Source: an uncultured Planctomycetia bacterium
Lineage (GTDB): Bacteria > Omnitrophota > Gorgyraeia > Velamenicoccales > Velamenicoccaceae
Length of the DNA: 64,000 nt
Assembly (NCBI GenBank): GCA_964471325.1
Contig: CAYYFL010000008.1
Coordinates: forward strand, 20,879-84,878
Direction: 5' to 3'
A program made the translations under genes and the position numbers. How positions within the stretch are numbered: position 1 is the first letter of the stretch; every line of letters starts with the position of its first letter. The notes beneath the pieces are model-generated. The model had not been told where the DNA came from and made no database searches. It saw only the letters and a program-made list of their open reading frames with translations. This document shows positions 1-64,000 of this stretch, piece after piece.

Positions 1-1
1 C

Positions 2-682
2 GGCACGGTCAATCTCCTGGAGGCCGTGCGTTATGCCAAGATCGACCCTGTGATCCACATCTGTAGTTCTTCGGAGGTCTACGGCCAGGTGCGCGAGAAC
101 GAGGTCCCGATCAAGGAATCGCAGCCTTTCCGGCCTGCTTCGCCGTATGCGGTCAGCAAGGTAGGCGAGGACATGCTGGCATCCCAATACGGCTTGTCTT
201 ACGGTTTGCGCATCATCACGACGCGCATGTTCACGCATACGGGACCCCGTCGGGGAGAGGTCTTCGTCACGTCTGCTTTCGCGCGCCAGATCGCCAGGAT
301 CGAGGCCGGCATCCAGGAGCCTGTCCTGAAAGTCGGCAATCTTGAAAGCATCCGCACGTTCGCCGACGTGCGGGATACGGTCCGTGCCTACTGGCTTCTC
401 GTCCAGAAGTGCAAGCCCGGCGAGGTCTACAATATCGGCGGAAGCATCTCAATGACTGTGGGCGAGATGCTCAAGAAACTTTTGAGCATGACGGACAAAA
501 AGATCTCCATCAAGGTCGATCCGGCGCTCCTGCGGCCTTCGGACGTGACGCTCCAGATCCCTGATTGCACAAAATTCAAGCAGGCGACGGGCTGGGAACC
601 CGAGATACCTTTTGAGAAAACCTTGAAAGATCTTCTGGACTTTTGGCGGGATCATTATGCCGCCAGGAAGAGAAGGTCCTAG
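2..682 (+). CDS. NAD-dependent sugar epimerase/dehydratase (extended SDR, GDP-sugar dehydratase/reductase-like), 5' end outside window
   Basis: The frame is open from nt 2 (GTVNLLEAV...), so the track ORF 26..682 begins at an internal GTG. The SDR catalytic YxxxK is present as PYAVSK. The rest matches the C-terminal substrate-binding half of extended SDRs. Confidence 0.8.
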   Translation, partial: GTVNLLEAVRYAKIDPVIHICSSSEVYGQVRENEVPIKESQPFRPASPYAVSKVGEDMLASQYGLSYGLRIITTRMFTHTGPRRGEVFVTSAFARQIARIEAGIQEPVLKVGNLESIRTFADVRDTVRAYWLLVQKCKPGEVYNIGGSISMTVGEMLKKLLSMTDKKISIKVDPALLRPSDVTLQIPDCTKFKQATGWEPEIPFEKTLKDLLDFWRDHYAARKRRS

Positions 683-702
683 ACAAATACGATCGAGGCG
701 CC

Positions 703-1992
703 ATGGAACGACCTTCTGTGTTGAGTTGCGGTATTTGCCTTTTTTCCGGTCTTGCGTCGCTGATCGTCCTTTTTGCCGTTTTTTCTTTTTGGACACGGCC
801 TGCCTATGCTACCGCAACGCATACCAAAATCTCCGAATGGAATAGGCGCAACGCCCACCTTGTTCCGAACGAAGAGGAAAAGCGGGCGATCGTCGCCCTC
901 AATCAGGATTATTCCATTCCGTGGCGGACGGCCACGGACAGCGACGGGGACGGCGTGGACGATGTCTATGATCCTTCGCCAATGGACTGGCGCGAAAACG
1001 GCTACGATCCATTTGCCGTCCTGGCTTTCCTGAGCTGGTATCACGACTGGAATGCTTATAAATACAACTGTGACGCCCTGAAAAAGGTCGTCGATCTCAT
1101 GAAAGACGCCGGCGTGGGGATGGTGCGTTTTGATTTTTTGTGGCAGGACATCGAGCCGCGGCCCGGCGAGTGGGATTTTGAGAAATACGACTATATCGTC
1201 AATCTTCTGACGGAACGCCAGGTCCGCATCCTGGGGATCCTGGGCTATTCCGTCAGCTGGGCCGGCAAGGCCTGGAATTATCCTCCCTACGACGACGAGA
1301 CTTTTGTCCGTTATGTCCGCCAAGTCATTTCCCGTTACAAAAACAAGATCAAGTATTGGGAGATCTGGAATGAGCCGGATTCGAGGACTTACTGGGTTCC
1401 TCAGGACGACATGAAGCGTTATACGGAGCTCCTCAAGAAAGTGTACGAGGCCGCCAAAGCCGCCGACCCCTCCTGCAAGATCGTCTTGGGCGGCATGACG
1501 AACAGCGGTTATTATGCGATCAAGAACGTCTATCGCAACGGCGGGAAAGATTATTTCGATGTCGTCAATATCCATCCCTTTGCAAATCCGCTTCGTGCCG
1601 GGGCCATGACGCAGGTCCTGGCGATATGTCGCAATGTCCGCCGCGAGATGGATAAGAACGGCGACCAGGACAAGAAGATCTGGATCACGGAGATCGGCGC
1701 TCCGGGCGTTGAACGGCCCAATAAGGACAATGCCTGGTGGGAAGGTATCAGTCCGACGGAAAAACAACAGGCCGCATGGGCGGGAGATGTGTATGAGCGG
1801 TTGACGGGTTTAGACGATGTCGAGAAGGTTTTCTGGGCGTTTTTCCGGGACAACCTGGGGCACTTCAAAAGCGGTGTCGATTTCTTCGGTTTGGTCCGTT
1901 GGGATTTTACGCCCAAGCCGTCTTTTTACGCGTATAAAAAATGCTCACACGCCGTCATGGACAGGTGGCGCTTGTTTAAGGGGGAGCCGTGA
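703..1992 (+). CDS. membrane-anchored glycoside hydrolase, clan GH-A TIM barrel (GH5/GH39-like)
   Basis: N-terminal hydrophobic anchor (CGICLFSGLASLIVLFAVFSF). Asp-rich Ca-binding-like DSDGDGVDDVYD. Acid/base-type motif WEIWNEPD and nucleophile-type WITEIGAPG. GAGG lies 4-5 nt before ATG 703; the track start 643 lies inside the previous gene. Confidence 0.65.
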   Translation: MERPSVLSCGICLFSGLASLIVLFAVFSFWTRPAYATATHTKISEWNRRNAHLVPNEEEKRAIVALNQDYSIPWRTATDSDGDGVDDVYDPSPMDWRENGYDPFAVLAFLSWYHDWNAYKYNCDALKKVVDLMKDAGVGMVRFDFLWQDIEPRPGEWDFEKYDYIVNLLTERQVRILGILGYSVSWAGKAWNYPPYDDETFVRYVRQVISRYKNKIKYWEIWNEPDSRTYWVPQDDMKRYTELLKKVYEAAKAADPSCKIVLGGMTNSGYYAIKNVYRNGGKDYFDVVNIHPFANPLRAGAMTQVLAICRNVRREMDKNGDQDKKIWITEIGAPGVERPNKDNAWWEGISPTEKQQAAWAGDVYERLTGLDDVEKVFWAFFRDNLGHFKSGVDFFGLVRWDFTPKPSFYAYKKCSHAVMDRWRLFKGEP

Positions 1993-2140
1993 TCTTTCCC
2001 CCGCACCCAGAATGCCCCACCTGTAAAGGTGGAGATTGGCGATGTCTCAAGACATCGCCATGGCATTCGGGCGGGATTCCGCCCTACGGCGGAAGCCCGG
2101 CACGAAAAGGGGCCATGGCTGTAAAACCGTGGGGCTCCAC

Positions 2141-2929
2141 ATGATTTCGTTTGTCGACGCCCATTGTCATCTGCAAGATGAGAGGATCAGGAGTGATGCG
2201 GGGGCCCTCATGGCCCGGGCCAAAGCCAAAGGGGTCTGTCGTCTGGTGTGCTGCGGCTCGGCGGAAGATGACTGGGAAGCCGTGGCCGCCCTCCGGGGAA
2301 AATATCCTGCCGAGATCGTTCCTTCTTTCGGCCTCCATCCCTGGCATATCAAGAATCGTTCTTCCAGATGGCTGGAGAATTTGGAAGGGTTCCTCAAGCG
2401 CATGCCATCAGGCGTCGGGGAGATCGGGCTGGACCACGGCCTGAAGGATTTTGATGAACAGGATCAAAGAGAGATTTTTCTGGCGCAACTGGCGCTGGCG
2501 CGGACACTCCGGCGTCCTGTGTCGATCCATTGCCGCAGGGGGTGGGATGTCTTGCTGGATGTCTTGAAGGATTTCGGCCCGTTGGATGCCGGCGGTGTCA
2601 TCCACTCCTATTCGGGGAGCGCGGAGATGGTGCCGTCTCTTGAAACTTATGGTCTTTATTTTTCTTTTTCCTGTTCAATCACGCGTTCGGGCAATACACG
2701 GGGCCGCCGCGCCCTGCGGGTCGTTCCCAGAGACAGGCTTTTGATCGAAACAGATTCGCCGGATATGCCGCCCGCCGGCTCAACAGGATTGAATGAACCG
2801 TCGCATCTGCTTTTGGCGGCGCAGACAGTGTCTGAAGTCCTCGGAGTCACCCTGGAAGACGTTGCTGTCCTGACGACTGCCAACGCCACGGCGCTTTTCG
2901 GATCTCTGGCTGCACCTGGCCCCATCTGA
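2141..2929 (+). CDS. tatD: TatD-family metal-dependent hydrolase
   Basis: Begins MISFVDAHCHL (HxH metal motif), followed by SIHCR, VIHSYSG and ETDSPDM motifs typical of TatD. The 35-aa N-extension of track ORF 2036 looks non-homologous. Confidence 0.85.
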   Translation: MISFVDAHCHLQDERIRSDAGALMARAKAKGVCRLVCCGSAEDDWEAVAALRGKYPAEIVPSFGLHPWHIKNRSSRWLENLEGFLKRMPSGVGEIGLDHGLKDFDEQDQREIFLAQLALARTLRRPVSIHCRRGWDVLLDVLKDFGPLDAGGVIHSYSGSAEMVPSLETYGLYFSFSCSITRSGNTRGRRALRVVPRDRLLIETDSPDMPPAGSTGLNEPSHLLLAAQTVSEVLGVTLEDVAVLTTANATALFGSLAAPGPI

Positions 2930-3073
2930 AGGGCCACACCTTGCTTCATCGGTCTAGCAAGTGCGCCACCTGCTGTGGCGGTGTTTCGCTTTCTGCGGAA
3001 CCCGTCCGGGTCTTTGTGCTATATGGCGGATACACAGGAATTGACCTGACGGTTTGTTTTGCGGGGGTGACCT

Positions 3074-3760
3074 ATGGGCAGGACGCGTATTTTTTCTCAT
3101 GAAGACCGTGTTTTCCAGGATCGCAGGGAAGCCGGCAGGATCCTGTCGGAAGCGTTGAAAGAATTTCGGGGAAAAGATGCCGTTGTCCTCGGCATTCCGC
3201 GCGGCGGCCTTGTCGTGGCTGCAGAGATCGCCAGGGCGATCGAGGCAGACCTGGATGTCGCTCTGACGCGGAAGATCGGCGCGCCGCTTCAGCCTGAATT
3301 GGCTATCGGCGCTCTCTCGGAAAGCGGACAGGTTTATCTGAACAGCGCTTTGGCGGCCCAGGTGGGAGCCGACGAGGACTATATCGAGCGGGAGAAGACG
3401 CGGCAGGCAGGTGCCATCAAGGAACGCGCACAGCAGTACAGAAAAGTCAGGCCGAAGGCCTCTATCACGGACCGCTTGGTGATTGTGACGGATGATGGTG
3501 CGGCCACAGGCGCGACCATGTTGGCAACGCTCTGGTCGTTGAGACAGGAGAAACCGCAACGTCTCATCGCCGCCCTGCCTGTCGTATCGGGCGATGCCGT
3601 CGAAATCCTTGCCGGCGCCGCCGACGAGCTTGTTGTCCTGCAGGTGCCGATGTATCTGGCCGGGATCAGCCAGTTTTACGGCGATTTTTCGCAGACAAGC
3701 GACGATGAAGTTGCGGGTATCCTCAAGGAATTCGTGGTGCGGCGCGGCAGGAAGTTGTGA
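3074..3760 (+). CDS. phosphoribosyltransferase-family protein
   Basis: PRPP-binding loop VIVTDDGAATGATM, preceded by GIPRGGLVVAAEIA. The size is typical of stand-alone putative PRTases. Confidence 0.75.
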   Translation: MGRTRIFSHEDRVFQDRREAGRILSEALKEFRGKDAVVLGIPRGGLVVAAEIARAIEADLDVALTRKIGAPLQPELAIGALSESGQVYLNSALAAQVGADEDYIEREKTRQAGAIKERAQQYRKVRPKASITDRLVIVTDDGAATGATMLATLWSLRQEKPQRLIAALPVVSGDAVEILAGAADELVVLQVPMYLAGISQFYGDFSQTSDDEVAGILKEFVVRRGRKL

Positions 3761-3838
3761 GGGAATTATGTCTCGCGATGGCTTGGTCTTTGGAGCCGGC
3801 AAGTTCAGCGGCCCTCCGAAAGATTTTCAGGAGGGGGC

Positions 3839-4606
3839 ATGAGAGAGGATCCGGGGCGTTTTTCCAGGACCGCTTTATTGCTCGGGAAGGATGCAGTTCA
3901 CCGTTTTAAGCAAAGCTCTGTGGCCGTCGTCGGACTGGGTGCCGTGGGGTCTTTTGCCCTGGAGGCCCTGGCCCGCGCAGGAGTAGGGTCTTTTTCCCTC
4001 GTCGATTTCGACGAGGTCAAGCCCACGAATTTCAACCGTCAGCTCTTTGCTTTGGAGTCCACCTTGGGTAAATCCAAGACAGGGGTCGCCTGCGAGCGGG
4101 TCCTTGATATCAATCCGCATTGCCAAGTCGTGGCGCAGCAGGCCTTTGCCGGCCCGGAAAATTTAAACGAGCTCCTGGATCCGGCCCCGGATGCGGTGAT
4201 TGACGCCATCGACAGCTTGAATCCCAAAACAGAGCTCCTTAAGTTCTGCGTCACCCATGGGATCCCCGTTGTTTCTTCCATGGGCGCCTGCGACAAGACA
4301 GACCCTTTTTGTGTCCGTGTCGCCGATATTTCCGAGACGAGAATTTGTCCTTTGGCCCGCAGGATCCGCAAGCGCCTCAAGAAGAACGGTATTCCTGAAG
4401 GGATCGTGTGTGTTTACGGGACCCAGAATCCTCGTGGGACCTTGGGCGAAGAAGGGGACGAAGAGACGCTAAGGAGAGGCCGCAAGCGCACGCCGCGCGG
4501 CTCTATTGGCTATATGACAGGCATATTCGGCCTTGTTGCCGCTTACGAAGTCTTGAAGATCCTGGCAGGAGGGTCTCTGGAGTCGGTCTCCGGCCCGGGG
4601 TCGTGA
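3839..4606 (+). CDS. tcdA: tRNA threonylcarbamoyladenosine dehydratase (ThiF/MoeB-fold, TcdA/CsdL-like)
   Basis: Rossmann motif VAVVGLGAVGSFALEALARAGVG, then DFDEVKPTNFNRQ. Length and hydrophobic C-terminal tail are as in TcdA. Confidence 0.75.
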   Translation: MREDPGRFSRTALLLGKDAVHRFKQSSVAVVGLGAVGSFALEALARAGVGSFSLVDFDEVKPTNFNRQLFALESTLGKSKTGVACERVLDINPHCQVVAQQAFAGPENLNELLDPAPDAVIDAIDSLNPKTELLKFCVTHGIPVVSSMGACDKTDPFCVRVADISETRICPLARRIRKRLKKNGIPEGIVCVYGTQNPRGTLGEEGDEETLRRGRKRTPRGSIGYMTGIFGLVAAYEVLKILAGGSLESVSGPGS

Positions 4607-4764
4607 AGTTTTGCAGGCATGGCCTCAGTTGAAAAACGGCCCAGAAGATGACATAATGTGCTGGAATATTTGAAGAAAGGCAAGGGGGGCCATCTTATGC
4701 CGCCGTTCGAAAACCGGGCCTTCAGGGCGGCGGAGGCGGAGATTGATTTTGCGGGAGAAAAAAC

Positions 4765-5067
4765 ATGAAGGGGCCGAAAGTTTACATGGTGATAGAGATC
4801 AAGATCAAAGACAAGGAAAAATACGGCCGGTATGTCGATGAAGTTTATGGTATCGTGCGCCGTCATGGCGGCCGTTATCTGGTCAGGGGCGGCCGCGTCA
4901 CGCCCATGTTCGGAGGCTGGACGCCGGAACGGATGGTTGTGATCGCGTTCGATTCGCTGGAGGATTTAAAGAAGTGTTTCGCGTCTCCAGAATATTCGGC
5001 GGTTGCCCCCCTGAGGGAGACGTCAACCGAAACCAGGTCCGTTATCCTGGAGGGATGCCAGCCATGA
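4765..5067 (+). CDS. DUF1330-family small protein
   Basis: 100-aa dimeric alpha/beta-barrel-type sequence (YMVIEIKIKDKEKYGRY ... VVIAFDSLEDLKKCFASPEY) that I recall as DUF1330. The stop overlaps the next start (ATGA). Confidence 0.6.
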   Translation: MKGPKVYMVIEIKIKDKEKYGRYVDEVYGIVRRHGGRYLVRGGRVTPMFGGWTPERMVVIAFDSLEDLKKCFASPEYSAVAPLRETSTETRSVILEGCQP

Positions 5068-5927
5068 GGGTCGCCGAAGGCGTCCATGCTTTAAAGATTC
5101 CATTTCGACTTCCCGTCGGACCGGACAATTTCCTGGAACGGTTTGTTTATTGTTATCTGGTGTGCGGCGATGCCGTCTGCCTGATCGACAGCGGCGTTGC
5201 TGGGAGTCAGAAGATCATTTTTGATTATCTTGTATCTATCGGCCGCAAGCCGCAGGACATTTCCATCTTGGTCCTGACGCATAGCCATCCGGACCATATG
5301 GGCGCCGCGCACGCAATCCGGGAAGCCACAGCGTGCACGGTGGCGGCGCATCTCTCGGAGAAAAACTGGATAGAAGATATCGATTTGCAGTTCAGGGAAA
5401 GGCCGGTGGCTGGTTTCGAGACGCTTGTCGCCGCCCCTGTCAAGGTTGATCGGATACTTAAAGACGGAGATGTCCTGGGATTGGGGGGCGGTTTTGACAT
5501 GGAGGTTTTTCATACGCCGGGGCATTCCAGGGGTTCGCTATCATTGTTCCTGCGCAAGCAGAAGGTGCTGTTCTGTGCGGATGCCGTCCTCCTGCCGGGA
5601 CAGTTGCCCATTTATGACGATAATGAAGCATGCGTGCGGTCTGTCAATAAGTTGAAATATATGCGAGGCGTCGAGACATTGCTTTCTTCCTGGGATGAGC
5701 CGAAACGGGGTCCCGAGGTGCTCCGGGCCTTGGATGAGAGTCTTATTTTTCTTCGAAGCATTCAGCGGGCGGTGTTTGAGGTGGTCAACGAGTATCCGAC
5801 GGCGGACCTGATGGCCATGTGCGGACAAGTGGTCAGGATCATGGGCTTGCCGCCAGCGGCGCTCAATCCCTTGGTGGCCAGGTCATTGGCGTCGAGCCTT
5901 GAGAAAAAACGGCCGCGCGGACACTAA
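5064..5927 (+). CDS. MBL-fold metallo-hydrolase
   Basis: HxHxDH motif as THSHPDHMGAA, later FHTPGHSRGS. ATG 5064 overlaps the upstream stop, with GGAGGG 10 nt upstream. Confidence 0.85.
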   Translation: MRVAEGVHALKIPFRLPVGPDNFLERFVYCYLVCGDAVCLIDSGVAGSQKIIFDYLVSIGRKPQDISILVLTHSHPDHMGAAHAIREATACTVAAHLSEKNWIEDIDLQFRERPVAGFETLVAAPVKVDRILKDGDVLGLGGGFDMEVFHTPGHSRGSLSLFLRKQKVLFCADAVLLPGQLPIYDDNEACVRSVNKLKYMRGVETLLSSWDEPKRGPEVLRALDESLIFLRSIQRAVFEVVNEYPTADLMAMCGQVVRIMGLPPAALNPLVARSLASSLEKKRPRGH

Positions 5928-5976
5928 TCTTCTGCGGCCGGGGCAAGGGCGGGCCCATGGGGCTCCAGAGGTCGGC

Positions 5977-6696
5977 ATGGACAACAGTTTGAAGATCGAA
6001 AACCTGACGGTGGAAGTGGGCGGCCGGGTGATCTTGGAAAATCTTAACCTGGAGATTTCCTCGGGCAGCACCCTTGTTTTGTTCGGGCCCAACGGTTCCG
6101 GAAAATCCACGTTGATCAAGGCCATCATGGGATTTGAGAATTATGCGATCACCCGGGGGAAGATCGTCTTCGGAGGAGAGGTGATCAACGGTTTGTCGAC
6201 GGATGAACGCGCCAAAAAAGGCATCGGCGTCCTTTTCCAGAACCCGCCGAAGATCAGGGGGATCAAGCTGCGCCAGATGGTGGAACTGGTCACGCGGCGG
6301 CCGGCGCAGGAAGACATCTTTGTCGATAAGCTCAACGTCGGGGAACTGATGGACAGGGACCTTAATGTGAATTTTTCCGGAGGCGAGATGAAGCGTTCGG
6401 AGCTTCTTCAGGTTTTGTCCCAAAAGCCGAAGCTTTTGCTTCTGGATGAGCCTGAATCGGGCGTCGACATCGAAAATATCGCCATGATGGGCAGGGTGCT
6501 CAATGCCTTTATCCGCGAGCATGCCGTGGCCTCGCTCATCATCACGCACACCGGTTATGTCTTGGATTATGTCGACGCCCAACACGCCTGCGTGTTGATG
6601 GACCGCGATATCCGCTGTTATGATGATCCGCGCAAGGTTTTTGAAGACATCCGTCAATTCGGTTATGAAAAGTGCCGCACCTGCCGGGGACAATGA
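5977..6696 (+). CDS. sufC: Fe-S cluster assembly ATPase SufC
   Basis: Walker A GPNGSGKST, signature FSGGEMKR, Walker B LLLLDEPESGVD, H-loop ITHTG. Translationally coupled (ATGA) to a SufB/D-family gene. Confidence 0.9.
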   Translation: MDNSLKIENLTVEVGGRVILENLNLEISSGSTLVLFGPNGSGKSTLIKAIMGFENYAITRGKIVFGGEVINGLSTDERAKKGIGVLFQNPPKIRGIKLRQMVELVTRRPAQEDIFVDKLNVGELMDRDLNVNFSGGEMKRSELLQVLSQKPKLLLLDEPESGVDIENIAMMGRVLNAFIREHAVASLIITHTGYVLDYVDAQHACVLMDRDIRCYDDPRKVFEDIRQFGYEKCRTCRGQ

Positions 6697-7796
6697 ACCT
6701 TATGGCTGATAAGGATGCCCGTCTCGGAAAAGAGGAAGCCCGCCGTCTGGAGCGCATCGGTTATGATGCATCCGAGAAGGAGCGCGCCGGTTCTTTTATC
6801 CAGCAGGACAGCGATTTGCTCCTGCATAAGACGCTCCATGAGGATATCGAGGTCATGGGGATCGATGAGGCCTTGAAGACTGTTCCCGACGCCGCGTCAT
6901 ACTACGGTAAGGCCTTTGCGGCGTTGGACCGGGAATATCCGAAAGAAACATCCGGCGGTTATTACATCAGGATCAAGGCCGGCAGGACCGTGCTTTTTCC
7001 CGTGCAGGCGTGCCTCTATCTCAAGAAGGCGAATTTCAAACAGAAGGTCCATAATCTCATCATCGCCGAACCCGGGTCAAAAGTCTATATCATTACCGGC
7101 TGTACGGCGCATAGCGCCTCACAGGAAGCGTATCACTTGGGTATTTCGGAGTTTTTTGTCGGCGAAGGGGCTTATGTGAATTTCACCATGATCCATAGCT
7201 GGACAAAAGATACGAACGTGGAGCCCAAGAGCATCGCCCTTGTCGACAAGCGAGGGACGTTTATCTCCAACTACATCTGCCTGGACCCTGTCAGGAATAT
7301 CACCATGTATCCGACGGCCGTATTGGGCGAGATGAGCATTGCGCATTTCAGCTCGCTCATGGCGGCCCATGAAGGTTCGGCCCAGGACATCGGCTCGCGC
7401 GTCATTTTCAACGGGAGGGGGTCTTCGGCGGAAATCATCTCGCGGGCCGTCAGCTTAGGAGGATCGGTTACTGCGCGCGGCCACCTCAAGGCCGCCTCAC
7501 CCGATATCAAGGCGCATTTGGAATGCCGGGGGCTTGTCGTCAACGAAAAAGGCAGGATCCATGCTATTCCGGAGCTCGAGACCGAATACAGGGATGTGGA
7601 TATGTCCCATGAGGCGGCGATCGGCAAGATCTCCAAAGAGGAGATCGAATATTTATGTTCCAGAGGGATTTCCAAAGATAAAGCGCAATCCCTTATCATC
7701 CGCGGTTTTGTAGACACCAACATCCTGTCGTTGCCTGAATTGTTGAAGAAAGAGATTGATCAACTTGCAGACCGGACATTGAAGTCCGGTCTATGA
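6693..7796 (+). CDS. sufB: Fe-S cluster assembly scaffold, SufB/SufD family (short form)
   Basis: C-terminal region with beta-helix-type repeats, ending HEAAIGKISKEEIEYLCSRGISKDKAQSLIIRGF, which is characteristic of SufB/SufD. Lies directly downstream of sufC. Confidence 0.8.
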   Translation: MNLMADKDARLGKEEARRLERIGYDASEKERAGSFIQQDSDLLLHKTLHEDIEVMGIDEALKTVPDAASYYGKAFAALDREYPKETSGGYYIRIKAGRTVLFPVQACLYLKKANFKQKVHNLIIAEPGSKVYIITGCTAHSASQEAYHLGISEFFVGEGAYVNFTMIHSWTKDTNVEPKSIALVDKRGTFISNYICLDPVRNITMYPTAVLGEMSIAHFSSLMAAHEGSAQDIGSRVIFNGRGSSAEIISRAVSLGGSVTARGHLKAASPDIKAHLECRGLVVNEKGRIHAIPELETEYRDVDMSHEAAIGKISKEEIEYLCSRGISKDKAQSLIIRGFVDTNILSLPELLKKEIDQLADRTLKSGL

Positions 7797-7908
7797 TTCT
7801 TTCCGGCGGCCTGCCTTGTTGGGTTTCTTATGAGGATTGCCAGGTCCTGGTTGTCCCAAAGATAAAACACATCTCATTTCGTGCGAGAAGAGCCAAGGAG
7901 GAGTCTGG

Positions 7909-8298
7909 ATGGAAAAGAGAAGGGTTCTGGTTGTGGATGATGAGGAGAACCTCCGTAAATTATTGAAGTTGAACCTGGAAGGGACCGGCAAGTTTACGGT
8001 TGAGACCTTGGCGGATGCCAAGGACCTTATCGAGACGCTTCATATGTTCAAGCCCGAGGTGATCCTGCTCGACCTCTTGTTGCCCGGCCTCGGCGGACTG
8101 GAGGCATGCGAGATGCTGAATAGGGATCCGCTGGGCGAGGGAGTGCCTATTATCGTTCTTTCTTCCCTGGCCAAAGACGGAGACAAACGCGCCGCTTACG
8201 GCAAAGGAGTCGTGGATTATCTCGTAAAGCCCATTGAGAACGATGATCTTGTCGCCAAGATCGAAAAGGTCCTTTTGAACAAAGACAGTTCGTCATGA
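7909..8298 (+). CDS. single-domain response regulator (receiver only)
   Basis: VLVVDDEEN, phospho-acceptor context VILLDLLLPGLGG, and DYLVKPI. AAGGAGGAG lies 6 nt upstream of ATG 7909. Confidence 0.85.
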   Translation: MEKRRVLVVDDEENLRKLLKLNLEGTGKFTVETLADAKDLIETLHMFKPEVILLDLLLPGLGGLEACEMLNRDPLGEGVPIIVLSSLAKDGDKRAAYGKGVVDYLVKPIENDDLVAKIEKVLLNKDSSS

Positions 8299-8355
8299 GA
8301 GGCGAGAGGGCGGCATCGGAATCGAAGAAGCCCTCGCGGCACAGGTCGTGATTGC

Positions 8356-11349
8356 ATGAAGATAAAATTTAACAAACCCCTTTTGGCTGCGATTCTTCTG
8401 TTTTTGGCCGCGGGGACGGTGTTGACCGGATGGGTTTTCCGCATCGAAGACAGGCGCATGCGCGAAGATTTCATGGTCGGGGCGCGCATCTTGAGGAGCG
8501 CCATCGACCCTTGGCGCATTTTGCGTTTAAGCGGTTCCGAAGCCGACCTTGTTTCTCCCGATTATCAGCGCCTGAAGGAACAATTGAGCCTGGCGCGTTT
8601 CTCCAACCCCGAATGTCGTTTCACCTACCTGATGGGCCGGCGGCCGGACGGTCAAGTCTTTTTCTTCGTAGATTCGGAACCGCCTAGTTCAAAGGATTAT
8701 TCGCCTCCCGGCCAGATCTATACAGAAATCTCTAGGCCCATGCAGGATGTCTTTGTGACCGGCAAGGAAGTTGTCGTAGGGCCGGCATCGGACCGGTGGG
8801 GGCGATGGGTCAGCGCGGCGGTCCCGATCGTCCATCCGGAAACAGGCAAGATCATTGCCGTGCTCGGCGTGGATATTGCGGCGCGTCACTGGACAGCGCT
8901 TATCATCTATCATTCCCTTCCTCCAGCGATCGTTACCCTATTGCTCTTCATGATAGTGGGGGCATTTTTGCTCATCCAACAGAGGGATAGGCTGGAAAAG
9001 ATGCGGCTTTTGGCCTCGCGGATGGCGTTGCAGCAGAGCACGGAAAACTTCCAGAAGCTGTTTGAGAATATGGCCGACGGCATGGCCATCTTTCGGGCGG
9101 TCGAGGAGGGGCGGAATTTTGTCTTTGTTAATCTGAATAAGGCAGGAGAGAAGATATCGCAGGTGAAACGGCAAGGCATTATCGGCAAAAAGATCACTGA
9201 GGTGTTTCCTGCCGCGGCAGATATCGGTCTCTTGGAGGTCTTGCGCCGGGTCTGGAGCAGCGGCGCATCGGAATATCTCCCCGGCACCCTCTATAAAGAC
9301 CAGCGGATCGAGCATTGGACTGAGAATTATATCTTAAGATTGCCGTCGGGCCTTGTGGTGTCGATCTATTCTAATATTCCCAAACGCAGGCAGATCGACG
9401 AGGAGATCAAGAGTCTGGCAAAGTTCCTTGACGAGAGCCCCCGTCCGATCTTGCGCATTTCCGTCGACGGCAGATTGCTTTTCGTCAACCGGGCCGGCCT
9501 GGATCAACTGGCGGACTGGCGCTTGCAAATGGCGCAGCTGGCGCCGCTTCACTTAAGGGACCTGGCGTTCAAGGCATTAGAGACCGGTTTGGGCCAGCAT
9601 GTCGATATTCCTTACGGCCAACAGGTATATTCTTTTTATGTGACGCCGGTCGGCGGATCCGGCTACGCCAATCTTTACGGCATTGACATCACTAGGCGCA
9701 AAAGGATGGAAGAGGAGTTAAAACGAAAGACCGAATTCCTGGAAGCCCAGACAGAAGCGTCCCTGGATGGACTGCTTGTCGTTGATGAAAACGGACAGAG
9801 ATCTCTAACGAATAAACGGTTGCTTAAGCTATGGCAGGTGCCGCAGGCCGTTGTCACCGATAAGAATGACGCGGCACTTTTGCAATTCGCGGCGAGCAGG
9901 GTGAAGAATCCCAAGGAATTTTTGGCCCAGGTCGATTATCTTTATGCCCACAGGAGCGAAACAAGCAAGGACGAAGTCGAGTTTAAGGACGGGATGATTT
10001 TTGAGAGATATTCTTCGCCCGTCATAGATAAGAATGGAAAATACTTCGGGCGTATCTGGACATTCCGCGATATCACCGAGCGCAAACAGGCGGAAAGGAA
10101 GATCCTGGAATACACCAAGCGTCTGGGGTATTTGACGAAGTATGCCAACGATCTGATCATCTTGCTTGACGAGAATTTTAACATTCTGGAAGTCAACGAG
10201 CGCGCCGAGGATGTTTATGGCTATAGTCGCGATGATCTGGTCGGGAAGCATGCGACTTTTTTGCGCGCATCTGAAGTCCAGGAGGCGTTCAGCCGACAGA
10301 TTGCGCCGGTCCATGAGGGAGGTTGTGTTCTTTTTGAAACGGTGCATGTGCGCAAGAGCGGGGAAAAATTTCCGGTCGAGATCAGCGTCAATGCCTTTGA
10401 TGCCGACAAGAAGAGGTTTTATTTGGCCGTCATCCGCGATATCACCGACCGCAAGAAAGCCGAAGAAAAGCTGAGCCAGGCCCTGGCAGAAGAGATTAAG
10501 CTCCGTGAAATGACCACAAGCATGCTGGAAGATAACAAGCAGATCAGGGAGAGGTTGGAAAAGAGCCTGGAAAAATTAAAAGAGGCCCAGGCCCAGCTTG
10601 TCCAGGCCGAGAAGATGGAGGCCATAGGCAGGATGGCTTCCGGCATCGCGCACGAGGTTAAAAATCCCCTCGGGATCATCCTCCAGGGGATCAATTACCT
10701 TGAGGGGAAGCTGACGGCCGTAGAAGATGGCAACCGCGAGATACTCCAAATGATGAAAAGCAGCGTCAAGAGGGCCGACGGTATCGTGCGCGCGCTTCTT
10801 GATTTTTCCAGGGCCGAAGAATTAAAGCTGGAACGGCAGGATATCAACGTTGTCATTGAGAGCGCCCTTGAGTTGACGAGACATAGGCTCAAGCTTCTTG
10901 TCGTGGAGCCTGTCTGCGACTTGGAAGAGGGGCTTCCAAAAATATATCTGGATCGGGGCAAGATCGAGCAGGTTTTCGTCAATTTATTCAACAATGCCCT
11001 GGACGCCATGCCTCAAGGCGGCAAGCTTTATGTCCGTTCTTATTTGTCAGAGATGAAGATGTTTGAAAATAGAGTGGGGAGCAGAAAAGAGGACGGTTTC
11101 AGGCCGGGGGAAACAGCCCTGGCGGTAGAAATAGAAGATACCGGCACGGGAATGGATGCGGATATCTTCAGCAAGATATTCGACCCGTTCTTTACGACAA
11201 AAGACCGGTCGGAGGGGACAGGGCTGGGTCTTTCGATTGCCAAGAACATCGTCGAGATGCACAACGGCTTGATCGGCGCAGAAAGCGAAAAAGGCAAAGG
11301 AACGAAATTCACCATTCTTTTCAAAGTTTTTAGAGAAGACAGGAGATGA
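8356..11349 (+). CDS. multi-PAS sensor histidine kinase
   Basis: Two TM segments flank an extracytoplasmic domain. Several PAS-like modules each end in DIT(R/E/D)RK. H-box ASGIAHEVKNPL, N-box FNNALDAM, G-boxes IEDTGTGM and GTGLGLSI. Confidence 0.9.
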   Translation: MKIKFNKPLLAAILLFLAAGTVLTGWVFRIEDRRMREDFMVGARILRSAIDPWRILRLSGSEADLVSPDYQRLKEQLSLARFSNPECRFTYLMGRRPDGQVFFFVDSEPPSSKDYSPPGQIYTEISRPMQDVFVTGKEVVVGPASDRWGRWVSAAVPIVHPETGKIIAVLGVDIAARHWTALIIYHSLPPAIVTLLLFMIVGAFLLIQQRDRLEKMRLLASRMALQQSTENFQKLFENMADGMAIFRAVEEGRNFVFVNLNKAGEKISQVKRQGIIGKKITEVFPAAADIGLLEVLRRVWSSGASEYLPGTLYKDQRIEHWTENYILRLPSGLVVSIYSNIPKRRQIDEEIKSLAKFLDESPRPILRISVDGRLLFVNRAGLDQLADWRLQMAQLAPLHLRDLAFKALETGLGQHVDIPYGQQVYSFYVTPVGGSGYANLYGIDITRRKRMEEELKRKTEFLEAQTEASLDGLLVVDENGQRSLTNKRLLKLWQVPQAVVTDKNDAALLQFAASRVKNPKEFLAQVDYLYAHRSETSKDEVEFKDGMIFERYSSPVIDKNGKYFGRIWTFRDITERKQAERKILEYTKRLGYLTKYANDLIILLDENFNILEVNERAEDVYGYSRDDLVGKHATFLRASEVQEAFSRQIAPVHEGGCVLFETVHVRKSGEKFPVEISVNAFDADKKRFYLAVIRDITDRKKAEEKLSQALAEEIKLREMTTSMLEDNKQIRERLEKSLEKLKEAQAQLVQAEKMEAIGRMASGIAHEVKNPLGIILQGINYLEGKLTAVEDGNREILQMMKSSVKRADGIVRALLDFSRAEELKLERQDINVVIESALELTRHRLKLLVVEPVCDLEEGLPKIYLDRGKIEQVFVNLFNNALDAMPQGGKLYVRSYLSEMKMFENRVGSRKEDGFRPGETALAVEIEDTGTGMDADIFSKIFDPFFTTKDRSEGTGLGLSIAKNIVEMHNGLIGAESEKGKGTKFTILFKVFREDRR

Positions 11350-11350
11350 G

Positions 11351-11725
11351 ATGGAAAAGAAAAGAGTGATGGTCGTGGATGATGAACAGGATTTTCTTAA
11401 GATAACGAAAATCAACCTGGAGCAGACGGGCCGTTTTGAGGTCGTGACGGTATCGGATGCAACCGGCATCGTGTCTCTGGTGAAGTCTTTTTGTCCCGAC
11501 GTGATTCTTCTCGATATCCTGATGCCGAAGACAGGGGGCGTCGAGGCGTGTAAAATGCTGAGCACGGATCCTGCGGCAAAGGATATTCCCGTGATCGTGA
11601 TCTCGGCGCTTGATACAAAGAAGGATAGGCTTGCCATGAAAGAGTTGGGCGTTGTTGATTTTCTTGTAAAACCCATAGAAATGGATGAGTTGATTTCCAG
11701 AATTGAACAGGTGCTGGAGGGATGA
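11351..11725 (+). CDS. single-domain response regulator (receiver only)
   Basis: VMVVDDEQD, VILLDILMPKTGG, DFLVKPI. Starts 2 nt after the kinase stop. Confidence 0.9.
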   Translation: MEKKRVMVVDDEQDFLKITKINLEQTGRFEVVTVSDATGIVSLVKSFCPDVILLDILMPKTGGVEACKMLSTDPAAKDIPVIVISALDTKKDRLAMKELGVVDFLVKPIEMDELISRIEQVLEG

Positions 11726-12420
11726 TGGCAAAAGGACGGCCGCGGCGCCTTGAAAATCCGAAAAAAATGCAAAGATATATCACGCCTGCGGCCATGCAAC
11801 GGTTGGACCGGCTGGCCGAGGAGAAATACGGCCTTCCGTCTTTGATCCTGATGGAGAACGCCGGCCGCAGCGCCGCCGAAGCGGTAGCGCGGCTGACCAG
11901 GGGCCAGAAGAGACGGGTGGCTTGCATTTGCGGCCGCGGCAACAACGGCGGCGATGGTTTTGTCGCCTGCCGCCATCTCATGAATAAGGGTATCGGTGTC
12001 GAGGCATTCGTGATGGATGGGGCGAAGGGGTTGACGGATGACGCCCGTCTCAACAGGGACATCCTCAAGAGATGGGGTTGTCCTGTCCACCGGATCGCCA
12101 CGACCGCAGATATCCGGACCTTGCGTCGAAGCCTTAAACGTTGCGCCTGTGTCGTTGATGCTGTCTTCGGTATCGGTTTTAGGGGCGCGCCCAGACCTCC
12201 TTACGATGAGGTGATCGCCGCCGTCAATGCGTCCGGCAGACCCGTTGTTTCGCTGGATGTCCCTTCAGGTCTCGATGCGTTGACAGGGCGCGCCCCCGGC
12301 GCCTGCATCCGTGCCTCCGTGACCGTGACGTTCGGATATCCCAAAACAGGCCTTGTCCGTCACGACGGCCCTTTTTACGCGGGTCGCATCCTTGTCGCAG
12401 ACATTTCCCTGCCCCGATAG
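11722..12420 (+). CDS. nnrE: NAD(P)H-hydrate epimerase (YjeF N-terminal domain only)
   Basis: LMENAGRSAAEA, CGRGNNGGDGFV, VVDAVFGIGF and SLDVPSGLD motifs of the YjeF_N/AI-BP family. No carbohydrate-kinase (NnrD) half is present. Confidence 0.8.
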   Translation: MMAKGRPRRLENPKKMQRYITPAAMQRLDRLAEEKYGLPSLILMENAGRSAAEAVARLTRGQKRRVACICGRGNNGGDGFVACRHLMNKGIGVEAFVMDGAKGLTDDARLNRDILKRWGCPVHRIATTADIRTLRRSLKRCACVVDAVFGIGFRGAPRPPYDEVIAAVNASGRPVVSLDVPSGLDALTGRAPGACIRASVTVTFGYPKTGLVRHDGPFYAGRILVADISLPR

Positions 12421-12476
12421 TTCTCCCAGCCGGATCCAGTATTTTTCCAGGAAGGTATACCGCCTTACGGGGCATT

Positions 12477-12504
12477 TTGTTTTTCGGTGGTTCTCCTGTA
12501 TAAT
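12477..12504 (+). promoter_or_regulatory. candidate sigma70-type promoter of crcB operon
   Basis: TTGTTT (12477-12482), 16 nt spacer, then perfect TATAAT (12499-12504) preceded by TG. It lies 49 nt upstream of the crcB ATG. Confidence 0.35.
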
Positions 12505-12552
12505 GAGGACAAGTTATTTTTCATTCTTGGCCCCATTAATGAAGGATATGTC

Positions 12553-12936
12553 ATGAAGTTTTTTCTGATCGGTCTTGGCGGCGCCATCGGCACGGTCTTG
12601 CGCTACATCGTTTCCGGGTTGGATTATAAATATTCATACGGCATTTTTCCCATCAGTACCCTTGTGGTGAATCTGGCGGGTTCTTTTGTCATCGGATTCC
12701 TCTGGGGGCTTTTTGAGGGTGCAGCCATCTCTCCTCAGGTGCGCCTGTTCATTTTTATCGGCGTCCTGGGGGGATTCACGACATTTTCAACGTTCGCGCT
12801 GGAAAATTTCAATCTTTTCCGGGACAGCGAGCATCATATCGCGCTCCTGAATATTCTCATTTCCAATCTCTGTGGGATTTTTCTGGTTTTTATCGGCTAT
12901 GCCCTGGCCAGGATGTTTCTGGGCTTCTTTAAATAG
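12553..12936 (+). CDS. crcB: fluoride ion channel CrcB/FluC
   Basis: About 127 aa with four TM helices. MKFFLIGLGGAIGTVLRY and GVLGGFTTFSTF are the two conserved CrcB motifs. Confidence 0.9.
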   Translation: MKFFLIGLGGAIGTVLRYIVSGLDYKYSYGIFPISTLVVNLAGSFVIGFLWGLFEGAAISPQVRLFIFIGVLGGFTTFSTFALENFNLFRDSEHHIALLNILISNLCGIFLVFIGYALARMFLGFFK

Positions 12937-12947
12937 GAGGTTCTTCC

Positions 12948-13283
12948 ATGAAATTGCCGCAGGAAGGAATGTTATTGAGGATTTTCGTTGGGGAGAGCGA
13001 CGTGCATCAAGGGAAAGCCCTTTATGAGCAGATTGTCCTGAAGGCGCGTGAACTGAACCTGGCAGGCGCGACGGTTTTACGCGGGATCATGGGATTCGGC
13101 GCCGACAGCCGCATGCATACGGCAAAATTGTTACGGCTGTCTGAAGATCTGCCCGTCGTCATCGAGATCGTCGACACCGAAGAAAATCTCAACAAAATCC
13201 TGCCTTTTCTTGACGAGGTCGTCGTCGAAGGATTAATCACGCTGGAGAAGGTAAGGGTCATTAAATACAGGCACAAAGATTGA
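12948..13283 (+). CDS. DUF190-family (PII-like) protein commonly linked to crcB
   Basis: LLRIFVGESD...LYEQIVLKARELNLAGATVLRGIMGFG pattern of DUF190. AGGAGG RBS. Immediately downstream of crcB. Confidence 0.8.
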   Translation: MKLPQEGMLLRIFVGESDVHQGKALYEQIVLKARELNLAGATVLRGIMGFGADSRMHTAKLLRLSEDLPVVIEIVDTEENLNKILPFLDEVVVEGLITLEKVRVIKYRHKD

Positions 13284-13296
13284 ATAAGGAGGGTGT

Positions 13297-14040
13297 GTGT
13301 TTCATCATAAAATTTTTGGTTTTGCAGTTGCCGGCGCGTTATGGATGATCGCCGTGCCGTTTGTTTTTGCCGAGGAGCTTAAGCCTGCTTCAGCACCGTC
13401 GCCGGACAAGGTCATGGCCGCGTACGAAGAGACAAGCATTTCCGCCATCGAAGACCTGATGCGGGAACACGGCGTCCTTGACCGGGTTCTTCTCATATAT
13501 GAAGAGCTTTTGAGACGGATGGAGGCGGACAAGCCTTTCCCGTCCGAGACCCTTCGTTCCGCAACAGATATCATCCGGGATTTCATCCAGGATTATCACG
13601 AGAGGCTCGAGGAAAAATATGTATTCGTGAAATTCCGGTATGCGCGGGCGCTTGAGGAATTGATTGGGACGCTCCAGCGTCAGCACGAGGCGGGGCGCTT
13701 GCTGGTCAAGGATATTGTTTCCTGCGAAAACCTTCGAAGCCCGGATGAAAAAAAGAAATTGATGGCGTCGATGCGCGCATTTATCCGGATGTACCGCCCC
13801 CATAAGGCCCGTGAAGACACTGTTGTGTTCCCGACTTTCCACGCCCTGACATATCTTTCCGAATACGATATGCTGGGTGATATCTTCGAGCAGGAGGAGG
13901 TCAGGCATTTCGGGGATGGCGGTTTCGATAAGATCGTCAGCCGCGTGGAGGCCCTTGAAAAGAAGCTCGGCATTTATGATTTATCGTCATTCACACCTGT
14001 GCCGACCGCAGAGTCCCGCGGGAATGAAGAGGGGGCTTGA
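13297..14040 (+). CDS. secreted/anchored hemerythrin-like (HHE cation-binding) domain protein
   Basis: GTG start. Signal/anchor FAVAGALWMIAVPFVFA. H/E-rich helices (LMREHGVLDRVL, DYHERLEEKYVF, RPHKAREDTVVFP) resemble hemerythrin-like domains. Confidence 0.55.
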   Translation: MFHHKIFGFAVAGALWMIAVPFVFAEELKPASAPSPDKVMAAYEETSISAIEDLMREHGVLDRVLLIYEELLRRMEADKPFPSETLRSATDIIRDFIQDYHERLEEKYVFVKFRYARALEELIGTLQRQHEAGRLLVKDIVSCENLRSPDEKKKLMASMRAFIRMYRPHKAREDTVVFPTFHALTYLSEYDMLGDIFEQEEVRHFGDGGFDKIVSRVEALEKKLGIYDLSSFTPVPTAESRGNEEGA

Positions 14041-15518
14041 TGCCGGTATCCATTGAGTTCATTTTGCTCTGGGTGTCCATACTGATTTTGATCAGTATTT
14101 TTTCAAGCAAGCTTTCGGATAAGTTCGCCGTCCCGGCGTTATTGTTGTTTTTGGTCATCGGGATGCTGGCGGGATTCGAAGGTCCCGGCGGGATCTATTT
14201 CGACGATCCGTCTCTGGCGAAGACGATCGGCATCGTCGCGCTTATCTTCATTATTTTTTCAGGCGGCCTGGACACCAGCTGGAAAGAGATCCGCCCCGTG
14301 GCCTTGCCGGGTTTTTTCCTCGCGACGGCCGGCGTTTTCCTGACGGCCTTCATCGTCGGGGTCTTCTCCGTTTTTATCCTGAGATTTTCGTTGCTGGAGG
14401 GGTTATTGCTCGGCGCCATCGTTTCTTCCACGGATGCGGCGGCCGTCTTCAGCGTTTTGCGGTCCAGGCACATCAGCCTCAAGAGCCCCCTCAAGCCGCT
14501 TTTGGAGCTGGAGTCCGGCAGTAACGATCCCATGGCCGTTTTTCTGACCCTCAGCTTTATCGGCATGCTGACGGCGAAAAATACAAGCGTCGCCACCTTG
14601 GCGTCCCGGTTTGTGCTGGATATGGGCGGAGGGGCGCTTGTGGGATATGTGATGGCCAAGACGAGCGTCTGGATCATCAACCGCCTGAAATTAGAATTCG
14701 ACGGTCTCTATCCCGTTTTGACGGTTTCGCTGGTGCTCCTGACGTATTCGCTGGCTGCGCTTTTGCAATGCAACGGGTTTCTGGCGGTTTTTCTGGTCGG
14801 ATTGATCATGGGGAAGCACGAGTTCCTCAACAAAAAAATGATCATGAGGTTCCACGACGGCCTTGCCTGGCTCATGCAGATCGTGATGTTCCTGACACTG
14901 GGTCTTTTGGTTTTTCCATCCCATCTTTTACCGGTCATGGGCGCCGGCCTTTTGATTGCGATTGTCCTTATGGTTTTGGCCCGTCCCGTCAGCGTCTTGG
15001 CGTGTCTTCTGCCGTTCCCGATGGTCTTGAGAAAAAAGATCATGGTGGCGTGGGTAGGTCTCAGGGGAGCGGCGCCGATCGTCCTGGCCACCTTCCCTTT
15101 GCTTGCAGGCATTTCGCAGGCGGATACGATCTTCAACGTGGTTTTCTTTGTCGTTCTGACCTCGGTTTTGATTCAGGGGACATCCATTCCTCTTGTTTCG
15201 CGGATCCTGAATGTTGGCGCCCCCATGGCCAACAAGCGCCGCTATCCCATTGAATTCGAGAAGATAGAAGGCATCGATGCGGAATTGACCGATTTGATCG
15301 TTCCTTATGTTTCAGAAGCGGTCGGCAAACGGCTCATGGAATTACATATGCCGGGCAAGTGTCTGATTGTGCTGATTTCCCGAGGGGACAGGTATGTCAT
15401 TCCTACAGGCCAGACGGTCATTGAGGGCGGCGACGTATTGCTTGTGCTTGCCAATGAGCACGACCTGGCCGCATTGCAAAAAAAGCTGGCAAGCCTGAGG
15501 GAAGAAGACAATGCGTAG
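14040..15518 (+). CDS. K+/H+ antiporter, CPA1 family (NhaP2/CvrA-like) with C-terminal TrkA_C domain
   Basis: About 12 TM helices, with LESGSNDPMAV and GLRGAAPIVLA motifs. The C-terminal soluble domain (VGKRLMELHMP...VIEGGDVLLVLA) is typical of TrkA_C. ATG 14040 overlaps the upstream stop. Confidence 0.85.
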   Translation: MPVSIEFILLWVSILILISIFSSKLSDKFAVPALLLFLVIGMLAGFEGPGGIYFDDPSLAKTIGIVALIFIIFSGGLDTSWKEIRPVALPGFFLATAGVFLTAFIVGVFSVFILRFSLLEGLLLGAIVSSTDAAAVFSVLRSRHISLKSPLKPLLELESGSNDPMAVFLTLSFIGMLTAKNTSVATLASRFVLDMGGGALVGYVMAKTSVWIINRLKLEFDGLYPVLTVSLVLLTYSLAALLQCNGFLAVFLVGLIMGKHEFLNKKMIMRFHDGLAWLMQIVMFLTLGLLVFPSHLLPVMGAGLLIAIVLMVLARPVSVLACLLPFPMVLRKKIMVAWVGLRGAAPIVLATFPLLAGISQADTIFNVVFFVVLTSVLIQGTSIPLVSRILNVGAPMANKRRYPIEFEKIEGIDAELTDLIVPYVSEAVGKRLMELHMPGKCLIVLISRGDRYVIPTGQTVIEGGDVLLVLANEHDLAALQKKLASLREEDNA

Positions 15519-15870
15519 GCCCCGGCAGAGAGAGGGGACCCGGACGAAAAAACGAAAGTTCAAGAGGAACGGCAGATTTTTTGTCTATATCGTTGAATGC
15601 AGCGACGGTACGTATTATACGGGCTATACCCCGTGTTTGAAGAGGCGGATCGGGCTGCATAACAAAGGCAGGGGTGCCAGGTATACGCGGGACAGAAGGC
15701 CGGTGAAACTCGTCTGGCACAAGCGGTATCGGAATTTCAGGCCGGCCTTTTTGGAAGAAAAGAGGGTCAAGACCCTGACCCGCAGGCAAAAAGAGGCCCT
15801 TGTGAAGGGGCTCAGGCTGAGGGTCATTCCCAAAAAGGGCGGACGATCGGCAAGGAGGGGCCGTCGATGA
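15511..15870 (+). CDS. GIY-YIG nuclease-family protein (UPF0213-like)
   Basis: FFVYIVECSDGTYYTGYT ... RRIGLHNKG ... VKLVW is the GIY-YIG core. Confidence 0.85.
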   Translation: MRRPRQREGTRTKKRKFKRNGRFFVYIVECSDGTYYTGYTPCLKRRIGLHNKGRGARYTRDRRPVKLVWHKRYRNFRPAFLEEKRVKTLTRRQKEALVKGLRLRVIPKKGGRSARRGRR

Positions 15871-17696
15871 ATTCCAGGAAGGACCCGGATTCCCTGAAGA
15901 GATCTTTGTGCGCCGTCATGGGGCTCGCCCTTGTTTTTATCGTTTTTCGGCCTTTCTTTCATGTTCAATTTTTGAGTTTTGATGACCCCCAGTATATTAC
16001 GCAGAATCCTTTTCTGGGGGCGTTCAGTTGGCACGCGGTTAGGCGTATTTGGGGGAATTTTTATTTCGGACAGTATCAGCCTCTCGTGCACCTGACTTAT
16101 CTTTTGGAATGCCGCCTTCTTGGAAACGATCCCTTTGTCTACCGTTTCACGAACATCCTTCTGCATGTCGTCAATACAGGCTTGGTCTATGCATGGATAA
16201 GCCGGCTGACGAAGAGCCGGTTGACAGGCGCCCTGACGGCCCTGTTGTTCGGTTTGCATCCGTTACGCGTTGAGTCCGTTGTCTGGCTCAGTGCCAGAAA
16301 GGACGTTCTGTTCGGTTTTTTTTATCTTTTGGGCATGAACGCTTATCTGGCCTATGTCCGTTGCGGCCGAAAGCGTGATTATCTGTTCGCCGGAATATTT
16401 TTCTTTTTGAGCCTTTTGTCAAAACCGGCGCTGGCCGTGACGTGGCCGCTGACGGCAATTATGGTAGATGGCTACGAAGGAAGATGGAAGAAAAAGGGGT
16501 CCTGGCTCGAGAAGATCCCGTTTTTCCTTCTGGCCTCCGTCTTTATTTTTATCATATTTTCCGCGGCGCGGTCATTTCCGTTGATTGTCCTGCCGGCCCA
16601 CTCTTCCGTTGCCTTCAGGGTGGCATGCAGTTGCAGCGCGATCCTGTTGTATGCGGGCAAAATACTGTGTCCTGTCCGTTTATCGGCCGTTTACGCATGG
16701 CCGCTGGGATGGCAGATGGAGGCGGCCGCCGTTTTACTTTCCCTGTTGCTTTTGGGTCTTGCGTATGCTGTCAGGCGGCTGCCGCCTTCGAGCCGGAGGA
16801 ACATCTTTTTCGGTCTTGGCATTTTTTTGGCGGGGATCCTTCCGGCATTGCATCTGTTCGCCGCCGGCCAGACGATGTTCGCCGCGGACCGTTACACATA
16901 CATCGCGTCCATCGGGCTGAGTTATCTTGCGGCCCTGGGAGGCGTGCGGTTATTTTCGACCGGGCGCAGGTTTTTCTTTATCTGTCTGGTGACGGTTGCG
17001 GCCGGGATTTTTGCGCTGGGGGTTTTGACTTGGCAAAGGACAGCGGTATGGAAGAACAATGCCGTCTTCTGGACAGACGTTTTGGCTAAATGTCCGTTGT
17101 TCATCGACGGTTACCTTAACCGAGGGGACTATTTTGTGGAACAGAAGGATGAAGACAAAGCGCTGAAGGATTATGCTGCAGGCCTGGCGGTGACCAGCCG
17201 TTTCTTTGCAGCTGAAGAAGCCGCGGAGGCGGGAGGGTTTTCTGAACGGCAGGGTTGGTCTGATGATCCATTCCTGCAGAACGAGTCCTTTGCCATCAAG
17301 GATGCCGATCCCCGTTCGAGATTTCTTGTCAGGATGGCATTGGCCCGCGCTTTCAAGGGAGACGATGCTGCCAGCGCCGTTTTGCTCAAAAAGGCCTTGG
17401 ATTATTTCGATGGCATCGGTTATTTTCCAAACGATATCAGCCTCCAGAGTTATCTTTTGATGGGTTTTTTAAAACAGGCGGCCGGCGACCGGCAGGGGGC
17501 CGAGATCTACTACCGCAAGGCTTGGGAGATATATCCTCCTTACGCCACTGTTTTTAAGAATAGGGCGTATTTTTATATTGCGATCGGCCGTCCCGGCGAG
17601 GCGGTCGAGATGCTGCGGGGCCTGCACGTCAACACCATGGGGGTCATTCCTTTTGCGGTCTGCGGGGATGGCTTTGATGCCGGCGGCGTTGAATGA
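15867..17696 (+). CDS. polytopic membrane protein with C-terminal TPR repeats (GT-C / protein O-mannosyltransferase-like)
   Basis: More than 10 TM helices with an N-terminal FDDPQYI motif (TMTC/PMT-like), then TPR-like repeats (YLNRGDYFVEQKDEDKALKDY, GAEIYYRKAWEIYPPY). Confidence 0.6.
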   Translation: MNSRKDPDSLKRSLCAVMGLALVFIVFRPFFHVQFLSFDDPQYITQNPFLGAFSWHAVRRIWGNFYFGQYQPLVHLTYLLECRLLGNDPFVYRFTNILLHVVNTGLVYAWISRLTKSRLTGALTALLFGLHPLRVESVVWLSARKDVLFGFFYLLGMNAYLAYVRCGRKRDYLFAGIFFFLSLLSKPALAVTWPLTAIMVDGYEGRWKKKGSWLEKIPFFLLASVFIFIIFSAARSFPLIVLPAHSSVAFRVACSCSAILLYAGKILCPVRLSAVYAWPLGWQMEAAAVLLSLLLLGLAYAVRRLPPSSRRNIFFGLGIFLAGILPALHLFAAGQTMFAADRYTYIASIGLSYLAALGGVRLFSTGRRFFFICLVTVAAGIFALGVLTWQRTAVWKNNAVFWTDVLAKCPLFIDGYLNRGDYFVEQKDEDKALKDYAAGLAVTSRFFAAEEAAEAGGFSERQGWSDDPFLQNESFAIKDADPRSRFLVRMALARAFKGDDAASAVLLKKALDYFDGIGYFPNDISLQSYLLMGFLKQAAGDRQGAEIYYRKAWEIYPPYATVFKNRAYFYIAIGRPGEAVEMLRGLHVNTMGVIPFAVCGDGFDAGGVE

Positions 17697-17720
17697 TTTA
17701 GAGCGAGAGGCCAAGGAAGA

Positions 17721-18182
17721 ATGTCCAAGAGAAGCATCAAGGATATGGTGAACGCTTTGGCAAAAGTGCTTAAAGAGCATCATGCCCCGCATGAGGTCGC
17801 CCTGGGCGTCGCCATTGGCGCTTTCATTGCTGTCCTGCCTTTGTACGGTTTTCACACATTGCTTTGCGTGATTGCGGCGGTTCTCATTCCCCGCGCCAAT
17901 AAATTAGCCATACTGTTGGGTACGAATATCTCGTTGCCTCCGACCATAGCCACCATTACCTGGACGTCTTATGATATCGGCCGCCTGATCCTGGCCCACA
18001 AGCGTTACCCGCCGCTTTCCTGGGAATACGTCAGGAATTTTAATATTTCAAGGTTCAGCGAGTTCTATTACCCTTTGTTCACAGGAAGCCTCGTTTTGGG
18101 ATTGATGTGCGCCGCGGTTTTTTATGTGATCACATGGATCATCGCCAGCCGCATGGGAAGGAAGCATTCTCTTGGAAAATAA
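17721..18182 (+). CDS. DUF2062-family membrane protein
   Basis: HEVALGVAIGAFIAVLPLYGFHTLL ... LGTNISLPP pattern that I recall for DUF2062. Three TM helices. Confidence 0.6.
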   Translation: MSKRSIKDMVNALAKVLKEHHAPHEVALGVAIGAFIAVLPLYGFHTLLCVIAAVLIPRANKLAILLGTNISLPPTIATITWTSYDIGRLILAHKRYPPLSWEYVRNFNISRFSEFYYPLFTGSLVLGLMCAAVFYVITWIIASRMGRKHSLGK

Positions 18183-18858
18183 TACCTCTTGCGTCATCCG
18201 TAAATATATCCCCAACGACCGGCCGGACGTCCGCCGGATCAGCGTGCAGACGGCATTGATGGGCGAGCCGGGTACTGTTTTTTTCGACGACGATGAGACG
18301 CTCGCCGATGCCCTTACGATTTATTTCACCGATCATGAACCGGGATCGTGTTTTGTCGCCGTCTGCGGCGGGAAGGTCGCCGGTTATGTGCTGGGAGCCA
18401 CGGATGTGCGGCGCATGGATAAAATATTCGGGACAAAAATCCTCCCGTTTTTATTGCCGAAGGCTTTCCGCCGCGGGACTTTCTTGTGCAGGAAGAATCT
18501 GCGTTTTCTGTTTCACGTATTCCTGAGTTTGCTGAAAGGCGAATTCCGGACGCCGGTCTTTTCAAAGGAGTATCCGGCGGCCCTGCACATCAATATCGAC
18601 AAGGGATTTCGTGCGTCGGGAATCGGTTCAAAACTGATTCATGCCTACCTGGATTATCTGAAAAAAGAGGGGGTCGCGGGGGTCCATTTTGCGACCATGT
18701 CTGAAAAAGCGGCAGGGTTTTTCGAAAAGAACGGTTTACGACGCCTGTTTTCGGGGAAGCGGTCTTATTTCAGGTACTTTTTAGGCAGGGATGTTCTCCT
18801 GGCTATTTACGGCATGCGCCTGGCCCCGGCGAAAGCGCAGGTCTGTCCACAAGGATAA
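18172..18858 (+). CDS. GNAT-family N-acetyltransferase
   Basis: CoA-binding motif FRASGIGSKLIHAYLDYLKKEG. TTG start as given by the track; there is no nearby ATG, so the start is uncertain. Confidence 0.7.
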   Translation: MENNTSCVIRKYIPNDRPDVRRISVQTALMGEPGTVFFDDDETLADALTIYFTDHEPGSCFVAVCGGKVAGYVLGATDVRRMDKIFGTKILPFLLPKAFRRGTFLCRKNLRFLFHVFLSLLKGEFRTPVFSKEYPAALHINIDKGFRASGIGSKLIHAYLDYLKKEGVAGVHFATMSEKAAGFFEKNGLRRLFSGKRSYFRYFLGRDVLLAIYGMRLAPAKAQVCPQG

Positions 18859-18874
18859 AAGCGAGGGAGCGGGT

Positions 18875-21463
18875 ATGATCAGCACGGGAGAGAAAGGGTT
18901 GGATCAGGTTATCACCGGTTTGCAGCTTGGGGACAATGTCGTCTGGCAGTTGGATTCCATCGACGATTACCGCGGGGTTGTCCTGCCTTTTGTGAAAAAA
19001 TCCTGCGAGGATAAGAAGAGGGTTGTCTACATACGTTTCGCCAGCCACAAGCCTCTCCTGAAAAGCTCCAAAAATGTCGTGACGTACCGGCTGGATGCCT
19101 CGGAGGGCTTCGAATCTTTCTCAGCCCAGATCAACCGCATCATCCGCAGGGAGGGCGAAGGGGTTTATTACGTCTTTGATTGCCTTTCGGATCTTCTTTT
19201 CGCCTGGTCCAACGACCTGATGATCGGGAATTTTTTTAAAATCACCTGTCCGTTTCTTTTCGAGCTGCATACGATCGCCTATTTTTCGATTCTGCGCCAC
19301 CGGCATTCCTTTATGACGGTGGCGCGTATCCGCGATACCACCCAGCTCCTTGTCGATGTCTATCATCATAAGAATAACTATTATATCCATCCGCTGAAGG
19401 TCTGGAACCGCTATTCCCCGACGATGTTTCTGCCCCACATCAAAAAAGGCGGCCGCTTCGTCCCTATCGCCAGCAGCGGCGATACGGCGAGGCTGTTCTC
19501 GAGTGTTTTTAAAAGCGGAGAGAGGAGCGTCAAGCAGAAACTGGACTACTGGGACAGGCTTTTTATGAAAGCCGAAGACCTTTGCGGCCAGACAGGCGTC
19601 TCGCGCGCCAGGAGGGAGCAGCTGGCCGGCCAGATATCCAGGCTCATCATCTCGCGCGATGAGAAGATATTGCGGTTGGCCAAGGATTATCTGACGCTGG
19701 AGGATTTTTTGACGATCAGATCGCGGATGATCGGGACCGGTTTTATCGGCGGTAAATCGGTCGGGATGCTGGTGGCCCGCAATGTCCTCCTGAAGGAAAA
19801 AACGCTCCAGGCAGAGAAGTTTTTTGAGCCGCATGATTCTTTTTATGTCGGCTCGGACGTCTTCTACACCTATATCGTCGAGAACGGCTGGTGGAAGGAA
19901 CTGATGGCACAGCGGACAAAAGACGGCTATTTCAGGCTTGCCCGCGGCCTCCGGGAGAAGTTATTGGGCGGCGTTTTCCCCGAGGAGATCAAGGAGCAAT
20001 TCCGGCGCATCATCGATTATTTCGGCCAGTCGCCGATCATCGTGCGTTCCAGCAGTTTGCTGGAAGACAGCTACGGCAACGTTTTTGCCGGCAAGTACGA
20101 GAGCGTCTTTTTAGTCAACCAGGGGACGCCGGAGGAGCGGTTGGCCGCGTTCATCGGGGCCGTTCACAGGGTTTACGCTTCGACCATGAGCGACGATGCC
20201 CTGGCATACCGTCTTAAGCGGGGGTTGGACAAGGTCGACGAGCAGATGGCCTTATTGGTCCAGCGCGTCTCCGGCGCCTTCCATAAGGGGTATTTTTTCC
20301 CGGATGTCGCCGGCGTCGGGATCTCCTACAATACCTTTGTCTGGAATAAGTCTATGGATCCGGAAGCCGGAATGCTGCGTCTGGTCCTCGGCCTGGGGAC
20401 GAGGGCTGTCAACCGCGTCGAGGGCGATTATCCGCGCATTGCGGCTTTGGATGAGCCGCTGCTCAAGGCCCATGCAGGCGCCGGAGACGCGCAGAAATTT
20501 TCCCAGCATGACGTGGATGTGCTTCATATAAAGGAAAACGCCTTTCGGACGGTTTCTGTGGGCGATCTTCTTGGTAAAAAGATAGATGTGCATCTGGATA
20601 TGATAGGGACAGAGGATCGTGAAGCCCCAAGTGCGGATAACGGGCAGGGGCCCCGCTGGATCATTACCTTTGACAGGCTTCTGTCGCAGAACGGATTCAG
20701 ACAGAAGATGCAGAAGCTCCTGAAAATCCTGGAGAAGGCCTACGGATACCCTGTCGATATCGAGTTTACCGTGAATTTCAAAGAAAAAGGGGAATTTCAG
20801 CTCAACCTTCTGCAGTGCAGGCCCATGCTGACCAAGGGCCTGGGAAGCAGGGTTGTCATTCCCGACGGGATAGCCAAAGAGGCCGTCGTTTTCGCATCAA
20901 GCGGCCACTTTATGGGCGGCAACATCTCTCTGGCCGTCGACAGGATCATTTATGTGGATCCGCAGGCCTATTGTGCCATCGAGTCCCAGTCGGGGAAATA
21001 CGATATTGCCCGCGCCATCGGAGATATCAACCGGCAGGTTTCCGACAAGGAGAAATGCGCGGCCATGTTGTTGGGGCCGGGCCGATGGGGGACGAGCACC
21101 CCGTCCCTGGGGGTCCCGGTCTCGTTTGCAGAGATCGACAACATGTCCGTCCTGGGGGAGCTGGCTTTTTCAGGCAACAATGTCATGCCGGAGCTTTCCT
21201 ACGGGACCCATTTTTTCCAGGACCTGGTGGAATCAGGTATTTTCTATTTGTCCCTTTATCCCGATAAACAGGGCGTGTATATCAATCGCGGCGTCCTGGA
21301 TGCGGAAACAAAGACGTTATCCGAATATTTTCCCCAATACAAGAAATACGAGCATGTCATCAAGATATTCGACGTCAAAGACAAAGGGGTGAAGTTTGCC
21401 GCCGACATCATGACGCAAAAAGTGATATGCTATTTCAGCGGAACAGAGCCAGGGAAAGTTTAA
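18875..21463 (+). CDS. PEP/pyruvate-binding (PPDK_N-type) domain protein with N-terminal KaiC/RecA-like pseudo-ATPase domain
   Basis: The central region IVRSSSLLEDSYGNVFAGKYES and later VGISYNTF match the ATP-grasp nucleotide-binding domain of PEP synthase / pyruvate phosphate dikinase. The N-terminus (GLDQVITGLQLGDNVVWQ) looks KaiC-like but lacks a P-loop. Confidence 0.75.
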   Translation: MISTGEKGLDQVITGLQLGDNVVWQLDSIDDYRGVVLPFVKKSCEDKKRVVYIRFASHKPLLKSSKNVVTYRLDASEGFESFSAQINRIIRREGEGVYYVFDCLSDLLFAWSNDLMIGNFFKITCPFLFELHTIAYFSILRHRHSFMTVARIRDTTQLLVDVYHHKNNYYIHPLKVWNRYSPTMFLPHIKKGGRFVPIASSGDTARLFSSVFKSGERSVKQKLDYWDRLFMKAEDLCGQTGVSRARREQLAGQISRLIISRDEKILRLAKDYLTLEDFLTIRSRMIGTGFIGGKSVGMLVARNVLLKEKTLQAEKFFEPHDSFYVGSDVFYTYIVENGWWKELMAQRTKDGYFRLARGLREKLLGGVFPEEIKEQFRRIIDYFGQSPIIVRSSSLLEDSYGNVFAGKYESVFLVNQGTPEERLAAFIGAVHRVYASTMSDDALAYRLKRGLDKVDEQMALLVQRVSGAFHKGYFFPDVAGVGISYNTFVWNKSMDPEAGMLRLVLGLGTRAVNRVEGDYPRIAALDEPLLKAHAGAGDAQKFSQHDVDVLHIKENAFRTVSVGDLLGKKIDVHLDMIGTEDREAPSADNGQGPRWIITFDRLLSQNGFRQKMQKLLKILEKAYGYPVDIEFTVNFKEKGEFQLNLLQCRPMLTKGLGSRVVIPDGIAKEAVVFASSGHFMGGNISLAVDRIIYVDPQAYCAIESQSGKYDIARAIGDINRQVSDKEKCAAMLLGPGRWGTSTPSLGVPVSFAEIDNMSVLGELAFSGNNVMPELSYGTHFFQDLVESGIFYLSLYPDKQGVYINRGVLDAETKTLSEYFPQYKKYEHVIKIFDVKDKGVKFAADIMTQKVICYFSGTEPGKV

Positions 21464-21503
21464 GGATCCAGTTTTGCCTGTTTGTGCGGACAAGGAGGAA
21501 GAG

Positions 21504-21662
21504 ATGAACGCTAAACTGGTCGAGAATATAGCCAGAAATATGCGGCCTAAAGACACTCCGGAATTGTTGAACATTTATACGGAAAATGACGGGGCCCAAG
21601 TCGAGATGTATCTGAAAATAAGACGTCATGCAGCCGCAGATAAGGTATCTTCAACCCGTTGA
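21504..21662 (+). CDS. hypothetical small protein (52 aa)
   Basis: AAGGAGGAAGAG lies directly upstream of ATG 21504. No family recognised. Confidence 0.35.
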   Translation: MNAKLVENIARNMRPKDTPELLNIYTENDGAQVEMYLKIRRHAAADKVSSTR

Positions 21663-21695
21663 TACAAGCCGTGCAGCGGTTACCTGGGAGATGAG

Positions 21696-22508
21696 ATGAA
21701 AAATCTATGTTGGGTTTTGTTGGGCACGGCATTCTTGGCCGGATGCGCCGCGAACAAGGTTTATGTGAATCCGCAAAAAACCATCCGCGAGATGACTCTC
21801 GACGAGACGGAATGCCGGACCATGGCCGATACCTTGGATCTTAAGGATGACGCCGGCAGGCAAAAGGAATACAACCAATGCATGCAAGAGAGAGGTTACA
21901 AGCTTGTTCCGGAAAAGGACGCCAGGCGCGTCAAAGGTTTCCAGGAGGTATGGGTTGATCCCGTGGTGGATTTTAAAGTTTACGAGGCCATTGTTATCGA
22001 CAAGGTGGATGTCAGCGAGGTCCAGGTCATGAATATGCGGGGGGCCCCCGGCACAAACGTCTCGGATGCGGACATCGACAGGCTTGCCGAGCGCATGCGT
22101 GACCGTTTTTCTGTCTTCCTGGGCGCAGTCCTGCCTGTCGTGCCGCAAGAGGAAGCCGGAAAGAGAAAGATACTGCGCATCCGTCTGAGCCTTTTGGATA
22201 TCGCTACAACGAATATCGGCGTCAACGTCGCCCTGCAGGCTGTGCCTATCCCTTATATGCCTGTTTCTTCCAAGGGGTTGTTCAGTTTTGAAGGCACGAT
22301 CACGGATTTCTCCAGCGGGAAAAAACTGGTGACGATGGCCGACAAGACAGGTTCAGGCAAGAATTCTTCTTTGATCGGTCTGGAAAAATTCGATAAATGG
22401 AAATATGCCTATGAGACCATTGATTACTGGGCGGACTGCCTGGCAAAGTTCCTGGCCGACAAGCGGGGAGAATCCTACAAGTCCCAGCTTAAATTCAAAT
22501 TTATTTGA
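21696..22508 (+). CDS. lipoprotein (DUF3313-like)
   Basis: Lipobox LLGTAFLAGC at residues 8-17. I recall DUF3313 as a similar-sized lipoprotein family, but this is not verified. Confidence 0.55.
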   Translation: MKNLCWVLLGTAFLAGCAANKVYVNPQKTIREMTLDETECRTMADTLDLKDDAGRQKEYNQCMQERGYKLVPEKDARRVKGFQEVWVDPVVDFKVYEAIVIDKVDVSEVQVMNMRGAPGTNVSDADIDRLAERMRDRFSVFLGAVLPVVPQEEAGKRKILRIRLSLLDIATTNIGVNVALQAVPIPYMPVSSKGLFSFEGTITDFSSGKKLVTMADKTGSGKNSSLIGLEKFDKWKYAYETIDYWADCLAKFLADKRGESYKSQLKFKFI

Positions 22509-22567
22509 GGAAAAACGATGCGGCATATGTTTCATCTGGGACATTCGACAAGGGGGAGCGGATCGTC

Positions 22568-23329
22568 ATGAAAAGATGGTATGAGGCGTTGTTTGAGAAT
22601 TATGCGCATAAATACGATCAAGAGTGTTATGTCAATGGAACACCCGGAGAATGTGATTCTATTGAACAGGAGATAAACCGCGATAAGTCAATAAAAATCC
22701 TGGATATCGGCTGCGGCACAGGCCGTCATGCCATTGAATTGGCAAAAAGAGGATACAACGTGACCGGCATCGACTTGTCGGCGGCGCAGCTCAAAAGGGC
22801 AAGGGAGAAGGCCCAAGAGGCGGGGGTGACCATCGACTTCCAGAAGCACGACGCCAGAAACCTTCCTTTTCGGGGCGAATTCGATCTGGCGATCATGCTC
22901 TGTGAGGGCGGTTTTTCTTTGATGGAAACGGATGAGATGAATTTTGAGATACTTAAAGGCGCGACCAGGGCGTTGAAGAATAACGGGAAGTTCATATTCA
23001 CCACATTGAACGCCTTGTTTCCGCTGTTTCATTCGGTAAAGGAATTTTATGGGTCGGCGGGTAAAGAAGGGGGTTCGGTTTGTAAAAGCATATCCTTCGA
23101 TTTGATGACGTTCCGCGATCATAATCGCGTTGAATTTGAAGATGACGCAGGAAATAAAAAAGCATTGGAATGCAATGAGCGATGTTATGTCCCCAGCGAA
23201 ATCACTTGGCTGCTTCATTCGCTTGGATATAAGAAGATAGAGATTTTTGGAGCTAAGCTCGGGGCATACTCAAGAAACGACAAGCTGACCACCGAAGACT
23301 TTGAAATGCTCGTCATCGCTGAAAAATGA
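22568..23329 (+). CDS. class I SAM-dependent methyltransferase
   Basis: Motif I ILDIGCGTGRHAIELA, motif II DLAIMLC. GGGGGAG RBS before ATG 22568. Confidence 0.85.
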   Translation: MKRWYEALFENYAHKYDQECYVNGTPGECDSIEQEINRDKSIKILDIGCGTGRHAIELAKRGYNVTGIDLSAAQLKRAREKAQEAGVTIDFQKHDARNLPFRGEFDLAIMLCEGGFSLMETDEMNFEILKGATRALKNNGKFIFTTLNALFPLFHSVKEFYGSAGKEGGSVCKSISFDLMTFRDHNRVEFEDDAGNKKALECNERCYVPSEITWLLHSLGYKKIEIFGAKLGAYSRNDKLTTEDFEMLVIAEK

Positions 23330-23377
23330 AAGAAGATAATTTTTAGACAATGTTTGAACGAAGGATAAACGTCAGCT

Positions 23378-24454
23378 ATGACTATGCAAAAGGGAATGCA
23401 AATCAAACGGCATGAGGTGCTGCCGCTGAGGGCGCCTTTAAGCCAGCCTTTTCGTACCGCGTTTGGTCAGCACGACACCTTGGATAATCTTCTTTTTAAG
23501 ATTGAACTGAACAATGGTGTCGTGGGTTTTGGCGAAGCGGCGGTGGCCACGCACATCACCGGCGAAACGCTCTCGCAAACGCAGAATAACCTTAAAAAGT
23601 GCGGGCAGAGTTTGTGCGGGCGTAATGTAGCCGACTATTTAAGCATCTCGTCTGCGCTCCACTGGCAGGTGCCGGACAATAAGGCCGCGCTTGCCGCTGT
23701 CGAAATGGCGGTTTTTGATGCGCTGGCGCGTTCTTTAAAGATACCGTTGTGGCGATTCTACGGCGATAGGCCGGTAAAGCTGCATACCGATATTACGATC
23801 GTCATCGATAGCGTAGAAAACGCCCGAAAGAAGGCGCGCGAATTCTACCTCCGCGGTTTCAGGGCGTTTAAGATCAAGATCGGCCGCGATAGAGACCAAG
23901 ACCTGGAACGGGTGATTGCGGTAGCCAGGATCACCAAGAATTCAAAATTGTATTTAGACGCTAATCAGGGTTATAGCGCGGAACAAACCTTAAAGTTCCT
24001 CAAAGACCTGGAAACATATAATATTATTCCCGATCTCATCGAACAACCGGTTCCCAAAGATGACAGGGAGGGGCTGAAAAAAGTGACGCGCCTTGCCAAA
24101 CCAAAGGTTTGTGCGGACGAAAGCGTAAAGGATATGGTAGATGCCATTTGGGCGGTCAAAGAAAAGGCCTGCGATGTGATTAATATCAAGTTGATGAAAT
24201 GCGGGCTTGTCCAGGCGAAAGAGATTGCGTTTTTGGCCAGGGCCAATCATATCGGCCTTATGATCGGCGGGATGATGGAAAGCAGCCTTGCCATGACCTG
24301 TTCGGCGCATATCGCATCGGGGTTGGGATTCATTGACTATGTCGATTTGGACACGCCGTTCTTTTTGAAGGACGGGTGCAAACATAAATTCCTTTCAAGA
24401 AGCGGGGAGTATGATCTCGGCAAGGCAAAAAACGGGATAGGCATAATACCTTAA
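23378..24454 (+). CDS. dipeptide epimerase (enolase superfamily, L-Ala-D/L-Glu epimerase-like)
   Basis: FKIKIG, LYLDANQGY, IEQPV, CADESV and NIKLMKCGL give the Lys/Asp/Glu/Asp/Lys catalytic and metal ligand pattern of MLE-subgroup epimerases. Confidence 0.8.
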   Translation: MTMQKGMQIKRHEVLPLRAPLSQPFRTAFGQHDTLDNLLFKIELNNGVVGFGEAAVATHITGETLSQTQNNLKKCGQSLCGRNVADYLSISSALHWQVPDNKAALAAVEMAVFDALARSLKIPLWRFYGDRPVKLHTDITIVIDSVENARKKAREFYLRGFRAFKIKIGRDRDQDLERVIAVARITKNSKLYLDANQGYSAEQTLKFLKDLETYNIIPDLIEQPVPKDDREGLKKVTRLAKPKVCADESVKDMVDAIWAVKEKACDVINIKLMKCGLVQAKEIAFLARANHIGLMIGGMMESSLAMTCSAHIASGLGFIDYVDLDTPFFLKDGCKHKFLSRSGEYDLGKAKNGIGIIP

Positions 24455-24458
24455 AAAG

Positions 24459-25628
24459 ATGGTCACAGATTCTTACGCCGTCATCGCTATCTTGGTTCTC
24501 ATTGAGTTTTGCGTCCTGTATCTTTCCAGCAGGCGAAGATTTAAAAAATATTTCCATTTCATCCCGCCGGTTTTCTGGATCTATGCCGTCCCTATGCTTT
24601 TTTCTTCGCTGGGCCTCATAACTGCGGAAAACCCATTTTATAATATCATCGCATCCAACCTGCTTCCGGCCAGCCTTGTTCTTCTTTTGCTTAGCACTGA
24701 CCTTAAGGCGATCTCGAGGCTGGGCAAAAAAGCCTTGATCATGATGTTGAGCGGCAGCATCTCCATCATGGTTGCCGTCCCCGTAGTTTTTTATCTCTTT
24801 AAGGGCATAGTCGGTAACCGCATGTGGAGCGGTTTTGGCGCGCTTTCCGCCTCTTGGGTGGGAGGCAGCGCCAACATGGTGGCCGTCAAGGAGGCCTTAG
24901 GCGCCCCTGAGCAGGTCTTCGCCCCCATGCTTGTCGTAGATACGGTCGTGCCTTATGTCTGGATGGCATTTTTGATTGCGGTCGTCGGGATGCAGAATAT
25001 TTTCGATCAAAAGGTCAAAGCCGATAGCAAGGTCCTGGAAGAGCTCAAGCGGCATTTGAGCGGCCGCCAGGAGCTTAAAAAAAGTTTTTCAGCCAAAGGG
25101 ACCTCTTGGATTATTTTTACCGCCGTGGCCGGCGTGGTTATTTCCAGGATTTGTGCTTATTATTTGCCGGCCGTTAAGAATACGATCTCGGCATATACCT
25201 GGACAATCATTTTTGCTTCAACCTTGGGTGTTTTGTTGTCGCTGACGCCGGCAAGAAAACTTGAACAGTCAAACTCGACCCTGTTCGGCTACTGGCTTTT
25301 ATATTTTGTGCTTGCGACTATCGGCGCCAAGGCTTGCATTCGCGATCTCAGCGCTGCCTTGGTGCTTATTGGAGCGGGGTTTTGCGTGATCATTTTGCAC
25401 GGCTTGATGATCGCCGCCGCCGCCAAGATAATACGCGCACCGATGTTTTTGGCAGCTACTGCCAGTCAGGCGAATATCGGCGGCCCGGCCTCGGCGCCGG
25501 TTGTGGCAGTGGTCTATCAGCCGGCATTGGCTTGTGTAGGAATCTTAATGGCGGTCCTGGGGAACCTAGTTGGAACATACGCAGGCATTATCACGGGTTA
25601 TGTCTGTAAATTCATTGCAAAAGCATGA
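24459..25628 (+). CDS. DUF819-family polytopic membrane protein
   Basis: About 10-12 TM helices. SASWVGGSANMVAV and ASQANIGGPASAP motifs that I associate with DUF819. Confidence 0.65.
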   Translation: MVTDSYAVIAILVLIEFCVLYLSSRRRFKKYFHFIPPVFWIYAVPMLFSSLGLITAENPFYNIIASNLLPASLVLLLLSTDLKAISRLGKKALIMMLSGSISIMVAVPVVFYLFKGIVGNRMWSGFGALSASWVGGSANMVAVKEALGAPEQVFAPMLVVDTVVPYVWMAFLIAVVGMQNIFDQKVKADSKVLEELKRHLSGRQELKKSFSAKGTSWIIFTAVAGVVISRICAYYLPAVKNTISAYTWTIIFASTLGVLLSLTPARKLEQSNSTLFGYWLLYFVLATIGAKACIRDLSAALVLIGAGFCVIILHGLMIAAAAKIIRAPMFLAATASQANIGGPASAPVVAVVYQPALACVGILMAVLGNLVGTYAGIITGYVCKFIAKA

Positions 25629-25885
25629 TGCGTGAACTATCGGCTCTTTTTGCTGCCTGGATGAAGAGGCGGTTTATTTTTATGAGCTGATGAACGCACG
25701 CGACAAATCCCGAGACGCTAAAATATTTATAATTATATGAGAAATAAAAAGATAGAAAAAAAGAATGTTTTTCTGAAAAGCTACGGATGACCGCTGGACT
25801 CGATCCCACAGGACTATCCTACCTTTTCTTGAAGAAATCTACAAAGACAAATTAGCTGAAATAACTACCTATATACCAAGAGGTT

Positions 25886-25923
25886 AAAGACAGTTTGAGG
25901 TTTGACTGTCTTTTTTATTTTTT
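25886..25923 (+). terminator. rho-independent terminator-like hairpin in the junction gap
   Basis: AAAGACAGT / ACTGTCTTT 9-bp stem, 10-nt loop, followed by a T-rich tract. No ORF ends nearby; DUF819 ends 258 nt upstream. Confidence 0.35.
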
Positions 25924-25984
25924 GACCTATTTGGAAGATTTCGGGAAGAGCATAGGTCACGTTTACATATTGGACGATTAGAAA

Positions 25985-27355
25985 ATGATCCCAGCTGGAA
26001 TATCACCCACAGAAGCAGCTTTCGAAGTTATTGGCCTGGTTAACGCCAAGTCGATCATGGATTACTTGTTTGTAGATACAAAAGTAGGAGCGGCTGTATT
26101 TCTGATCGGAATGCTGCTTTCTCTATGGACCGCGATCAAAGAAGCTGATTATTCATACTTGTGGGGTTACGTTTTCATGTATTTTGTTTTGTTATTTCTT
26201 TTTATTAAACCTATGACGAATGTCTCGAGCAGCACATCTACTATGGAACAAGCCGGCTGGAGTGAAGTCACCACTCAGCAGATTCTGCAGGATACCTTTA
26301 TCGATACCGGTAAGAGCCGTGCCGGCTCTCTGGGTCTTGTATTTATAAGCCAGGCTTATAATTCCGTTGTCTACGGCACGGTCAGTGCCATCACCCGAGC
26401 TACACAGCAGCAGGATTTTAACTATCTCAAGAATCCTTTTATTGTGAACAAGGTTTCGATGTACCTTGGGCATTTCAGCGCACAAGGCATCAAAAAAGAC
26501 CCGGTCTTGCGAAAAGACATGGAGGATTTCCTCAAGAGTGACTATCCGCAGACCTTGGGCAGGATGCTTAATAATAATGCGCAGACACAATTAACCAAAA
26601 AATGGTGGCCTGGGGATGAGGATGTGGTGGCGAACTATGATTCTGCTCAACGAAAGAGATGGGAGAATTTGGACTCTCGGCTGAACGACTACATCAAAAA
26701 ACAGATCGACACATGGGGATTGGCAGGCACATTTGTCAATCTGTTCGTAGATTATAAGGCTTTAAAGATTTCGCTGCTTTCCAGCGAGGTTGGAAAATCA
26801 GCTACTCAAATAGCCTCTGGTGAGGCCGGCTACGGCATAAATCCGCAAGGGGTTTCTTTGAGTTGGCTTGCCAGAAAGGCGACGGGTGCCTTTGCTTTTC
26901 TAGGTTCTACGGTAGGCCAGTTTTTCTCAAGTTCTTTGGCTGAGTTTATGATCAAGACCCTGCCTTATTTGGAAGGGTATGCCGTTATGATCATTTACAG
27001 TCTTTTTCCTTTTACGCTTCTTTTGTGTCTGTTGTTCAGGACCCCGGAGATCCTTAAGGAATACTTCGTTTATCTTTTCTGGGTTAAGTCCTGGGTGATT
27101 ATCTGGGCGCTTATTCATTACGCCTCTCTTTACATGGCCGCGCTACAGGCCAAATTAGCTTCCGGCACCACCAGCTCCTGGTTTTTCGAGAGGCCTTATT
27201 TTAATACGGTGACCGGGGTTCTTTTGGTCATGTCTCCAGGCATAGCCTGGTTTATGACCAAAGGTGTCTTGAGCGGCATAGGGGAGGCAGCTTCAGCCTT
27301 GACTGTTCACGCGGACAAAGGAACTGGAAAAGTTAGTTCTAAATTGGGAGTTTAG
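25985..27355 (+). CDS. traG: TraG N-terminal-domain-like polytopic membrane protein (F-type mating-pair formation)
   Basis: Multi-TM architecture. The C-terminal segment LPYLEGYAVMIIYSLFPFTLLLCLLF...YLFWVKSWVIIWALIHYA parallels the F TraG_N region LPFAQSLLMLILVCLFPLM...YFQMWPVMFAILNYA. It lacks the TraG C-terminal half. Confidence 0.5.
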   Translation: MIPAGISPTEAAFEVIGLVNAKSIMDYLFVDTKVGAAVFLIGMLLSLWTAIKEADYSYLWGYVFMYFVLLFLFIKPMTNVSSSTSTMEQAGWSEVTTQQILQDTFIDTGKSRAGSLGLVFISQAYNSVVYGTVSAITRATQQQDFNYLKNPFIVNKVSMYLGHFSAQGIKKDPVLRKDMEDFLKSDYPQTLGRMLNNNAQTQLTKKWWPGDEDVVANYDSAQRKRWENLDSRLNDYIKKQIDTWGLAGTFVNLFVDYKALKISLLSSEVGKSATQIASGEAGYGINPQGVSLSWLARKATGAFAFLGSTVGQFFSSSLAEFMIKTLPYLEGYAVMIIYSLFPFTLLLCLLFRTPEILKEYFVYLFWVKSWVIIWALIHYASLYMAALQAKLASGTTSSWFFERPYFNTVTGVLLVMSPGIAWFMTKGVLSGIGEAASALTVHADKGTGKVSSKLGV

Positions 27356-27420
27356 AGGGCAAATTATGCGTATTTTAATTGGTGAAGAATTGGGAGGGTA
27401 TCTAAATTATTTTAACAGGC

Positions 27421-27594
27421 TTATGCGGACAATTCTAGCATGGCTTTCTTCGCGCATCCTGTTGGACCATGAGCGCGTTGCACCCTTTTCCCGCGTCAGC
27501 TCTTGCGGTAGCCTTTTCCAAGCCTTCTCCCGAAGGCTACCGCATGTTTTCTTCCACCCCACCCCCGCCAGCCAGGCGGCCAATAGAAAGGCAG
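27421..27594 (+). repeat. left arm of 174-nt inverted repeat (IR-L)
   Basis: Reverse complement of 56792-56965. By manual alignment the central ~148 nt are identical. GC-rich. Ends 4 nt before ATG 27599. Confidence 0.9.
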
Positions 27595-27598
27595 GATC

Positions 27599-28366
27599 AT
27601 GAAACAAGGTAGGAACACCAAAGAAGAACAAACGCGCAGGATTAAACTTCTGGTTGGCTTTCTATTTACTTTCAGATATGCCACAAGAACCCAGTTGGAG
27701 ACATTCATTCAGTTGATCGTAAATATATCTCATACGCACTGGTTGGTAGATTACTCGCTCAAGAAAGGCTTTGTCAGCGTTTACTACGAACCTGTATTAA
27801 AAACGAAAATCTACTATCTGGGCCCCAAAGGCAAGCAACTAATCTCCCATGAGGCTATGATCGAACATTACCACTTTGAGAAAAGCTATGCTGGGATTAA
27901 TACTTTCGCCCATCAGAATGCCGTGGTTGAGGCCTTCTTCATGCTGAAAAGTCATCTTAATATCCAGGAATGGATCTGCGAATGGGCCTTGCGGGTAGGA
28001 AAAGAGCGCCGTGAAAAGATACCCGATGGATTGCTCGTTTTCCCGGATGGGACAAAGGCAGCCCTGGAGGTAGAGACTAGGTACAAAAAGCTAGATGTTT
28101 TAAGATATTTCGTCAAAAGATACCACTATGACATCACAAGGATCTCCAGATATGACTGCGTTTTGGTTATTTCCGCAAGCAGATTGAATTACGAAGGCCT
28201 GAAAACCCGCTTATACAACATAGCTCCTGAGCTTTGCGCGAGCAGGTTCTTCTTGAGCGACCTTGGCATGCTTGAGCAGGGGATGTGCCTTTATCAGAAC
28301 AAATTGATTCACCTAGAAGATGCCTTTGGATTATTAAGGCAAAATGCGGGGGCAAGCCATGAATAA
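27599..28366 (+). CDS. replication-relaxation (Replic_Relax, PF13814-like) family protein; candidate non-canonical relaxase/accessory
   Basis: N-terminal winged-helix-like part (FRYATRTQLETF). NTFAHQNAVVEAF and IPDGLLVFPDGTKAALEVETRYKK (PD-(D/E)xK-like) follow the Replic_Relax pattern. Adjacent to the coupling-protein gene. Confidence 0.6.
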   Translation: MKQGRNTKEEQTRRIKLLVGFLFTFRYATRTQLETFIQLIVNISHTHWLVDYSLKKGFVSVYYEPVLKTKIYYLGPKGKQLISHEAMIEHYHFEKSYAGINTFAHQNAVVEAFFMLKSHLNIQEWICEWALRVGKERREKIPDGLLVFPDGTKAALEVETRYKKLDVLRYFVKRYHYDITRISRYDCVLVISASRLNYEGLKTRLYNIAPELCASRFFLSDLGMLEQGMCLYQNKLIHLEDAFGLLRQNAGASHE

Positions 28367-30614
28367 GGGCTCAAGTCTTAAGAACGTGTTTATAAGGCTG
28401 TTATTGTTGCTTCCGCTCATCTATGTGGCCATTGGCTGGTCTATAGGCCTGAATTACGCCAGAAAAGGTCTTATTTTGGGACCTTATGGGGATATCCCTG
28501 TGGTTGCGAAAAGAGGGATACTGGGTTCTTCGGTGAGTGATATATCCGGAGGCACAGCCATAGTGTCTATTTTGTCACCACAGCTTGGCGATGACTCAAT
28601 GCATTTCACCATAGAGGGTTATTTTGAGATACCGGAAAGCTGGGTTTTCGATTTTCCACCTGGCTATGGGAAAAACCCTGGATACGGCCTAAGCAGAAGC
28701 TTTCTTTTGACCGGAAGCTATGGGCGGGCTCAAGCGTATGAGCTGAAAGCCCCGGGCCGTTCCATAGGAAGTTTATCCGTCAGCCAGCTGTTTGATTTTT
28801 TAAAGGCTACGGGAAGAACCGGAGACATGGAGAAATTGAGGCCGTATCTGGTTCTTGAAAAGTTTGAAAAGAAATACCCCTGGGCTTATTCTGACACCGT
28901 GCTTTTGTCCAAGACCATGGGAAACATCTTTTCCGAGAATTTCGTTCCCCATGACATCCTGGGTTTGGTTGGGTTATTTGTCTTGGTGATAGCCTTGAGC
29001 GCAAGGAACTTTTGGCTGTGGTTGTATTATCTCTATTGGGTCTTTGCCTATTGGTTCGCTAGGGTCGGCTTCCATGATTCCAATTTTGCTTTTAGCCCTG
29101 AAGGCTGGCAAGTAATCCTCTGGAGCTTCTGGCACGGGTTCATCCAGAAAGAAGGCAGGCTCTTTTTGGTTTGTGCCATGGGGTTGTCAGCCGTTCTTTT
29201 CGGGATTCTGGGATTTTTGTACCTGGTCAAGCACGTTCTGCCGCGCAAAAAGCGTGAGCTGGAGGACTTCCTGAAAGTAGACAAGGATATCCTGAAAAGA
29301 AAGGAGCTCTCTATTGAGAGCGTTGAATTCAAGAAGGTGCGTTACGACATCGACAGGAAACTTGTCCGGTATCAAAAAACAGACAAATACTTTTTGGGTG
29401 TCTCTGATGACAAAGAGGATATTGTCCTTGAAGAGAATATCCTTAACCACCATTTGCACGTATTGGGCTCGACAGGCAGCGGCAAGACCTCCCTGGTCGT
29501 CCTGCCGCTTGCCAGGCAGGCCCTGGATAAAGAGAGAGGATGTTGTTTCATAGACTTTAAAGGGGACGAGGTCTTCAAAAAATATGTCCGGAAGAAGGCA
29601 ATGGAGAATAATAAGAAGTTTTATTACTTCAGCATTGATCCTCATGAGGCGTCGATCGGCTACAATCCGTTGTCTTCAGGGGATATCCTTTCCAAGGTCG
29701 ACAGGATCATGACCGCCCTTGAGTTGATTTATCAGGGGCCGGCCGGTTTTTATTCCAATGTCCAGGCCATGACCTTTGTCGAGCTCTTGAAAAAGATGGC
29801 CAGCCAAAAACAGGAGATCAATTTCCTTCATGTTAAGGAAGACCTGGATGATCCACGTTTCCTTATGTCGGTTGACGTCAAAAGCCAGGAGATCAAGGGG
29901 TTATTGGCTGCGATCTCCTGGATCGCGGGAGTCGACGTTATCAACCGCGATCAACTGGATTTATCCCACGTGATCAAAAACGGGGATGTTGCGTTCTTTG
30001 CCTTAAAGAGCCAGGTGAATACGAGGCTCGCTGAGGCCATAGGCAAGATGCTCATTATCGATTTGAAATCCCAGGCTGTTTTTCGTAAAGAGACGGATCC
30101 GCCCTATTTTATCTTCATCGATGAATTTCAGAATCTGGCTTGTTCGCACTTCGTGGACGTCATCTCCAAGGTCAGGAGCGCGAATTTTTGCCTGGTTTTG
30201 TCCAATCAGTCGCGGGGGAACCTGTCGAGCGTTTCGCATGCTTTCGAAAACGCGATTTTTACCAATACCGCGACTAAGGTCATTTTTACTCAGGAAGACC
30301 CGCTTGACGCAAGATTCTGGTCTGAGAAGACGGGGCAAACTACCTACCAGGACAAGAGCGTTTTTCAGGTGGATACGATGGCCGCGGATAATAAAGGCGC
30401 CAGGCTTGACGGTTTAAGATCCGCCCAGGGCAATATCCATACAGCCAGGAAGAACTATATCTCAGAGAACGTGTTTTTGAGACTGCCCTTTGCCAAATCC
30501 GTAATCTTTTCGCGGGGGAAACTTACCCGCATCGTAAATCATGAGTTTTTATTTAACAAGGCGGAAAGGGACAGGCTCATATCCCTGCCGTTCGAAAATA
30601 AGGAAAGCAGGTAG
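28344..30614 (+). CDS. type IV coupling protein (TraD/VirD4-family ATPase)
   Basis: N-terminal TM region. Walker A HLHVLGSTGSGKTS, Walker B YFIFIDEFQNL, later LVLSNQS. ATG 28359 is an alternative start. Confidence 0.85.
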   Translation: MRGQAMNKGSSLKNVFIRLLLLLPLIYVAIGWSIGLNYARKGLILGPYGDIPVVAKRGILGSSVSDISGGTAIVSILSPQLGDDSMHFTIEGYFEIPESWVFDFPPGYGKNPGYGLSRSFLLTGSYGRAQAYELKAPGRSIGSLSVSQLFDFLKATGRTGDMEKLRPYLVLEKFEKKYPWAYSDTVLLSKTMGNIFSENFVPHDILGLVGLFVLVIALSARNFWLWLYYLYWVFAYWFARVGFHDSNFAFSPEGWQVILWSFWHGFIQKEGRLFLVCAMGLSAVLFGILGFLYLVKHVLPRKKRELEDFLKVDKDILKRKELSIESVEFKKVRYDIDRKLVRYQKTDKYFLGVSDDKEDIVLEENILNHHLHVLGSTGSGKTSLVVLPLARQALDKERGCCFIDFKGDEVFKKYVRKKAMENNKKFYYFSIDPHEASIGYNPLSSGDILSKVDRIMTALELIYQGPAGFYSNVQAMTFVELLKKMASQKQEINFLHVKEDLDDPRFLMSVDVKSQEIKGLLAAISWIAGVDVINRDQLDLSHVIKNGDVAFFALKSQVNTRLAEAIGKMLIIDLKSQAVFRKETDPPYFIFIDEFQNLACSHFVDVISKVRSANFCLVLSNQSRGNLSSVSHAFENAIFTNTATKVIFTQEDPLDARFWSEKTGQTTYQDKSVFQVDTMAADNKGARLDGLRSAQGNIHTARKNYISENVFLRLPFAKSVIFSRGKLTRIVNHEFLFNKAERDRLISLPFENKESR

Positions 30615-30636
30615 TATGTTCAATTTTTGAACATAC
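30614..30636. repeat. perfect 10-bp palindrome (GTATGTTCAA-ttt-TTGAACATAC)
   Basis: Overlaps the T4CP stop codon and precedes the pilin gene. May be an operator or a weak terminator; there is no following T-run. Confidence 0.5.
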
Positions 30637-30676
30637 CATATCGAGGTTGATCAAACAGAAAGGAGGCTTTAAAGCT

Positions 30677-31000
30677 ATGCAGATAAATATTATTGCAAAA
30701 CGGAGTGTGTTAAAGATGTGCGCTGTCCTGTGTCTGGTTTTGAGTCTTTCCCTGGCGCTCGCGCCTTTTGTCTTAGCGCAGGTGGATACGAGCCAGGAAC
30801 AGCAGGTTGTCAGTGATTTTGCCACTTTTATCATTAATATTCTCACTGGCCCTGTGTCAAAGATCTTAAGCGCGGTTCTGCTCATTGGAGGGGTGGTTGC
30901 GCTTTTAAACGGAAAACAAGGGGTGGCTATCGCGTGCGGTTTTGGGTTCATGATCCTGATGTTTATACCCAAGATCCTCCAAGGGCTGTTCAAAACATAA
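30677..31000 (+). CDS. VirB2/TrbC-type conjugative pilin precursor
   Basis: Long signal peptide ending LALAPFVLAQ, then two hydrophobic helices (ILTGPVSKILSAVLLIGGVVAL; VAIACGFGFMILMFIP), as in VirB2/TrbC pilins. AGGAGG lies 10 nt before ATG 30677. Confidence 0.55.
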   Translation: MQINIIAKRSVLKMCAVLCLVLSLSLALAPFVLAQVDTSQEQQVVSDFATFIINILTGPVSKILSAVLLIGGVVALLNGKQGVAIACGFGFMILMFIPKILQGLFKT

Positions 31001-31308
31001 TGAAAAAGTGCTGCCGGACCATCGATAGACCTTTGCTTCTTTTCGGCCTGGAACCAGAAGATGTAGGGATCCTGGCTTTGATCAGTGGTTTCTTGATCAT
31101 TTTCTTTGATCCTTTTTATGCTGGCACGGTTTTCTTCGGAGGATGGATACTTTTGAGAATAATGAAACAAGGTAAACCCCAGGGATATCTCGCGCACCTG
31201 TTTTATAAGCACGGGGTGAGGATTAAGGGTTTAATTGATCCGCCGGAACGCGTCGGACGGTATTCGGTTTTTGGGGGAGGTGATCGCGATGCAGATGCAG
31301 AGCTTTAG
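31000..31308 (+). CDS. traL: TraL-like (VirB3-class) T4SS inner-membrane protein
   Basis: IDRPLLLFGLEPEDV resembles F TraL RWFGLPLDEL. KQGKPQGYLAHLFYKHG ... PPERVGRYSV parallels F TraL KKGRGSSWLRDLIYWY ... VPDSCFRQWI. Confidence 0.6.
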   Translation: MKKCCRTIDRPLLLFGLEPEDVGILALISGFLIIFFDPFYAGTVFFGGWILLRIMKQGKPQGYLAHLFYKHGVRIKGLIDPPERVGRYSVFGGGDRDADAEL

Positions 31309-31480
31309 TCTTTTGGAATTGGCGTTAATCGTTTTGATGATTATTTTCTATTTTCTGCCGACCCTGGTGGCGTACTTTAGGCAGCACAAAAACATTCCGG
31401 CTATTTTTGTGCTTAATCTTCTTTTGGGCTGGACTGTTTTGGGATGGGTGAGTTCTTTAGTGTGGTCTTTCATGAAATAA
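31289..31480 (+). CDS. superinfection-immunity (Imm, PF14373-like) small membrane protein
   Basis: FYFLPTLVAYFRQHKNIPAIFVLNLLLGWTVLGWVSSLVWSF matches the YFLPxxxA...N.LLGWT.xGW signature. GGGGGAGGTG RBS. Overlaps the traL end by 20 nt. Confidence 0.7.
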   Translation: MQMQSFSLLELALIVLMIIFYFLPTLVAYFRQHKNIPAIFVLNLLLGWTVLGWVSSLVWSFMK

Positions 31481-31728
31481 ACATATATGGATTTTGTATT
31501 TAACATTTAAGTTGACAAAGGACTTCGTTTTACTATGCTGCTCAAGAGGATTTTGTTATGAACTTGTCCTCAAATAATCTTGATGCTGTATCTTATTATA
31601 TATAAGATAGTTATAATAAATACTGAATTCAAGTTAAAATAATGCATATTTGACTTGATATTTATGTTATGTATGTTATATTTGTTATGGAGGCTGCTAC
31701 TTATTATTATAACCAAAAGGACGGCTAA

Positions 31729-32127
31729 ATGGACATAATAATTACGTCTTGGGCTCTGGATTCGTACTTAGAAATGAAGCATAATAGAGTATTCAGCAAA
31801 GAAGAATATAAAAAGATCATTCGTCCAGATGTATTACGACTTAGGGATTATCCTGATGATCCCAAGTTTGAAAACGAAAAATTTTGGTCGATTGTCGCTG
31901 ATCAAAGTCATAATAAGATTGAAAATGGCTATAAAATGAAATGGCATCAAATTGGCAGTGGCAAAATTCAACTTCGTTTGACTGTGGGAATGTTTTGCAA
32001 TGCTTTTCTTTGCGAGGCATATGTCAAAAGAAATCCGAAGGCGGAACAAAGAAAAATAGCGCGTTTCAAGGTGTTTTTACAATTAATAAGACAAAGTCAA
32101 TATACTGAGAATGGGAGATTATCATGA
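31729..32127 (+). CDS. putative HigB/Gp49-like toxin (RelE/ParE superfamily), uncertain
   Basis: The C-terminal part IQLRLTVGMFCNAFLCEAYVKRNPKAEQRKIARFKVFL resembles the Gp49/HigB pattern (RilY...f.KKt.Ktp..ei..A). ATGA-coupled to a downstream HTH protein. Lies in a very AT-rich tract. Confidence 0.4.
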   Translation: MDIIITSWALDSYLEMKHNRVFSKEEYKKIIRPDVLRLRDYPDDPKFENEKFWSIVADQSHNKIENGYKMKWHQIGSGKIQLRLTVGMFCNAFLCEAYVKRNPKAEQRKIARFKVFLQLIRQSQYTENGRLS

Positions 32128-32618
32128 GAACCGGTGCGTTATTATCAGCCGATAGAAGTGTAGAGCTTATTGAAATAGGACACCAAATGAAACAAAGGGG
32201 GTTGTCTGATGTATTTATTGCAGCTGCCGTTCAGACAGCTTTCGAATTTGAGGGGGTTTATGATTTAATGAAAATGTGGTCAGAAGAGTCGGAGAAAAAA
32301 GAACAAGATGAAGTTATCGCTGATATACAAGAGATGATTGATGAATGTTCTCAGAAAGAAAAGATCGAAGGGACCTATGTGCGTTTTGACGATTTAGATC
32401 AAATTGCCAAAAACATTCGTTCTTTCAAAGATAGCTTGCGAATGATCGTCGAAAAAAAGGGTGGAATTAAGATGGTTGCAGATTTAACCGGCATCCCTCA
32501 GCCATCATTATCTAGATTTTTTAATTCTAGATCGATACCAAGAAGGATAACTTTGTTAAAAATTGCGAGGGCTTTAAATTTGAGCCAGATCCAAATTGCT
32601 ACTGAATGGAGTAGATGA
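32124..32618 (+). CDS. XRE-family HTH protein (putative HigA-type antitoxin/regulator)
   Basis: C-terminal helix-turn-helix VADLTGIPQPSLSRFFNSRSIPRRITLLKIARALNLSQ. Confidence 0.55.
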   Translation: MRTGALLSADRSVELIEIGHQMKQRGLSDVFIAAAVQTAFEFEGVYDLMKMWSEESEKKEQDEVIADIQEMIDECSQKEKIEGTYVRFDDLDQIAKNIRSFKDSLRMIVEKKGGIKMVADLTGIPQPSLSRFFNSRSIPRRITLLKIARALNLSQIQIATEWSR

Positions 32619-32677
32619 AAGAATGTCGTAACTGTGGAATGTGAACATAAAACATATATTCCTATGTTTAAAAAAAA

Positions 32678-32705
32678 CTTGACAAAACGATCTGAAGGTG
32701 TAAAT
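32678..32705 (+). promoter_or_regulatory. candidate sigma70-type promoter
   Basis: TTGACA (32678-32683), 16 nt spacer, TAAATT (32700-32705), in an ORF-free gap. Confidence 0.4.
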
Positions 32706-32711
32706 TAATAA

Positions 32712-32838
32712 TAGATAATTTGGTGTAAGGAGAATCAGAAGCGCGGATTCTCTCTAAAGTTTCAAAAGCAGTCCTATTGGAACAACCAAGGGGCTGGTTT
32801 CTTGAGGTAAAACTCAAGAAGCCAGCCCTTTTTTATTT
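32712..32838 (+). ncRNA. candidate ~125-nt small RNA or attenuating leader upstream of traE
   Basis: Bounded by the promoter above and a strong terminator. It has an internal 7-bp hairpin GAGAATC(32729-35)/GATTCTC(32745-51). No start codon follows the TAAGGAG at 32725. Confidence 0.3.
32791..32838 (+). terminator. rho-independent terminator
   Basis: GGGCTGGTTTCTTGAG / CTCAAGAAGCCAGCCC 16-bp stem (one G.U), 6-nt loop, then TTTTTTATTT. Ends 9 nt before the traE ATG. Confidence 0.75.
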
Positions 32839-32846
32839 GCCCAGAC

Positions 32847-33470
32847 ATGCCAAAATCACTGGAACACAATGAAACTACTAAACGCCCGACTTTCCTTGAG
32901 AAATGGGCCCGGGCTGAACAGACCAGCGCGTTTTTAGGTATGGCCCTTTACGCCTGCATCGCCTTCTGTCTGGCTCTTCTTATCACGGTCTTTAAGTTAT
33001 CCACAAGGTCGCAACCTATTTACTATATTCCAAGCTCGCATGAAGCGGGGATCTCCTATCCGAATCGAATAGAAAAAGAGGCTGTCTGCGCCTTTGCCTC
33101 AAACTGGCTGCTAGACCGCAATAACTTCACTTCCATCACAGTCAAGGAGACCTATGCAAGGGCCATGCGCTACATGGCGCCTGCGCTTCTTTCAAGAACA
33201 AGGGCTGGTCTTGAAGATGAGATTGGCCGGGTTTTGCGCGATAACATTTCATCCTTGTTTTCTTTAAGCCAAGATCCCCAATGGGAGCAATCTGGTAAAG
33301 AATTTAAGGTGATATTGACCGGAGAAAAGTCACTCTTCATGGGAAAAGAAAAACTGGATGACCGCAGTCTTCGCTACACGATCACCTTAGAGAGGGTCTC
33401 TCCGGTTCAGACCAACCCTTATGGCCTGGTTATTGCAGGGGTCAAGCAAGAGCAGATAGGAGAACAATGA
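32847..33470 (+). CDS. traE: TraE-like (VirB8-class) T4SS protein
   Basis: A single N-terminal TM (FLGMALYACIAFCLALLITVF) followed by a periplasmic domain. DNISSLFSL parallels F TraE DNVNSAFFQ. Ends NPYGLVIAGV. No SD is visible before the ATG. Confidence 0.55.
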   Translation: MPKSLEHNETTKRPTFLEKWARAEQTSAFLGMALYACIAFCLALLITVFKLSTRSQPIYYIPSSHEAGISYPNRIEKEAVCAFASNWLLDRNNFTSITVKETYARAMRYMAPALLSRTRAGLEDEIGRVLRDNISSLFSLSQDPQWEQSGKEFKVILTGEKSLFMGKEKLDDRSLRYTITLERVSPVQTNPYGLVIAGVKQEQIGEQ

Positions 33471-34213
33471 GAATATCCATCGCAGCTCTTCGTCCTTTTG
33501 GGATATTTTGCATTCTGTTGATTGTTTTTGGATTGGTCCTGACGGACGCGTTTGGAGAATCCGCGGCTGTTAACGGCAGCGAAGATGTCATCCCTTTGCG
33601 GTTGAAAACCGGCATGGTGACGCAGGCAGAGTTCCCAGAAAAGATTGCCGATGTCACAAAGAGCATTTCTTCGGATTTCCTTCAGGTCGAGACCCTCGGT
33701 AACAGGATGTTTTTGCTGCCGCTTAAAAGTTTTGATTCTTATCTTCATGTCGTCACAGAAGGAAATACTTCCTACTGCTTGCATTTGATCATGGACAATG
33801 TCGAGGCGCCTACTTCTATTGAGATCAAAAAAAGACCTCAAGCCAGGAAAGAGACCCAAAATCAGGGAACCTTTAACACGGTTGAGCTAATGAGGATGCT
33901 TCTAAAAGGAGAAGTGCCGCCAGGGGCAGCGAGTGCAGGGTCCAGCATACATGAGGTCTTCAATAACGGAGTTTTCCGCATAACAACGGATAAGGTTTAT
34001 GAGCTTGGAGGCGGGGCCAAAGCGCTGGTGTTGCGTTTTGAGAACCTAATGGATAAGCCCATTGTGCTGCCTATAGAAGATATAGAGCTACCGGGGTTAG
34101 TCGCAGCCAGCGTGGATACCCAGGTTTTGGGGCCAAGGCCCCGCAGCCAAGCTAAAAACAGTGCCGATTCCATGACAAAGGCCTACATGATTATTGAGGC
34201 GCAGGATCAGTAA
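33467..34213 (+). CDS. traK: TraK-like (VirB9-class) secreted T4SS core protein
   Basis: Signal peptide, about 248 aa, sited between traE and traB with an ATGA overlap as in F-type operons. The call rests mainly on synteny and size. Confidence 0.5.
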   Translation: MRISIAALRPFGIFCILLIVFGLVLTDAFGESAAVNGSEDVIPLRLKTGMVTQAEFPEKIADVTKSISSDFLQVETLGNRMFLLPLKSFDSYLHVVTEGNTSYCLHLIMDNVEAPTSIEIKKRPQARKETQNQGTFNTVELMRMLLKGEVPPGAASAGSSIHEVFNNGVFRITTDKVYELGGGAKALVLRFENLMDKPIVLPIEDIELPGLVAASVDTQVLGPRPRSQAKNSADSMTKAYMIIEAQDQ

Positions 34214-34223
34214 AAAAATATCC

Positions 34224-35456
34224 ATGACCAAAATCTCGTTTAAGGACATTCCTAGCTTTAATATTGTGGCATCGATACTAAGCCATAAGCCGCGGCCGGT
34301 TATCTTAGCGGTCTGCGGCTTGGCTATCGTTTTAGGATTCCTGGCTTTTAGCGGCGTCAAAGAGACCAAAAACATCAAAAAAAGCCTTACGACACCTGAT
34401 CGTTCTAAGGCAAAAACCAACCCTGAAGATAAAGATGTGGGTGTCCTTGTAGGCTCTGTAGATACCAAGACATATGTTTCCCGCATTGAAAAACAATACT
34501 ATGACATATCCTCGCGTCAGGACAATAGCGAAGCCCGCCTGGCAGAGCTGGAAAAAGACATAGCCGGCCTGCGAAAAAACCAGTCTGAGATAAGCAAGAT
34601 TATCGTGGATCTTGACAAAAGGGTGACGACTGCGCTGTCTGAAAGCATAAATTCAGGCAAGCCAGGTTTCCAAGAGAACCAGGAAGCTGGCAATGAGGGG
34701 ATCCTGGGTAATCCGTTGTCCGGGATAGCATCGGTCAAGCCAGCGATGCGCCTGGAGATGGCCAAAGTCAGCGAGATTAGAGGAGAAGCCGATGCTTTGA
34801 AAAAAAGATGCGTTTACCTGCCTTTGGGGAGTTTTGTCAAAGGCACTCTTTTGACCGGAGTCTATGCGCCTGTGAACGTCAACAATCCTCTGCCTGTCTT
34901 GATCAGCGTGGATGAGGCTTTTTACGGCCCTAATAACACAAGGATCCCCTTAAAAGGAGCTTTTGCCATTGGCAAGGCCATAGGTGATGTTGTCTCCAAG
35001 AGGGCCATCATCCAGATCGTCGGTTTTTCGGTCGTGTTGCCTGGAGGCAATACTTTTGAGCATGAGGGTAATTTAGGGTATCTGACAGACGAGACCGGCC
35101 GCCTGGGCATCCCAGGAGAGTTGATCTACAACACAGGTAAGCAGCTATCCTTGAGTTTTATCTCAGGGTTCTTGGCAGGAGGGGCCGAAGCGCTCTCTCA
35201 GGCGCAGACTTCAACCGTGGTCGGCGCCTACGGTCAGACTGCTCAAAACGTCACAGGCAATACAGGTAATTATGCCATGTTCTCAGGGCTGGCTAACAGC
35301 GCCCAGGGCATGGCCTCGTATTATCAAAAACAATTGGAGGCCATGATCCCTGCCATCAAGATCGAAGCTGGAACAAAAGTGACCCTGGTCATCCAGAAAG
35401 GGGTGGAAATTGAAGGCCTTAAAGCTTCTGTTGACGATTTCGATTATGTTGATTAG
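34224..35456 (+). CDS. traB: TraB/TrbI/VirB10-family T4SS core protein
   Basis: N-terminal TM, coiled-coil/Pro-poor linker, C-terminal barrel region GTLLTGVYAPVNVNNPLPVLISV...IPGELIYNTGKQL typical of the VirB10 family. Confidence 0.75.
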   Translation: MTKISFKDIPSFNIVASILSHKPRPVILAVCGLAIVLGFLAFSGVKETKNIKKSLTTPDRSKAKTNPEDKDVGVLVGSVDTKTYVSRIEKQYYDISSRQDNSEARLAELEKDIAGLRKNQSEISKIIVDLDKRVTTALSESINSGKPGFQENQEAGNEGILGNPLSGIASVKPAMRLEMAKVSEIRGEADALKKRCVYLPLGSFVKGTLLTGVYAPVNVNNPLPVLISVDEAFYGPNNTRIPLKGAFAIGKAIGDVVSKRAIIQIVGFSVVLPGGNTFEHEGNLGYLTDETGRLGIPGELIYNTGKQLSLSFISGFLAGGAEALSQAQTSTVVGAYGQTAQNVTGNTGNYAMFSGLANSAQGMASYYQKQLEAMIPAIKIEAGTKVTLVIQKGVEIEGLKASVDDFDYVD

Positions 35457-35814
35457 TTCCGGCTGCGCGGCTTCCCACAAGGTGGTTGTCAGCGGAGCTC
35501 AGGATAAGGTGATGGACGCGTATCTTTCCGCTGTGAGTTCAGGCAGGCGTGATTCTGGTGAGTTCATCAAGGACAAGTTAAAACTCAACAAGGCATTCGG
35601 ATATGTCGCGCCTTATGTGCCTGTCATTGAGCCCGCGGATGTCAGACTTGTCTGGATCCCGGCTCATAAGTCAAAAGAGGACAAAGATACCTTAGTCGCT
35701 GGCCACTGGATATACGTCATGGTGAAAGAATCAAGCTGGTTCATCGATTCCCAGAAGCAGGACAAAGCGAGGATCCCTTTATTGGTTCCTTACAAAGAAA
35801 CTGTCGCGAAATGA
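35410..35814 (+). CDS. traV: TraV-like outer-membrane lipoprotein
   Basis: TTG start. Lipobox MLISSGC. The C-terminal VRLVWIPAHKS...GHWIYVMVKESSWF parallels F TraV ALWIAPYID...SVFFVIKPSAW. Overlaps traB by 47 nt. Confidence 0.6.
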   Translation: MKALKLLLTISIMLISSGCAASHKVVVSGAQDKVMDAYLSAVSSGRRDSGEFIKDKLKLNKAFGYVAPYVPVIEPADVRLVWIPAHKSKEDKDTLVAGHWIYVMVKESSWFIDSQKQDKARIPLLVPYKETVAK

Positions 35815-38348
35815 TCAAAACCCAAACCCTTGAGTCGTTCTTTGAAGAAGGCAGGTCTTTCACAGACCTTCTGCCTTATTACACTCATGAAAACGGCTTG
35901 TTTGTTCTCAAAGACGGCAGCATGGGCCAGATCTGGGAGATTTCGCTGATTGAAAGCGAGACGAAATCCGCAGACCACCTGGAGGAGTTATCCCGGTCCC
36001 TGGAAGGGATTCTCCTGAGGCTGCCTGAAGATATGGTCAGCTGCCAGTTCATCCTGGTTTGCGATGAGGATTTCAACGACAGGATAGAAACTTATCAAAA
36101 CAATGGAGGGCCTTTTGACAACGAGATCATCAAGAGCTGCAGTCAAAGCAAGATAAAACACCTCAAGGAGGGAAAGGACGGTTTTTTTGAGCAGGCAGCC
36201 GGCAGCTATTGCTCCAAAAACATACGTTGTTTTTTCACCTTGCGGTATTTTCCGTCATGGGTCTATCCGGCCTTCGGCGATAAGGTCCATTTTTATTTCA
36301 CAGGCAAAGATACGATCGGAAAAAAGATCGAAGAGGATTTCCTGGTCTACTGCCAGACCATTGCCCGCTTCTGTGAAGTCGTAGAGGGGGTCTTTAAGGC
36401 CTGTGAGATCAGCTATCAGAAGGTAGATGAAAGGCAATTGCACAAGCTTCTCTACAAGATGCTTAATCCGAAACGCAGCCAAGGCACGGGCATTCCTGCG
36501 TTAAGAGAAGATGAATATATGTATGATCAGCTTTTGTACAATGCACCACGCGTTTACGGGGAAGGGTTCGAATTCGAAGACAGGCGTTATCAGGTTGTGA
36601 CCTTGAAGGAGCTGCCTTTGGCTACGGAACCAGGCATGTTCAGCGCTGAAGTCGTCCGCGGAACGCGCTTTTCCCTGTTGGATATGCTTAAAGATTTCAT
36701 CATGGTGGTCAATTTCCATATCCCGAAACAGGAGGAAGCCATAAAAAGGATCAAGATGCAGAAGGCTTTTGCCTTCCTGCAGCGCTCCACGTATTTCGGA
36801 GATAAGTCCATTGAGGCCCTGGAGAAAAAGGAAGAACTGGATTCCGTAGTCAAGGAAACCTTCACCTCAGGCCATAAGATCATCTATCCCAGGATCCATT
36901 TCATCATCTCAGGGGAAACCCAGGAGTCTTGCGACAATCTGACAGCCAACATGCTGAACGCCCTCTCGCGCATGGGCGCTGAAGGCTTAAAAGAAGAGAT
37001 TATCGGTGCGTCGCTGTTTTTATCGTGCCTGCCTTTGTGTTTTGACCATCATTACGAGCGGTTCATCAAGCGCACCAGGCGCATGGTTTCAAGCAATCTT
37101 AGCGACATGCTTCCCTTGTACGGCTCAGTCCGAGGGACCCAGACGCCAGCCCAGCTGTATCTGAACAGAAGGGGCGAGCCTGTATTCTGGGATTTTTTTG
37201 ATTCCAACACAAACCCGCATACAATCGTGATCGGCGCCTCAGGCTCAGGCAAGAGTTTCTTCGTGAATGACTTCATCCTGCAGAATGCGCGGCTGGATTC
37301 GCATTTCTTTGTCCTGGACAAGGGAGATTCCTACAAGAAGCTCTGCTCAGTTTTAGGGGGCCAGTACATAAGGTTTGAGTTGAATGACCCCGTAACCATC
37401 AATCCTTTTTTAAAAATGCCGGATGCAGAGCACCTGGCTTTTTTGGTGACCATGTTATCCCAAATGTGCTCAGGCGGCGATGAACGCGAAAGGCTCCTGC
37501 GCGAGCACGAAGGCGTGCTTCAGCAGGCGATACTCGCTGCCTATAAGGACAGGAAAGCCAAGGACGAGGAACTGGTTCTGTCAGACGTGGTTGAGAAGCT
37601 TAAAAGCCACAGCTGCAACAGGAAGCTCGGGGTTGGCGAAAGCATTGGCATAAAGCTTGCTTTGAAGCTCAGGTCTTTTACCAAGGAAGGGCCTTTTGGC
37701 AAATTCTTCGACGGGAAAAATCAGTTCAGCCTTGGCGCCAAGTTCACTGTCTTTGAGCTGGGGAATCTAAGTGCTCATCCTGACCTGCAGGTGGTGGTCC
37801 TCTTAAACATCATGTATTTCATCACTCATTTTGTCTCGCAGCCCGAAATGAGGCCTAAACGGAAATTCCTTTTGATTGATGAGGCCTGGAGTCTCTTGAA
37901 ACTTCAGAATACGGCGGAATTCATCACCAATTCGTTTAAGACGTACCGCAAATACCGCTGTTCCTGCTGCGCCATAACGCAGGAGATCACTGACTTAATA
38001 GGAAAAGAGTGCGGCATCGCCATCCAGGCCAATGCAGCCAACAAAGTGTTTTTAAAACAGGAGCCCAATGTCATCGACTCCTTAAAAGGTTTTGCATCGT
38101 TGTCTGAAAAAGAGATCGAACTCCTGAAGTCTGTCGAGACCCAGAAAGGGAGATTCTCGGAAGCCCTCATAGTCTCGGATTCATCCCGCGGCGTCATCCG
38201 CCTCGTGCCGGATCCTTTCCTTTACTGGCTGGCAACAAGCGATGCCAAGGACAACGGATACTTGGAGGACAAATTGCAGAAGTTTGGCGACAGGTATTTG
38301 GAGGCGCTTTCAGAATGCGCCGAGGAGAAACCTTATGGTCTACGCTAA
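35811..38348 (+). CDS. traC: TraC/VirB4-family T4SS ATPase
   Basis: Walker A IVIGASGSGKSFF, Walker B KFLLIDEAWSLL. 845 aa, as for F TraC. Confidence 0.9.
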   Translation: MIKTQTLESFFEEGRSFTDLLPYYTHENGLFVLKDGSMGQIWEISLIESETKSADHLEELSRSLEGILLRLPEDMVSCQFILVCDEDFNDRIETYQNNGGPFDNEIIKSCSQSKIKHLKEGKDGFFEQAAGSYCSKNIRCFFTLRYFPSWVYPAFGDKVHFYFTGKDTIGKKIEEDFLVYCQTIARFCEVVEGVFKACEISYQKVDERQLHKLLYKMLNPKRSQGTGIPALREDEYMYDQLLYNAPRVYGEGFEFEDRRYQVVTLKELPLATEPGMFSAEVVRGTRFSLLDMLKDFIMVVNFHIPKQEEAIKRIKMQKAFAFLQRSTYFGDKSIEALEKKEELDSVVKETFTSGHKIIYPRIHFIISGETQESCDNLTANMLNALSRMGAEGLKEEIIGASLFLSCLPLCFDHHYERFIKRTRRMVSSNLSDMLPLYGSVRGTQTPAQLYLNRRGEPVFWDFFDSNTNPHTIVIGASGSGKSFFVNDFILQNARLDSHFFVLDKGDSYKKLCSVLGGQYIRFELNDPVTINPFLKMPDAEHLAFLVTMLSQMCSGGDERERLLREHEGVLQQAILAAYKDRKAKDEELVLSDVVEKLKSHSCNRKLGVGESIGIKLALKLRSFTKEGPFGKFFDGKNQFSLGAKFTVFELGNLSAHPDLQVVVLLNIMYFITHFVSQPEMRPKRKFLLIDEAWSLLKLQNTAEFITNSFKTYRKYRCSCCAITQEITDLIGKECGIAIQANAANKVFLKQEPNVIDSLKGFASLSEKEIELLKSVETQKGRFSEALIVSDSSRGVIRLVPDPFLYWLATSDAKDNGYLEDKLQKFGDRYLEALSECAEEKPYGLR

Positions 38349-38787
38349 AAGATTTGCAGTTCTATTTTCCATCTTATGGCTGGCCGGTTGTTGCTCTTTG
38401 GGTCCAGCGGTAAAGAAGAGAAACGACTATGAACAGGGCTACAGGCAAGGAGTCCATGAGAATATCCATGATTTTGCCCAGAGTTTCTATGGCAACGAGT
38501 TTCCTTATTTTTACTGGCAGAGCCCTGTTGTCCAGAATGTGAATATCCCGGCTCATATTGAGAACGGGTTATTCATTCCTGAGCATAATGAGCCGGTCAT
38601 GATTGAGCCTGGTGCATGGAGAAAGAGATTCGGCTACCCGATTAGGGTTGCGAAGAATAAGCCGGACAAAACAGAAGGAGAGGATTATGCGCTCAAGTAT
38701 TTTGATTTTGATAGCAGGGATATTACTGTGTTTCCCGAATCCTACGCAGGCGATAAACCAGGAAACGAAAACAAAGATTCTCGCTAG
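38335..38787 (+). CDS. lipoprotein upstream of secretin (PilM-position; possible pilotin)
   Basis: MVYAKRFAVLFSILWLAGC lipobox. GAGGAG RBS. The 3' 101 nt overlap the secretin ORF in another frame. Confidence 0.45.
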   Translation: MVYAKRFAVLFSILWLAGCCSLGPAVKKRNDYEQGYRQGVHENIHDFAQSFYGNEFPYFYWQSPVVQNVNIPAHIENGLFIPEHNEPVMIEPGAWRKRFGYPIRVAKNKPDKTEGEDYALKYFDFDSRDITVFPESYAGDKPGNENKDSR

Positions 38788-40234
38788 CGAGTGGCAGACA
38801 GCAGCAAAGCCGGAAGCCGGAACCACCGGAGATAAGCTGATTCCTGCGGCCGCAACCGAGGTCAAAAAAGATACGAAACCAGCTGAATTGCCGCCGGCGT
38901 TCTCAAAGAAAATCACCCTGAGAGCAAATGGCGTCAACATAAGGACGATCTTGGGCAAGTTAGGCGAATTGACGGGATTGAGTGTGGTTTATGACCCGGA
39001 ATTCAACTCGGATGCGGTCGTGGCCCTGGATGCTTTGGATACGCCAATGGGGCAGGTGTTGGCAGACATCCTTTTCCCCTTATCGAGCAGCTTCAAGGTT
39101 AAAGATAAGAGCCTGGTCGTCGTCGCCCGCGAAACCCGTGTCTTTAAGCTGAGTCTTCCGCCGTCAAGCCAGGATTTCAGCGATATGGTGAGTAACGAAT
39201 CATGGACGAATCCGCAAGGCAATACCTCGAACAACACCGGAACCCTGTCCGGCTCCACATCCAATATGAGCGTCAAAGTAGGCGCGAGGGTCTTTGTGGA
39301 AACCAAAGAGGACAATATCTCTTTCTGGAAGGATATAGAGACCAACCTCTCGAAGATGATTTCCGCAAGGGGGAAGTACTCCTTTAATAAGCCTGCGGGT
39401 CTGGTCATGGTTTCGGATAATCCGATATGTCTTGATAAGATCAGTCGTTACATCGACCTGGTCAATGCCGAAAGCAATAAGCAGATCCTGATCGAAGTCA
39501 AAGTCCTGGAAGTCAGCCTGTCCAGACAGAATGCCGGAGGCATAGACTGGAACGCCATCTATAAGAATCTGGCAGGGATAAAAAAGATAACGTTGAGTTC
39601 AGATTTCGCAGCTCAAAACATCGCATCTGGCAGCCTTTTTACTTTGAGCGCAACCGGTCCCAAGGATGATTCAGGAACCGGATCAAGTGGCTTAAGCGTA
39701 CTTATCCAGGCGCTTGAAACCCAGGGGAAGGTTGAGGTGATCTCACAGCCCAAGGTCATGCTTTTGAACAACCAGTCTGCTATGGTCCAAGTCGGGACCG
39801 TGACAAGCTATGTTTCAAACACAACGACCACAGCGACACAGGCGGGTCTGGTTGCAACGAGCGCCAACACAGACCAGGTGCAGGAAGGTGTGACTTTGAG
39901 GCTCATGGCCAGCATCTTGCACGATGAGATCCTTGTGCAGCTGACGCCGGTGGTGACGACCTTGGATACGATCAGAAGCATCAGCATGGGAGGCGGCGTT
40001 ACCATTGAAGCGCCCAAGACTTCAACCCGTTCCATGCATACGCTTGTCAAAATCAAGGACGGCCAGACCATCGCAGTCGGCGGCCTGATCACCTCCAATG
40101 ACACCAAGACCAGGCAAGGCATACCTGTCTTAAGCGAGCTGCCGTTCTTAGGAAGGCTTTTCGAATTCAAAAATAAATCCTTAAACAGAACCGAACTGGT
40201 CATTTTCATAACACCTAAAATACTGCCAAGATGA
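38687..40234 (+). CDS. secretin (GspD/PilQ superfamily; R64 PilN-position)
   Basis: Signal peptide MRSSILILIAGILLCFPNPTQA. C-terminal secretin signature VGGLITSNDTKTRQGIPVLSELPFLGRLFEFKNKSLNRTELVIFITPKIL. Confidence 0.85.
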   Translation: MRSSILILIAGILLCFPNPTQAINQETKTKILASEWQTAAKPEAGTTGDKLIPAAATEVKKDTKPAELPPAFSKKITLRANGVNIRTILGKLGELTGLSVVYDPEFNSDAVVALDALDTPMGQVLADILFPLSSSFKVKDKSLVVVARETRVFKLSLPPSSQDFSDMVSNESWTNPQGNTSNNTGTLSGSTSNMSVKVGARVFVETKEDNISFWKDIETNLSKMISARGKYSFNKPAGLVMVSDNPICLDKISRYIDLVNAESNKQILIEVKVLEVSLSRQNAGGIDWNAIYKNLAGIKKITLSSDFAAQNIASGSLFTLSATGPKDDSGTGSSGLSVLIQALETQGKVEVISQPKVMLLNNQSAMVQVGTVTSYVSNTTTTATQAGLVATSANTDQVQEGVTLRLMASILHDEILVQLTPVVTTLDTIRSISMGGGVTIEAPKTSTRSMHTLVKIKDGQTIAVGGLITSNDTKTRQGIPVLSELPFLGRLFEFKNKSLNRTELVIFITPKILPR

Positions 40235-41409
40235 ACTACCTTATTTTCGATTCCGATATCTACTACGAGACAAAAGAAAAGTCCGGAAGGATATCCAGGC
40301 AGGAAGCCGTGATGATTGTCGCAGGCCCGGACAAGGACGTCTCCGTTGCCGTCATCGATACCATCCAGAAACACCTGGCCGCGCCCCAGAAGGACGCCTT
40401 CAGCCGCGACCAGTTGATAGCCGAAAGCTTTAACTCCGAATACGTCACGCAGTCAGAGCAAATAGCGGCCAATCTCTTCCAGGTGATTGCCATAGAGCGC
40501 GCCAAAGTCGTGGAGATCTATAAATGCTTCGGGTTTGAAAACGTACGGCGCCTGGTTCCTTATGCCGTGGCCTTGAGGGAATTCCTGAAGATCAACAATC
40601 TCTTGGATGCTAAAAAACGGATCGTTTTCCTGGATTATCTGAATCCCATAGTGCTTTTGACGATTTTCCACCAAGACACGTTCACCACGCCCCGTAGGCT
40701 GGCCTTGAACAACCGCATCCCAACAGAAATCACCCGCAGTCAGGAGAACTACAAGAACGTCAATAAAGACGCAAACGGCATCGATTTTTTGATCATTACC
40801 AATTCAAAGGATATCAAGGACAAGATTACTGCCAGCGGCCTTGAGGCCGATGAAAATATCGCCCTGGTCAAGGATCCTTATCCGGCCTTGACAGGCCTTA
40901 AGGAAGGCTCGTTCAGCATACACTATCTCCTGCCTGAGCAGTTCATTCGCTTAAGGCGGCTAAAAGAGATGAAAAAGCGTTTCTTGAACCTTGGGATTAT
41001 GGCCGCAATTTTTAGCGTATTTTTGGCCGCATTTGCGTTTTCTTTTGGCATCAATAAGGACAGGAAGCTTGCCTTGAGGGATTTGCGGCTTAAAAAGCGA
41101 TTCGAAAGCGAAAAGCTAAAACAGGGTTATGCGGCAAAATACAGAGACATCGTAAGACGTGAAGCAGGGCTCAATTTCGACGATTACCTTGAGTCTTTTA
41201 TCAATGCGGTGCCTAATGAATACAAAATAGAGTCCATGGTCGTAAGGAAGATAACATCCGGGGCTTTTCGGTTTGAGGCGGTCTTGTTGACAGACGTTGA
41301 TAAGACATCTCCTGTCTTGGCTCTACCGCGGGTTTTCAGGCAGGCCAATACAGAGAATGTTCTGGTCAAAGGCAATCCCGGGGTTCGCGTGACGTTGGAT
41401 ATTTCCTAA
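40231..41409 (+). CDS. pilus-assembly protein (R64 PilO-position; PilM/PilN-like, bitopic)
   Basis: A cytoplasmic ~250-aa domain, one TM (LGIMAAIFSVFLAAFAFSF) and a periplasmic tail. Assignment is by position between the secretin and the ATPase. Confidence 0.4.
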   Translation: MNYLIFDSDIYYETKEKSGRISRQEAVMIVAGPDKDVSVAVIDTIQKHLAAPQKDAFSRDQLIAESFNSEYVTQSEQIAANLFQVIAIERAKVVEIYKCFGFENVRRLVPYAVALREFLKINNLLDAKKRIVFLDYLNPIVLLTIFHQDTFTTPRRLALNNRIPTEITRSQENYKNVNKDANGIDFLIITNSKDIKDKITASGLEADENIALVKDPYPALTGLKEGSFSIHYLLPEQFIRLRRLKEMKKRFLNLGIMAAIFSVFLAAFAFSFGINKDRKLALRDLRLKKRFESEKLKQGYAAKYRDIVRREAGLNFDDYLESFINAVPNEYKIESMVVRKITSGAFRFEAVLLTDVDKTSPVLALPRVFRQANTENVLVKGNPGVRVTLDIS

Positions 41410-41428
41410 GCGGAAGGAGGTGGAACCG

Positions 41429-41656
41429 ATGTCGATTTTTTACGGAAAACTCAGCCGCAGAGTAGGCAAGGAGGGGAAGGAATACTTTGTGGGCCGGGCA
41501 GGCGGCATTCCCATCAGGGCAGCCTGGGGAAAAAAGAAGGAAGACGACATCTGCATATTTTTGGATGTCGACAGGATCAATTTCCTGGCAAAGGGGGAGA
41601 AGGCAAACGGCGCCGGCGCAGAGGCAACTGCCGGAGAAGAGGAAAATCAGGCGTAG
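41429..41656 (+). CDS. hypothetical protein (75 aa)
   Basis: GGAAGGAGG lies 8 nt before ATG 41429. No family recognised. Confidence 0.3.
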   Translation: MSIFYGKLSRRVGKEGKEYFVGRAGGIPIRAAWGKKKEDDICIFLDVDRINFLAKGEKANGAGAEATAGEEENQA

Positions 41657-41729
41657 CGATCAATCAAAGAGCTCATCCGGTGCATTTAGGGCCGGATGAG
41701 CTTGGAGATTTTTTAAGAAAATAAATCCC

Positions 41730-42215
41730 ATGAAAACCATCACATTTCTTTTTGCAGCGGCAATTCTGGTTTTATCCATAAAAATATGGGGCCTTAACCA
41801 GGATACGAGCTTACTTAATAGCCGGCTGAATAAAACCCGGGAAGAGATCAATGCGATCATCCTGAAAGAAAAAGGGCTCGCCGTCTATAAGAACGAGGCG
41901 GCTTTGCCTTTGGATCAATACTATCTGCAAGTTTACAACGACATCAAGGAAATAGCCGCCTATTACAATGAGGCCTGCGAGGTCAAGATCGCCGGAGCCA
42001 AGGACTTGACGGCTCTAAAGGATCTTTTTAAGCCGTCTGTCTATGAAGGGATAAAATACTTCGACATTCTCTGTCGGTTCAGTTTAAACGAAAGAACAGG
42101 GGGTTCTTTATTGCGTATGTTTTGTAGCTTAGGCCAGGCCGGCCCGATGGAGATTCTGGAAGTTTATTTGGAAAAAAATACCGTTGTCCTGATCATGCGC
42201 CTGTATGGGACTTGA
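41730..42215 (+). CDS. bitopic pilus-assembly protein (PilO/PilP-position)
   Basis: N-terminal TM FLFAAAILVLSIKIW followed by a coiled segment. Assigned by position only. Confidence 0.35.
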   Translation: MKTITFLFAAAILVLSIKIWGLNQDTSLLNSRLNKTREEINAIILKEKGLAVYKNEAALPLDQYYLQVYNDIKEIAAYYNEACEVKIAGAKDLTALKDLFKPSVYEGIKYFDILCRFSLNERTGGSLLRMFCSLGQAGPMEILEVYLEKNTVVLIMRLYGT

Positions 42216-42234
42216 GAAAAAGGAGGATGCCCGC

Positions 42235-42855
42235 ATGAGAAAATTTTTGACATTATCTCTGATTTTCATCTTCAGCATGGCTCCAAGGTTTGTCTGGGCC
42301 GGCGATGACAACCTTTTGGCTGTGGATATCCCAGGTCAGAAGAAGCAAGGTCCTGGTCAGGAAAACAAAGTCCTTCCGACAGAGCGGCCCCCCGAGAATA
42401 GCGCGCCTGTCATTTCGGGGCAGGGGGATGAATTCGCTAAGGATCTTGAAAAAATAAAGGCTTTCCAGGAAGCGATGAATGACAGACGCCGTGCCATAGA
42501 AATGATTCGGCTCGACCTTGAGAAAGAGAGTCTGATTTTAAAGGAAAAGCAGGCGCAGAAGCAAATATATGATATCGACAACAGCCTGCCCTTGGCCAAA
42601 AAAGAGGAGCTCCAGAAAAACGCGTTGTCAGACGGGCTCAGAGCTCCTCTGGCCGATCCTGCGGACGTCAGGCTCGCGATGCTTTTGATCTCCGGAGACC
42701 TCAAGGAAGGGATCCTTACCATTAAAAACACGGCCTATCCGTTCAAAGAGGGCGACTGTGTCGCCTCTAAGCTGACTGTTTCAAAGATAACGCAGGATGC
42801 GGTTACTTTCAAACAGGCGGATCAAACAGAATTTACGCTGGATTTCATGGATTAA
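42235..42855 (+). CDS. secreted PilP/GspC-like pilus-assembly protein
   Basis: Signal peptide. The C-terminal beta-domain GILTIKNTAYPFKEGDCVASKLTVSKITQDAVTF resembles PilP / GspC-HR domains. AAGGAGGA RBS. Confidence 0.4.
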   Translation: MRKFLTLSLIFIFSMAPRFVWAGDDNLLAVDIPGQKKQGPGQENKVLPTERPPENSAPVISGQGDEFAKDLEKIKAFQEAMNDRRRAIEMIRLDLEKESLILKEKQAQKQIYDIDNSLPLAKKEELQKNALSDGLRAPLADPADVRLAMLLISGDLKEGILTIKNTAYPFKEGDCVASKLTVSKITQDAVTFKQADQTEFTLDFMD

Positions 42856-42858
42856 AAT

Positions 42859-44499
42859 ATGGCCATAGAAAAGATCGGCGACATCCTCCTTCAAGCCCAC
42901 AGCGTGACAAAAGAAGAGCTGGACTATTGTCTTGCGATCCAGAAGGGCCAAAAGATCGATGAGAAGATAGGCAGGATCTTAAAGTATTTTCACTTTGCAA
43001 CGGACGAAGAGATCGCTCGTGCCTTGGCACAGCAGGTGGGGTGGAAGTATTTCGACAAAAAATACACGATTGATCTTGAGACGATCGACGGGATAGGCTT
43101 TGACTTTTTTAAGGAAGAGACGTTTGTCCCTGTGAGGACTGAGCAGGGGCTGGCGTTTGTCTTTGCGCATCCTTTTGCCGTCGCGGCCACGGATTGTTTG
43201 TCGAAATACGGCTTAAGCGACAAAGACTGCTACGTCGGCAGCGAAGATCAGGTCTGTTATCACCTGGATTGTCTTTCCAACCGCAAAAGGGCGGCCGAGA
43301 TAGAAAAAAAGATAGGCCTTATTAAAGAGCAGGGCCTTATTGGTAACGAGCTCAAGGAATTGGCGGACTCGCTTTTGGATGAAGCGATCATCCAGGCTGC
43401 AAGCGACATCCACATCGAGCCTGAGGAAAAGATAAGCACGGTGCGTTTCAGGATCGACGGGATGCTTTATTTTCGACTGGCGATCCGGCCCGATGTACAC
43501 AATAATCTTGTCAACATTATATTCAGCAAGGCGGATATCACGGTCAGCGATTTTTTGAAGTTCCACGATGCCAGGTTCCAGCACAATTATTCAAACCACG
43601 CGGTTGATGTCAGGGTTTCCTGTATCCCATCGTCTCACGGCCCGGCCCTGGTGCTTCGCCTCTTGGACGTCAACAGGTCCCTCATCAGTCTGGAGCAACT
43701 GGGATTTGACAGGGCGCATTTTGACTGCATACGCCGCATTGCGCAGAAGCCCCACGGCATCATCATCATGGCTGGTCCCACAGGTTCAGGCAAGACGACG
43801 ACGCTTTATGCCATCTTAAATGAGCTTAAGTCCATCTCAACGAAAGTAATCACGATCGAGGACCCCGTGGAGATAAAGATGCCGCTTGCCAACCAGGTCC
43901 AGATCAACGAGAAGCAGGGTATCACGTTCGCTCATGCGACCCGGGCTTTTTTAAGGCATGACCCGAATATCATCCTGATCGGAGAGATCCGGGATAAGGA
44001 CACGGCTCAAGAAGCCATCCGCGCTGCCATGACAGGCCACAGGGTGCTTTCAACCTTGCACACAAACACGGCCGTTGATTCTGTCTACAGGCTCCATGAT
44101 CTTGGGGTTGATCTAGCCTATATCTCAAACAGCATCCTGGCTGTTATCTCGCAAAGGCTGATCAGGAAGCTGTGTCCGTTCTGCAAAAAAAGAGTCACGG
44201 TCAAGAAAGAGAAGTGGCCTGGATTCTTTAAGGAACAATTCAAGGAAGACAAAAGTGAAATACGTGCCTACAAAGCCGTCGGATGCGACCATTGCCAGGG
44301 TGGTTACAAAGGCCGCACTGTTATTGCCGAGATCCTGGAATTTGATCCTGAGATTAAAAGTAGAGTCGCCTCGGGACGACTCGAGTCGCTTTATGACAAA
44401 GAGAGGGAAAAGACGCGTCTTAACCTCAGACAGGACGCCGCCAGGCTTATTCTTTGCGGTGTCACTTCGTTTGAGGAAGCAGAAAGGATCATCGGATAG
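42859..44499 (+). CDS. type IV pilus / T2SS assembly ATPase (GspE/PilB family; R64 PilQ-position)
   Basis: N-terminal T2SSE_N-type domain. Walker A GPTGSGKTTT, Asp box, His box GHRVLSTLHTN, and a tetra-Cys motif CPFC...CDHC. Confidence 0.9.
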   Translation: MAIEKIGDILLQAHSVTKEELDYCLAIQKGQKIDEKIGRILKYFHFATDEEIARALAQQVGWKYFDKKYTIDLETIDGIGFDFFKEETFVPVRTEQGLAFVFAHPFAVAATDCLSKYGLSDKDCYVGSEDQVCYHLDCLSNRKRAAEIEKKIGLIKEQGLIGNELKELADSLLDEAIIQAASDIHIEPEEKISTVRFRIDGMLYFRLAIRPDVHNNLVNIIFSKADITVSDFLKFHDARFQHNYSNHAVDVRVSCIPSSHGPALVLRLLDVNRSLISLEQLGFDRAHFDCIRRIAQKPHGIIIMAGPTGSGKTTTLYAILNELKSISTKVITIEDPVEIKMPLANQVQINEKQGITFAHATRAFLRHDPNIILIGEIRDKDTAQEAIRAAMTGHRVLSTLHTNTAVDSVYRLHDLGVDLAYISNSILAVISQRLIRKLCPFCKKRVTVKKEKWPGFFKEQFKEDKSEIRAYKAVGCDHCQGGYKGRTVIAEILEFDPEIKSRVASGRLESLYDKEREKTRLNLRQDAARLILCGVTSFEEAERIIG

Positions 44500-45705
44500 A
44501 TGCATTACAGATACAACGTTCTTTCACGGACCGGCAATGAGATAAGCGGCGTCGAGCAGGGCTCTTATCAGGCGATCAGGGACAAACTAAAAGACAATAA
44601 TTTTCACATTCTGTCCCTGGAGCCCGACCTTGTTAAGTCTATCGAATTTTACCTGAAAAGAAAGAGGGTCAGGGTCCAGGCCTTGGCGGAACTTTTTGAA
44701 GACCTTTCCAACATCTTGGAGAGCGGCCTGAGCATGAACGAGGCCATTATGACGCTTGAAGAATCCAGCGTTGAACCGGTCTTAAAGCACGCTCTTTCGC
44801 AGATCAACGACAGCCTTGCCACGGGCATTTCATTGGCTGAGGCTTTTAGCCGCACAGAAGTCTTCCCCTGGCAGGTTCTCAATATGGTCCGGGTCGGCGA
44901 GAAATCCGGAGGTCTTGAGCGGGTATTCAGGGATCTGGCAGGGTATTATTCCAGGGAGGCGGACTTTTTACGCAGTTTAAAAGGCGCCCTGGTTTATCCG
45001 GCGGTCGTGCTCTTTCTGCTTGTCGCGGTTATGTTTTACGTTTCTTTCCAGGTGATCCCACATCTGGAATCGCTCCTGCCGTTAAAGGAGAATGCCTATT
45101 TTTTCACGCGTCTGCTTTTGTCTTTGAGCCATGGCCTGAGGGATTATTGGTTTATGTATCTGGTTATTCCTGTTGCCTTGGTTTTTCTTTATTCAAAGCT
45201 CAAGATAAGCCAGGTAGAGCGTATAAGGGATTTTTACTACAGGATCCCCGTCTTAGGCCCTTTGATAAAGGACGTGGCTTTCAGCTTTTTGTTTTCCAAC
45301 CTTGCGATCCTGCAAAGAAACGGCATCAGCGTCATCGAGGCCCTTTCCCTGGTCCGCGAGACGGCCTTTGACAAGTTCTTTGCCGGCAAGATCGCCAAGG
45401 TCAAGGACGCCGTCGTCAGCGGGTTGAGCCTGTGGCAGGCTTTAAAACACGATGCATTTTTCCCGAAGTCTGTCTACTCAAGCATCAGAAAAGGCGAGGA
45501 GATGGGCAACCTTGACAGATACCTGCAGAGCCTGGCGGATTCGTATTTCAAGAAGGTGACCAGGAAGATCGATGCGCTTCTGGGTTTTATCCAGCCGGCA
45601 TTTTTGATGCTTTGCGGGATTCTTCTGTTATTCATCGTCTCGGCGTTTGTCATACCTGTCTACAGCAATCTTTCGAATATCGCAGGCGGGAACGTCAAAT
45701 TCTAA
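44500..45705 (+). CDS. type IV pilus platform protein (GspF/PilC family; R64 PilR-position)
   Basis: Two repeated T2SSF-type domains with three TM helices. Starts directly after the ATPase stop. Confidence 0.9.
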   Translation: MHYRYNVLSRTGNEISGVEQGSYQAIRDKLKDNNFHILSLEPDLVKSIEFYLKRKRVRVQALAELFEDLSNILESGLSMNEAIMTLEESSVEPVLKHALSQINDSLATGISLAEAFSRTEVFPWQVLNMVRVGEKSGGLERVFRDLAGYYSREADFLRSLKGALVYPAVVLFLLVAVMFYVSFQVIPHLESLLPLKENAYFFTRLLLSLSHGLRDYWFMYLVIPVALVFLYSKLKISQVERIRDFYYRIPVLGPLIKDVAFSFLFSNLAILQRNGISVIEALSLVRETAFDKFFAGKIAKVKDAVVSGLSLWQALKHDAFFPKSVYSSIRKGEEMGNLDRYLQSLADSYFKKVTRKIDALLGFIQPAFLMLCGILLLFIVSAFVIPVYSNLSNIAGGNVKF

Positions 45706-45718
45706 AAGGAGGTGGACA

Positions 45719-46144
45719 ATGAGGAACAAGAAGGGTTTTACGTTGATCGAACTGGTCCTGGTCATCAGTATCATCGCGCTTCTCATCATGGCCGTGGGTC
45801 TGGCTTCAGGTGTCAGGGAAAACGCCAAGATCCACTCAGCCGCGGAGTCCGTCAAGTCTTTAAGGACTGCTGCGGAAAGCTACATTGCTTCAGGCAAGAT
45901 AACGTATGAGGGGATTGCAGTTTCCGAACTAAAGACTGCCGGCTACTTACCCGAGAGTTTTTCGGAGACAGGATCAAATCCGTGGGGAGGGGATTACGCG
46001 GTCGTACCGGACACAGACCCCAGCAAGGTGGATATCTCCTTAACACAGGTCAGTACTTCCGGCGCAGCACGGCTTTCAGCCTTGTTTGCCAACAGCGCGA
46101 CAGCAACGAGCTATTCATCCGGAACATGGACTGCGACATTCTGA
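45719..46144 (+). CDS. type IV (pseudo)pilin with class III signal peptide
   Basis: MRNKKGFTLIELVLVISIIALL: prepilin cleavage/methylation motif G|FTLIE. AAAGGAGG RBS. Confidence 0.85.
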   Translation: MRNKKGFTLIELVLVISIIALLIMAVGLASGVRENAKIHSAAESVKSLRTAAESYIASGKITYEGIAVSELKTAGYLPESFSETGSNPWGGDYAVVPDTDPSKVDISLTQVSTSGAARLSALFANSATATSYSSGTWTATF

Positions 46145-46596
46145 AAAAGGATGGTTTTAGCTTAATTGAACTGAGCCTTGTTTTCGCGATAGCTTTCCTA
46201 TCGCTGGGGGCGGCTTTTTATTCTGCGGCCAGAATGAGGCAGAGCGCTCTAGCCATGAGGACGATCCAGGAGCTGGATGCCTTGGCGAGCGCAAGCGCTC
46301 AATATTACCTGGAGAGCGGGGCGTGGCCGCAAGATGTGGCGGATCTGCGGCCCGCCTACCTCAGTCCTCAGGCAACAGACGTTAATCCTTTTGGCAATGT
46401 TTATGCCATAACAGGCGGCGCCTCAAGCGTCACTGTTTCGACAGCGCTGCCGAAGGGGCTCATAACGCCTGAAAATTCTGGCAGCGAGATTGTGGTTCAG
46501 AATCAAGGCGCCAATGATCTGGTCAGCGTCGCAAGGTCCGTTGAGAGCACAACGTGGGGACTGCAGTATGACAAAAAGAATATCTTCCATCAATAA
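46126..46596 (+). CDS. type IV minor pilin
   Basis: MDCDILKKDGFSLIELSLVFAIAFL: prepilin motif G|FSLIE. Overlaps the previous gene by 19 nt. Confidence 0.75.
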   Translation: MDCDILKKDGFSLIELSLVFAIAFLSLGAAFYSAARMRQSALAMRTIQELDALASASAQYYLESGAWPQDVADLRPAYLSPQATDVNPFGNVYAITGGASSVTVSTALPKGLITPENSGSEIVVQNQGANDLVSVARSVESTTWGLQYDKKNIFHQ

Positions 46597-47401
46597 AAAG
46601 GGATTTTCCTTAATCGAGCTATGCATTGTGATGGGGGTTTTGGCCATCCTTGCTTCATCCATCACGCCGGTCTTTATCAAAAGGATTCAGATCAAGGCAG
46701 CTGAAAAGACCGCGCTTGAAATGGCCAATATCCAGCAGGCGGCTTGCGCTTATTTTGTCACAAACGACGCCTGGCCTGACAGTATTCAGACGCTGGAAAC
46801 AGCGGGCTATCTTAATCCTTCTTGGAGCGCCAACAATCCCTGGCAGAATGCGTATAACATTTCATCGACGGCAACAGGCTTCAGCATCACGACTGTGGTG
46901 CCTCAGGAATGGACCAATCTTGTCGCAGGAAACTTGCCTACGAGCTCGGTCGCCGGCGGATCCGTGACGAGCACGGTTTCGGTGCCGGGGGCTATGCCTA
47001 ATGAATCGCTTCCTGCAGGCGCCATCGTCATCTGGTCCGGAACTGTTGCCAGCATTCCTTCGGGATGGCAGCTCTGCGATGGGACCAACGGTACGCCTGA
47101 TTTAAGGGACAGGTTCGTCGTAGGAGCAAGCCGGGATGTGGGAAGTATGGCTGAGACCAATGTCTTAGGGGTTTTGACCAAGGCAGGAGGTGAGGCCAAA
47201 CATACCTTGACCATAGCCGAGATGCCCCCGCATGCGCACTCTTACCGCTGGTGGAACGCATGGTATTTCTCGGGTAGTTCCGAGCTTGGCGCTAAAGGCA
47301 GTTATAATGACAATGCCCAGACAGGTATTACAGGAGGCGGGCAGCCTTTTGATATGCTGCCGCCTTATTATGCCCTATGTTTTATCATGAAGATGCCTTA
47401 A
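46568..47401 (+). CDS. type IV pilin fused to phage tail-collar (PF07484-like) domain; candidate tip adhesin (R64 PilV-position)
   Basis: N-terminus KKGFSLIELCIVMGVLAIL. C-terminus GWQLCDGTNGTPDLRDRFVVG...GGEAKHTLTIAEMPPHAH...GGGQPFDMLPPYYALCFIMK reproduces the collar-domain signature (GW..CDG, PDLRgRf, GGe..h.Lt..e.P.H.H, qP..n.pPy....yiI). Confidence 0.8.
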   Translation: MTKRISSINKKGFSLIELCIVMGVLAILASSITPVFIKRIQIKAAEKTALEMANIQQAACAYFVTNDAWPDSIQTLETAGYLNPSWSANNPWQNAYNISSTATGFSITTVVPQEWTNLVAGNLPTSSVAGGSVTSTVSVPGAMPNESLPAGAIVIWSGTVASIPSGWQLCDGTNGTPDLRDRFVVGASRDVGSMAETNVLGVLTKAGGEAKHTLTIAEMPPHAHSYRWWNAWYFSGSSELGAKGSYNDNAQTGITGGGQPFDMLPPYYALCFIMKMP

Positions 47402-47619
47402 GGTTCAGGCGATTCCTGTTTTGTCTGTTTTTCCTGGCAGCATCTTCTTCGGTCTGTTTTGCTTCTCAGGATGTCATTGATTTGGGAGAGGAAGGTTTCA
47501 GTTGCCCTCTGACGCTTAGAGTCAATGAAAAGAGTTTGTCTGTGATAAACGAAGAAGCCAATGTTATTGCAGATTCAAGGTAGAATGGTTAGAAATCTAT
47601 TATCTTTGTGATCGTCGAC

Positions 47620-48132
47620 TTATATCCCGAGGGTCTTCTTGATGTCTTTTATTAAAAGATACAAGTGCAATGGATCAATCGGTGAAGGTTCAAAGCCGAA
47701 ATGTTCATAAAATGATTTAGCACGTTCGTGTTTCGCATGGACGAAAATAGCCCGTCCGCCAATACTGTCAGCCGCGGCAACAATGCGCACCAGCGCATCG
47801 CGCAATAAGGCTTTGCCTAGACCACTACCTTGTTCGATTTTATCGACAGCCAGGCGCGCAAGAATGACCACGGGGACAGGATGGTTGGCCAATCCTTTGC
47901 CTACGCGTTGAGGGGTATCCTCTTTGCTTATGGAGCCGGGGGTGAGGGTGTAATATCCCACAACCTGCTTATTTTTGGTTGTGACATAGGTTCTTGAAGA
48001 ACCATTTTGGTTATTGATGAGCGCAAATTTTCGCAGGTAGGAATTCAGGGCTTCATCCCCGCAATCAAAATCATCGATTGCGTGAGATTCATGGAGCAAA
48101 ACAGGAGTGTCTAAAGAAGATCCTTTACTCAT
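47620..48132 (-). CDS. GNAT-family acetyltransferase toxin (TacT/KacT-like)
   Basis: FDCGDEALNSYL, YVTTKNKQVVGYYTL and RLAVDKIEQGSGLGKALL are typical of DUF1778-partnered GNAT toxins. Overlaps the antitoxin stop by 8 nt. Confidence 0.8.
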   Translation of the reverse strand: MSKGSSLDTPVLLHESHAIDDFDCGDEALNSYLRKFALINNQNGSSRTYVTTKNKQVVGYYTLTPGSISKEDTPQRVGKGLANHPVPVVILARLAVDKIEQGSGLGKALLRDALVRIVAAADSIGGRAIFVHAKHERAKSFYEHFGFEPSPIDPLHLYLLIKDIKKTLGI

Positions 48133-48400
48133 TAAAAATGTTTTGTTCCTGGAAAAGCTTCTTAAGCCTGGGGATTTCTCTGGCCGGGCTATCAAGAGCG
48201 GCACAGAAGGCTTTCCATTGGGCTTGAGGCAGTTGGAAGTGGGTTTTGTCGGCTATCAATTCTTCCGCTTCTTTCAAGGCGCTATCGAGAACAAAAGCTG
48301 ATAGCTTCTTGTGATGAAGGGAGGCCGCATATACAAGAAGATTTTTTTGGGAGCTCTCAATGCGTAAATCAATACGTCTATTTTTTTGTGCTATGGCCAT
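48125..48400 (-). CDS. DUF1778-family RHH antitoxin (TacA-like)
   Basis: RIDLRIESSQKNLLVYAASLHHKKLSAFVLDSALKEAEELI matches the DUF1778 pattern. ATG 48400 is preferred to the track start. Confidence 0.85.
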   Translation of the reverse strand: MAIAQKNRRIDLRIESSQKNLLVYAASLHHKKLSAFVLDSALKEAEELIADKTHFQLPQAQWKAFCAALDSPAREIPRLKKLFQEQNIFNE

Positions 48401-48450
48401 GATTCGTCTCCTTTCTTTAGGTAATAAAAATATAACATATAGTACACACA

Positions 48451-49377
48451 TTGTCCACACTAAATTTAAAATATTTTAAAAAGGCATTTAGCCTCATTTT
48501 GTTGCTAAGCCTGTGTTTTGTTTCCAGCAGGGCTAATGCCCTTGAGCTTGGCGATATCTCCGGGATGATTGATTGGAATTGCCTGGATCTAAAGGTGATC
48601 GGAACCTGTGTTGGGCCTTTTGGCATGCCTGGCATTATCATTATGTACTGGGAGCCGGCACTTCTCATTGAAACTGTCAAGCGGCCCGGTGATACGGTTA
48701 TCGGATCGTTGCAACCCGAGCTCTCAAATCTTGTGACCCAGGCCGTCAAGGATTTCGCTAAAAGTTTAGGCGCATCATCCATGCCTGTTTCAAGCGGATC
48801 AGGCTCATCGAAGATCGATGAGACGAACCTGCAATTTAATGAGGCGCACGTGTATGGGCTTCCTTTTAAAGATGAGATTATGGCATCTTTGGGCATGACA
48901 TGCCCGGACAAGCTTCCGACAGGTTCTTTGATCAAATATCTTTCAGAACTGGATGCTTCGGAGTGGCGAATTGGGGTTCTGGAAGCCTCTAACCCCAAGA
49001 GCATGGCTTCAGCTGCAGCTGGCCCGGCCTGCGCTGTGATAGCCAGTTTTATGAATGATTTGTGCATGGGGTATTGGGGAGCGACCTATCCAAGAAGAGG
49101 CTTTTTTACGCATCAAAGCCAGGTCGTAGGAAGCGCGGTTGCAGCGGTCCGGGCTGTGAGCATTGCTTCAGGTTTAAATATACCTGGACATGTTGTTTTT
49201 GAAGGCACTGGTTTTGTGCCGTTTTTTGAAAACGACAAGCTGCAATTGATTTATCCTGTTGTATCAGGGTGCATCAAAATAGGCCAGAATCCGGCATCCT
49301 GGGAATCCGGCAAGCTGTCCGCTTCAGGCAAATACCTGTGGCTGTATTGGCGAAGAAGAATATGCTGCGTGTATTAG
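48451..49377 (+). CDS. traU: TraU-like periplasmic T4SS protein
   Basis: Signal peptide. MYWEPALLIETVKRPGD parallels F TraU SMWEPARLIEFQRVPGC. TTG is the only possible start before the signal peptide. Confidence 0.75.
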   Translation: MSTLNLKYFKKAFSLILLLSLCFVSSRANALELGDISGMIDWNCLDLKVIGTCVGPFGMPGIIIMYWEPALLIETVKRPGDTVIGSLQPELSNLVTQAVKDFAKSLGASSMPVSSGSGSSKIDETNLQFNEAHVYGLPFKDEIMASLGMTCPDKLPTGSLIKYLSELDASEWRIGVLEASNPKSMASAAAGPACAVIASFMNDLCMGYWGATYPRRGFFTHQSQVVGSAVAAVRAVSIASGLNIPGHVVFEGTGFVPFFENDKLQLIYPVVSGCIKIGQNPASWESGKLSASGKYLWLYWRRRICCVY

Positions 49378-49877
49378 GTGTCAGTTTCTTTGTGTTGTTG
49401 GTGGTTTTGCCTTTGGGCTTTTGCCAGGAGAGCGATTGCAGCGAATGTTCTAAAGGCATAGCTGATCTAAATCCTGGCTTAAAGGAAAAAATAGAGGAAA
49501 TACAGAGACAAGCCTATGACAGGATGAGCGGGGTAGGGCAAGATCAGAATTCCGAGATTATATTATTCATCGATCCGGATTCCGACTTTTCAGACACCGT
49601 TGTCAGCGCTCTTGTGAATTTCAAAAAAGAGAATCCAGGATGGATTGTCAAGACTGTCATTGTTACCAATGATAAGCAGGGTTTGAAGAACAGGCTGATT
49701 CGGAAACGGGATTATTTCAATAACGGTATGGAGTTCGATATTGACTTTAATGGTAATCTGACAAGGCAGTTTGGCATCGATAAGACTCCTAGCTATGTCA
49801 TTTTTCGTGATGGGAAGCATTGCATAATAACAGGCCGGACTGATCTGAGCGAGATCATTGAGCAGCTTAATAAATGA
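49362..49877 (+). CDS. TrbC/TraW-like periplasmic T4SS assembly protein
   Basis: Signal peptide. ILFIDPDS and FDIDFNGNLTRQFGIDKTPSYVIF resemble the F TrbC/TraW pattern (vFvS.SMP ... IdP.lF..f.I..VPa.V). Confidence 0.5.
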   Translation: MLRVLGVSFFVLLVVLPLGFCQESDCSECSKGIADLNPGLKEKIEEIQRQAYDRMSGVGQDQNSEIILFIDPDSDFSDTVVSALVNFKKENPGWIVKTVIVTNDKQGLKNRLIRKRDYFNNGMEFDIDFNGNLTRQFGIDKTPSYVIFRDGKHCIITGRTDLSEIIEQLNK

Positions 49878-50605
49878 GATGTCTTTTGATATTGATTACT
49901 TTGTTTGTCTATACGCCTTTTGCCTGTAGTGAGGGGATGTTTCAATACGACAGGATCGATTTTTTTAAAGAACCGGATGCAAGAAAAGATATTGTTTCAG
50001 AACCAAGGCGGAAGAACTTTGAATCAATAGAGAGCGAATGGGCTGAGCCTGTTGTCAATCCTTCAGGCGAAGTGACTATTTATGTACCGCCTAAAGAGGT
50101 GAGGGATTTTCTTGATAAACCTGATCCTGAAAATGCCAGAGCATACCTCGAATGGAACTTAAACAGGATCAGAAAATTCGTCACGGCCCAGGAGATGCTT
50201 GCCAAACAAGCAGAGACGCTTAATCAGCCAGAGAAAGACAATGGTGCGGCGGACGCAGATTCGCATCAGACGAATTCGACAAACGGTGCTTCCAAAGATT
50301 CTGTCCCTCAGGGAGATTACCTGTTTTTCTTTATGTTAAAAGGCTGTCTTGCCTGCGAAAAAGAAGCCCGCGTCATAGAAAGCATCTATCTCACCCACCC
50401 TGAAATCAGGATCCAGGCTTTTGCCAGAGGTTTTGGCGATGACGACTTGAGAAAATTTATGTTTCCTGCGATAGAGGATAAGGGGATGAGCGCCTTATTC
50501 AAGATCGAGTCTTATCCGACGATCGTCGTATTTAACAGTAAAAGACAAAAGTATTTCCTCTCTGGACTTGCGGACAAAGAGAAGATACTAAAATTATTCA
50601 GATGA
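49874..50605 (+). CDS. traF: TraF-like thioredoxin-fold T4SS protein with CxxC
   Basis: LFFFMLKGCLACEKEARVIE ... FPAIEDKGMSALFKIESYPTIVVF follows the F TraF pattern (fFF.s.C..C ... fP....d.G.a..l.v...Pa). Confidence 0.65.
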   Translation: MRCLLILITLFVYTPFACSEGMFQYDRIDFFKEPDARKDIVSEPRRKNFESIESEWAEPVVNPSGEVTIYVPPKEVRDFLDKPDPENARAYLEWNLNRIRKFVTAQEMLAKQAETLNQPEKDNGAADADSHQTNSTNGASKDSVPQGDYLFFFMLKGCLACEKEARVIESIYLTHPEIRIQAFARGFGDDDLRKFMFPAIEDKGMSALFKIESYPTIVVFNSKRQKYFLSGLADKEKILKLFR

Positions 50606-51882
50606 AAAGGATCATTCTTTTGTGGATCTTTGTCTTTATCGGCGCTTGTGCAAGCTATGCGGATATCTTCACAAAAGACGATTCAACGCCTTATACCATT
50701 GAGAGCGCGGTTTCGGAAGATAATTCAGGGTTTTATTACAGAGGGGGCGTTGACTATAATCCTCCGGTTGCCCCGCAAGAGCCCGGCGTAGGCTATTCCA
50801 TTGTCAGCGGATCAAAAGGTTGCAGCGGCTTCGATTTTGCCTCAAGTTTCACGTCGCTTTTCTCCCAGCAGATATTAGAGGACTATTTGAAGGGTATATC
50901 CAGTGCTGCCATGGCAGCTGCGCCGATGCTGCTTTTAGAGTATGTTTCGCCGACCTTGGCGGATATCGTAAAACATTTCAACAGCATGACGAATATGAGG
51001 TTGGGTTTAAGATATGCCCAGTGCGAGGATATCGAGAAGGCGGCTGGCGCCTACATCGACAAGTTAAGGAAAACAAGCGAAGACGTGTGCGTCAAAGAGA
51101 AGGTGGCCCAGGGCTTTGATATCGATTCAGCGCTTAAGGTCTGCAAAGGCAAAAGTGATCCGTTTGCATACCTGAAGAATGCCGATGGTATTCCTCTGCT
51201 AGGGGGAGGCAAGATAGAAGTTATTTCCGATATCTTAAAGAAGATAAATATTCCTGAAGGCAGGAAGGATTTCGTCAAGTCGGTGGTCGGTGAAACCACC
51301 ATCACGTCTTCGCAGATTGAGAACAATAAGGGACAGAAGTCTATCTACAGTGTGAATGAAGATTTTAGGAACGATGCTATGGCCAAGCTTGCGTCCTTGG
51401 TGGATGGGTATATTACATCAAGAAGCATTTCAGAGGATGCGTTAAAAGAAATTTCACTGCCGAATAGCCCGATAGTTGACGAACAGATTAAAGAGATTGT
51501 TCTTATGCCAAGGGCAAAGCAGTACATAGCCATTGCCAAGTTAGCTTCTAACATGGCCTATTTTCAAACCATCGCCAAATACCGCCAGGCCCTGGACGAT
51601 CTGCTTGAGGCCATGCGTACATCAGGTCTTGATGATGTGCAGCGAGGGGTCTTGGAGAGGGGCTATAACGCTTTAAAAGAAGAATTCGAAAGATTCAAGG
51701 AGGAAAGGCAGATCTATAAAGATTATAATGAGACAATAGCAGGTGTCTTATCGGAGGCCGAGAGAGAAAAGCTAAATATTATCATCAACGATGATGGAAC
51801 GGATTCGTATTTTAACGATTCCACAGAAAATCAGGACAAAAAAGAGATGTATCTGTCCGTATCCGAAGAGAAAAAAGAATAG
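50602..51882 (+). CDS. traH: TraH-like T4SS protein
   Basis: Signal peptide. GCSGFDFASSFTSLFSQQILEDYLKGISSAAMAAAPMLLLEYVSP parallels F TraH GGCGGIDLYLGSFSFINKEQLVQMLRNIASNAAGYAFQLALDAMCP. Confidence 0.7.
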   Translation: MKRIILLWIFVFIGACASYADIFTKDDSTPYTIESAVSEDNSGFYYRGGVDYNPPVAPQEPGVGYSIVSGSKGCSGFDFASSFTSLFSQQILEDYLKGISSAAMAAAPMLLLEYVSPTLADIVKHFNSMTNMRLGLRYAQCEDIEKAAGAYIDKLRKTSEDVCVKEKVAQGFDIDSALKVCKGKSDPFAYLKNADGIPLLGGGKIEVISDILKKINIPEGRKDFVKSVVGETTITSSQIENNKGQKSIYSVNEDFRNDAMAKLASLVDGYITSRSISEDALKEISLPNSPIVDEQIKEIVLMPRAKQYIAIAKLASNMAYFQTIAKYRQALDDLLEAMRTSGLDDVQRGVLERGYNALKEEFERFKEERQIYKDYNETIAGVLSEAEREKLNIIINDDGTDSYFNDSTENQDKKEMYLSVSEEKKE

Positions 51883-52096
51883 CTTGGTTTATCTTGAGGA
51901 GTAGAACCTCAAATGATAAAATGCAGACAGGTTTATCATAATTCTTGGTTACTCCTTGATGCAAGTATCGCATATAATTTAAGGGATTTGGAATAAAATA
52001 GTTATGGCAAAGCAATTGTTAATGCAATCTTATTTTGGTGTGATATATAATGATAAACGATAATAAGCAATGTAACCATTGGGAAGAGGTCTACCC

Positions 52097-52273
52097 ATGG
52101 TAAAAATTGAAACTTATCTTACGGTAAGGCAAGTTGCGAGACAGCTGGGCTTATCGGAATATATGGTTAGGCAGCTTATCCGCGATAAGGAAATGCGGGC
52201 GACAAAAATCAGACAGTGACGAGTAAGGCCTGAGGATTTAGATAATTTTATCAGGGCGAGGACTAAAAAGTAG
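52097..52273 (+). pseudogene. excisionase/AlpA-type HTH gene interrupted by an in-frame TGA at the conserved Trp position
   Basis: Manual translation gives MVKIETYLTVRQVARQLGLSEYMVRQLIRDKEMRATKIRQ-TGA(52217-52219)-RVRPEDLDNFIRARTKK-TAG. The family consensus is ...vkiGrrWripredLe.fl. Confidence 0.5.
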
Positions 52274-52365
52274 AAAGTGTTAAAGACAATTATTCCCTTA
52301 CAAAAACAGGTCGTTAATGGAAGCTGTCTTTGTTGTTTCAGAGATTTAATAGGGAGGTTTAAACA

Positions 52366-54039
52366 ATGAAGAAGAAATCACAGATTAAGCAATTGGAATT
52401 ACCATTCAAGGTTAATAAGGAAGTCGTTAGCCATTTGAGTTTGGGCTTATACAGAAATTTCGCAAGAGCGATTAAGGAACTGATCTCTAATGCATACGAT
52501 GCTGGTGCCACAGAAGTTAAAATCAAGCTGGATCTCGATAAGGCAGAGATTATTGTGAGGGATAACGGCCATGGGATGAGTCTCGAGGATATCGAAAATA
52601 AATTTCTTACAATTGGTTTTGTAACTTCTCCATCTGACAAACCAGATGAACTCGGAAGATATCGAATAGGCACATTTGGGATAGGTTGTCTTTCTGTTTT
52701 TCCATATTGCGATACTATCCATGTAATAACAAAAAAACGAGACAATGACGAATTAATTGAGCTAAATATTGTAACGCAGCGTTTTTTCAGTGGGGTACCA
52801 TCTGATATTGACAAAGAAAAGGCACAATGTATTATTCATAAAAGCGATTTACCCAAAAAAGAGGGGGAAACAATCATATCTCTGAAAAACATAAAACCTC
52901 ACCTAATTAAAGAGCTGCGACAGAAACGAGGCTCTGGTTGGTCCAGCATAGATAAGTTTAGCGGTTTTGAAAAATTTAAATGGACACTGAGTCAATATGC
53001 GCCAATTGAGTTTTCTTCGGATCATAAAGAATTACATGATTTTTTCAGCGTGTCTAAAAGAGTCTCCATGAGACTATGGCTTGATGGAGAAGAGCTTTTT
53101 CGGAATATTCCTGAAAATATGGAAATCCTTGAAAAAGGAGAAGAAAAATTTGGGAAAGTCGTAGTTAAATATGTTATTACAACATCAAAAAAACCGGTCG
53201 AGCCAGAGGAAGCAAGAGGGCTGCAAGTCAGACTCAGAGATGTCGCAGTGGGATTGCCAACGGATTTTGAGGTTACAAAATTTACTGGCAAAGTTCCAGG
53301 GAAATTGAATTATTTATCAGGAGAAGTCTGCATTATGGAGGGTCTTGATTCAGCGCTTATGATTGACAGAGATAATTTTTCGTATACAGAAGAAGTGGCT
53401 GAAATGCAGGAGTTTTTCAGAAAGAAGCTGATTAAATGGAACGACGTTCAGGAAAAGTGGGCTTCAAAAGACAAGGATATTTATGAAGCATTGATGCCGC
53501 TGAAAGATTCTGAGCCGATAATCAATGAATTGAAAAAAGCAAAAATAATCCATTTCTCAAAAGAAAGATTAAGGCTTCCTAGGGAGTCTTTAGTAAAAAG
53601 AGTCAAAGACAAGTTGATCTCGCCAGCTGAAACAATAAAAAAGGCGCTGTCTGATAAGACGGATTTTAAGATCATCTCAAAGAAGCAAAGTGTTAAGGCT
53701 AATCAGCCTGCATTGGAAATCAAGCAAAAAGAAAAATCAATAGTTATTTATGAGGATCATCCTGAATTTTCTGAAATAATTGAAGTTGAAAACAAGAAAT
53801 TTTCTGTCCTTTACGATGAGTGGAATTACAAGAAAACCCAGTATGCATTGTGCAAATTTGAGAAAGACGAAAAGAACGTTGTTTTTAACTCATCTCATCC
53901 TCTCTTTAAGAGCAAAATAAATGATGAGATTATTAAGAGAATAGCCCTTGGTTTCCTCTTGATTGCTAAGAATAGGAAGGATGGGGGAAAATTGCTCAGT
54001 GAATTAAATGGCCTCCTTGAAGATGTGTTCAAGAGATAA
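52366..54039 (+). CDS. GHKL-superfamily ATPase (HATPase_c_3 / MORC-paraMORC-like)
   Basis: Bergerat-fold boxes: N-box KELISNAYDAGA, G1 VRDNGHGMS, G2 IGTFGIGCLS. The ~380-aa C-terminal region is unassigned. Confidence 0.8.
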   Translation: MKKKSQIKQLELPFKVNKEVVSHLSLGLYRNFARAIKELISNAYDAGATEVKIKLDLDKAEIIVRDNGHGMSLEDIENKFLTIGFVTSPSDKPDELGRYRIGTFGIGCLSVFPYCDTIHVITKKRDNDELIELNIVTQRFFSGVPSDIDKEKAQCIIHKSDLPKKEGETIISLKNIKPHLIKELRQKRGSGWSSIDKFSGFEKFKWTLSQYAPIEFSSDHKELHDFFSVSKRVSMRLWLDGEELFRNIPENMEILEKGEEKFGKVVVKYVITTSKKPVEPEEARGLQVRLRDVAVGLPTDFEVTKFTGKVPGKLNYLSGEVCIMEGLDSALMIDRDNFSYTEEVAEMQEFFRKKLIKWNDVQEKWASKDKDIYEALMPLKDSEPIINELKKAKIIHFSKERLRLPRESLVKRVKDKLISPAETIKKALSDKTDFKIISKKQSVKANQPALEIKQKEKSIVIYEDHPEFSEIIEVENKKFSVLYDEWNYKKTQYALCKFEKDEKNVVFNSSHPLFKSKINDEIIKRIALGFLLIAKNRKDGGKLLSELNGLLEDVFKR

Positions 54040-54047
54040 GGGTTACT

Positions 54048-54773
54048 ATGGCAGATTTAGACACGCTGAGAGGGCAACTAATAGAGGAGCTGTGGCTTCC
54101 TGTTGTTAAAGAAGCAGGCAAACATTTTTATGGTAGGCGAAAGAATAAAAGAATGAGGCTTTTTACGCTCACAGATGGAGTTCTTTTCGGCGAACTGATA
54201 AGATTTGAGGGGGAGGGCTTGATACAAAGAGGAGATGCTGTATTGTGGGTTAGCAATATGATTAAAGCAGTCAGGGCGGAAACAGAGTCAAGAGGCTCTG
54301 TTTATAGCGGCTCAATATGCGACGAGGAAGTGTTAGGCACAGTATGCCCCTTAAGATCCTTGTTTCCATGCGATATTTTGAATCTTGATTTTTCATCACA
54401 AGATTATAATTCTAATAATCAAAGAATTGAGAAAGAGATAGGGAAAACAGAACAATTTTTGTGTTTGCAGAACCAAAAGCGCAATCCTGGGTTCGTAGTC
54501 TTGCAGAGTACTGTTATTGATGCAGAGGTTTTAGATAGGGATGCTATCAAAAATTTTTCTGATTCTATGCACGAGAATGACTGGGGTGGTTTGACAATAG
54601 ATGGCTTTCCTCAACTTGTTGCAGACAATGGGCAAAAGAGGAATTTTATCAAACAAGTATTGCAATCCTTGGGTCAGAAATATAAATACAGAGCTTTAAA
54701 AATAACAGATGCTGTTAAGATAATTGATGCCAACCAGCAACTAATTTCAATAGCTGGTATTTTTACGAGGTAA
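54048..54773 (+). CDS. hypothetical protein (possible Rossmann/methyltransferase-like fold)
   Basis: Tightly packed in the operon. LFPCDILNLDFSSQD resembles the D.i.LDpfG-type motif of some MTase-fold proteins. No confident family. Confidence 0.45.
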   Translation: MADLDTLRGQLIEELWLPVVKEAGKHFYGRRKNKRMRLFTLTDGVLFGELIRFEGEGLIQRGDAVLWVSNMIKAVRAETESRGSVYSGSICDEEVLGTVCPLRSLFPCDILNLDFSSQDYNSNNQRIEKEIGKTEQFLCLQNQKRNPGFVVLQSTVIDAEVLDRDAIKNFSDSMHENDWGGLTIDGFPQLVADNGQKRNFIKQVLQSLGQKYKYRALKITDAVKIIDANQQLISIAGIFTR

Positions 54774-54777
54774 CAAT

Positions 54778-55563
54778 ATGAAAACCTTCAGATCAGACAG
54801 ATTGCCTAGATTGACGAAAATTATGTATGACAGCCAACTCAGGCTGAATACTAAAAATTGGGAAGATACACTAAAAGCGAACCATCAAGAAGTTGAGCGG
54901 TTGTTGGAAATGATAAGCATTTTCGATTCCTGGAGAACTTCTTTGGAACGAGCTTACGGTGATGTAGCTAGGGATTTAATTAAAGAAACATTTATGGATG
55001 CTTATATGTCTGTGCATTTTGCTTGTATGGCCTTATATAAGCAAGCCCATGTATCTTTGAGGACTGAGCTTGAGACAGCTTTAAGGTTAGTATATTTTTC
55101 TAGCCATCCCGTTGAATTCAAGTGGTGGAGGGATGATAAAGATTATTTTCATGGGAGACATGTTTGGGGAGATAAATTTGATTATTTCAGAAATTTAGAA
55201 TATTTTCAGCGCTTTGAACAGCGGGCAGTTAAATTATTTGAAACAGAAAATAGGAATAATCCAAATAATATAGGGAAACTATATAAAATTTTATCGAAGT
55301 ATGTGCACAGCGGCTTTCCAGCTTTTTTAACAACCATGCAAAGCGTTGCTCCAGTATATAAACGAGCAGACCTTAATCTTTGGATTGTTAATTTCAAAGA
55401 GGTCCAAAAATGCATTAATACTATTCTTGCTTTGGGTTTTTCTGCTGAATTTAAAGCCTTTGATGCTATTGTACAAAGGAATGTCTTAAGAGTGATCAGA
55501 GACAGAAATTATAAGCGTGGTTTAAAACAGGTGTTAGGGTTACGAATTCAAGGACGTATATAG
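54778..55563 (+). CDS. hypothetical all-alpha protein (weak HEPN/Abi-like features)
   Basis: Tightly packed in the operon. Contains an Rx6H string (RLVYFSSH) and LSKYVHSG. No confident family. Confidence 0.45.
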   Translation: MKTFRSDRLPRLTKIMYDSQLRLNTKNWEDTLKANHQEVERLLEMISIFDSWRTSLERAYGDVARDLIKETFMDAYMSVHFACMALYKQAHVSLRTELETALRLVYFSSHPVEFKWWRDDKDYFHGRHVWGDKFDYFRNLEYFQRFEQRAVKLFETENRNNPNNIGKLYKILSKYVHSGFPAFLTTMQSVAPVYKRADLNLWIVNFKEVQKCINTILALGFSAEFKAFDAIVQRNVLRVIRDRNYKRGLKQVLGLRIQGRI

Positions 55564-55566
55564 AAA

Positions 55567-56658
55567 ATGGGACAAGAAGCGATCGAAAATCAATTGGATA
55601 TTTTGCATAAGGCTCCTTCTACTAGATATCAGGGAAGCAAGAGAAGCATATTAGCTTGGATATACGAAAACCTAAAAGACATTCAGTTCGAAAGTGTCCT
55701 TGATGGCTTTGGGGGGACGGGAAGCGTCAGTTATTTATTTAAACTGATGAATAAGAAAGTAACGTTCAATGATATCCTTCCGTCAAACCATATGACGGGC
55801 ATTGCTCTTATTGAGAATGATTGCATAACTCTAGATGAAGATGATTTAGAGTTTATATCCCACCGAAATGGCTTCAACTATCCGACTTTCATCGAAGACA
55901 CCTTTAAAGGAATATATTACACTTCTGGTGAGAATAGGTTGCTTGATGTGTTGGCCTTAAATATAAGGATGCTTTCTGAAAAATATCAAGGCGATGTTTT
56001 AGCCAAGAAACAGGCGTTGGCTTATTATGTTTTGTTTCAGGCTTGTTTATGTAAACGGCCTTTCAATCTCTTTCATAGAAAAAATCTCTCACTTAGGACT
56101 GCGAGAAACATAAAGAGAACATTTGGAAATAAGAAGACTTGGAATACTCATTTTGAAACATTTCTAAAAAGATTTAATGCAGAGGTTTCCCAGAAAGTCT
56201 TTTCCAATGGTCTTGTAAATAAAGCCATTTCCCAGGACATTGTGGCTATAAAAAAGGAAGATTTTGACCTTGTGTATTTAGACCCACCCTATGCAAGAGC
56301 AGATGAAAAAACACCAAAAGATTATCACGAGCTGTATCATTTTCTCGACGGTTTTGTTGATTATGATAATTGGCCGAAAAATATAAATTTAAACACAAAT
56401 AATAAGAGGATGTTTAAGCAAAAAAACCATTGGGATGAAGGAAAGATTGAAGACAACTTTGATGCTTTGTTCAGGAAGTTTAAGGATTCAATAATTGTTG
56501 TCTCCTACGGAGAGCCCGGATTCCCTTCCATTTATAAAATCAAACAGCTTCTTTCGAAATATAAGTCAAAAGTAAAAATTGCCAAAAAGGAATACAAATA
56601 CAAGTTGAATCACCGGAACGGGCACGGCTTATATGAGGTTTTAATAATAGGGGTTTAG
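55567..56658 (+). CDS. Dam-type (D12 class) N6-adenine DNA methyltransferase
   Basis: N-terminal YQGSKRSILAWI, SAM motif DGFGGTGSVS, catalytic LVYLDPPYA. Confidence 0.85.
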   Translation: MGQEAIENQLDILHKAPSTRYQGSKRSILAWIYENLKDIQFESVLDGFGGTGSVSYLFKLMNKKVTFNDILPSNHMTGIALIENDCITLDEDDLEFISHRNGFNYPTFIEDTFKGIYYTSGENRLLDVLALNIRMLSEKYQGDVLAKKQALAYYVLFQACLCKRPFNLFHRKNLSLRTARNIKRTFGNKKTWNTHFETFLKRFNAEVSQKVFSNGLVNKAISQDIVAIKKEDFDLVYLDPPYARADEKTPKDYHELYHFLDGFVDYDNWPKNINLNTNNKRMFKQKNHWDEGKIEDNFDALFRKFKDSIIVVSYGEPGFPSIYKIKQLLSKYKSKVKIAKKEYKYKLNHRNGHGLYEVLIIGV

Positions 56659-56791
56659 CATGATATATACTTTTGATGAAAGAAATCCCGCCAAAGATTG
56701 GGACACTTCTTTCCTTTTAGTTTCTCATCCTATTTTCTTACAATGCTTAGAAATTCCCCCTCAAATTACTTCTGAATGGAATATAAGATTT

Positions 56792-56965
56792 CTGCCTTCC
56801 TATTGGCCGCCTGGCTGGCGGGGGTGGGGTGGAAGAAAACATGCGGTAGCCTTCGGGAGAAGGCTTGGAAAAGGCTACCGCAAGAGCTGACGCGGGAAAA
56901 GGGTGCAACGCGCTCATGGTCCAACAGGATGCGCGAAGAAAGCCATGTTGAAATTGTCCGTATAA
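56792..56965 (-). repeat. right arm of 174-nt inverted repeat (IR-R)
   Basis: Reverse complement of 27421-27594. Lies between the methylase and the PIN-like gene. Confidence 0.9.
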
Positions 56966-57038
56966 CAAAAAGCGATAATAGAATTTTTTAAAGCGAGAGG
57001 ATGTTTTTTGCTTGGGCGGTTAGGGTGCAGAAGGAGAA

Positions 57039-57536
57039 ATGAATATGGATAATGAGGAAAGAGTGCCTTACAGATTGCTCTATGCGATCTTTCTTGATTC
57101 CTGCGCCTTTTATCCGTCGCAAAAAGATCAAAAATTAGCGAGGAATAAATTGTGGGAGTTTGAGGATAAAGGGCTTATTAAAACAATGGAAAAAGCAGAA
57201 GCTACTAATGAAGAAATTGAACGGGCCCCTAAAGAACTTAGAAAAAGAATAGAGAGGGAGTCCAGAATAATTAATTGCGATTCGATAGAAACCAGGGAAG
57301 ACCGAGAAGCATTAAGTGAAATAGAGAAACTGTTATTTTCTAATAAACAAAAATTAGCGGACAACGAAAAGCGAGATGCTAGAAATATATTTTGTGCCAA
57401 GAAAATGGGATGCGACTTATTTGTTACAGTTGATAATTGTCATATTCTAAAGAGAGCAGAAATAATAAAGGAAAAATTCAGATTTCGTGTCGTCATGCCA
57501 ACCCAATGCGTAAAAATAATTTCAGAGGAATTGTAA
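57039..57536 (+). CDS. PIN-like domain protein (putative nuclease), uncertain
   Basis: N-terminal AIFLDSCAF and C-terminal GCDLFVTVDNCHIL resemble the first and last acidic motifs of PIN domains. GAAGGAG RBS. Confidence 0.4.
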   Translation: MNMDNEERVPYRLLYAIFLDSCAFYPSQKDQKLARNKLWEFEDKGLIKTMEKAEATNEEIERAPKELRKRIERESRIINCDSIETREDREALSEIEKLLFSNKQKLADNEKRDARNIFCAKKMGCDLFVTVDNCHILKRAEIIKEKFRFRVVMPTQCVKIISEEL

Positions 57537-57617
57537 AAAATGACCTGTTCTTGATTTTGCAGTTTTTGTTTGGCCGCAGTAAGTAAGTCCTCCTTTTTTT
57601 TCCTCGCCAAAAATACT

Positions 57618-57820
57618 CAAGGCTTTAATTTCGTCAACAAAATTCAGGAAATAATTCGTCTCCACTCTTGTGGTCTGCCTCAAGAGTGACGTGTCCCTTC
57701 GGGGAGTCCTCAATTTTTTCCTCGAATCCAGGAAGGTTCGCTTACTCCATCCGTCGTTCGCTCTCCTTCGGCCAAGCCCTGTTTTATTGACTAAACCGCC
57801 GTTTGTGGTCTGCCTCAAAC
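57618..57820 (+). repeat. structured intergenic module, copy A
   Basis: Direct repeat of 58990-59190. Contains two hairpins with the invariant loop TGGTCTGCCT (57657-57691, 57800-57821). Confidence 0.85.
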
Positions 57821-57870
57821 GCCTTTAAAGGCCTTGAGTTGCTTTTTGGCGTAAAAGAAAGGAGGACCAC

Positions 57871-58176
57871 ATGCGTCCAAGAACAAAAAAACAGGAACAA
57901 AATCAAGAAAGGAAGGAGGTGAGCAAGATGTTCGAAGTCTCCAGGATCCATCGTATCGAAGGAAACGATACTCTGAAGGCCTTTGTGGATATCAAAGTCG
58001 CTGACAGCGTTTTGATCAAAGGCTTGAGGGTCATGGCCGGCAAGAATGATACCTTGTTCGTCGCCATGCCGTCCCAGAAGGCGGAGGATGGCAAATACTA
58101 TCCTACCGTCAAGCCTCTTACCAAAGAGGCTAACCAAGAGCTGCAGGATGCAGTTCTTGCTGCCTATAACGAATAG
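57871..58176 (+). CDS. spoVG: SpoVG-family nucleic-acid-binding protein with possible 19-aa basic N-extension
   Basis: MFEVSRIHRIEGNDTLKAFVDIKVADSVLIKGLRVMAGKNDTLFVAMPSQKAEDGKYYPTVKPLT follows the SpoVG consensus. Both ATG 57871 and ATG 57928 have strong SD sequences. Confidence 0.8.
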   Translation: MRPRTKKQEQNQERKEVSKMFEVSRIHRIEGNDTLKAFVDIKVADSVLIKGLRVMAGKNDTLFVAMPSQKAEDGKYYPTVKPLTKEANQELQDAVLAAYNE

Positions 58177-58275
58177 GCAGTGAAAAAAGCTGCGCTATCG
58201 GCTATACGGGCACTTTAAAAAATCAAACCCAAGGCTAAAATTCCTTTTCTTTTTTTCCGCGATATCTTAATTAAA

Positions 58276-58308
58276 AACCCTCTGCAATATAAATTTTTGC
58301 AGAGGGTT
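58276..58308 (-). terminator. rho-independent terminator (minus strand; possibly bidirectional)
   Basis: AACCCTCTGCAA / TTGCAGAGGGTT 12-bp perfect stem, 9-nt loop. On the minus strand it is followed by TTTTTAATTAA. Confidence 0.65.
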
Positions 58309-58351
58309 GGAAAATTAAGCTCCACTATTATTCAAATCGCTCTTGCGCTTA

Positions 58352-58510
58352 TTAGGGCTTTCGCAATACCTGGCTCGCAGATATCTTTACCACTTTCTCA
58401 TTCCGCCACACCGTTAGAGGCCGTCCACTGCGTTTGTGGTCCTCAACGACCTCTCGAACCGCTTCTTTGAGCGCCCTAAAAGCCTTTGCCTGCATAGTTT
58501 TTTTGGTCAT
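58352..58510 (-). CDS. small protein (52 aa) partnered with zeta-like ATPase genes
   Basis: Manual translation: MTKKTMQAKAFRALKEAVREVVEDHKRSGRPLTVWRNEKVVKISASQVLRKP. It starts 5 nt after the ATPase stop. I recall this type of small ORF next to zeta-like AAA ATPases. Confidence 0.4.
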   Translation of the reverse strand: MTKKTMQAKAFRALKEAVREVVEDHKRSGRPLTVWRNEKVVKISASQVLRKP

Positions 58511-58514
58511 TGCC

Positions 58515-58754
58515 TTACCTCAATGTTCTCATTATTTTTTCAAATAAAACTTTATCAAGGATCTCTGTTTTGCCGTTTTTTTCCTGTGCGATCAATCGGG
58601 GCACGGCATCGGCATTATTAAACAACAGCCACGTATCTGCCAATGGTTTATAGTAGCTCAAACATTTCGCGTAATCAGGCAAAAACTTCTTCGCAAATGT
58701 CGTCTTGCCGGAGCCGTTCGGGCCGGCGATGACATAAACATTTTTGGTTTTCAT
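58515..58754 (-). pseudogene. internally deleted zeta-toxin-like P-loop ATPase remnant
   Basis: N-terminal VYVIAGPNGSGKTTFAKKF is joined directly to a C-terminal-type tail ADTWLLFNNADAVPRLIA. It is 79 aa against about 190 aa in intact family members. Confidence 0.55.
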
Positions 58755-58779
58755 GCGTTAAAATTATATCTCAAAGAAA

Positions 58780-58812
58780 AACCTCCTGCAACAAATTATG
58801 ATGCAGAGGGTT
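58780..58812 (-). terminator. terminator-like hairpin, paralogous to 58276-58308
   Basis: AACCTCCTGCA / TGCAGAGGGTT (one mismatch). On the minus strand it is followed by TTTTTCTTT. Confidence 0.45.
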
Positions 58813-58946
58813 AGAAAATCAGCTCTTCCAGAGGAGCTCAAAGAGAAAGATCGGCAAGTTAAGCTCTTGCGGCCTGACGCGCCTTTTTATCCCTCAGCAC
58901 CCTGTTTCTCACCGTCTTTGTCGTTTTCTTTCCTGGTTTTTCAGGT

Positions 58947-58978
58947 ATGGCTTCGTCTCCTTTCTGTTTGTTTTCGCT
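58947..58978 (-). repeat. inverted copy of the RBS/start region of gene 59247 (anti-RBS arm of module B)
   Basis: ATGGCTTCGTCTCCTTTCTG(TTTG)TTTTCGCT is the reverse complement of 59221-59248 apart from a 4-nt insertion. Weaker similarity continues to about 58850. Confidence 0.85.
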
Positions 58979-58989
58979 TTTGTAACCGT

Positions 58990-59190
58990 AAGCCCTGATT
59001 TTCGTCAATAAAATCACGAAAATAATTCGTCTCCGCTTTTGTGGTCTGCCTCAAAAGCAGCTTCGCCCCTTCGGGGAGTCCTCAATTTTTTTCGCGACCC
59101 AGGAAGGCTCTCGCGCTCCGTCCGTCGTTTGTTCGCCTTCGGGCAGGCCTGTTTTTTTGACAAAAACCGCCGTTTGTGGTCTGCCTCAAC
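58990..59190 (+). repeat. structured intergenic module, copy B
   Basis: Direct repeat of 57618-57820, with hairpins at 59035-59058 and 59167-59194 carrying the same loop TGGTCTGCCT. Confidence 0.85.
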
Positions 59191-59246
59191 CGGCTTCAGG
59201 CGCTTAGGTTAAATTCTCCAAGCGAAAACAGAAAGGAGACGAAGCC

Positions 59247-59531
59247 ATGAAAAACACGAACAAGAAAGAAAACGAACAAAAATTCGACGAAGGGGTGTTG
59301 AGGGCTGACGGCTGCATGATGAGGCATAACCAGCCGCGTCAGGCGGAATTCCGGACGCGCGAAGAGGATTTTCCCGAATCTTCCTTCGGAAAGTCAGCGT
59401 ACTGGGAAGAGAGAAGACTGCTCAACCGCGTCCATGAGCTCATGGCTATGGGTTTTAAGATCAGGCCTGAGCAAACCCTGGAAGAGTTTGTCCAGGCGCA
59501 TGAGGATGCGTTTACAGAGGAGGCGCTATGA
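59247..59531 (+). CDS. hypothetical protein (94 aa)
   Basis: GAAAGGAG RBS. The N-terminal K/N/E/Q-rich leader (MKNTNKKENEQK) is similar to the optional leader of the spoVG-like gene (MRPRTKKQEQNQ). Confidence 0.45.
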   Translation: MKNTNKKENEQKFDEGVLRADGCMMRHNQPRQAEFRTREEDFPESSFGKSAYWEERRLLNRVHELMAMGFKIRPEQTLEEFVQAHEDAFTEEAL

Positions 59532-59710
59532 AGGTATCTGAGTTTCCTGAAAGCTTGAGGAAGATCATCTTGTCCAGCGTGGATGAGATGAATCTGGAGC
59601 AAAAAGTAACCATGGCCCAGGTGAGTATTTCCTTCCGCGTGGGCCAGGAGATCCACGTTGAAAACTGGGAATACAAGGAAAATACCGCAGAAGGAGGGGT
59701 CAGATGTTGA
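59528..59710 (+). CDS. hypothetical protein (60 aa)
   Basis: ATGA-coupled to the previous gene. No family recognised. Confidence 0.35.
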   Translation: MKVSEFPESLRKIILSSVDEMNLEQKVTMAQVSISFRVGQEIHVENWEYKENTAEGGVRC

Positions 59711-60045
59711 CGGAAAGCGGATTAGGGCAATTCACAGGCACGACGCAATGGTTCAGGCACTTGAGCGGTTATCTTTATACGGACGGTGTGCAATATGTGG
59801 CTGAACAAGGCGGCGCCTACTGGCTTTTGGACAAGATCCTGTTTATAACCCGGGCCAAGGCGAAGCTGTGGGAGTTTGGGGTCTGGAGGCTGTCCGTGCG
59901 CGAGGACCGTTCAGCCGTGCTTGTCTGTGAAGACGGCAATTATAACAAGCTTTTTGAGGAGAAGATCGACTGGACGGATTTTCCGCTCAATAAAATTGAA
60001 TTGTGGTTTGAAAACGGCGTCCTGATACTGCCGAGCGAACACTAA
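59704..60045 (+). CDS. DUF6876-like plasmid/ICE leading-region protein
   Basis: FTGTTQWFRHLSGYLYTDGVQYVAEQGGAYWLLD matches my recollection of the DUF6876 N-terminal signature. Not verified. Confidence 0.45.
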   Translation: MLTESGLGQFTGTTQWFRHLSGYLYTDGVQYVAEQGGAYWLLDKILFITRAKAKLWEFGVWRLSVREDRSAVLVCEDGNYNKLFEEKIDWTDFPLNKIELWFENGVLILPSEH

Positions 60046-60067
60046 TCAAAGAAAGGAGGTGAATACT

Positions 60068-60298
60068 ATGCAATTAAACGATCTGAATGGGAAAACCACC
60101 ATCAAAGTCGCAGGAGAAGAAGTCGAGGTCTGTGCTTCTGATTCTGTCAAGGACACCTTAAAAAGGCTCCTTGAGGAAAAGGGCATCGATTCCTTCACGA
60201 TTCTCGTTGACGGCAATGAGGTGGCCTCAACGAACGATCTGCCAGAGACGTTTGCAGATCACGAAATCGAGGTGCAAAGATACGTCAAGGCAGGCTAA
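60068..60298 (+). CDS. ThiS/MoaD-like beta-grasp ubiquitin-like protein ending in Ala-Gly (PRTRC protein C-like)
   Basis: 76 aa. The pattern IKVAGEEVEV...VKDTLKRLLEEKGI..FTILVDGNEV...L.ETFADHEIEVQRYVKAG-stop follows the ThiS/MoaD layout. GAAAGGAGG lies 8 nt before ATG 60068. Confidence 0.6.
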   Translation: MQLNDLNGKTTIKVAGEEVEVCASDSVKDTLKRLLEEKGIDSFTILVDGNEVASTNDLPETFADHEIEVQRYVKAG

Positions 60299-60363
60299 AA
60301 GAAAGGAGAAAGAACGCGGAAAAGAGGGGAGCGACTCCCCTCTTTTCCTTTTTAGAGGTCAAA

Positions 60364-60966
60364 ATGATTGATGAAAAACTAATACACAACGCAAGGCCGG
60401 CATCCAGAATCATAGAAGAGATTGACGACTCCTGGCGCCAATTTGTTGAGAACTTAAAAGACCAGGCGTTCAAAGTCCCCTTTAAAGGAGACTATAGGTG
60501 TTGTGTCAAGAATGACTTTTTTCACGTTGAAGCCTACGTAGGTCCTCTTGTGATCGATAAGCTCTACGATGGCCGCAACACCTATCTGCTCAAGACCCCG
60601 ATTAAGCATGAGGCCTTTACGCTCTATGGCGAATATGACCAGGCCGGGGACTTTTGCAACTTTGTTTCAGACCCTGAGATCGGCTGCCACTATCTGGCCA
60701 TGAGCAATATGGACGCCGGCCGCAAGATCTGCACAGGAGACCTCCAGGTTAACAACGCGAGCCTCAATTCGCTTGAAGCGCTCAAAACAATGGCATTAGA
60801 GGTTATCAAGTCTTTCAGGCTCATTAATCTGACATCTTTAGGCACCGTGATATTGCCTGAAGAGCATTCTATCCTTAAAGATATCTTATCTGATAAGTCT
60901 AAAGGCCCGGATATGAAAACAAAGAGCCTGCTAGACGCAAATTTGATCGAACCATTATTAAAATAG
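60364..60966 (+). CDS. candidate E2-like (UBC-fold) protein (PRTRC protein B-position)
   Basis: Sited between the Ubl and E1 genes. HYLAMSNMDAGRKICTGDL resembles the UBC active-site stretch HPN(I/V)...G.IC. Confidence 0.4.
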   Translation: MIDEKLIHNARPASRIIEEIDDSWRQFVENLKDQAFKVPFKGDYRCCVKNDFFHVEAYVGPLVIDKLYDGRNTYLLKTPIKHEAFTLYGEYDQAGDFCNFVSDPEIGCHYLAMSNMDAGRKICTGDLQVNNASLNSLEALKTMALEVIKSFRLINLTSLGTVILPEEHSILKDILSDKSKGPDMKTKSLLDANLIEPLLK

Positions 60967-60977
60967 GAGAAGAAACA

Positions 60978-61922
60978 ATGCCTCAAGGAGCTATTTACTC
61001 GCGGCAGGAGTTAATCGACCAACTGGACATACCGGAAATCGCTACCGTCATAGGGTGCGGCGGCACAGGATTCTGGACCGCGGTGTTTCTGGCGATGAGC
61101 GGGGTGGAAGAATTGGTCCTGGTGGATCGCGATATCATCGAGATATCCAATCTTAACAGATTGCTCTTGGAAGAGCGGCACGTGGGAAAGAAAAAGATCG
61201 AAGTTCTAAAAGAAATCATCTCAGGTGTTAGAAAATCAACAAGGATCGAAACCCATGACATGCGCATTGAAAAATCAGCGGACTGCCAGGTCCTGCGTGG
61301 GAAAGTATTCTGCTGTACAGATAATTTGAAAAGCCAGCAGCTTATCTGTGCATATGCCAAGAAAAACGACTTAACCTATCAGAGAATAGGCTATGACGGC
61401 ACGGTTTTGAACGTCTCCAGGGCCTTTCCCTTGTCTTTTAAAGAAGTCGAAGGCCAGGAAGGCTATACGTTTACCCCTTCTTGGGTCGTTCCAGCGGCAC
61501 TGGCAGCCGCAGCCGGCGTCGCCTCGGTCATGTATAAGCGGCTGTCTTTGATGGAAGATTTGGGCAAGTTGCACATACAGCATTCTTCCTTTGTCCCTGA
61601 GAAGATCTTGGATGAAGCCAAGCAGGAACGTGAAGATTACATCACAGATCATATCGATGATTATCTTCCCAGCGGTTACGGCTATTGCGACGACTGCAGC
61701 CATTGCGATGACTGCAATAGGGTGGACCCAGAAGATCATTGCTCAGACTGCGACAAGGAATACACCCAAGCTGATCTTGACGAAAAAATCGCTGAAGAGA
61801 AAGAAGAATGGCTGAAAGAAACAATCGAAGAGATCAAATCAGGTGAGATCTCCAGGGAAGAATTAAAAGAAGCTTTGAAGCAATGGTTTAAAATCACTCA
61901 AAGGAGGCCAAAAAATGAATAA
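60978..61922 (+). CDS. ThiF/MoeB/E1-like adenylating enzyme with Cys-rich acidic C-terminal tail
   Basis: ATVIGCGGTGFWTAVFLAMSGV (nucleotide loop) and LVDRDIIEISNLNRL (ThiF signature). Tail YCDDCSHCDDCNRVDPEDHCSDCD. Confidence 0.85.
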   Translation: MPQGAIYSRQELIDQLDIPEIATVIGCGGTGFWTAVFLAMSGVEELVLVDRDIIEISNLNRLLLEERHVGKKKIEVLKEIISGVRKSTRIETHDMRIEKSADCQVLRGKVFCCTDNLKSQQLICAYAKKNDLTYQRIGYDGTVLNVSRAFPLSFKEVEGQEGYTFTPSWVVPAALAAAAGVASVMYKRLSLMEDLGKLHIQHSSFVPEKILDEAKQEREDYITDHIDDYLPSGYGYCDDCSHCDDCNRVDPEDHCSDCDKEYTQADLDEKIAEEKEEWLKETIEEIKSGEISREELKEALKQWFKITQRRPKNE

Positions 61923-62574
61923 TATCCAAAACAACGCAAGCAATATCTTAAACGTCAATATCAAAAATTATACGGACTGCGGATGGTGTTCGGATAAGGC
62001 CAACGAGGAGATCCTGAATATCCCTTGGTTCATCTGGAGCCAGTGGCTGTATATTTCCCGGAGGATGGGCAAGAAAGAGTGGGGAGCGATATTTTGGGTC
62101 AAGGATAACACCGTAACCGGTTTTAAGATTCCCAAACAGGAAGTCAACTCGGTTGAGTGCGCATTCAAAGAGGAATTGGGCGGGGACGGGATTATCCATT
62201 CCCATCATGATATGGGTGCTTTTCATTCGACTCAGGATGACGCCCACGCGCGCAATCTTTATCAGTATTCGATAGTTCTTTCGAATTCAGATGGAAGCGT
62301 CTGTACGAAAAGACTCAAACTGCCCTGCGGAGCTTTCGGCTATATGCAGGTGCGGCTTGGCATCGTTGATCTGCCGGAAATCGATCTGGAAAAAATCGGC
62401 GAGAAAAAGAGAGAAGCGACCTTGGAGCAATCCGAAGAGGAATTATGCCGACAGGCCCAATGCGACGAGCTGCAAATGCAGTGTGAAGAATGCATGAGGT
62501 CTGATTGCCATGGTTGCGAGATTTTTCTTGCTATGCAGAAAATAGAGGCCGGAATGTTTGGGACCGGGTTTTAG
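61915..62574 (+). CDS. JAB/MPN (JAMM) metalloprotease
   Basis: Exact JAMM spacing HxH-x7-S-xx-D in IIHSHHDMGAFHSTQDD, with an upstream Glu (FKEELGG). Cys-rich C-terminus. Overlaps the E1 stop by 8 nt. Confidence 0.85.
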   Translation: MNNIQNNASNILNVNIKNYTDCGWCSDKANEEILNIPWFIWSQWLYISRRMGKKEWGAIFWVKDNTVTGFKIPKQEVNSVECAFKEELGGDGIIHSHHDMGAFHSTQDDAHARNLYQYSIVLSNSDGSVCTKRLKLPCGAFGYMQVRLGIVDLPEIDLEKIGEKKREATLEQSEEELCRQAQCDELQMQCEECMRSDCHGCEIFLAMQKIEAGMFGTGF

Positions 62575-62861
62575 AGGTTCCTGAGACAGGCACGACAAGG
62601 GCGGCGGGGTCAATCCGGGCATTATTGGTTTCTGGGATCTAGTCAAATCCACGATGAAAGACGGCTTTATATCTGTAAAGCTTTACGCGATATTAATGAT
62701 GCGTCAAAAAATGCCTCATGATGAGGTTGGTCCATTTTTTGCGATGATTGCGGAGTGCTAACTTTAAACGGCCTTTTCCGTCGAGAAAAATGAGTATCTG
62801 AAAAATCGGGCAAAAATTAACCCTTGATTTCCTCGGAGAAATATGTTACGCATTATTCATT

Positions 62862-63632
62862 ATGGAGAAAGTTTTCATTTTTGATGAAGACATCAAGACA
62901 CGATCTTTCCTTTATGAGTTGATTTCGGAGCTTGGATGGGGCGTGCATACGGTCGCCTCCGGCTCCGTGATCCTTGATTTATTGAAGAACGAACGGCCCG
63001 GCCTGATCATTCTTGCCGAGCAGGAAGGGGAGTTCTGCGGTTTTTCCCTTGTCAGAAAGATCCGCATATTCGATAAAGACGTAAAAATCATTGTATTTTT
63101 CAATCCTGCCTCCGGCCCTTGCCGTGATCCCAACTCAGTCTCAAGAGAGGCAGATATCAGCGCCTACCTGCCCAAGGATTTTCAGGATCCGCGTATCATT
63201 AAGGAAATTATTTCTGTTTTGAATCAACAAATCTATATGAAGCCTGAAGGCATGACGATCCGCGGGAATATTCTTGTTGTCGATGATGAAATAGAAGGCA
63301 GGGAAACAGTGGCCCATTTTTTGCGCAGGAGAGGATTCAGCGCTGATGTGGCCTTAAGCGGCGAAGAGTGCGTTGAAAAGATCAAACAGAAGCCCTTTGA
63401 TCTTGTTCTTCTTGATATTTCCTTGGCGGGCATGGACGGCCTGTTGACCCTCAAGCGGATCAGGGAAATCAACCCCAATATCAAGGTCATCATGAGCACG
63501 GGGCTTGCCAACCCCGAAGTCATTGAGCAGGCGAAATCGCTGGGGGCCGATGATTATCTGGTGAAGCCTTTTAATTTCGGCAGCCTGGAAGCATCTTTGG
63601 TTGCTTTACTGATCAGCAAAAAAAAGACATAA
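62862..63632 (+). CDS. tandem-receiver response regulator (degenerate first receiver, canonical second)
   Basis: The second domain has ILVVDDE, LVLLDISLAGMDG and DYLVKPF. The first domain has Ala-Glu (LIILAEQ) where the phospho-acceptor Asp is expected. Confidence 0.8.
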   Translation: MEKVFIFDEDIKTRSFLYELISELGWGVHTVASGSVILDLLKNERPGLIILAEQEGEFCGFSLVRKIRIFDKDVKIIVFFNPASGPCRDPNSVSREADISAYLPKDFQDPRIIKEIISVLNQQIYMKPEGMTIRGNILVVDDEIEGRETVAHFLRRRGFSADVALSGEECVEKIKQKPFDLVLLDISLAGMDGLLTLKRIREINPNIKVIMSTGLANPEVIEQAKSLGADDYLVKPFNFGSLEASLVALLISKKKT

Positions 63633-63720
63633 AAATGATGGTGTGTTGCATAACCCGCTAAGGCTGAAAGAAGGTCGTCTCCGTCAGTTCAGCGAACGCT
63701 GGTATTTTGAAGATGTATAG

Positions 63721-63756
63721 GCCTCTGCTGCGGTTATCGGCAGAGGCTTTATATTT
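63721..63756 (+). terminator. terminator-like hairpin
   Basis: GCCTCTGC / GCAGAGGC 8-bp stem, 11-nt loop, followed by TTTATATTT. Lies 89 nt after the response-regulator stop. Confidence 0.4.
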
Positions 63757-64000
63757 CAGAGATTAGAAATTCACGTTTGATCTGGAGGCGAAGAACTTCG
63801 CGTTTGATTTTTGGATAGAGTAGAATGTGCAAGCTGAAAGAGTAGTAATACCCATAGCTATCTGCGTTCGTGTGTTGTATATTTATGCTGGATGCAGGCA
63901 CCTTGTTGAAAGCGAAAACAGCAATGTTGCTGTAACCTATTGCGAAACATTATGTTAAATCTCTGAATAAATAAGTAGTAGATGCGGTCAACGGTTAGGA

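What the first reader, a model, noticed from the sequence alone, without database searches (positions are those of the whole stretch)
60068..62574. Ubiquitin-like / E2-like / E1 / JAB cassette (PRTRC-type) carried by the conjugative element
Seen: four consecutive genes. (i) A 76-aa ThiS/MoaD-like beta-grasp protein. (ii) A 200-aa protein with a UBC-active-site-like stretch (SNMDAGRKICTGDL against HPN...G.IC). (iii) A ThiF/E1 enzyme with an intact nucleotide loop and the DxD..E.SNLNR signature. (iv) A JAMM protease with exact HxH-x7-S-xx-D spacing, overlapping the E1 stop. Established: such operons were predicted as prokaryotic ubiquitin-system antecedents. A ThiF-plus-JAB cassette on plasmids and ICEs is catalogued as PRTRC (ParB-related, ThiF-related cassette), with no assigned function as far as I know. 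Related E1/E2/JAB modules act in CBASS (Cap2/Cap3) and in the Bil anti-phage system. No ParB-like gene is visible here. Inference: the element encodes a complete protein-conjugation and deconjugation machine. It could modify element or recipient proteins during establishment, or counter or mimic host Ubl-based immunity.
Basis: partly seen in the sequence, partly recalled or inferred. Interest (0 to 1): 0.8.

Follow-up and report, generated by a model that had tools for sequence, protein, structure and literature searches.

The report
Ubiquitin-like cassette with unclassifiable His/Cys protein
A conjugative element of an uncultured Omnitrophota bacterium carries a conserved four-gene ubiquitin-like tagging module, but its supposed E2 enzyme matches no known protein or fold, and the module is not the catalogued PRTRC system.

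Summary
The four genes are real, in the stated order, and under purifying selection (dN/dS 0.05-0.17). The E1 (ThiF, 83 bits) and the JAB (exact JAMM motif) are confirmed.

The 76-aa protein is probably a ubiquitin-like modifier. Its ...RYVKAG end is invariant, 41% of relatives carry 1-2 extra residues after the Gly, and it gives only sub-threshold beta-grasp hits. Its fold was not modelled.

The 200-aa "E2-like" protein belongs to a small family (94 clusters) whose only invariant residues are Pro39, His109 and Cys123. A confident AlphaFold model (pLDDT 94.7) has the UBC order of elements. It finds no significant match in PDB or BFVD, and no Pfam, NCBIfam or PADLOC model hits any of 53 members.

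PRTRC membership fails (12 vs 144.75 bits; 22 vs 101.8). The cassette is also not Bil, CBASS or Bub. The E1 has no cysteine in its crossover loop but has an invariant tyrosine, as Bub E1s do.

The cassette occurs almost only in Omnitrophota mobile elements. It is a swappable module in an array of small genes headed by ~290-nt hairpins.

Verdict: a new variant of the bacterial Ubl/E1/JAB kind. The E2 identity is unproven.

The parts
58950..59246 (+). ~290-nt imperfect hairpin element heading the orf94-orf60-DUF6876-Ubl-X-E1-JAB gene string. A second copy lies at 57587-57867, upstream of SpoVG. Candidate single-strand promoter or structured 5' leader.
   Evidence: A ~210-nt repeat at ~80% identity. 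The ssDNA fold has z = -6.4, and z = -7.5 for the other copy, with 0 shuffles folding as well. Similar structure precedes SpoVG/orf94 in L011, L013-L016 and L052, while control regions have z of about 0 to -2. No Rfam match.
59247..60045 (+). Three small co-directional genes immediately upstream: orf94 (59247-59531), orf60 (59528-59710) and DUF6876 (59704-60045). They overlap or abut, and there is a 22-nt gap before the Ubl gene. Recurrent neighbours of the cassette.
   Evidence: DUF6876 scores 142 bits. orf94, DUF6876 and SpoVG accompany the cassette in most loci.
60068..60298 (+). 76-aa putative ubiquitin-like modifier ending ...QRYVKAG.
   Evidence: Strong SD sequence. More than 150 clusters at 66-89% identity. 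The RYVK[AP]G end is invariant, with a variable 0-2-residue tail after the Gly. Sub-threshold hits recur in beta-grasp families: DUF348, RBD, Fer2_4 and ubiquitin. An in-register match to ubiquitin beta2-alpha1-beta3 has E = 0.007.
60318..60348 (+). 14-bp GC-rich hairpin followed by TTTTT, between the Ubl gene and the next gene. Candidate attenuator or mRNA-stabilising element.
   Evidence: A hairpin of -24 to -33 kcal/mol sits at the same position in all 17 loci, with different sequences in different lineages.
60364..60966 (+). 200-aa protein 'X' of an uncharacterised family with invariant His109 and Cys123. Candidate Ubl carrier/transferase; E2 identity unproven.
   Evidence: 94 clusters at 50% identity among 1.84 billion proteins. 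The invariant residues are P39, H109 and C123. AF2 model with pLDDT 94.7. No significant PDB or BFVD fold match. No Pfam, NCBIfam, PADLOC or PDB sequence match.
60978..61922 (+). 314-aa single-domain E1-like adenylase with a Cys-free crossover loop (residues ~147-169, invariant Tyr163), a C-terminal CxxC...CxxC cluster and a conserved acidic helix.
61915..62574 (+). 219-aa JAMM/JAB metallopeptidase with a Cys-rich C-terminal tail.

Best explanation
This is a self-contained ubiquitin-like protein-tagging module of a divergent type.

Proposed mechanism:
1. The 76-aa protein is made in excess over the enzymes, through a strong RBS and a conserved hairpin right after its gene.
2. Where the protein carries 1-2 extra residues, the JAMM peptidase trims them to expose the invariant C-terminal Gly.
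3. The E1 adenylates that Gly with ATP.
4. The E1 has no crossover-loop cysteine. The activated Ubl is therefore handed on either through the invariant Tyr163 (an oxyester, as shown for Bub E1s) or directly to Cys123 of the 200-aa protein. Cys123 carries it as a thioester, with His109 assisting.
5. The 200-aa protein passes the Ubl to lysines of target proteins.
6. The JAMM peptidase also reverses the modification.

Shown here: gene content, catalytic motifs, conservation, the co-occurrence of the four genes, and the Cys-free E1 loop. Inferred: every chemical step, the beta-grasp fold of the modifier, and the carrier role of Cys123.

Biological role (less certain): the cassette is an optional module in an array of small genes on Omnitrophota conjugative/integrative elements. 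The array resembles a plasmid leading region, so the cassette most likely acts on host or element proteins around transfer and establishment, rather than being a metabolic system.
For: The E1 adenylation motifs are intact and invariant. The JAMM motif and its upstream Glu are invariant.

The Ubl ends in RYVK[AP]G, followed by a variable tail. Of 120 clusters, 71 have no tail, 43 have C, and the rest have R, Y, M, SK or GC. Distant cassettes have KD and VC. This is the pattern of a precursor processed at the Gly.

The order Ubl-X-E1-JAB is kept in all loci, including cassettes whose X is only ~25% identical or carries extra N-terminal domains. All four genes have dN/dS of 0.05-0.17.

Across 53 sequences down to ~20% identity, X keeps only P39, H109 and C123. 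Its model has the order helix, four strands, His, Cys loop, three helices.

The E1 crossover loop lacks Cys and has an invariant GY..TPSW. The Bub E1 uses exactly such a Tyr (10.1101/2024.11.21.623953).

The hairpin after the Ubl gene is conserved in 17 of 17 loci.

No biosynthetic partner genes occur in any neighbourhood. The neighbours are SpoVG, DUF6876, DUF2958, integrase/resolvase, T4SS genes and restriction/defence cargo.
Against: No UBC fold or any other known fold could be assigned to X, so its carrier role rests on context and two residues.

The beta-grasp fold of the small protein was not modelled. No model passes threshold.

The C-terminus is Ala-Gly, not Gly-Gly.

The E1 matches known E1s only over its N-terminal half, and its closest solved relatives by sequence are the peptide-modifying enzymes PaaA and MccB.

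No target is known and no experiment exists.
Confidence: 0.5

Rival explanations
1. E2-independent tagging. The E1 alone activates the Ubl and transfers it to lysines, as in archaeal SAMP/UbaA and Thermus TtuB/TtuC. The 200-aa protein would then be a substrate adaptor, regulator or principal target, not a thioester carrier.
For: No UBC fold or E2 family membership was detectable for X. Distant members carry N-terminal small beta-barrel-like or Cys-rich extensions, which suit target binding. E2-less Ubl conjugation in SAMP and TtuB systems is established knowledge, recalled from memory.
Against: An adaptor would not be expected to keep exactly one His and one Cys invariant across ~20%-identity relatives. 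The E1 lacks the crossover-loop Cys.
Confidence: 0.15
2. Same chemistry, but the role is anti-phage or anti-MGE defence, like Bil, Type II CBASS or Bub. The element would carry the cassette as cargo that tags invading phage proteins.
For: All experimentally characterised bacterial Ubl/E1/E2/peptidase operons to date are immune systems. The cassette shows presence/absence polymorphism among related elements. It lies next to restriction-modification-like, GmrSD, SMC-like and Bub genes.
Against: The defence genes beside it vary from locus to locus, while the cassette keeps the same non-defence neighbours: SpoVG, orf94, DUF6876/DUF2958 and integrase. In L052 it is replaced by a DUF932 gene, not by a defence system. 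No PADLOC model hits the Ubl, X or the JAB. No CapW/CapH-CapP-type regulator was seen.
Confidence: 0.15
3. Sulfur-carrier system. The E1 adenylates the small protein, Cys123 of X delivers a persulfide to make a C-terminal thiocarboxylate for a thiolation reaction, and the JAB matures the carrier. This would parallel QbsCDE or CysO/Mec+/MoeZ.
For: JAMM-mediated trimming of extra residues from a sulfur carrier, and Cys-dependent sulfur relay, are known in those pathways (recalled from memory). The E1 is ThiF/MoeB-like and lacks a catalytic Cys, as MoeB does.
Against: There is no rhodanese domain, no cysteine desulfurase, and no ThiG/MoaE/CysM/TtuA-type acceptor enzyme in any of ~30 neighbourhoods. 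The context is exclusively mobile-element genes. The C-terminus is AG, not GG.
Confidence: 0.08

Closest known systems
Bil (bacterial ISG15-like) systems, Type I/II: operon type 6d of Iyer, Burroughs & Aravind 2006 (PMC1779556)
   Same: Four separate genes for a Ubl, a Cys-containing middle protein, an E1 and a JAB/JAMM peptidase. No E3. The middle protein is presumed to choose targets.
   Different: [quoted passage not shown] Here the E1 is a single 314-aa adenylation domain with no crossover-loop Cys. The Bil E2 is a recognisable UBC-type protein with its conserved His after the Cys. Here the His precedes the Cys and no UBC similarity is detectable. No PADLOC hit for the Ubl, X or the JAB.
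Bub (6E/DUF6527) operons (10.1101/2024.11.21.623953)
   Same: A homodimer-type single-domain E1 whose crossover loop lacks Cys and contains an invariant Tyr. A JAMM peptidase matures the Ubl at a conserved Gly.
   Different: The Bub E2 uses Ser/His, and Bub operons encode the BubE serine protease. Here X has Cys/His and there is no BubE. The E1s are barely alignable, and X shows no similarity to a Bub E2-E1 fusion. A genuine Type II Bub operon sits next to this cassette in Ca. Velamenicoccus archaeovorus, so the two are distinct systems.
PRTRC (ParB-related, ThiF-related cassette; TIGR03734-03741)
   Same: A ThiF-family protein plus a JAB-like protein (PRTRC_A) on plasmids and ICEs, with unknown function. 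The JAB's only NCBIfam hit is PRTRC_A, over the JAMM motif.
   Different: Scores are far below the cutoffs (12 vs 144.75; 22 vs 101.8). There are no PRTRC_B/C/D/E or ParB components.
E2-less prokaryotic Ubl systems (archaeal SAMP/UbaA/JAMM; Thermus TtuB/TtuC) and JAMM-matured sulfur carriers (QbsE/QbsD, CysO/Mec+)
   Same: A small beta-grasp-type protein with a C-terminal Gly, a ThiF/MoeB-like single-domain E1 and a JAMM peptidase.
   Different: Those systems are chromosomal and tied to sulfur metabolism or tRNA thiolation, end in GG, and have no obligatory His/Cys partner protein. This comparison rests on recalled knowledge, not on tests made here.

Membership tests
PRTRC system | ThiF component passes TIGR03736 (PRTRC_ThiF), cutoff 144.75 bits | tested here: not met
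   12.0 bits, E = 0.097
PRTRC system | PRTRC_A (TIGR03735), cutoff 101.8 bits | tested here: not met
   The JAB scores 22 bits, over the JAMM motif only
PRTRC system | Presence of PRTRC_B/C/D/E and a ParB-related protein | tested here: not met
   No such hits for the Ubl, X or neighbours, nor for 53 X-family members. No ParB among the ~40 window ORFs scanned. Not every small ORF was scanned.
UBC/E2 superfamily (for the 200-aa protein) | UBC fold | tested here: not met
   The model has pLDDT 94.7. The best Foldseek PDB hit has E = 0.38 (p32). UBC/UEV chains appear only at E 1.5-3 with TM 0.20-0.32. Only the order of secondary-structure elements agrees with UBC.
UBC/E2 superfamily (for the 200-aa protein) | Sequence-profile membership (UQ_con, Prok-E2_A-E, RWD, UEV and related models) | tested here: not met
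   0 of 53 members hit any such Pfam model at E <= 1. hhalign against canonical E2s gives probability 1%. The profile finds no PDB sequence.
UBC/E2 superfamily (for the 200-aa protein) | Invariant catalytic Cys with an upstream His (HPN...C) | tested here: inconclusive
C123 and H109 are invariant, with ~11-14 residues between them in most members.
E1/ThiF/MoeB superfamily | Adenylation domain with a nucleotide loop and the Asp/Arg motifs | tested here: met
   Pfam ThiF 83.2 bits against a cutoff of 28.1. GxGGTG, DxD, SNLNR and CTDN are invariant.
E1/ThiF/MoeB superfamily | Catalytic Cys in or inserted into the crossover loop (thioester-forming E1s) | tested here: not met
   No Cys in residues ~147-169 in any of 16 orthologues; Tyr163 is invariant there.
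JAB/JAMM metallopeptidases | E...HxH-x7-S-xx-D motif | tested here: met
   E55, H95, H97, S105 and D108 are invariant. Prok-JAB 27.8 bits against a cutoff of 25.
Ubiquitin-like beta-grasp modifiers (ThiS/MoaD/Ub) | Beta-grasp fold | tested here: inconclusive
hhalign against ubiquitin gives E = 0.007 in register. hhalign against ThiS gives nothing.
Ubiquitin-like beta-grasp modifiers (ThiS/MoaD/Ub) | Conserved C-terminal Gly exposed directly or after trimming | tested here: met
   The Gly is invariant. 71 of 120 clusters end at it and 49 carry 1-2 extra residues. The end is Ala-Gly or Pro-Gly, not Gly-Gly.
Bil system | E1 with IAD-AAD-CYS architecture, and a UBC-type E2 with His after the Cys | tested here: not met
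   Single 314-aa adenylation domain with no Cys domain. X has His before Cys and no UBC match.
Type II CBASS (Cap2/Cap3) | E2-E1 fusion with a CD-NTase and an effector | tested here: not met
   PADLOC E1-E2 models match only E1 residues ~22-129. No CD-NTase occurs in any neighbourhood.
Bub system | BubE (DUF6527) protease and a Ser/His E2 | tested here: not met
   No PF20137 in the cassette. X has Cys/His. No similarity to a Bub E2-E1 fusion.
Bub system | E1 crossover loop without Cys but with an invariant Tyr | tested here: met
   compared. This is a resemblance in mechanism-relevant residues only, because the E1s are barely alignable.

The most novel reading that the evidence does not exclude
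The 200-aa His/Cys protein is a structurally new Ubl-carrier enzyme that does not derive from the UBC fold (a convergent 'E2'). It is charged by a cysteine-less, tyrosine-dependent E1, giving a hybrid oxyester-to-thioester relay. The cassette is expressed from hairpin-type single-strand promoters as the element enters a new cell, and it tags recipient proteins to aid establishment or blunt host immunity.
Probability: 0.15. Interest if true: 0.85.

Novelty: new variant of a known kind. Interest (0 to 1): 0.6.

Why it matters
Every bacterial ubiquitin-like conjugation system characterised so far (Type II CBASS, Bil, Bub) is an anti-phage immune system built on recognisable E1 and UBC-type E2 proteins. 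This cassette differs in three ways.

1. Its position in mobile elements suggests a role for the element rather than for the host.
2. Its E1 lacks the catalytic cysteine but keeps a Bub-like tyrosine.
3. Its obligatory partner protein has a confidently predicted fold that matches nothing solved.

If the partner really carries the Ubl on Cys123, there is a second structural solution to the E2 problem. That would also extend tyrosine-oxyester E1 chemistry beyond Bub. If the hairpin elements are single-strand promoters, the cassette would be a first example of protein tagging deployed during conjugative entry, in a phylum (Omnitrophota) with almost no genetics.

All of this is testable with four small soluble proteins.

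Tried and rejected
- PRTRC membership: rejected on NCBIfam cutoffs.
- UBC fold for X: tested with two AF2 models (pLDDT 76.5 and 94.7), Foldseek against PDB and BFVD, hhalign against three canonical E2s (sequences from memory), hhalign against a Bub E2-E1 fusion, a Pfam scan of 53 members, and a PDB profile search. None gave a significant match.
- Relation of X to the 196-aa protein of a second Ubl system in L028: none.
- ThiS/MoaD identity of the small protein: not supported by Pfam, NCBIfam, PDB or hhalign against ThiS.
- Bil, CBASS and Bub membership: rejected.
- My interim idea that the cassette is fixed backbone of the element: rejected. TraH-seeded loci include L052, which has SpoVG, orf94 and DUF6876 but a DUF932 gene plus a 192-aa gene in place of the cassette. 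Three loci show no cassette within 10 kb.
- Occurrence on sequenced plasmids or phages, or in IMG/VR: none for X, the JAB or the Ubl.
- att-type direct repeats between the left junction (~25.6-26.0 kb) and the region after the JAB: none of 10 nt or more. Element ends and integrase were not located in the window.
- Rfam families for the hairpins: none.
- Literature: no paper mentions DUF6876, and the leading-region paper mentions no Ubl, ThiF, JAB, SpoVG, DUF932 or DUF2958.
- A profile scan of genome contigs with the diverse alignment failed for lack of a conserved stretch and was rerun with the closer alignment.
Full report
**1. What is there**

The region holds four co-directional ORFs:
- 60068-60298: 76 aa.
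- 60364-60966: 200 aa, called X below.
- 60978-61922: 314 aa.
- 61915-62574: 219 aa, overlapping the previous stop by 8 nt.

The 76-aa ORF starts at the ATG at 60068, which is preceded by AAGGAGGTG. The alternative GTG at 60059 lies inside that ribosome-binding site, and orthologues begin at the equivalent Met.

Against two relatives at 85-95% amino-acid identity, all four genes have dN/dS of 0.05-0.17. The same order recurs in every related locus recovered. The genes are real and functionally linked.

**2.

*E1.* The 314-aa protein matches Pfam ThiF at 83.2 bits (cutoff 28.1) over residues 23-133. It has G26CGGTG, D50-R-D52, S57NLNR and C113TDN, all invariant in orthologues.
- NCBIfam equivalogs for ThiF, MoeB, UbaA and others all score far below their cutoffs.
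- PADLOC Cap2 'E1-E2' models match only the adenylation core.
- By sequence, the nearest solved structures are PaaA, MccB, ThiF, UBA3 and UBA5, again over the N-terminal half only.

*JAB.* The 219-aa protein passes Prok-JAB (27.8 bits against 25). It has E55, H95-x-H97, S105 and D108 invariant, plus a Cys-rich tail.

**3. An unremarked feature of the E1**

The crossover loop is SRAFPLSFKEVEGQEGYTFTPSW (residues ~147-169). It contains no cysteine in any of 16 orthologues, including the most divergent cassettes. Its invariant residues are FPL, G-Y163 and TPSW.

The other invariant cysteines are C103, C112/C113, C124 and a C-terminal CxxC pair of the Zn-ribbon kind.

The Bub preprint reports the same situation. 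The BubCD crossover loop lacks Cys, and its only invariant residue, Tyr370, is required for conjugation and forms a Ubl~Tyr oxyester (10.1101/2024.11.21.623953). The canonical E1~Ubl thioester is therefore unlikely here. A Tyr oxyester, or direct attack on the adenylate by another protein, is more plausible. This is inference.

**4. The small protein**

No Pfam, NCBIfam or PADLOC model reaches threshold.

Indirect evidence for a ubiquitin-like modifier is nevertheless good:
- It is the most conserved gene of the cassette, with more than 150 clusters at 66-89% identity.
- The C-terminus RYVK[A/P]G is invariant.
- What follows the Gly varies. Of 120 clusters, 71 have nothing, 43 have C, 2 have R, and Y, M, SK and GC occur once each. 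Distant cassettes have KD and VC. This is the pattern of Ubl precursors trimmed to expose a terminal Gly.
- Sub-threshold Pfam hits recur in four different beta-grasp families: DUF348 in 19 of 37 members, RBD in 17, Fer2_4 in 8 and ubiquitin in 1.
- hhalign places residues 18-54 in register with ubiquitin beta2-alpha1-beta3 at E = 0.007, in a single comparison against a ubiquitin sequence from memory.
- ThiS gave nothing, and the end is Ala-Gly, not Gly-Gly.

I call it a probable Ubl. I do not call it ThiS/MoaD-like.

**5. The 200-aa protein**

A word-indexed search found 10 relatives. An exhaustive profile search of 1.84 billion representatives found 94 clusters, 64 of them at E <= 1e-10.

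In an alignment of 53 full-length members down to ~20% identity, only P39, H109 and C123 are invariant. P79, G107, G125 and S158 are nearly so. The recurring motif is G-x-H-[FYW]...[ILV]-C-x-G-[DE].

With the shallow alignment, AlphaFold gave pLDDT 76.5. With the 53-sequence alignment it gave pLDDT 94.7 and pTM 0.83. The order of elements is:
- two N-terminal helices;
- four antiparallel strands, two of them 17-19 residues long;
- a short strand carrying His109;
- a loop carrying Cys123;
- three helices.

That is the order of a UBC domain, and Cys123 lies 14 residues before the next helix, as in E2s. All tests of homology nevertheless failed:
- Foldseek against 350,542 PDB chains found nothing at E <= 0.001. 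The best hit was p32 at E = 0.38. E2-25K, Ube2T and TSG101-UEV appear only at E 1.5-3 with TM 0.20-0.32.
- BFVD gave only uncharacterised phage proteins at E 0.05-0.18.
- hhalign against canonical E2s gave probability 1%, and in the wrong region.
- hhalign against a Bub E2-E1 fusion gave 0.4%.
- None of the 53 members hits any Pfam, NCBIfam or PADLOC model of an E2, RWD, UEV or PRTRC component.
- The profile finds no PDB sequence.

The refutation criterion 'no UBC-like fold' is therefore met as far as these tools can see, while 'no catalytic Cys' is not. X is either a very derived UBC or a different fold. I put true UBC ancestry at about one in three.

**6. Linkage of X to the system**

Even remote members lie between an ~80-aa gene ending ...G-xx and ThiF + JAB genes. 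These include members at E 1e-16 to 1e-35 with N-terminal extensions of 70-160 residues that look like small beta-barrel or Cys-rich modules.

X therefore belongs to the machine. The variable N-terminal modules suggest that it engages targets.

**7. A conserved hairpin**

Between the Ubl stop and the X start lies a 14-bp GC-rich hairpin followed by TTTTT (60318-60348). A hairpin of -24 to -33 kcal/mol occupies that gap in all 17 loci examined, with different sequences in different lineages.

I read it as an attenuator or stabiliser that raises the Ubl:enzyme ratio. That fits a protein consumed stoichiometrically. This is inference.

**8. Context**

*The window.*
- Positions 1 to ~25,700 are ordinary chromosomal genes.
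- From 25,985 to 51,882 there is an F-type transfer set: TraG_N, a Replic_Relax protein, a coupling protein, TraE, TrbI, TraC, TraU, TraF and TraH, with a secretin/PilB/PilC module.
- 51.9-56.8 kb is a 37%-GC island holding a GHKL ATPase and a D12 methylase. It is absent from the close relative L030.
- Then come SpoVG, orf94, orf60, DUF6876 and the cassette.
- A response regulator follows the cassette, and it also follows in L007, L009 and L030.
- No ParB, integrase or tRNA was found in the window, and no att repeats.

*Distribution.*
- Ten of 14 genome loci are Ca. Omnitrophota, including the complete Ca. Velamenicoccus archaeovorus genome.
- There are no relatives in 72,556 plasmids, 50,697 phages or IMG/VR.

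*Other loci.*
- The cassette sits between variable restriction/defence cargo and a DUF2958-SpoVG-small-ORF-integrase or resolvase end.
- In V. archaeovorus a Type II Bub operon lies 2 kb upstream. The two systems are therefore distinct and can coexist.

*Backbone or accessory.* I first took the cassette for element backbone. TraH-seeded metagenomic loci corrected this. It is present in L030 and L039. In L052 it is replaced by a DUF932 gene plus a 192-aa gene, although SpoVG, orf94 and DUF6876 are present. It is absent within 10 kb in three further loci. It is an optional, swappable module.

**9. Leading-region flavour**

A ~210-nt sequence is repeated at 57619-57825 and 58990-59196. Each copy lies in a ~290-nt imperfect hairpin whose closing stem pairs with the RBS of SpoVG or of orf94. 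As ssDNA these fold with z = -7.5 and -6.4.

Comparable structure precedes SpoVG or orf94 in six other loci (z -3.2 to -5.7), while control regions have z of about 0 to -2. Rfam has no match.

orf94 through JAB are co-directional and tightly packed, so the second hairpin heads the string that contains the cassette. This resembles the Frpo/ssi single-strand promoters of plasmid leading regions, which is my recollection. The leading-region paper I could read does not mention Ubl components. A structured mRNA leader is an equally valid reading.

**10. Mechanism and comparison**

The best explanation (confidence 0.5) runs as follows:
1. The JAB matures the Ubl.
2. The E1 adenylates Gly76.
3. The Ubl passes via Tyr163, or directly, to Cys123 of X.
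4. X transfers it to target lysines.
5. The JAB reverses the modification.

Rivals are E2-independent tagging with X as an adaptor (0.15), the same chemistry used for anti-phage defence (0.15), and a sulfur-carrier pathway (0.08, with no acceptor enzymes anywhere).

The cassette works most like Bil in gene set and like Bub in E1 chemistry, but it fails the defining features of Bil, Bub, CBASS and PRTRC. Iyer et al. 2006 (PMC1779556) predicted operons of this general kind, including on conjugative elements. This particular family, with its unclassifiable His/Cys protein, appears in none of the libraries or papers searched.

**11. Verdict**

This is a new variant of a known kind. Interest is 0.6. 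The system is not a new class of system. The confidently modelled but unmatched partner protein, the Cys-less Tyr-bearing E1, and the mobile-element position each give a specialist something concrete to test.

Noticed in passing
window 57587-57867 and 58950-59246: Two ~80%-identical copies of a ~210-nt repeat, each inside a ~290-nt imperfect hairpin that ends at the RBS of SpoVG or of orf94. The ssDNA fold has z = -7.5 and -6.4. Similar structure occurs upstream of the same genes in six other loci. Possibly Frpo/ssi-like single-strand promoters or structured mRNA leaders. No Rfam match.
   Followed up: partly
window 60318-60348: A strong hairpin plus T-run between the Ubl gene and the next gene. 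It is conserved in position and strength, but not in sequence, in 17 of 17 related loci.
   Followed up: yes
L025 5836-7701 (Ca. Velamenicoccus archaeovorus CP019384.1, about 636.6-638.5 kb): A Type II Bub operon (Multi_ubiq, DUF6791-ThiF fusion, BubE) sits next to HsdR and an HTH/M78 pair, 2 kb upstream of the same SpoVG-...-Ubl cassette. Two different ubiquitin-like systems lie side by side on one element.
   Followed up: partly
window 51886-56787: A 37%-GC island encoding a GHKL/HATPase_c_3 ATPase (52366-54039), two ORFs with no significant Pfam hit (54048-54773 and 54778-55563) and a D12 adenine methylase (55567-56658). It is absent from the otherwise collinear locus L030. Probably a defence or restriction-type cargo insertion.
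   Followed up: partly
L052 6360-7774: In a related element that has SpoVG, orf94 and DUF6876, the slot occupied elsewhere by the cassette holds a DUF932 gene (50 bits) and a 192-aa ORF with no Pfam hit. A methylase-like gene follows DUF6876 (not scanned against Pfam).
   Followed up: partly
L028 18-1548: A second small system lies just upstream of a divergent cassette: a ThiF-family protein (221 aa), a 196-aa protein unrelated to X, and a ThiS-family protein ending ...DGGK (Pfam ThiS 23.1 bits).
   Followed up: partly
P0152, P0153, P0171, P0172 (N-termini); P0154, P0159: Distant members of the X family carry N-terminal extensions: repeated small beta-barrel/SH3-like-looking modules, or Cys-rich modules. 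These are possibly target-recognition domains. They were judged by eye only.
   Followed up: no
window 58262-58819: Two ~54-nt palindromic hairpins (58262-58315 and 58766-58819) bracket a minus-strand pair of small ORFs. One ORF is 52 aa. The other is a 79-aa fragment with a P-loop and weak AAA/zeta-toxin-like hits. This looks like a small inserted or decayed unit between SpoVG and orf94.
   Followed up: no
window 38603-47401: The F-type transfer genes are interleaved with a secretin, a PilB-like ATPase, a PilC-like platform protein and an N-methyl pilin-like gene. This is an unusual combination for an element of Omnitrophota.
   Followed up: no
E1 residues ~270-305 (window ~61785-61890) and JAB C-terminus (window ~62440-62520): The E1 ends in a conserved acidic amphipathic helix after its CxxC cluster, which could be a docking site for X. 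JAB orthologues carry tails with a variable number of CxxC pairs, from two up to more than six.
   Followed up: no
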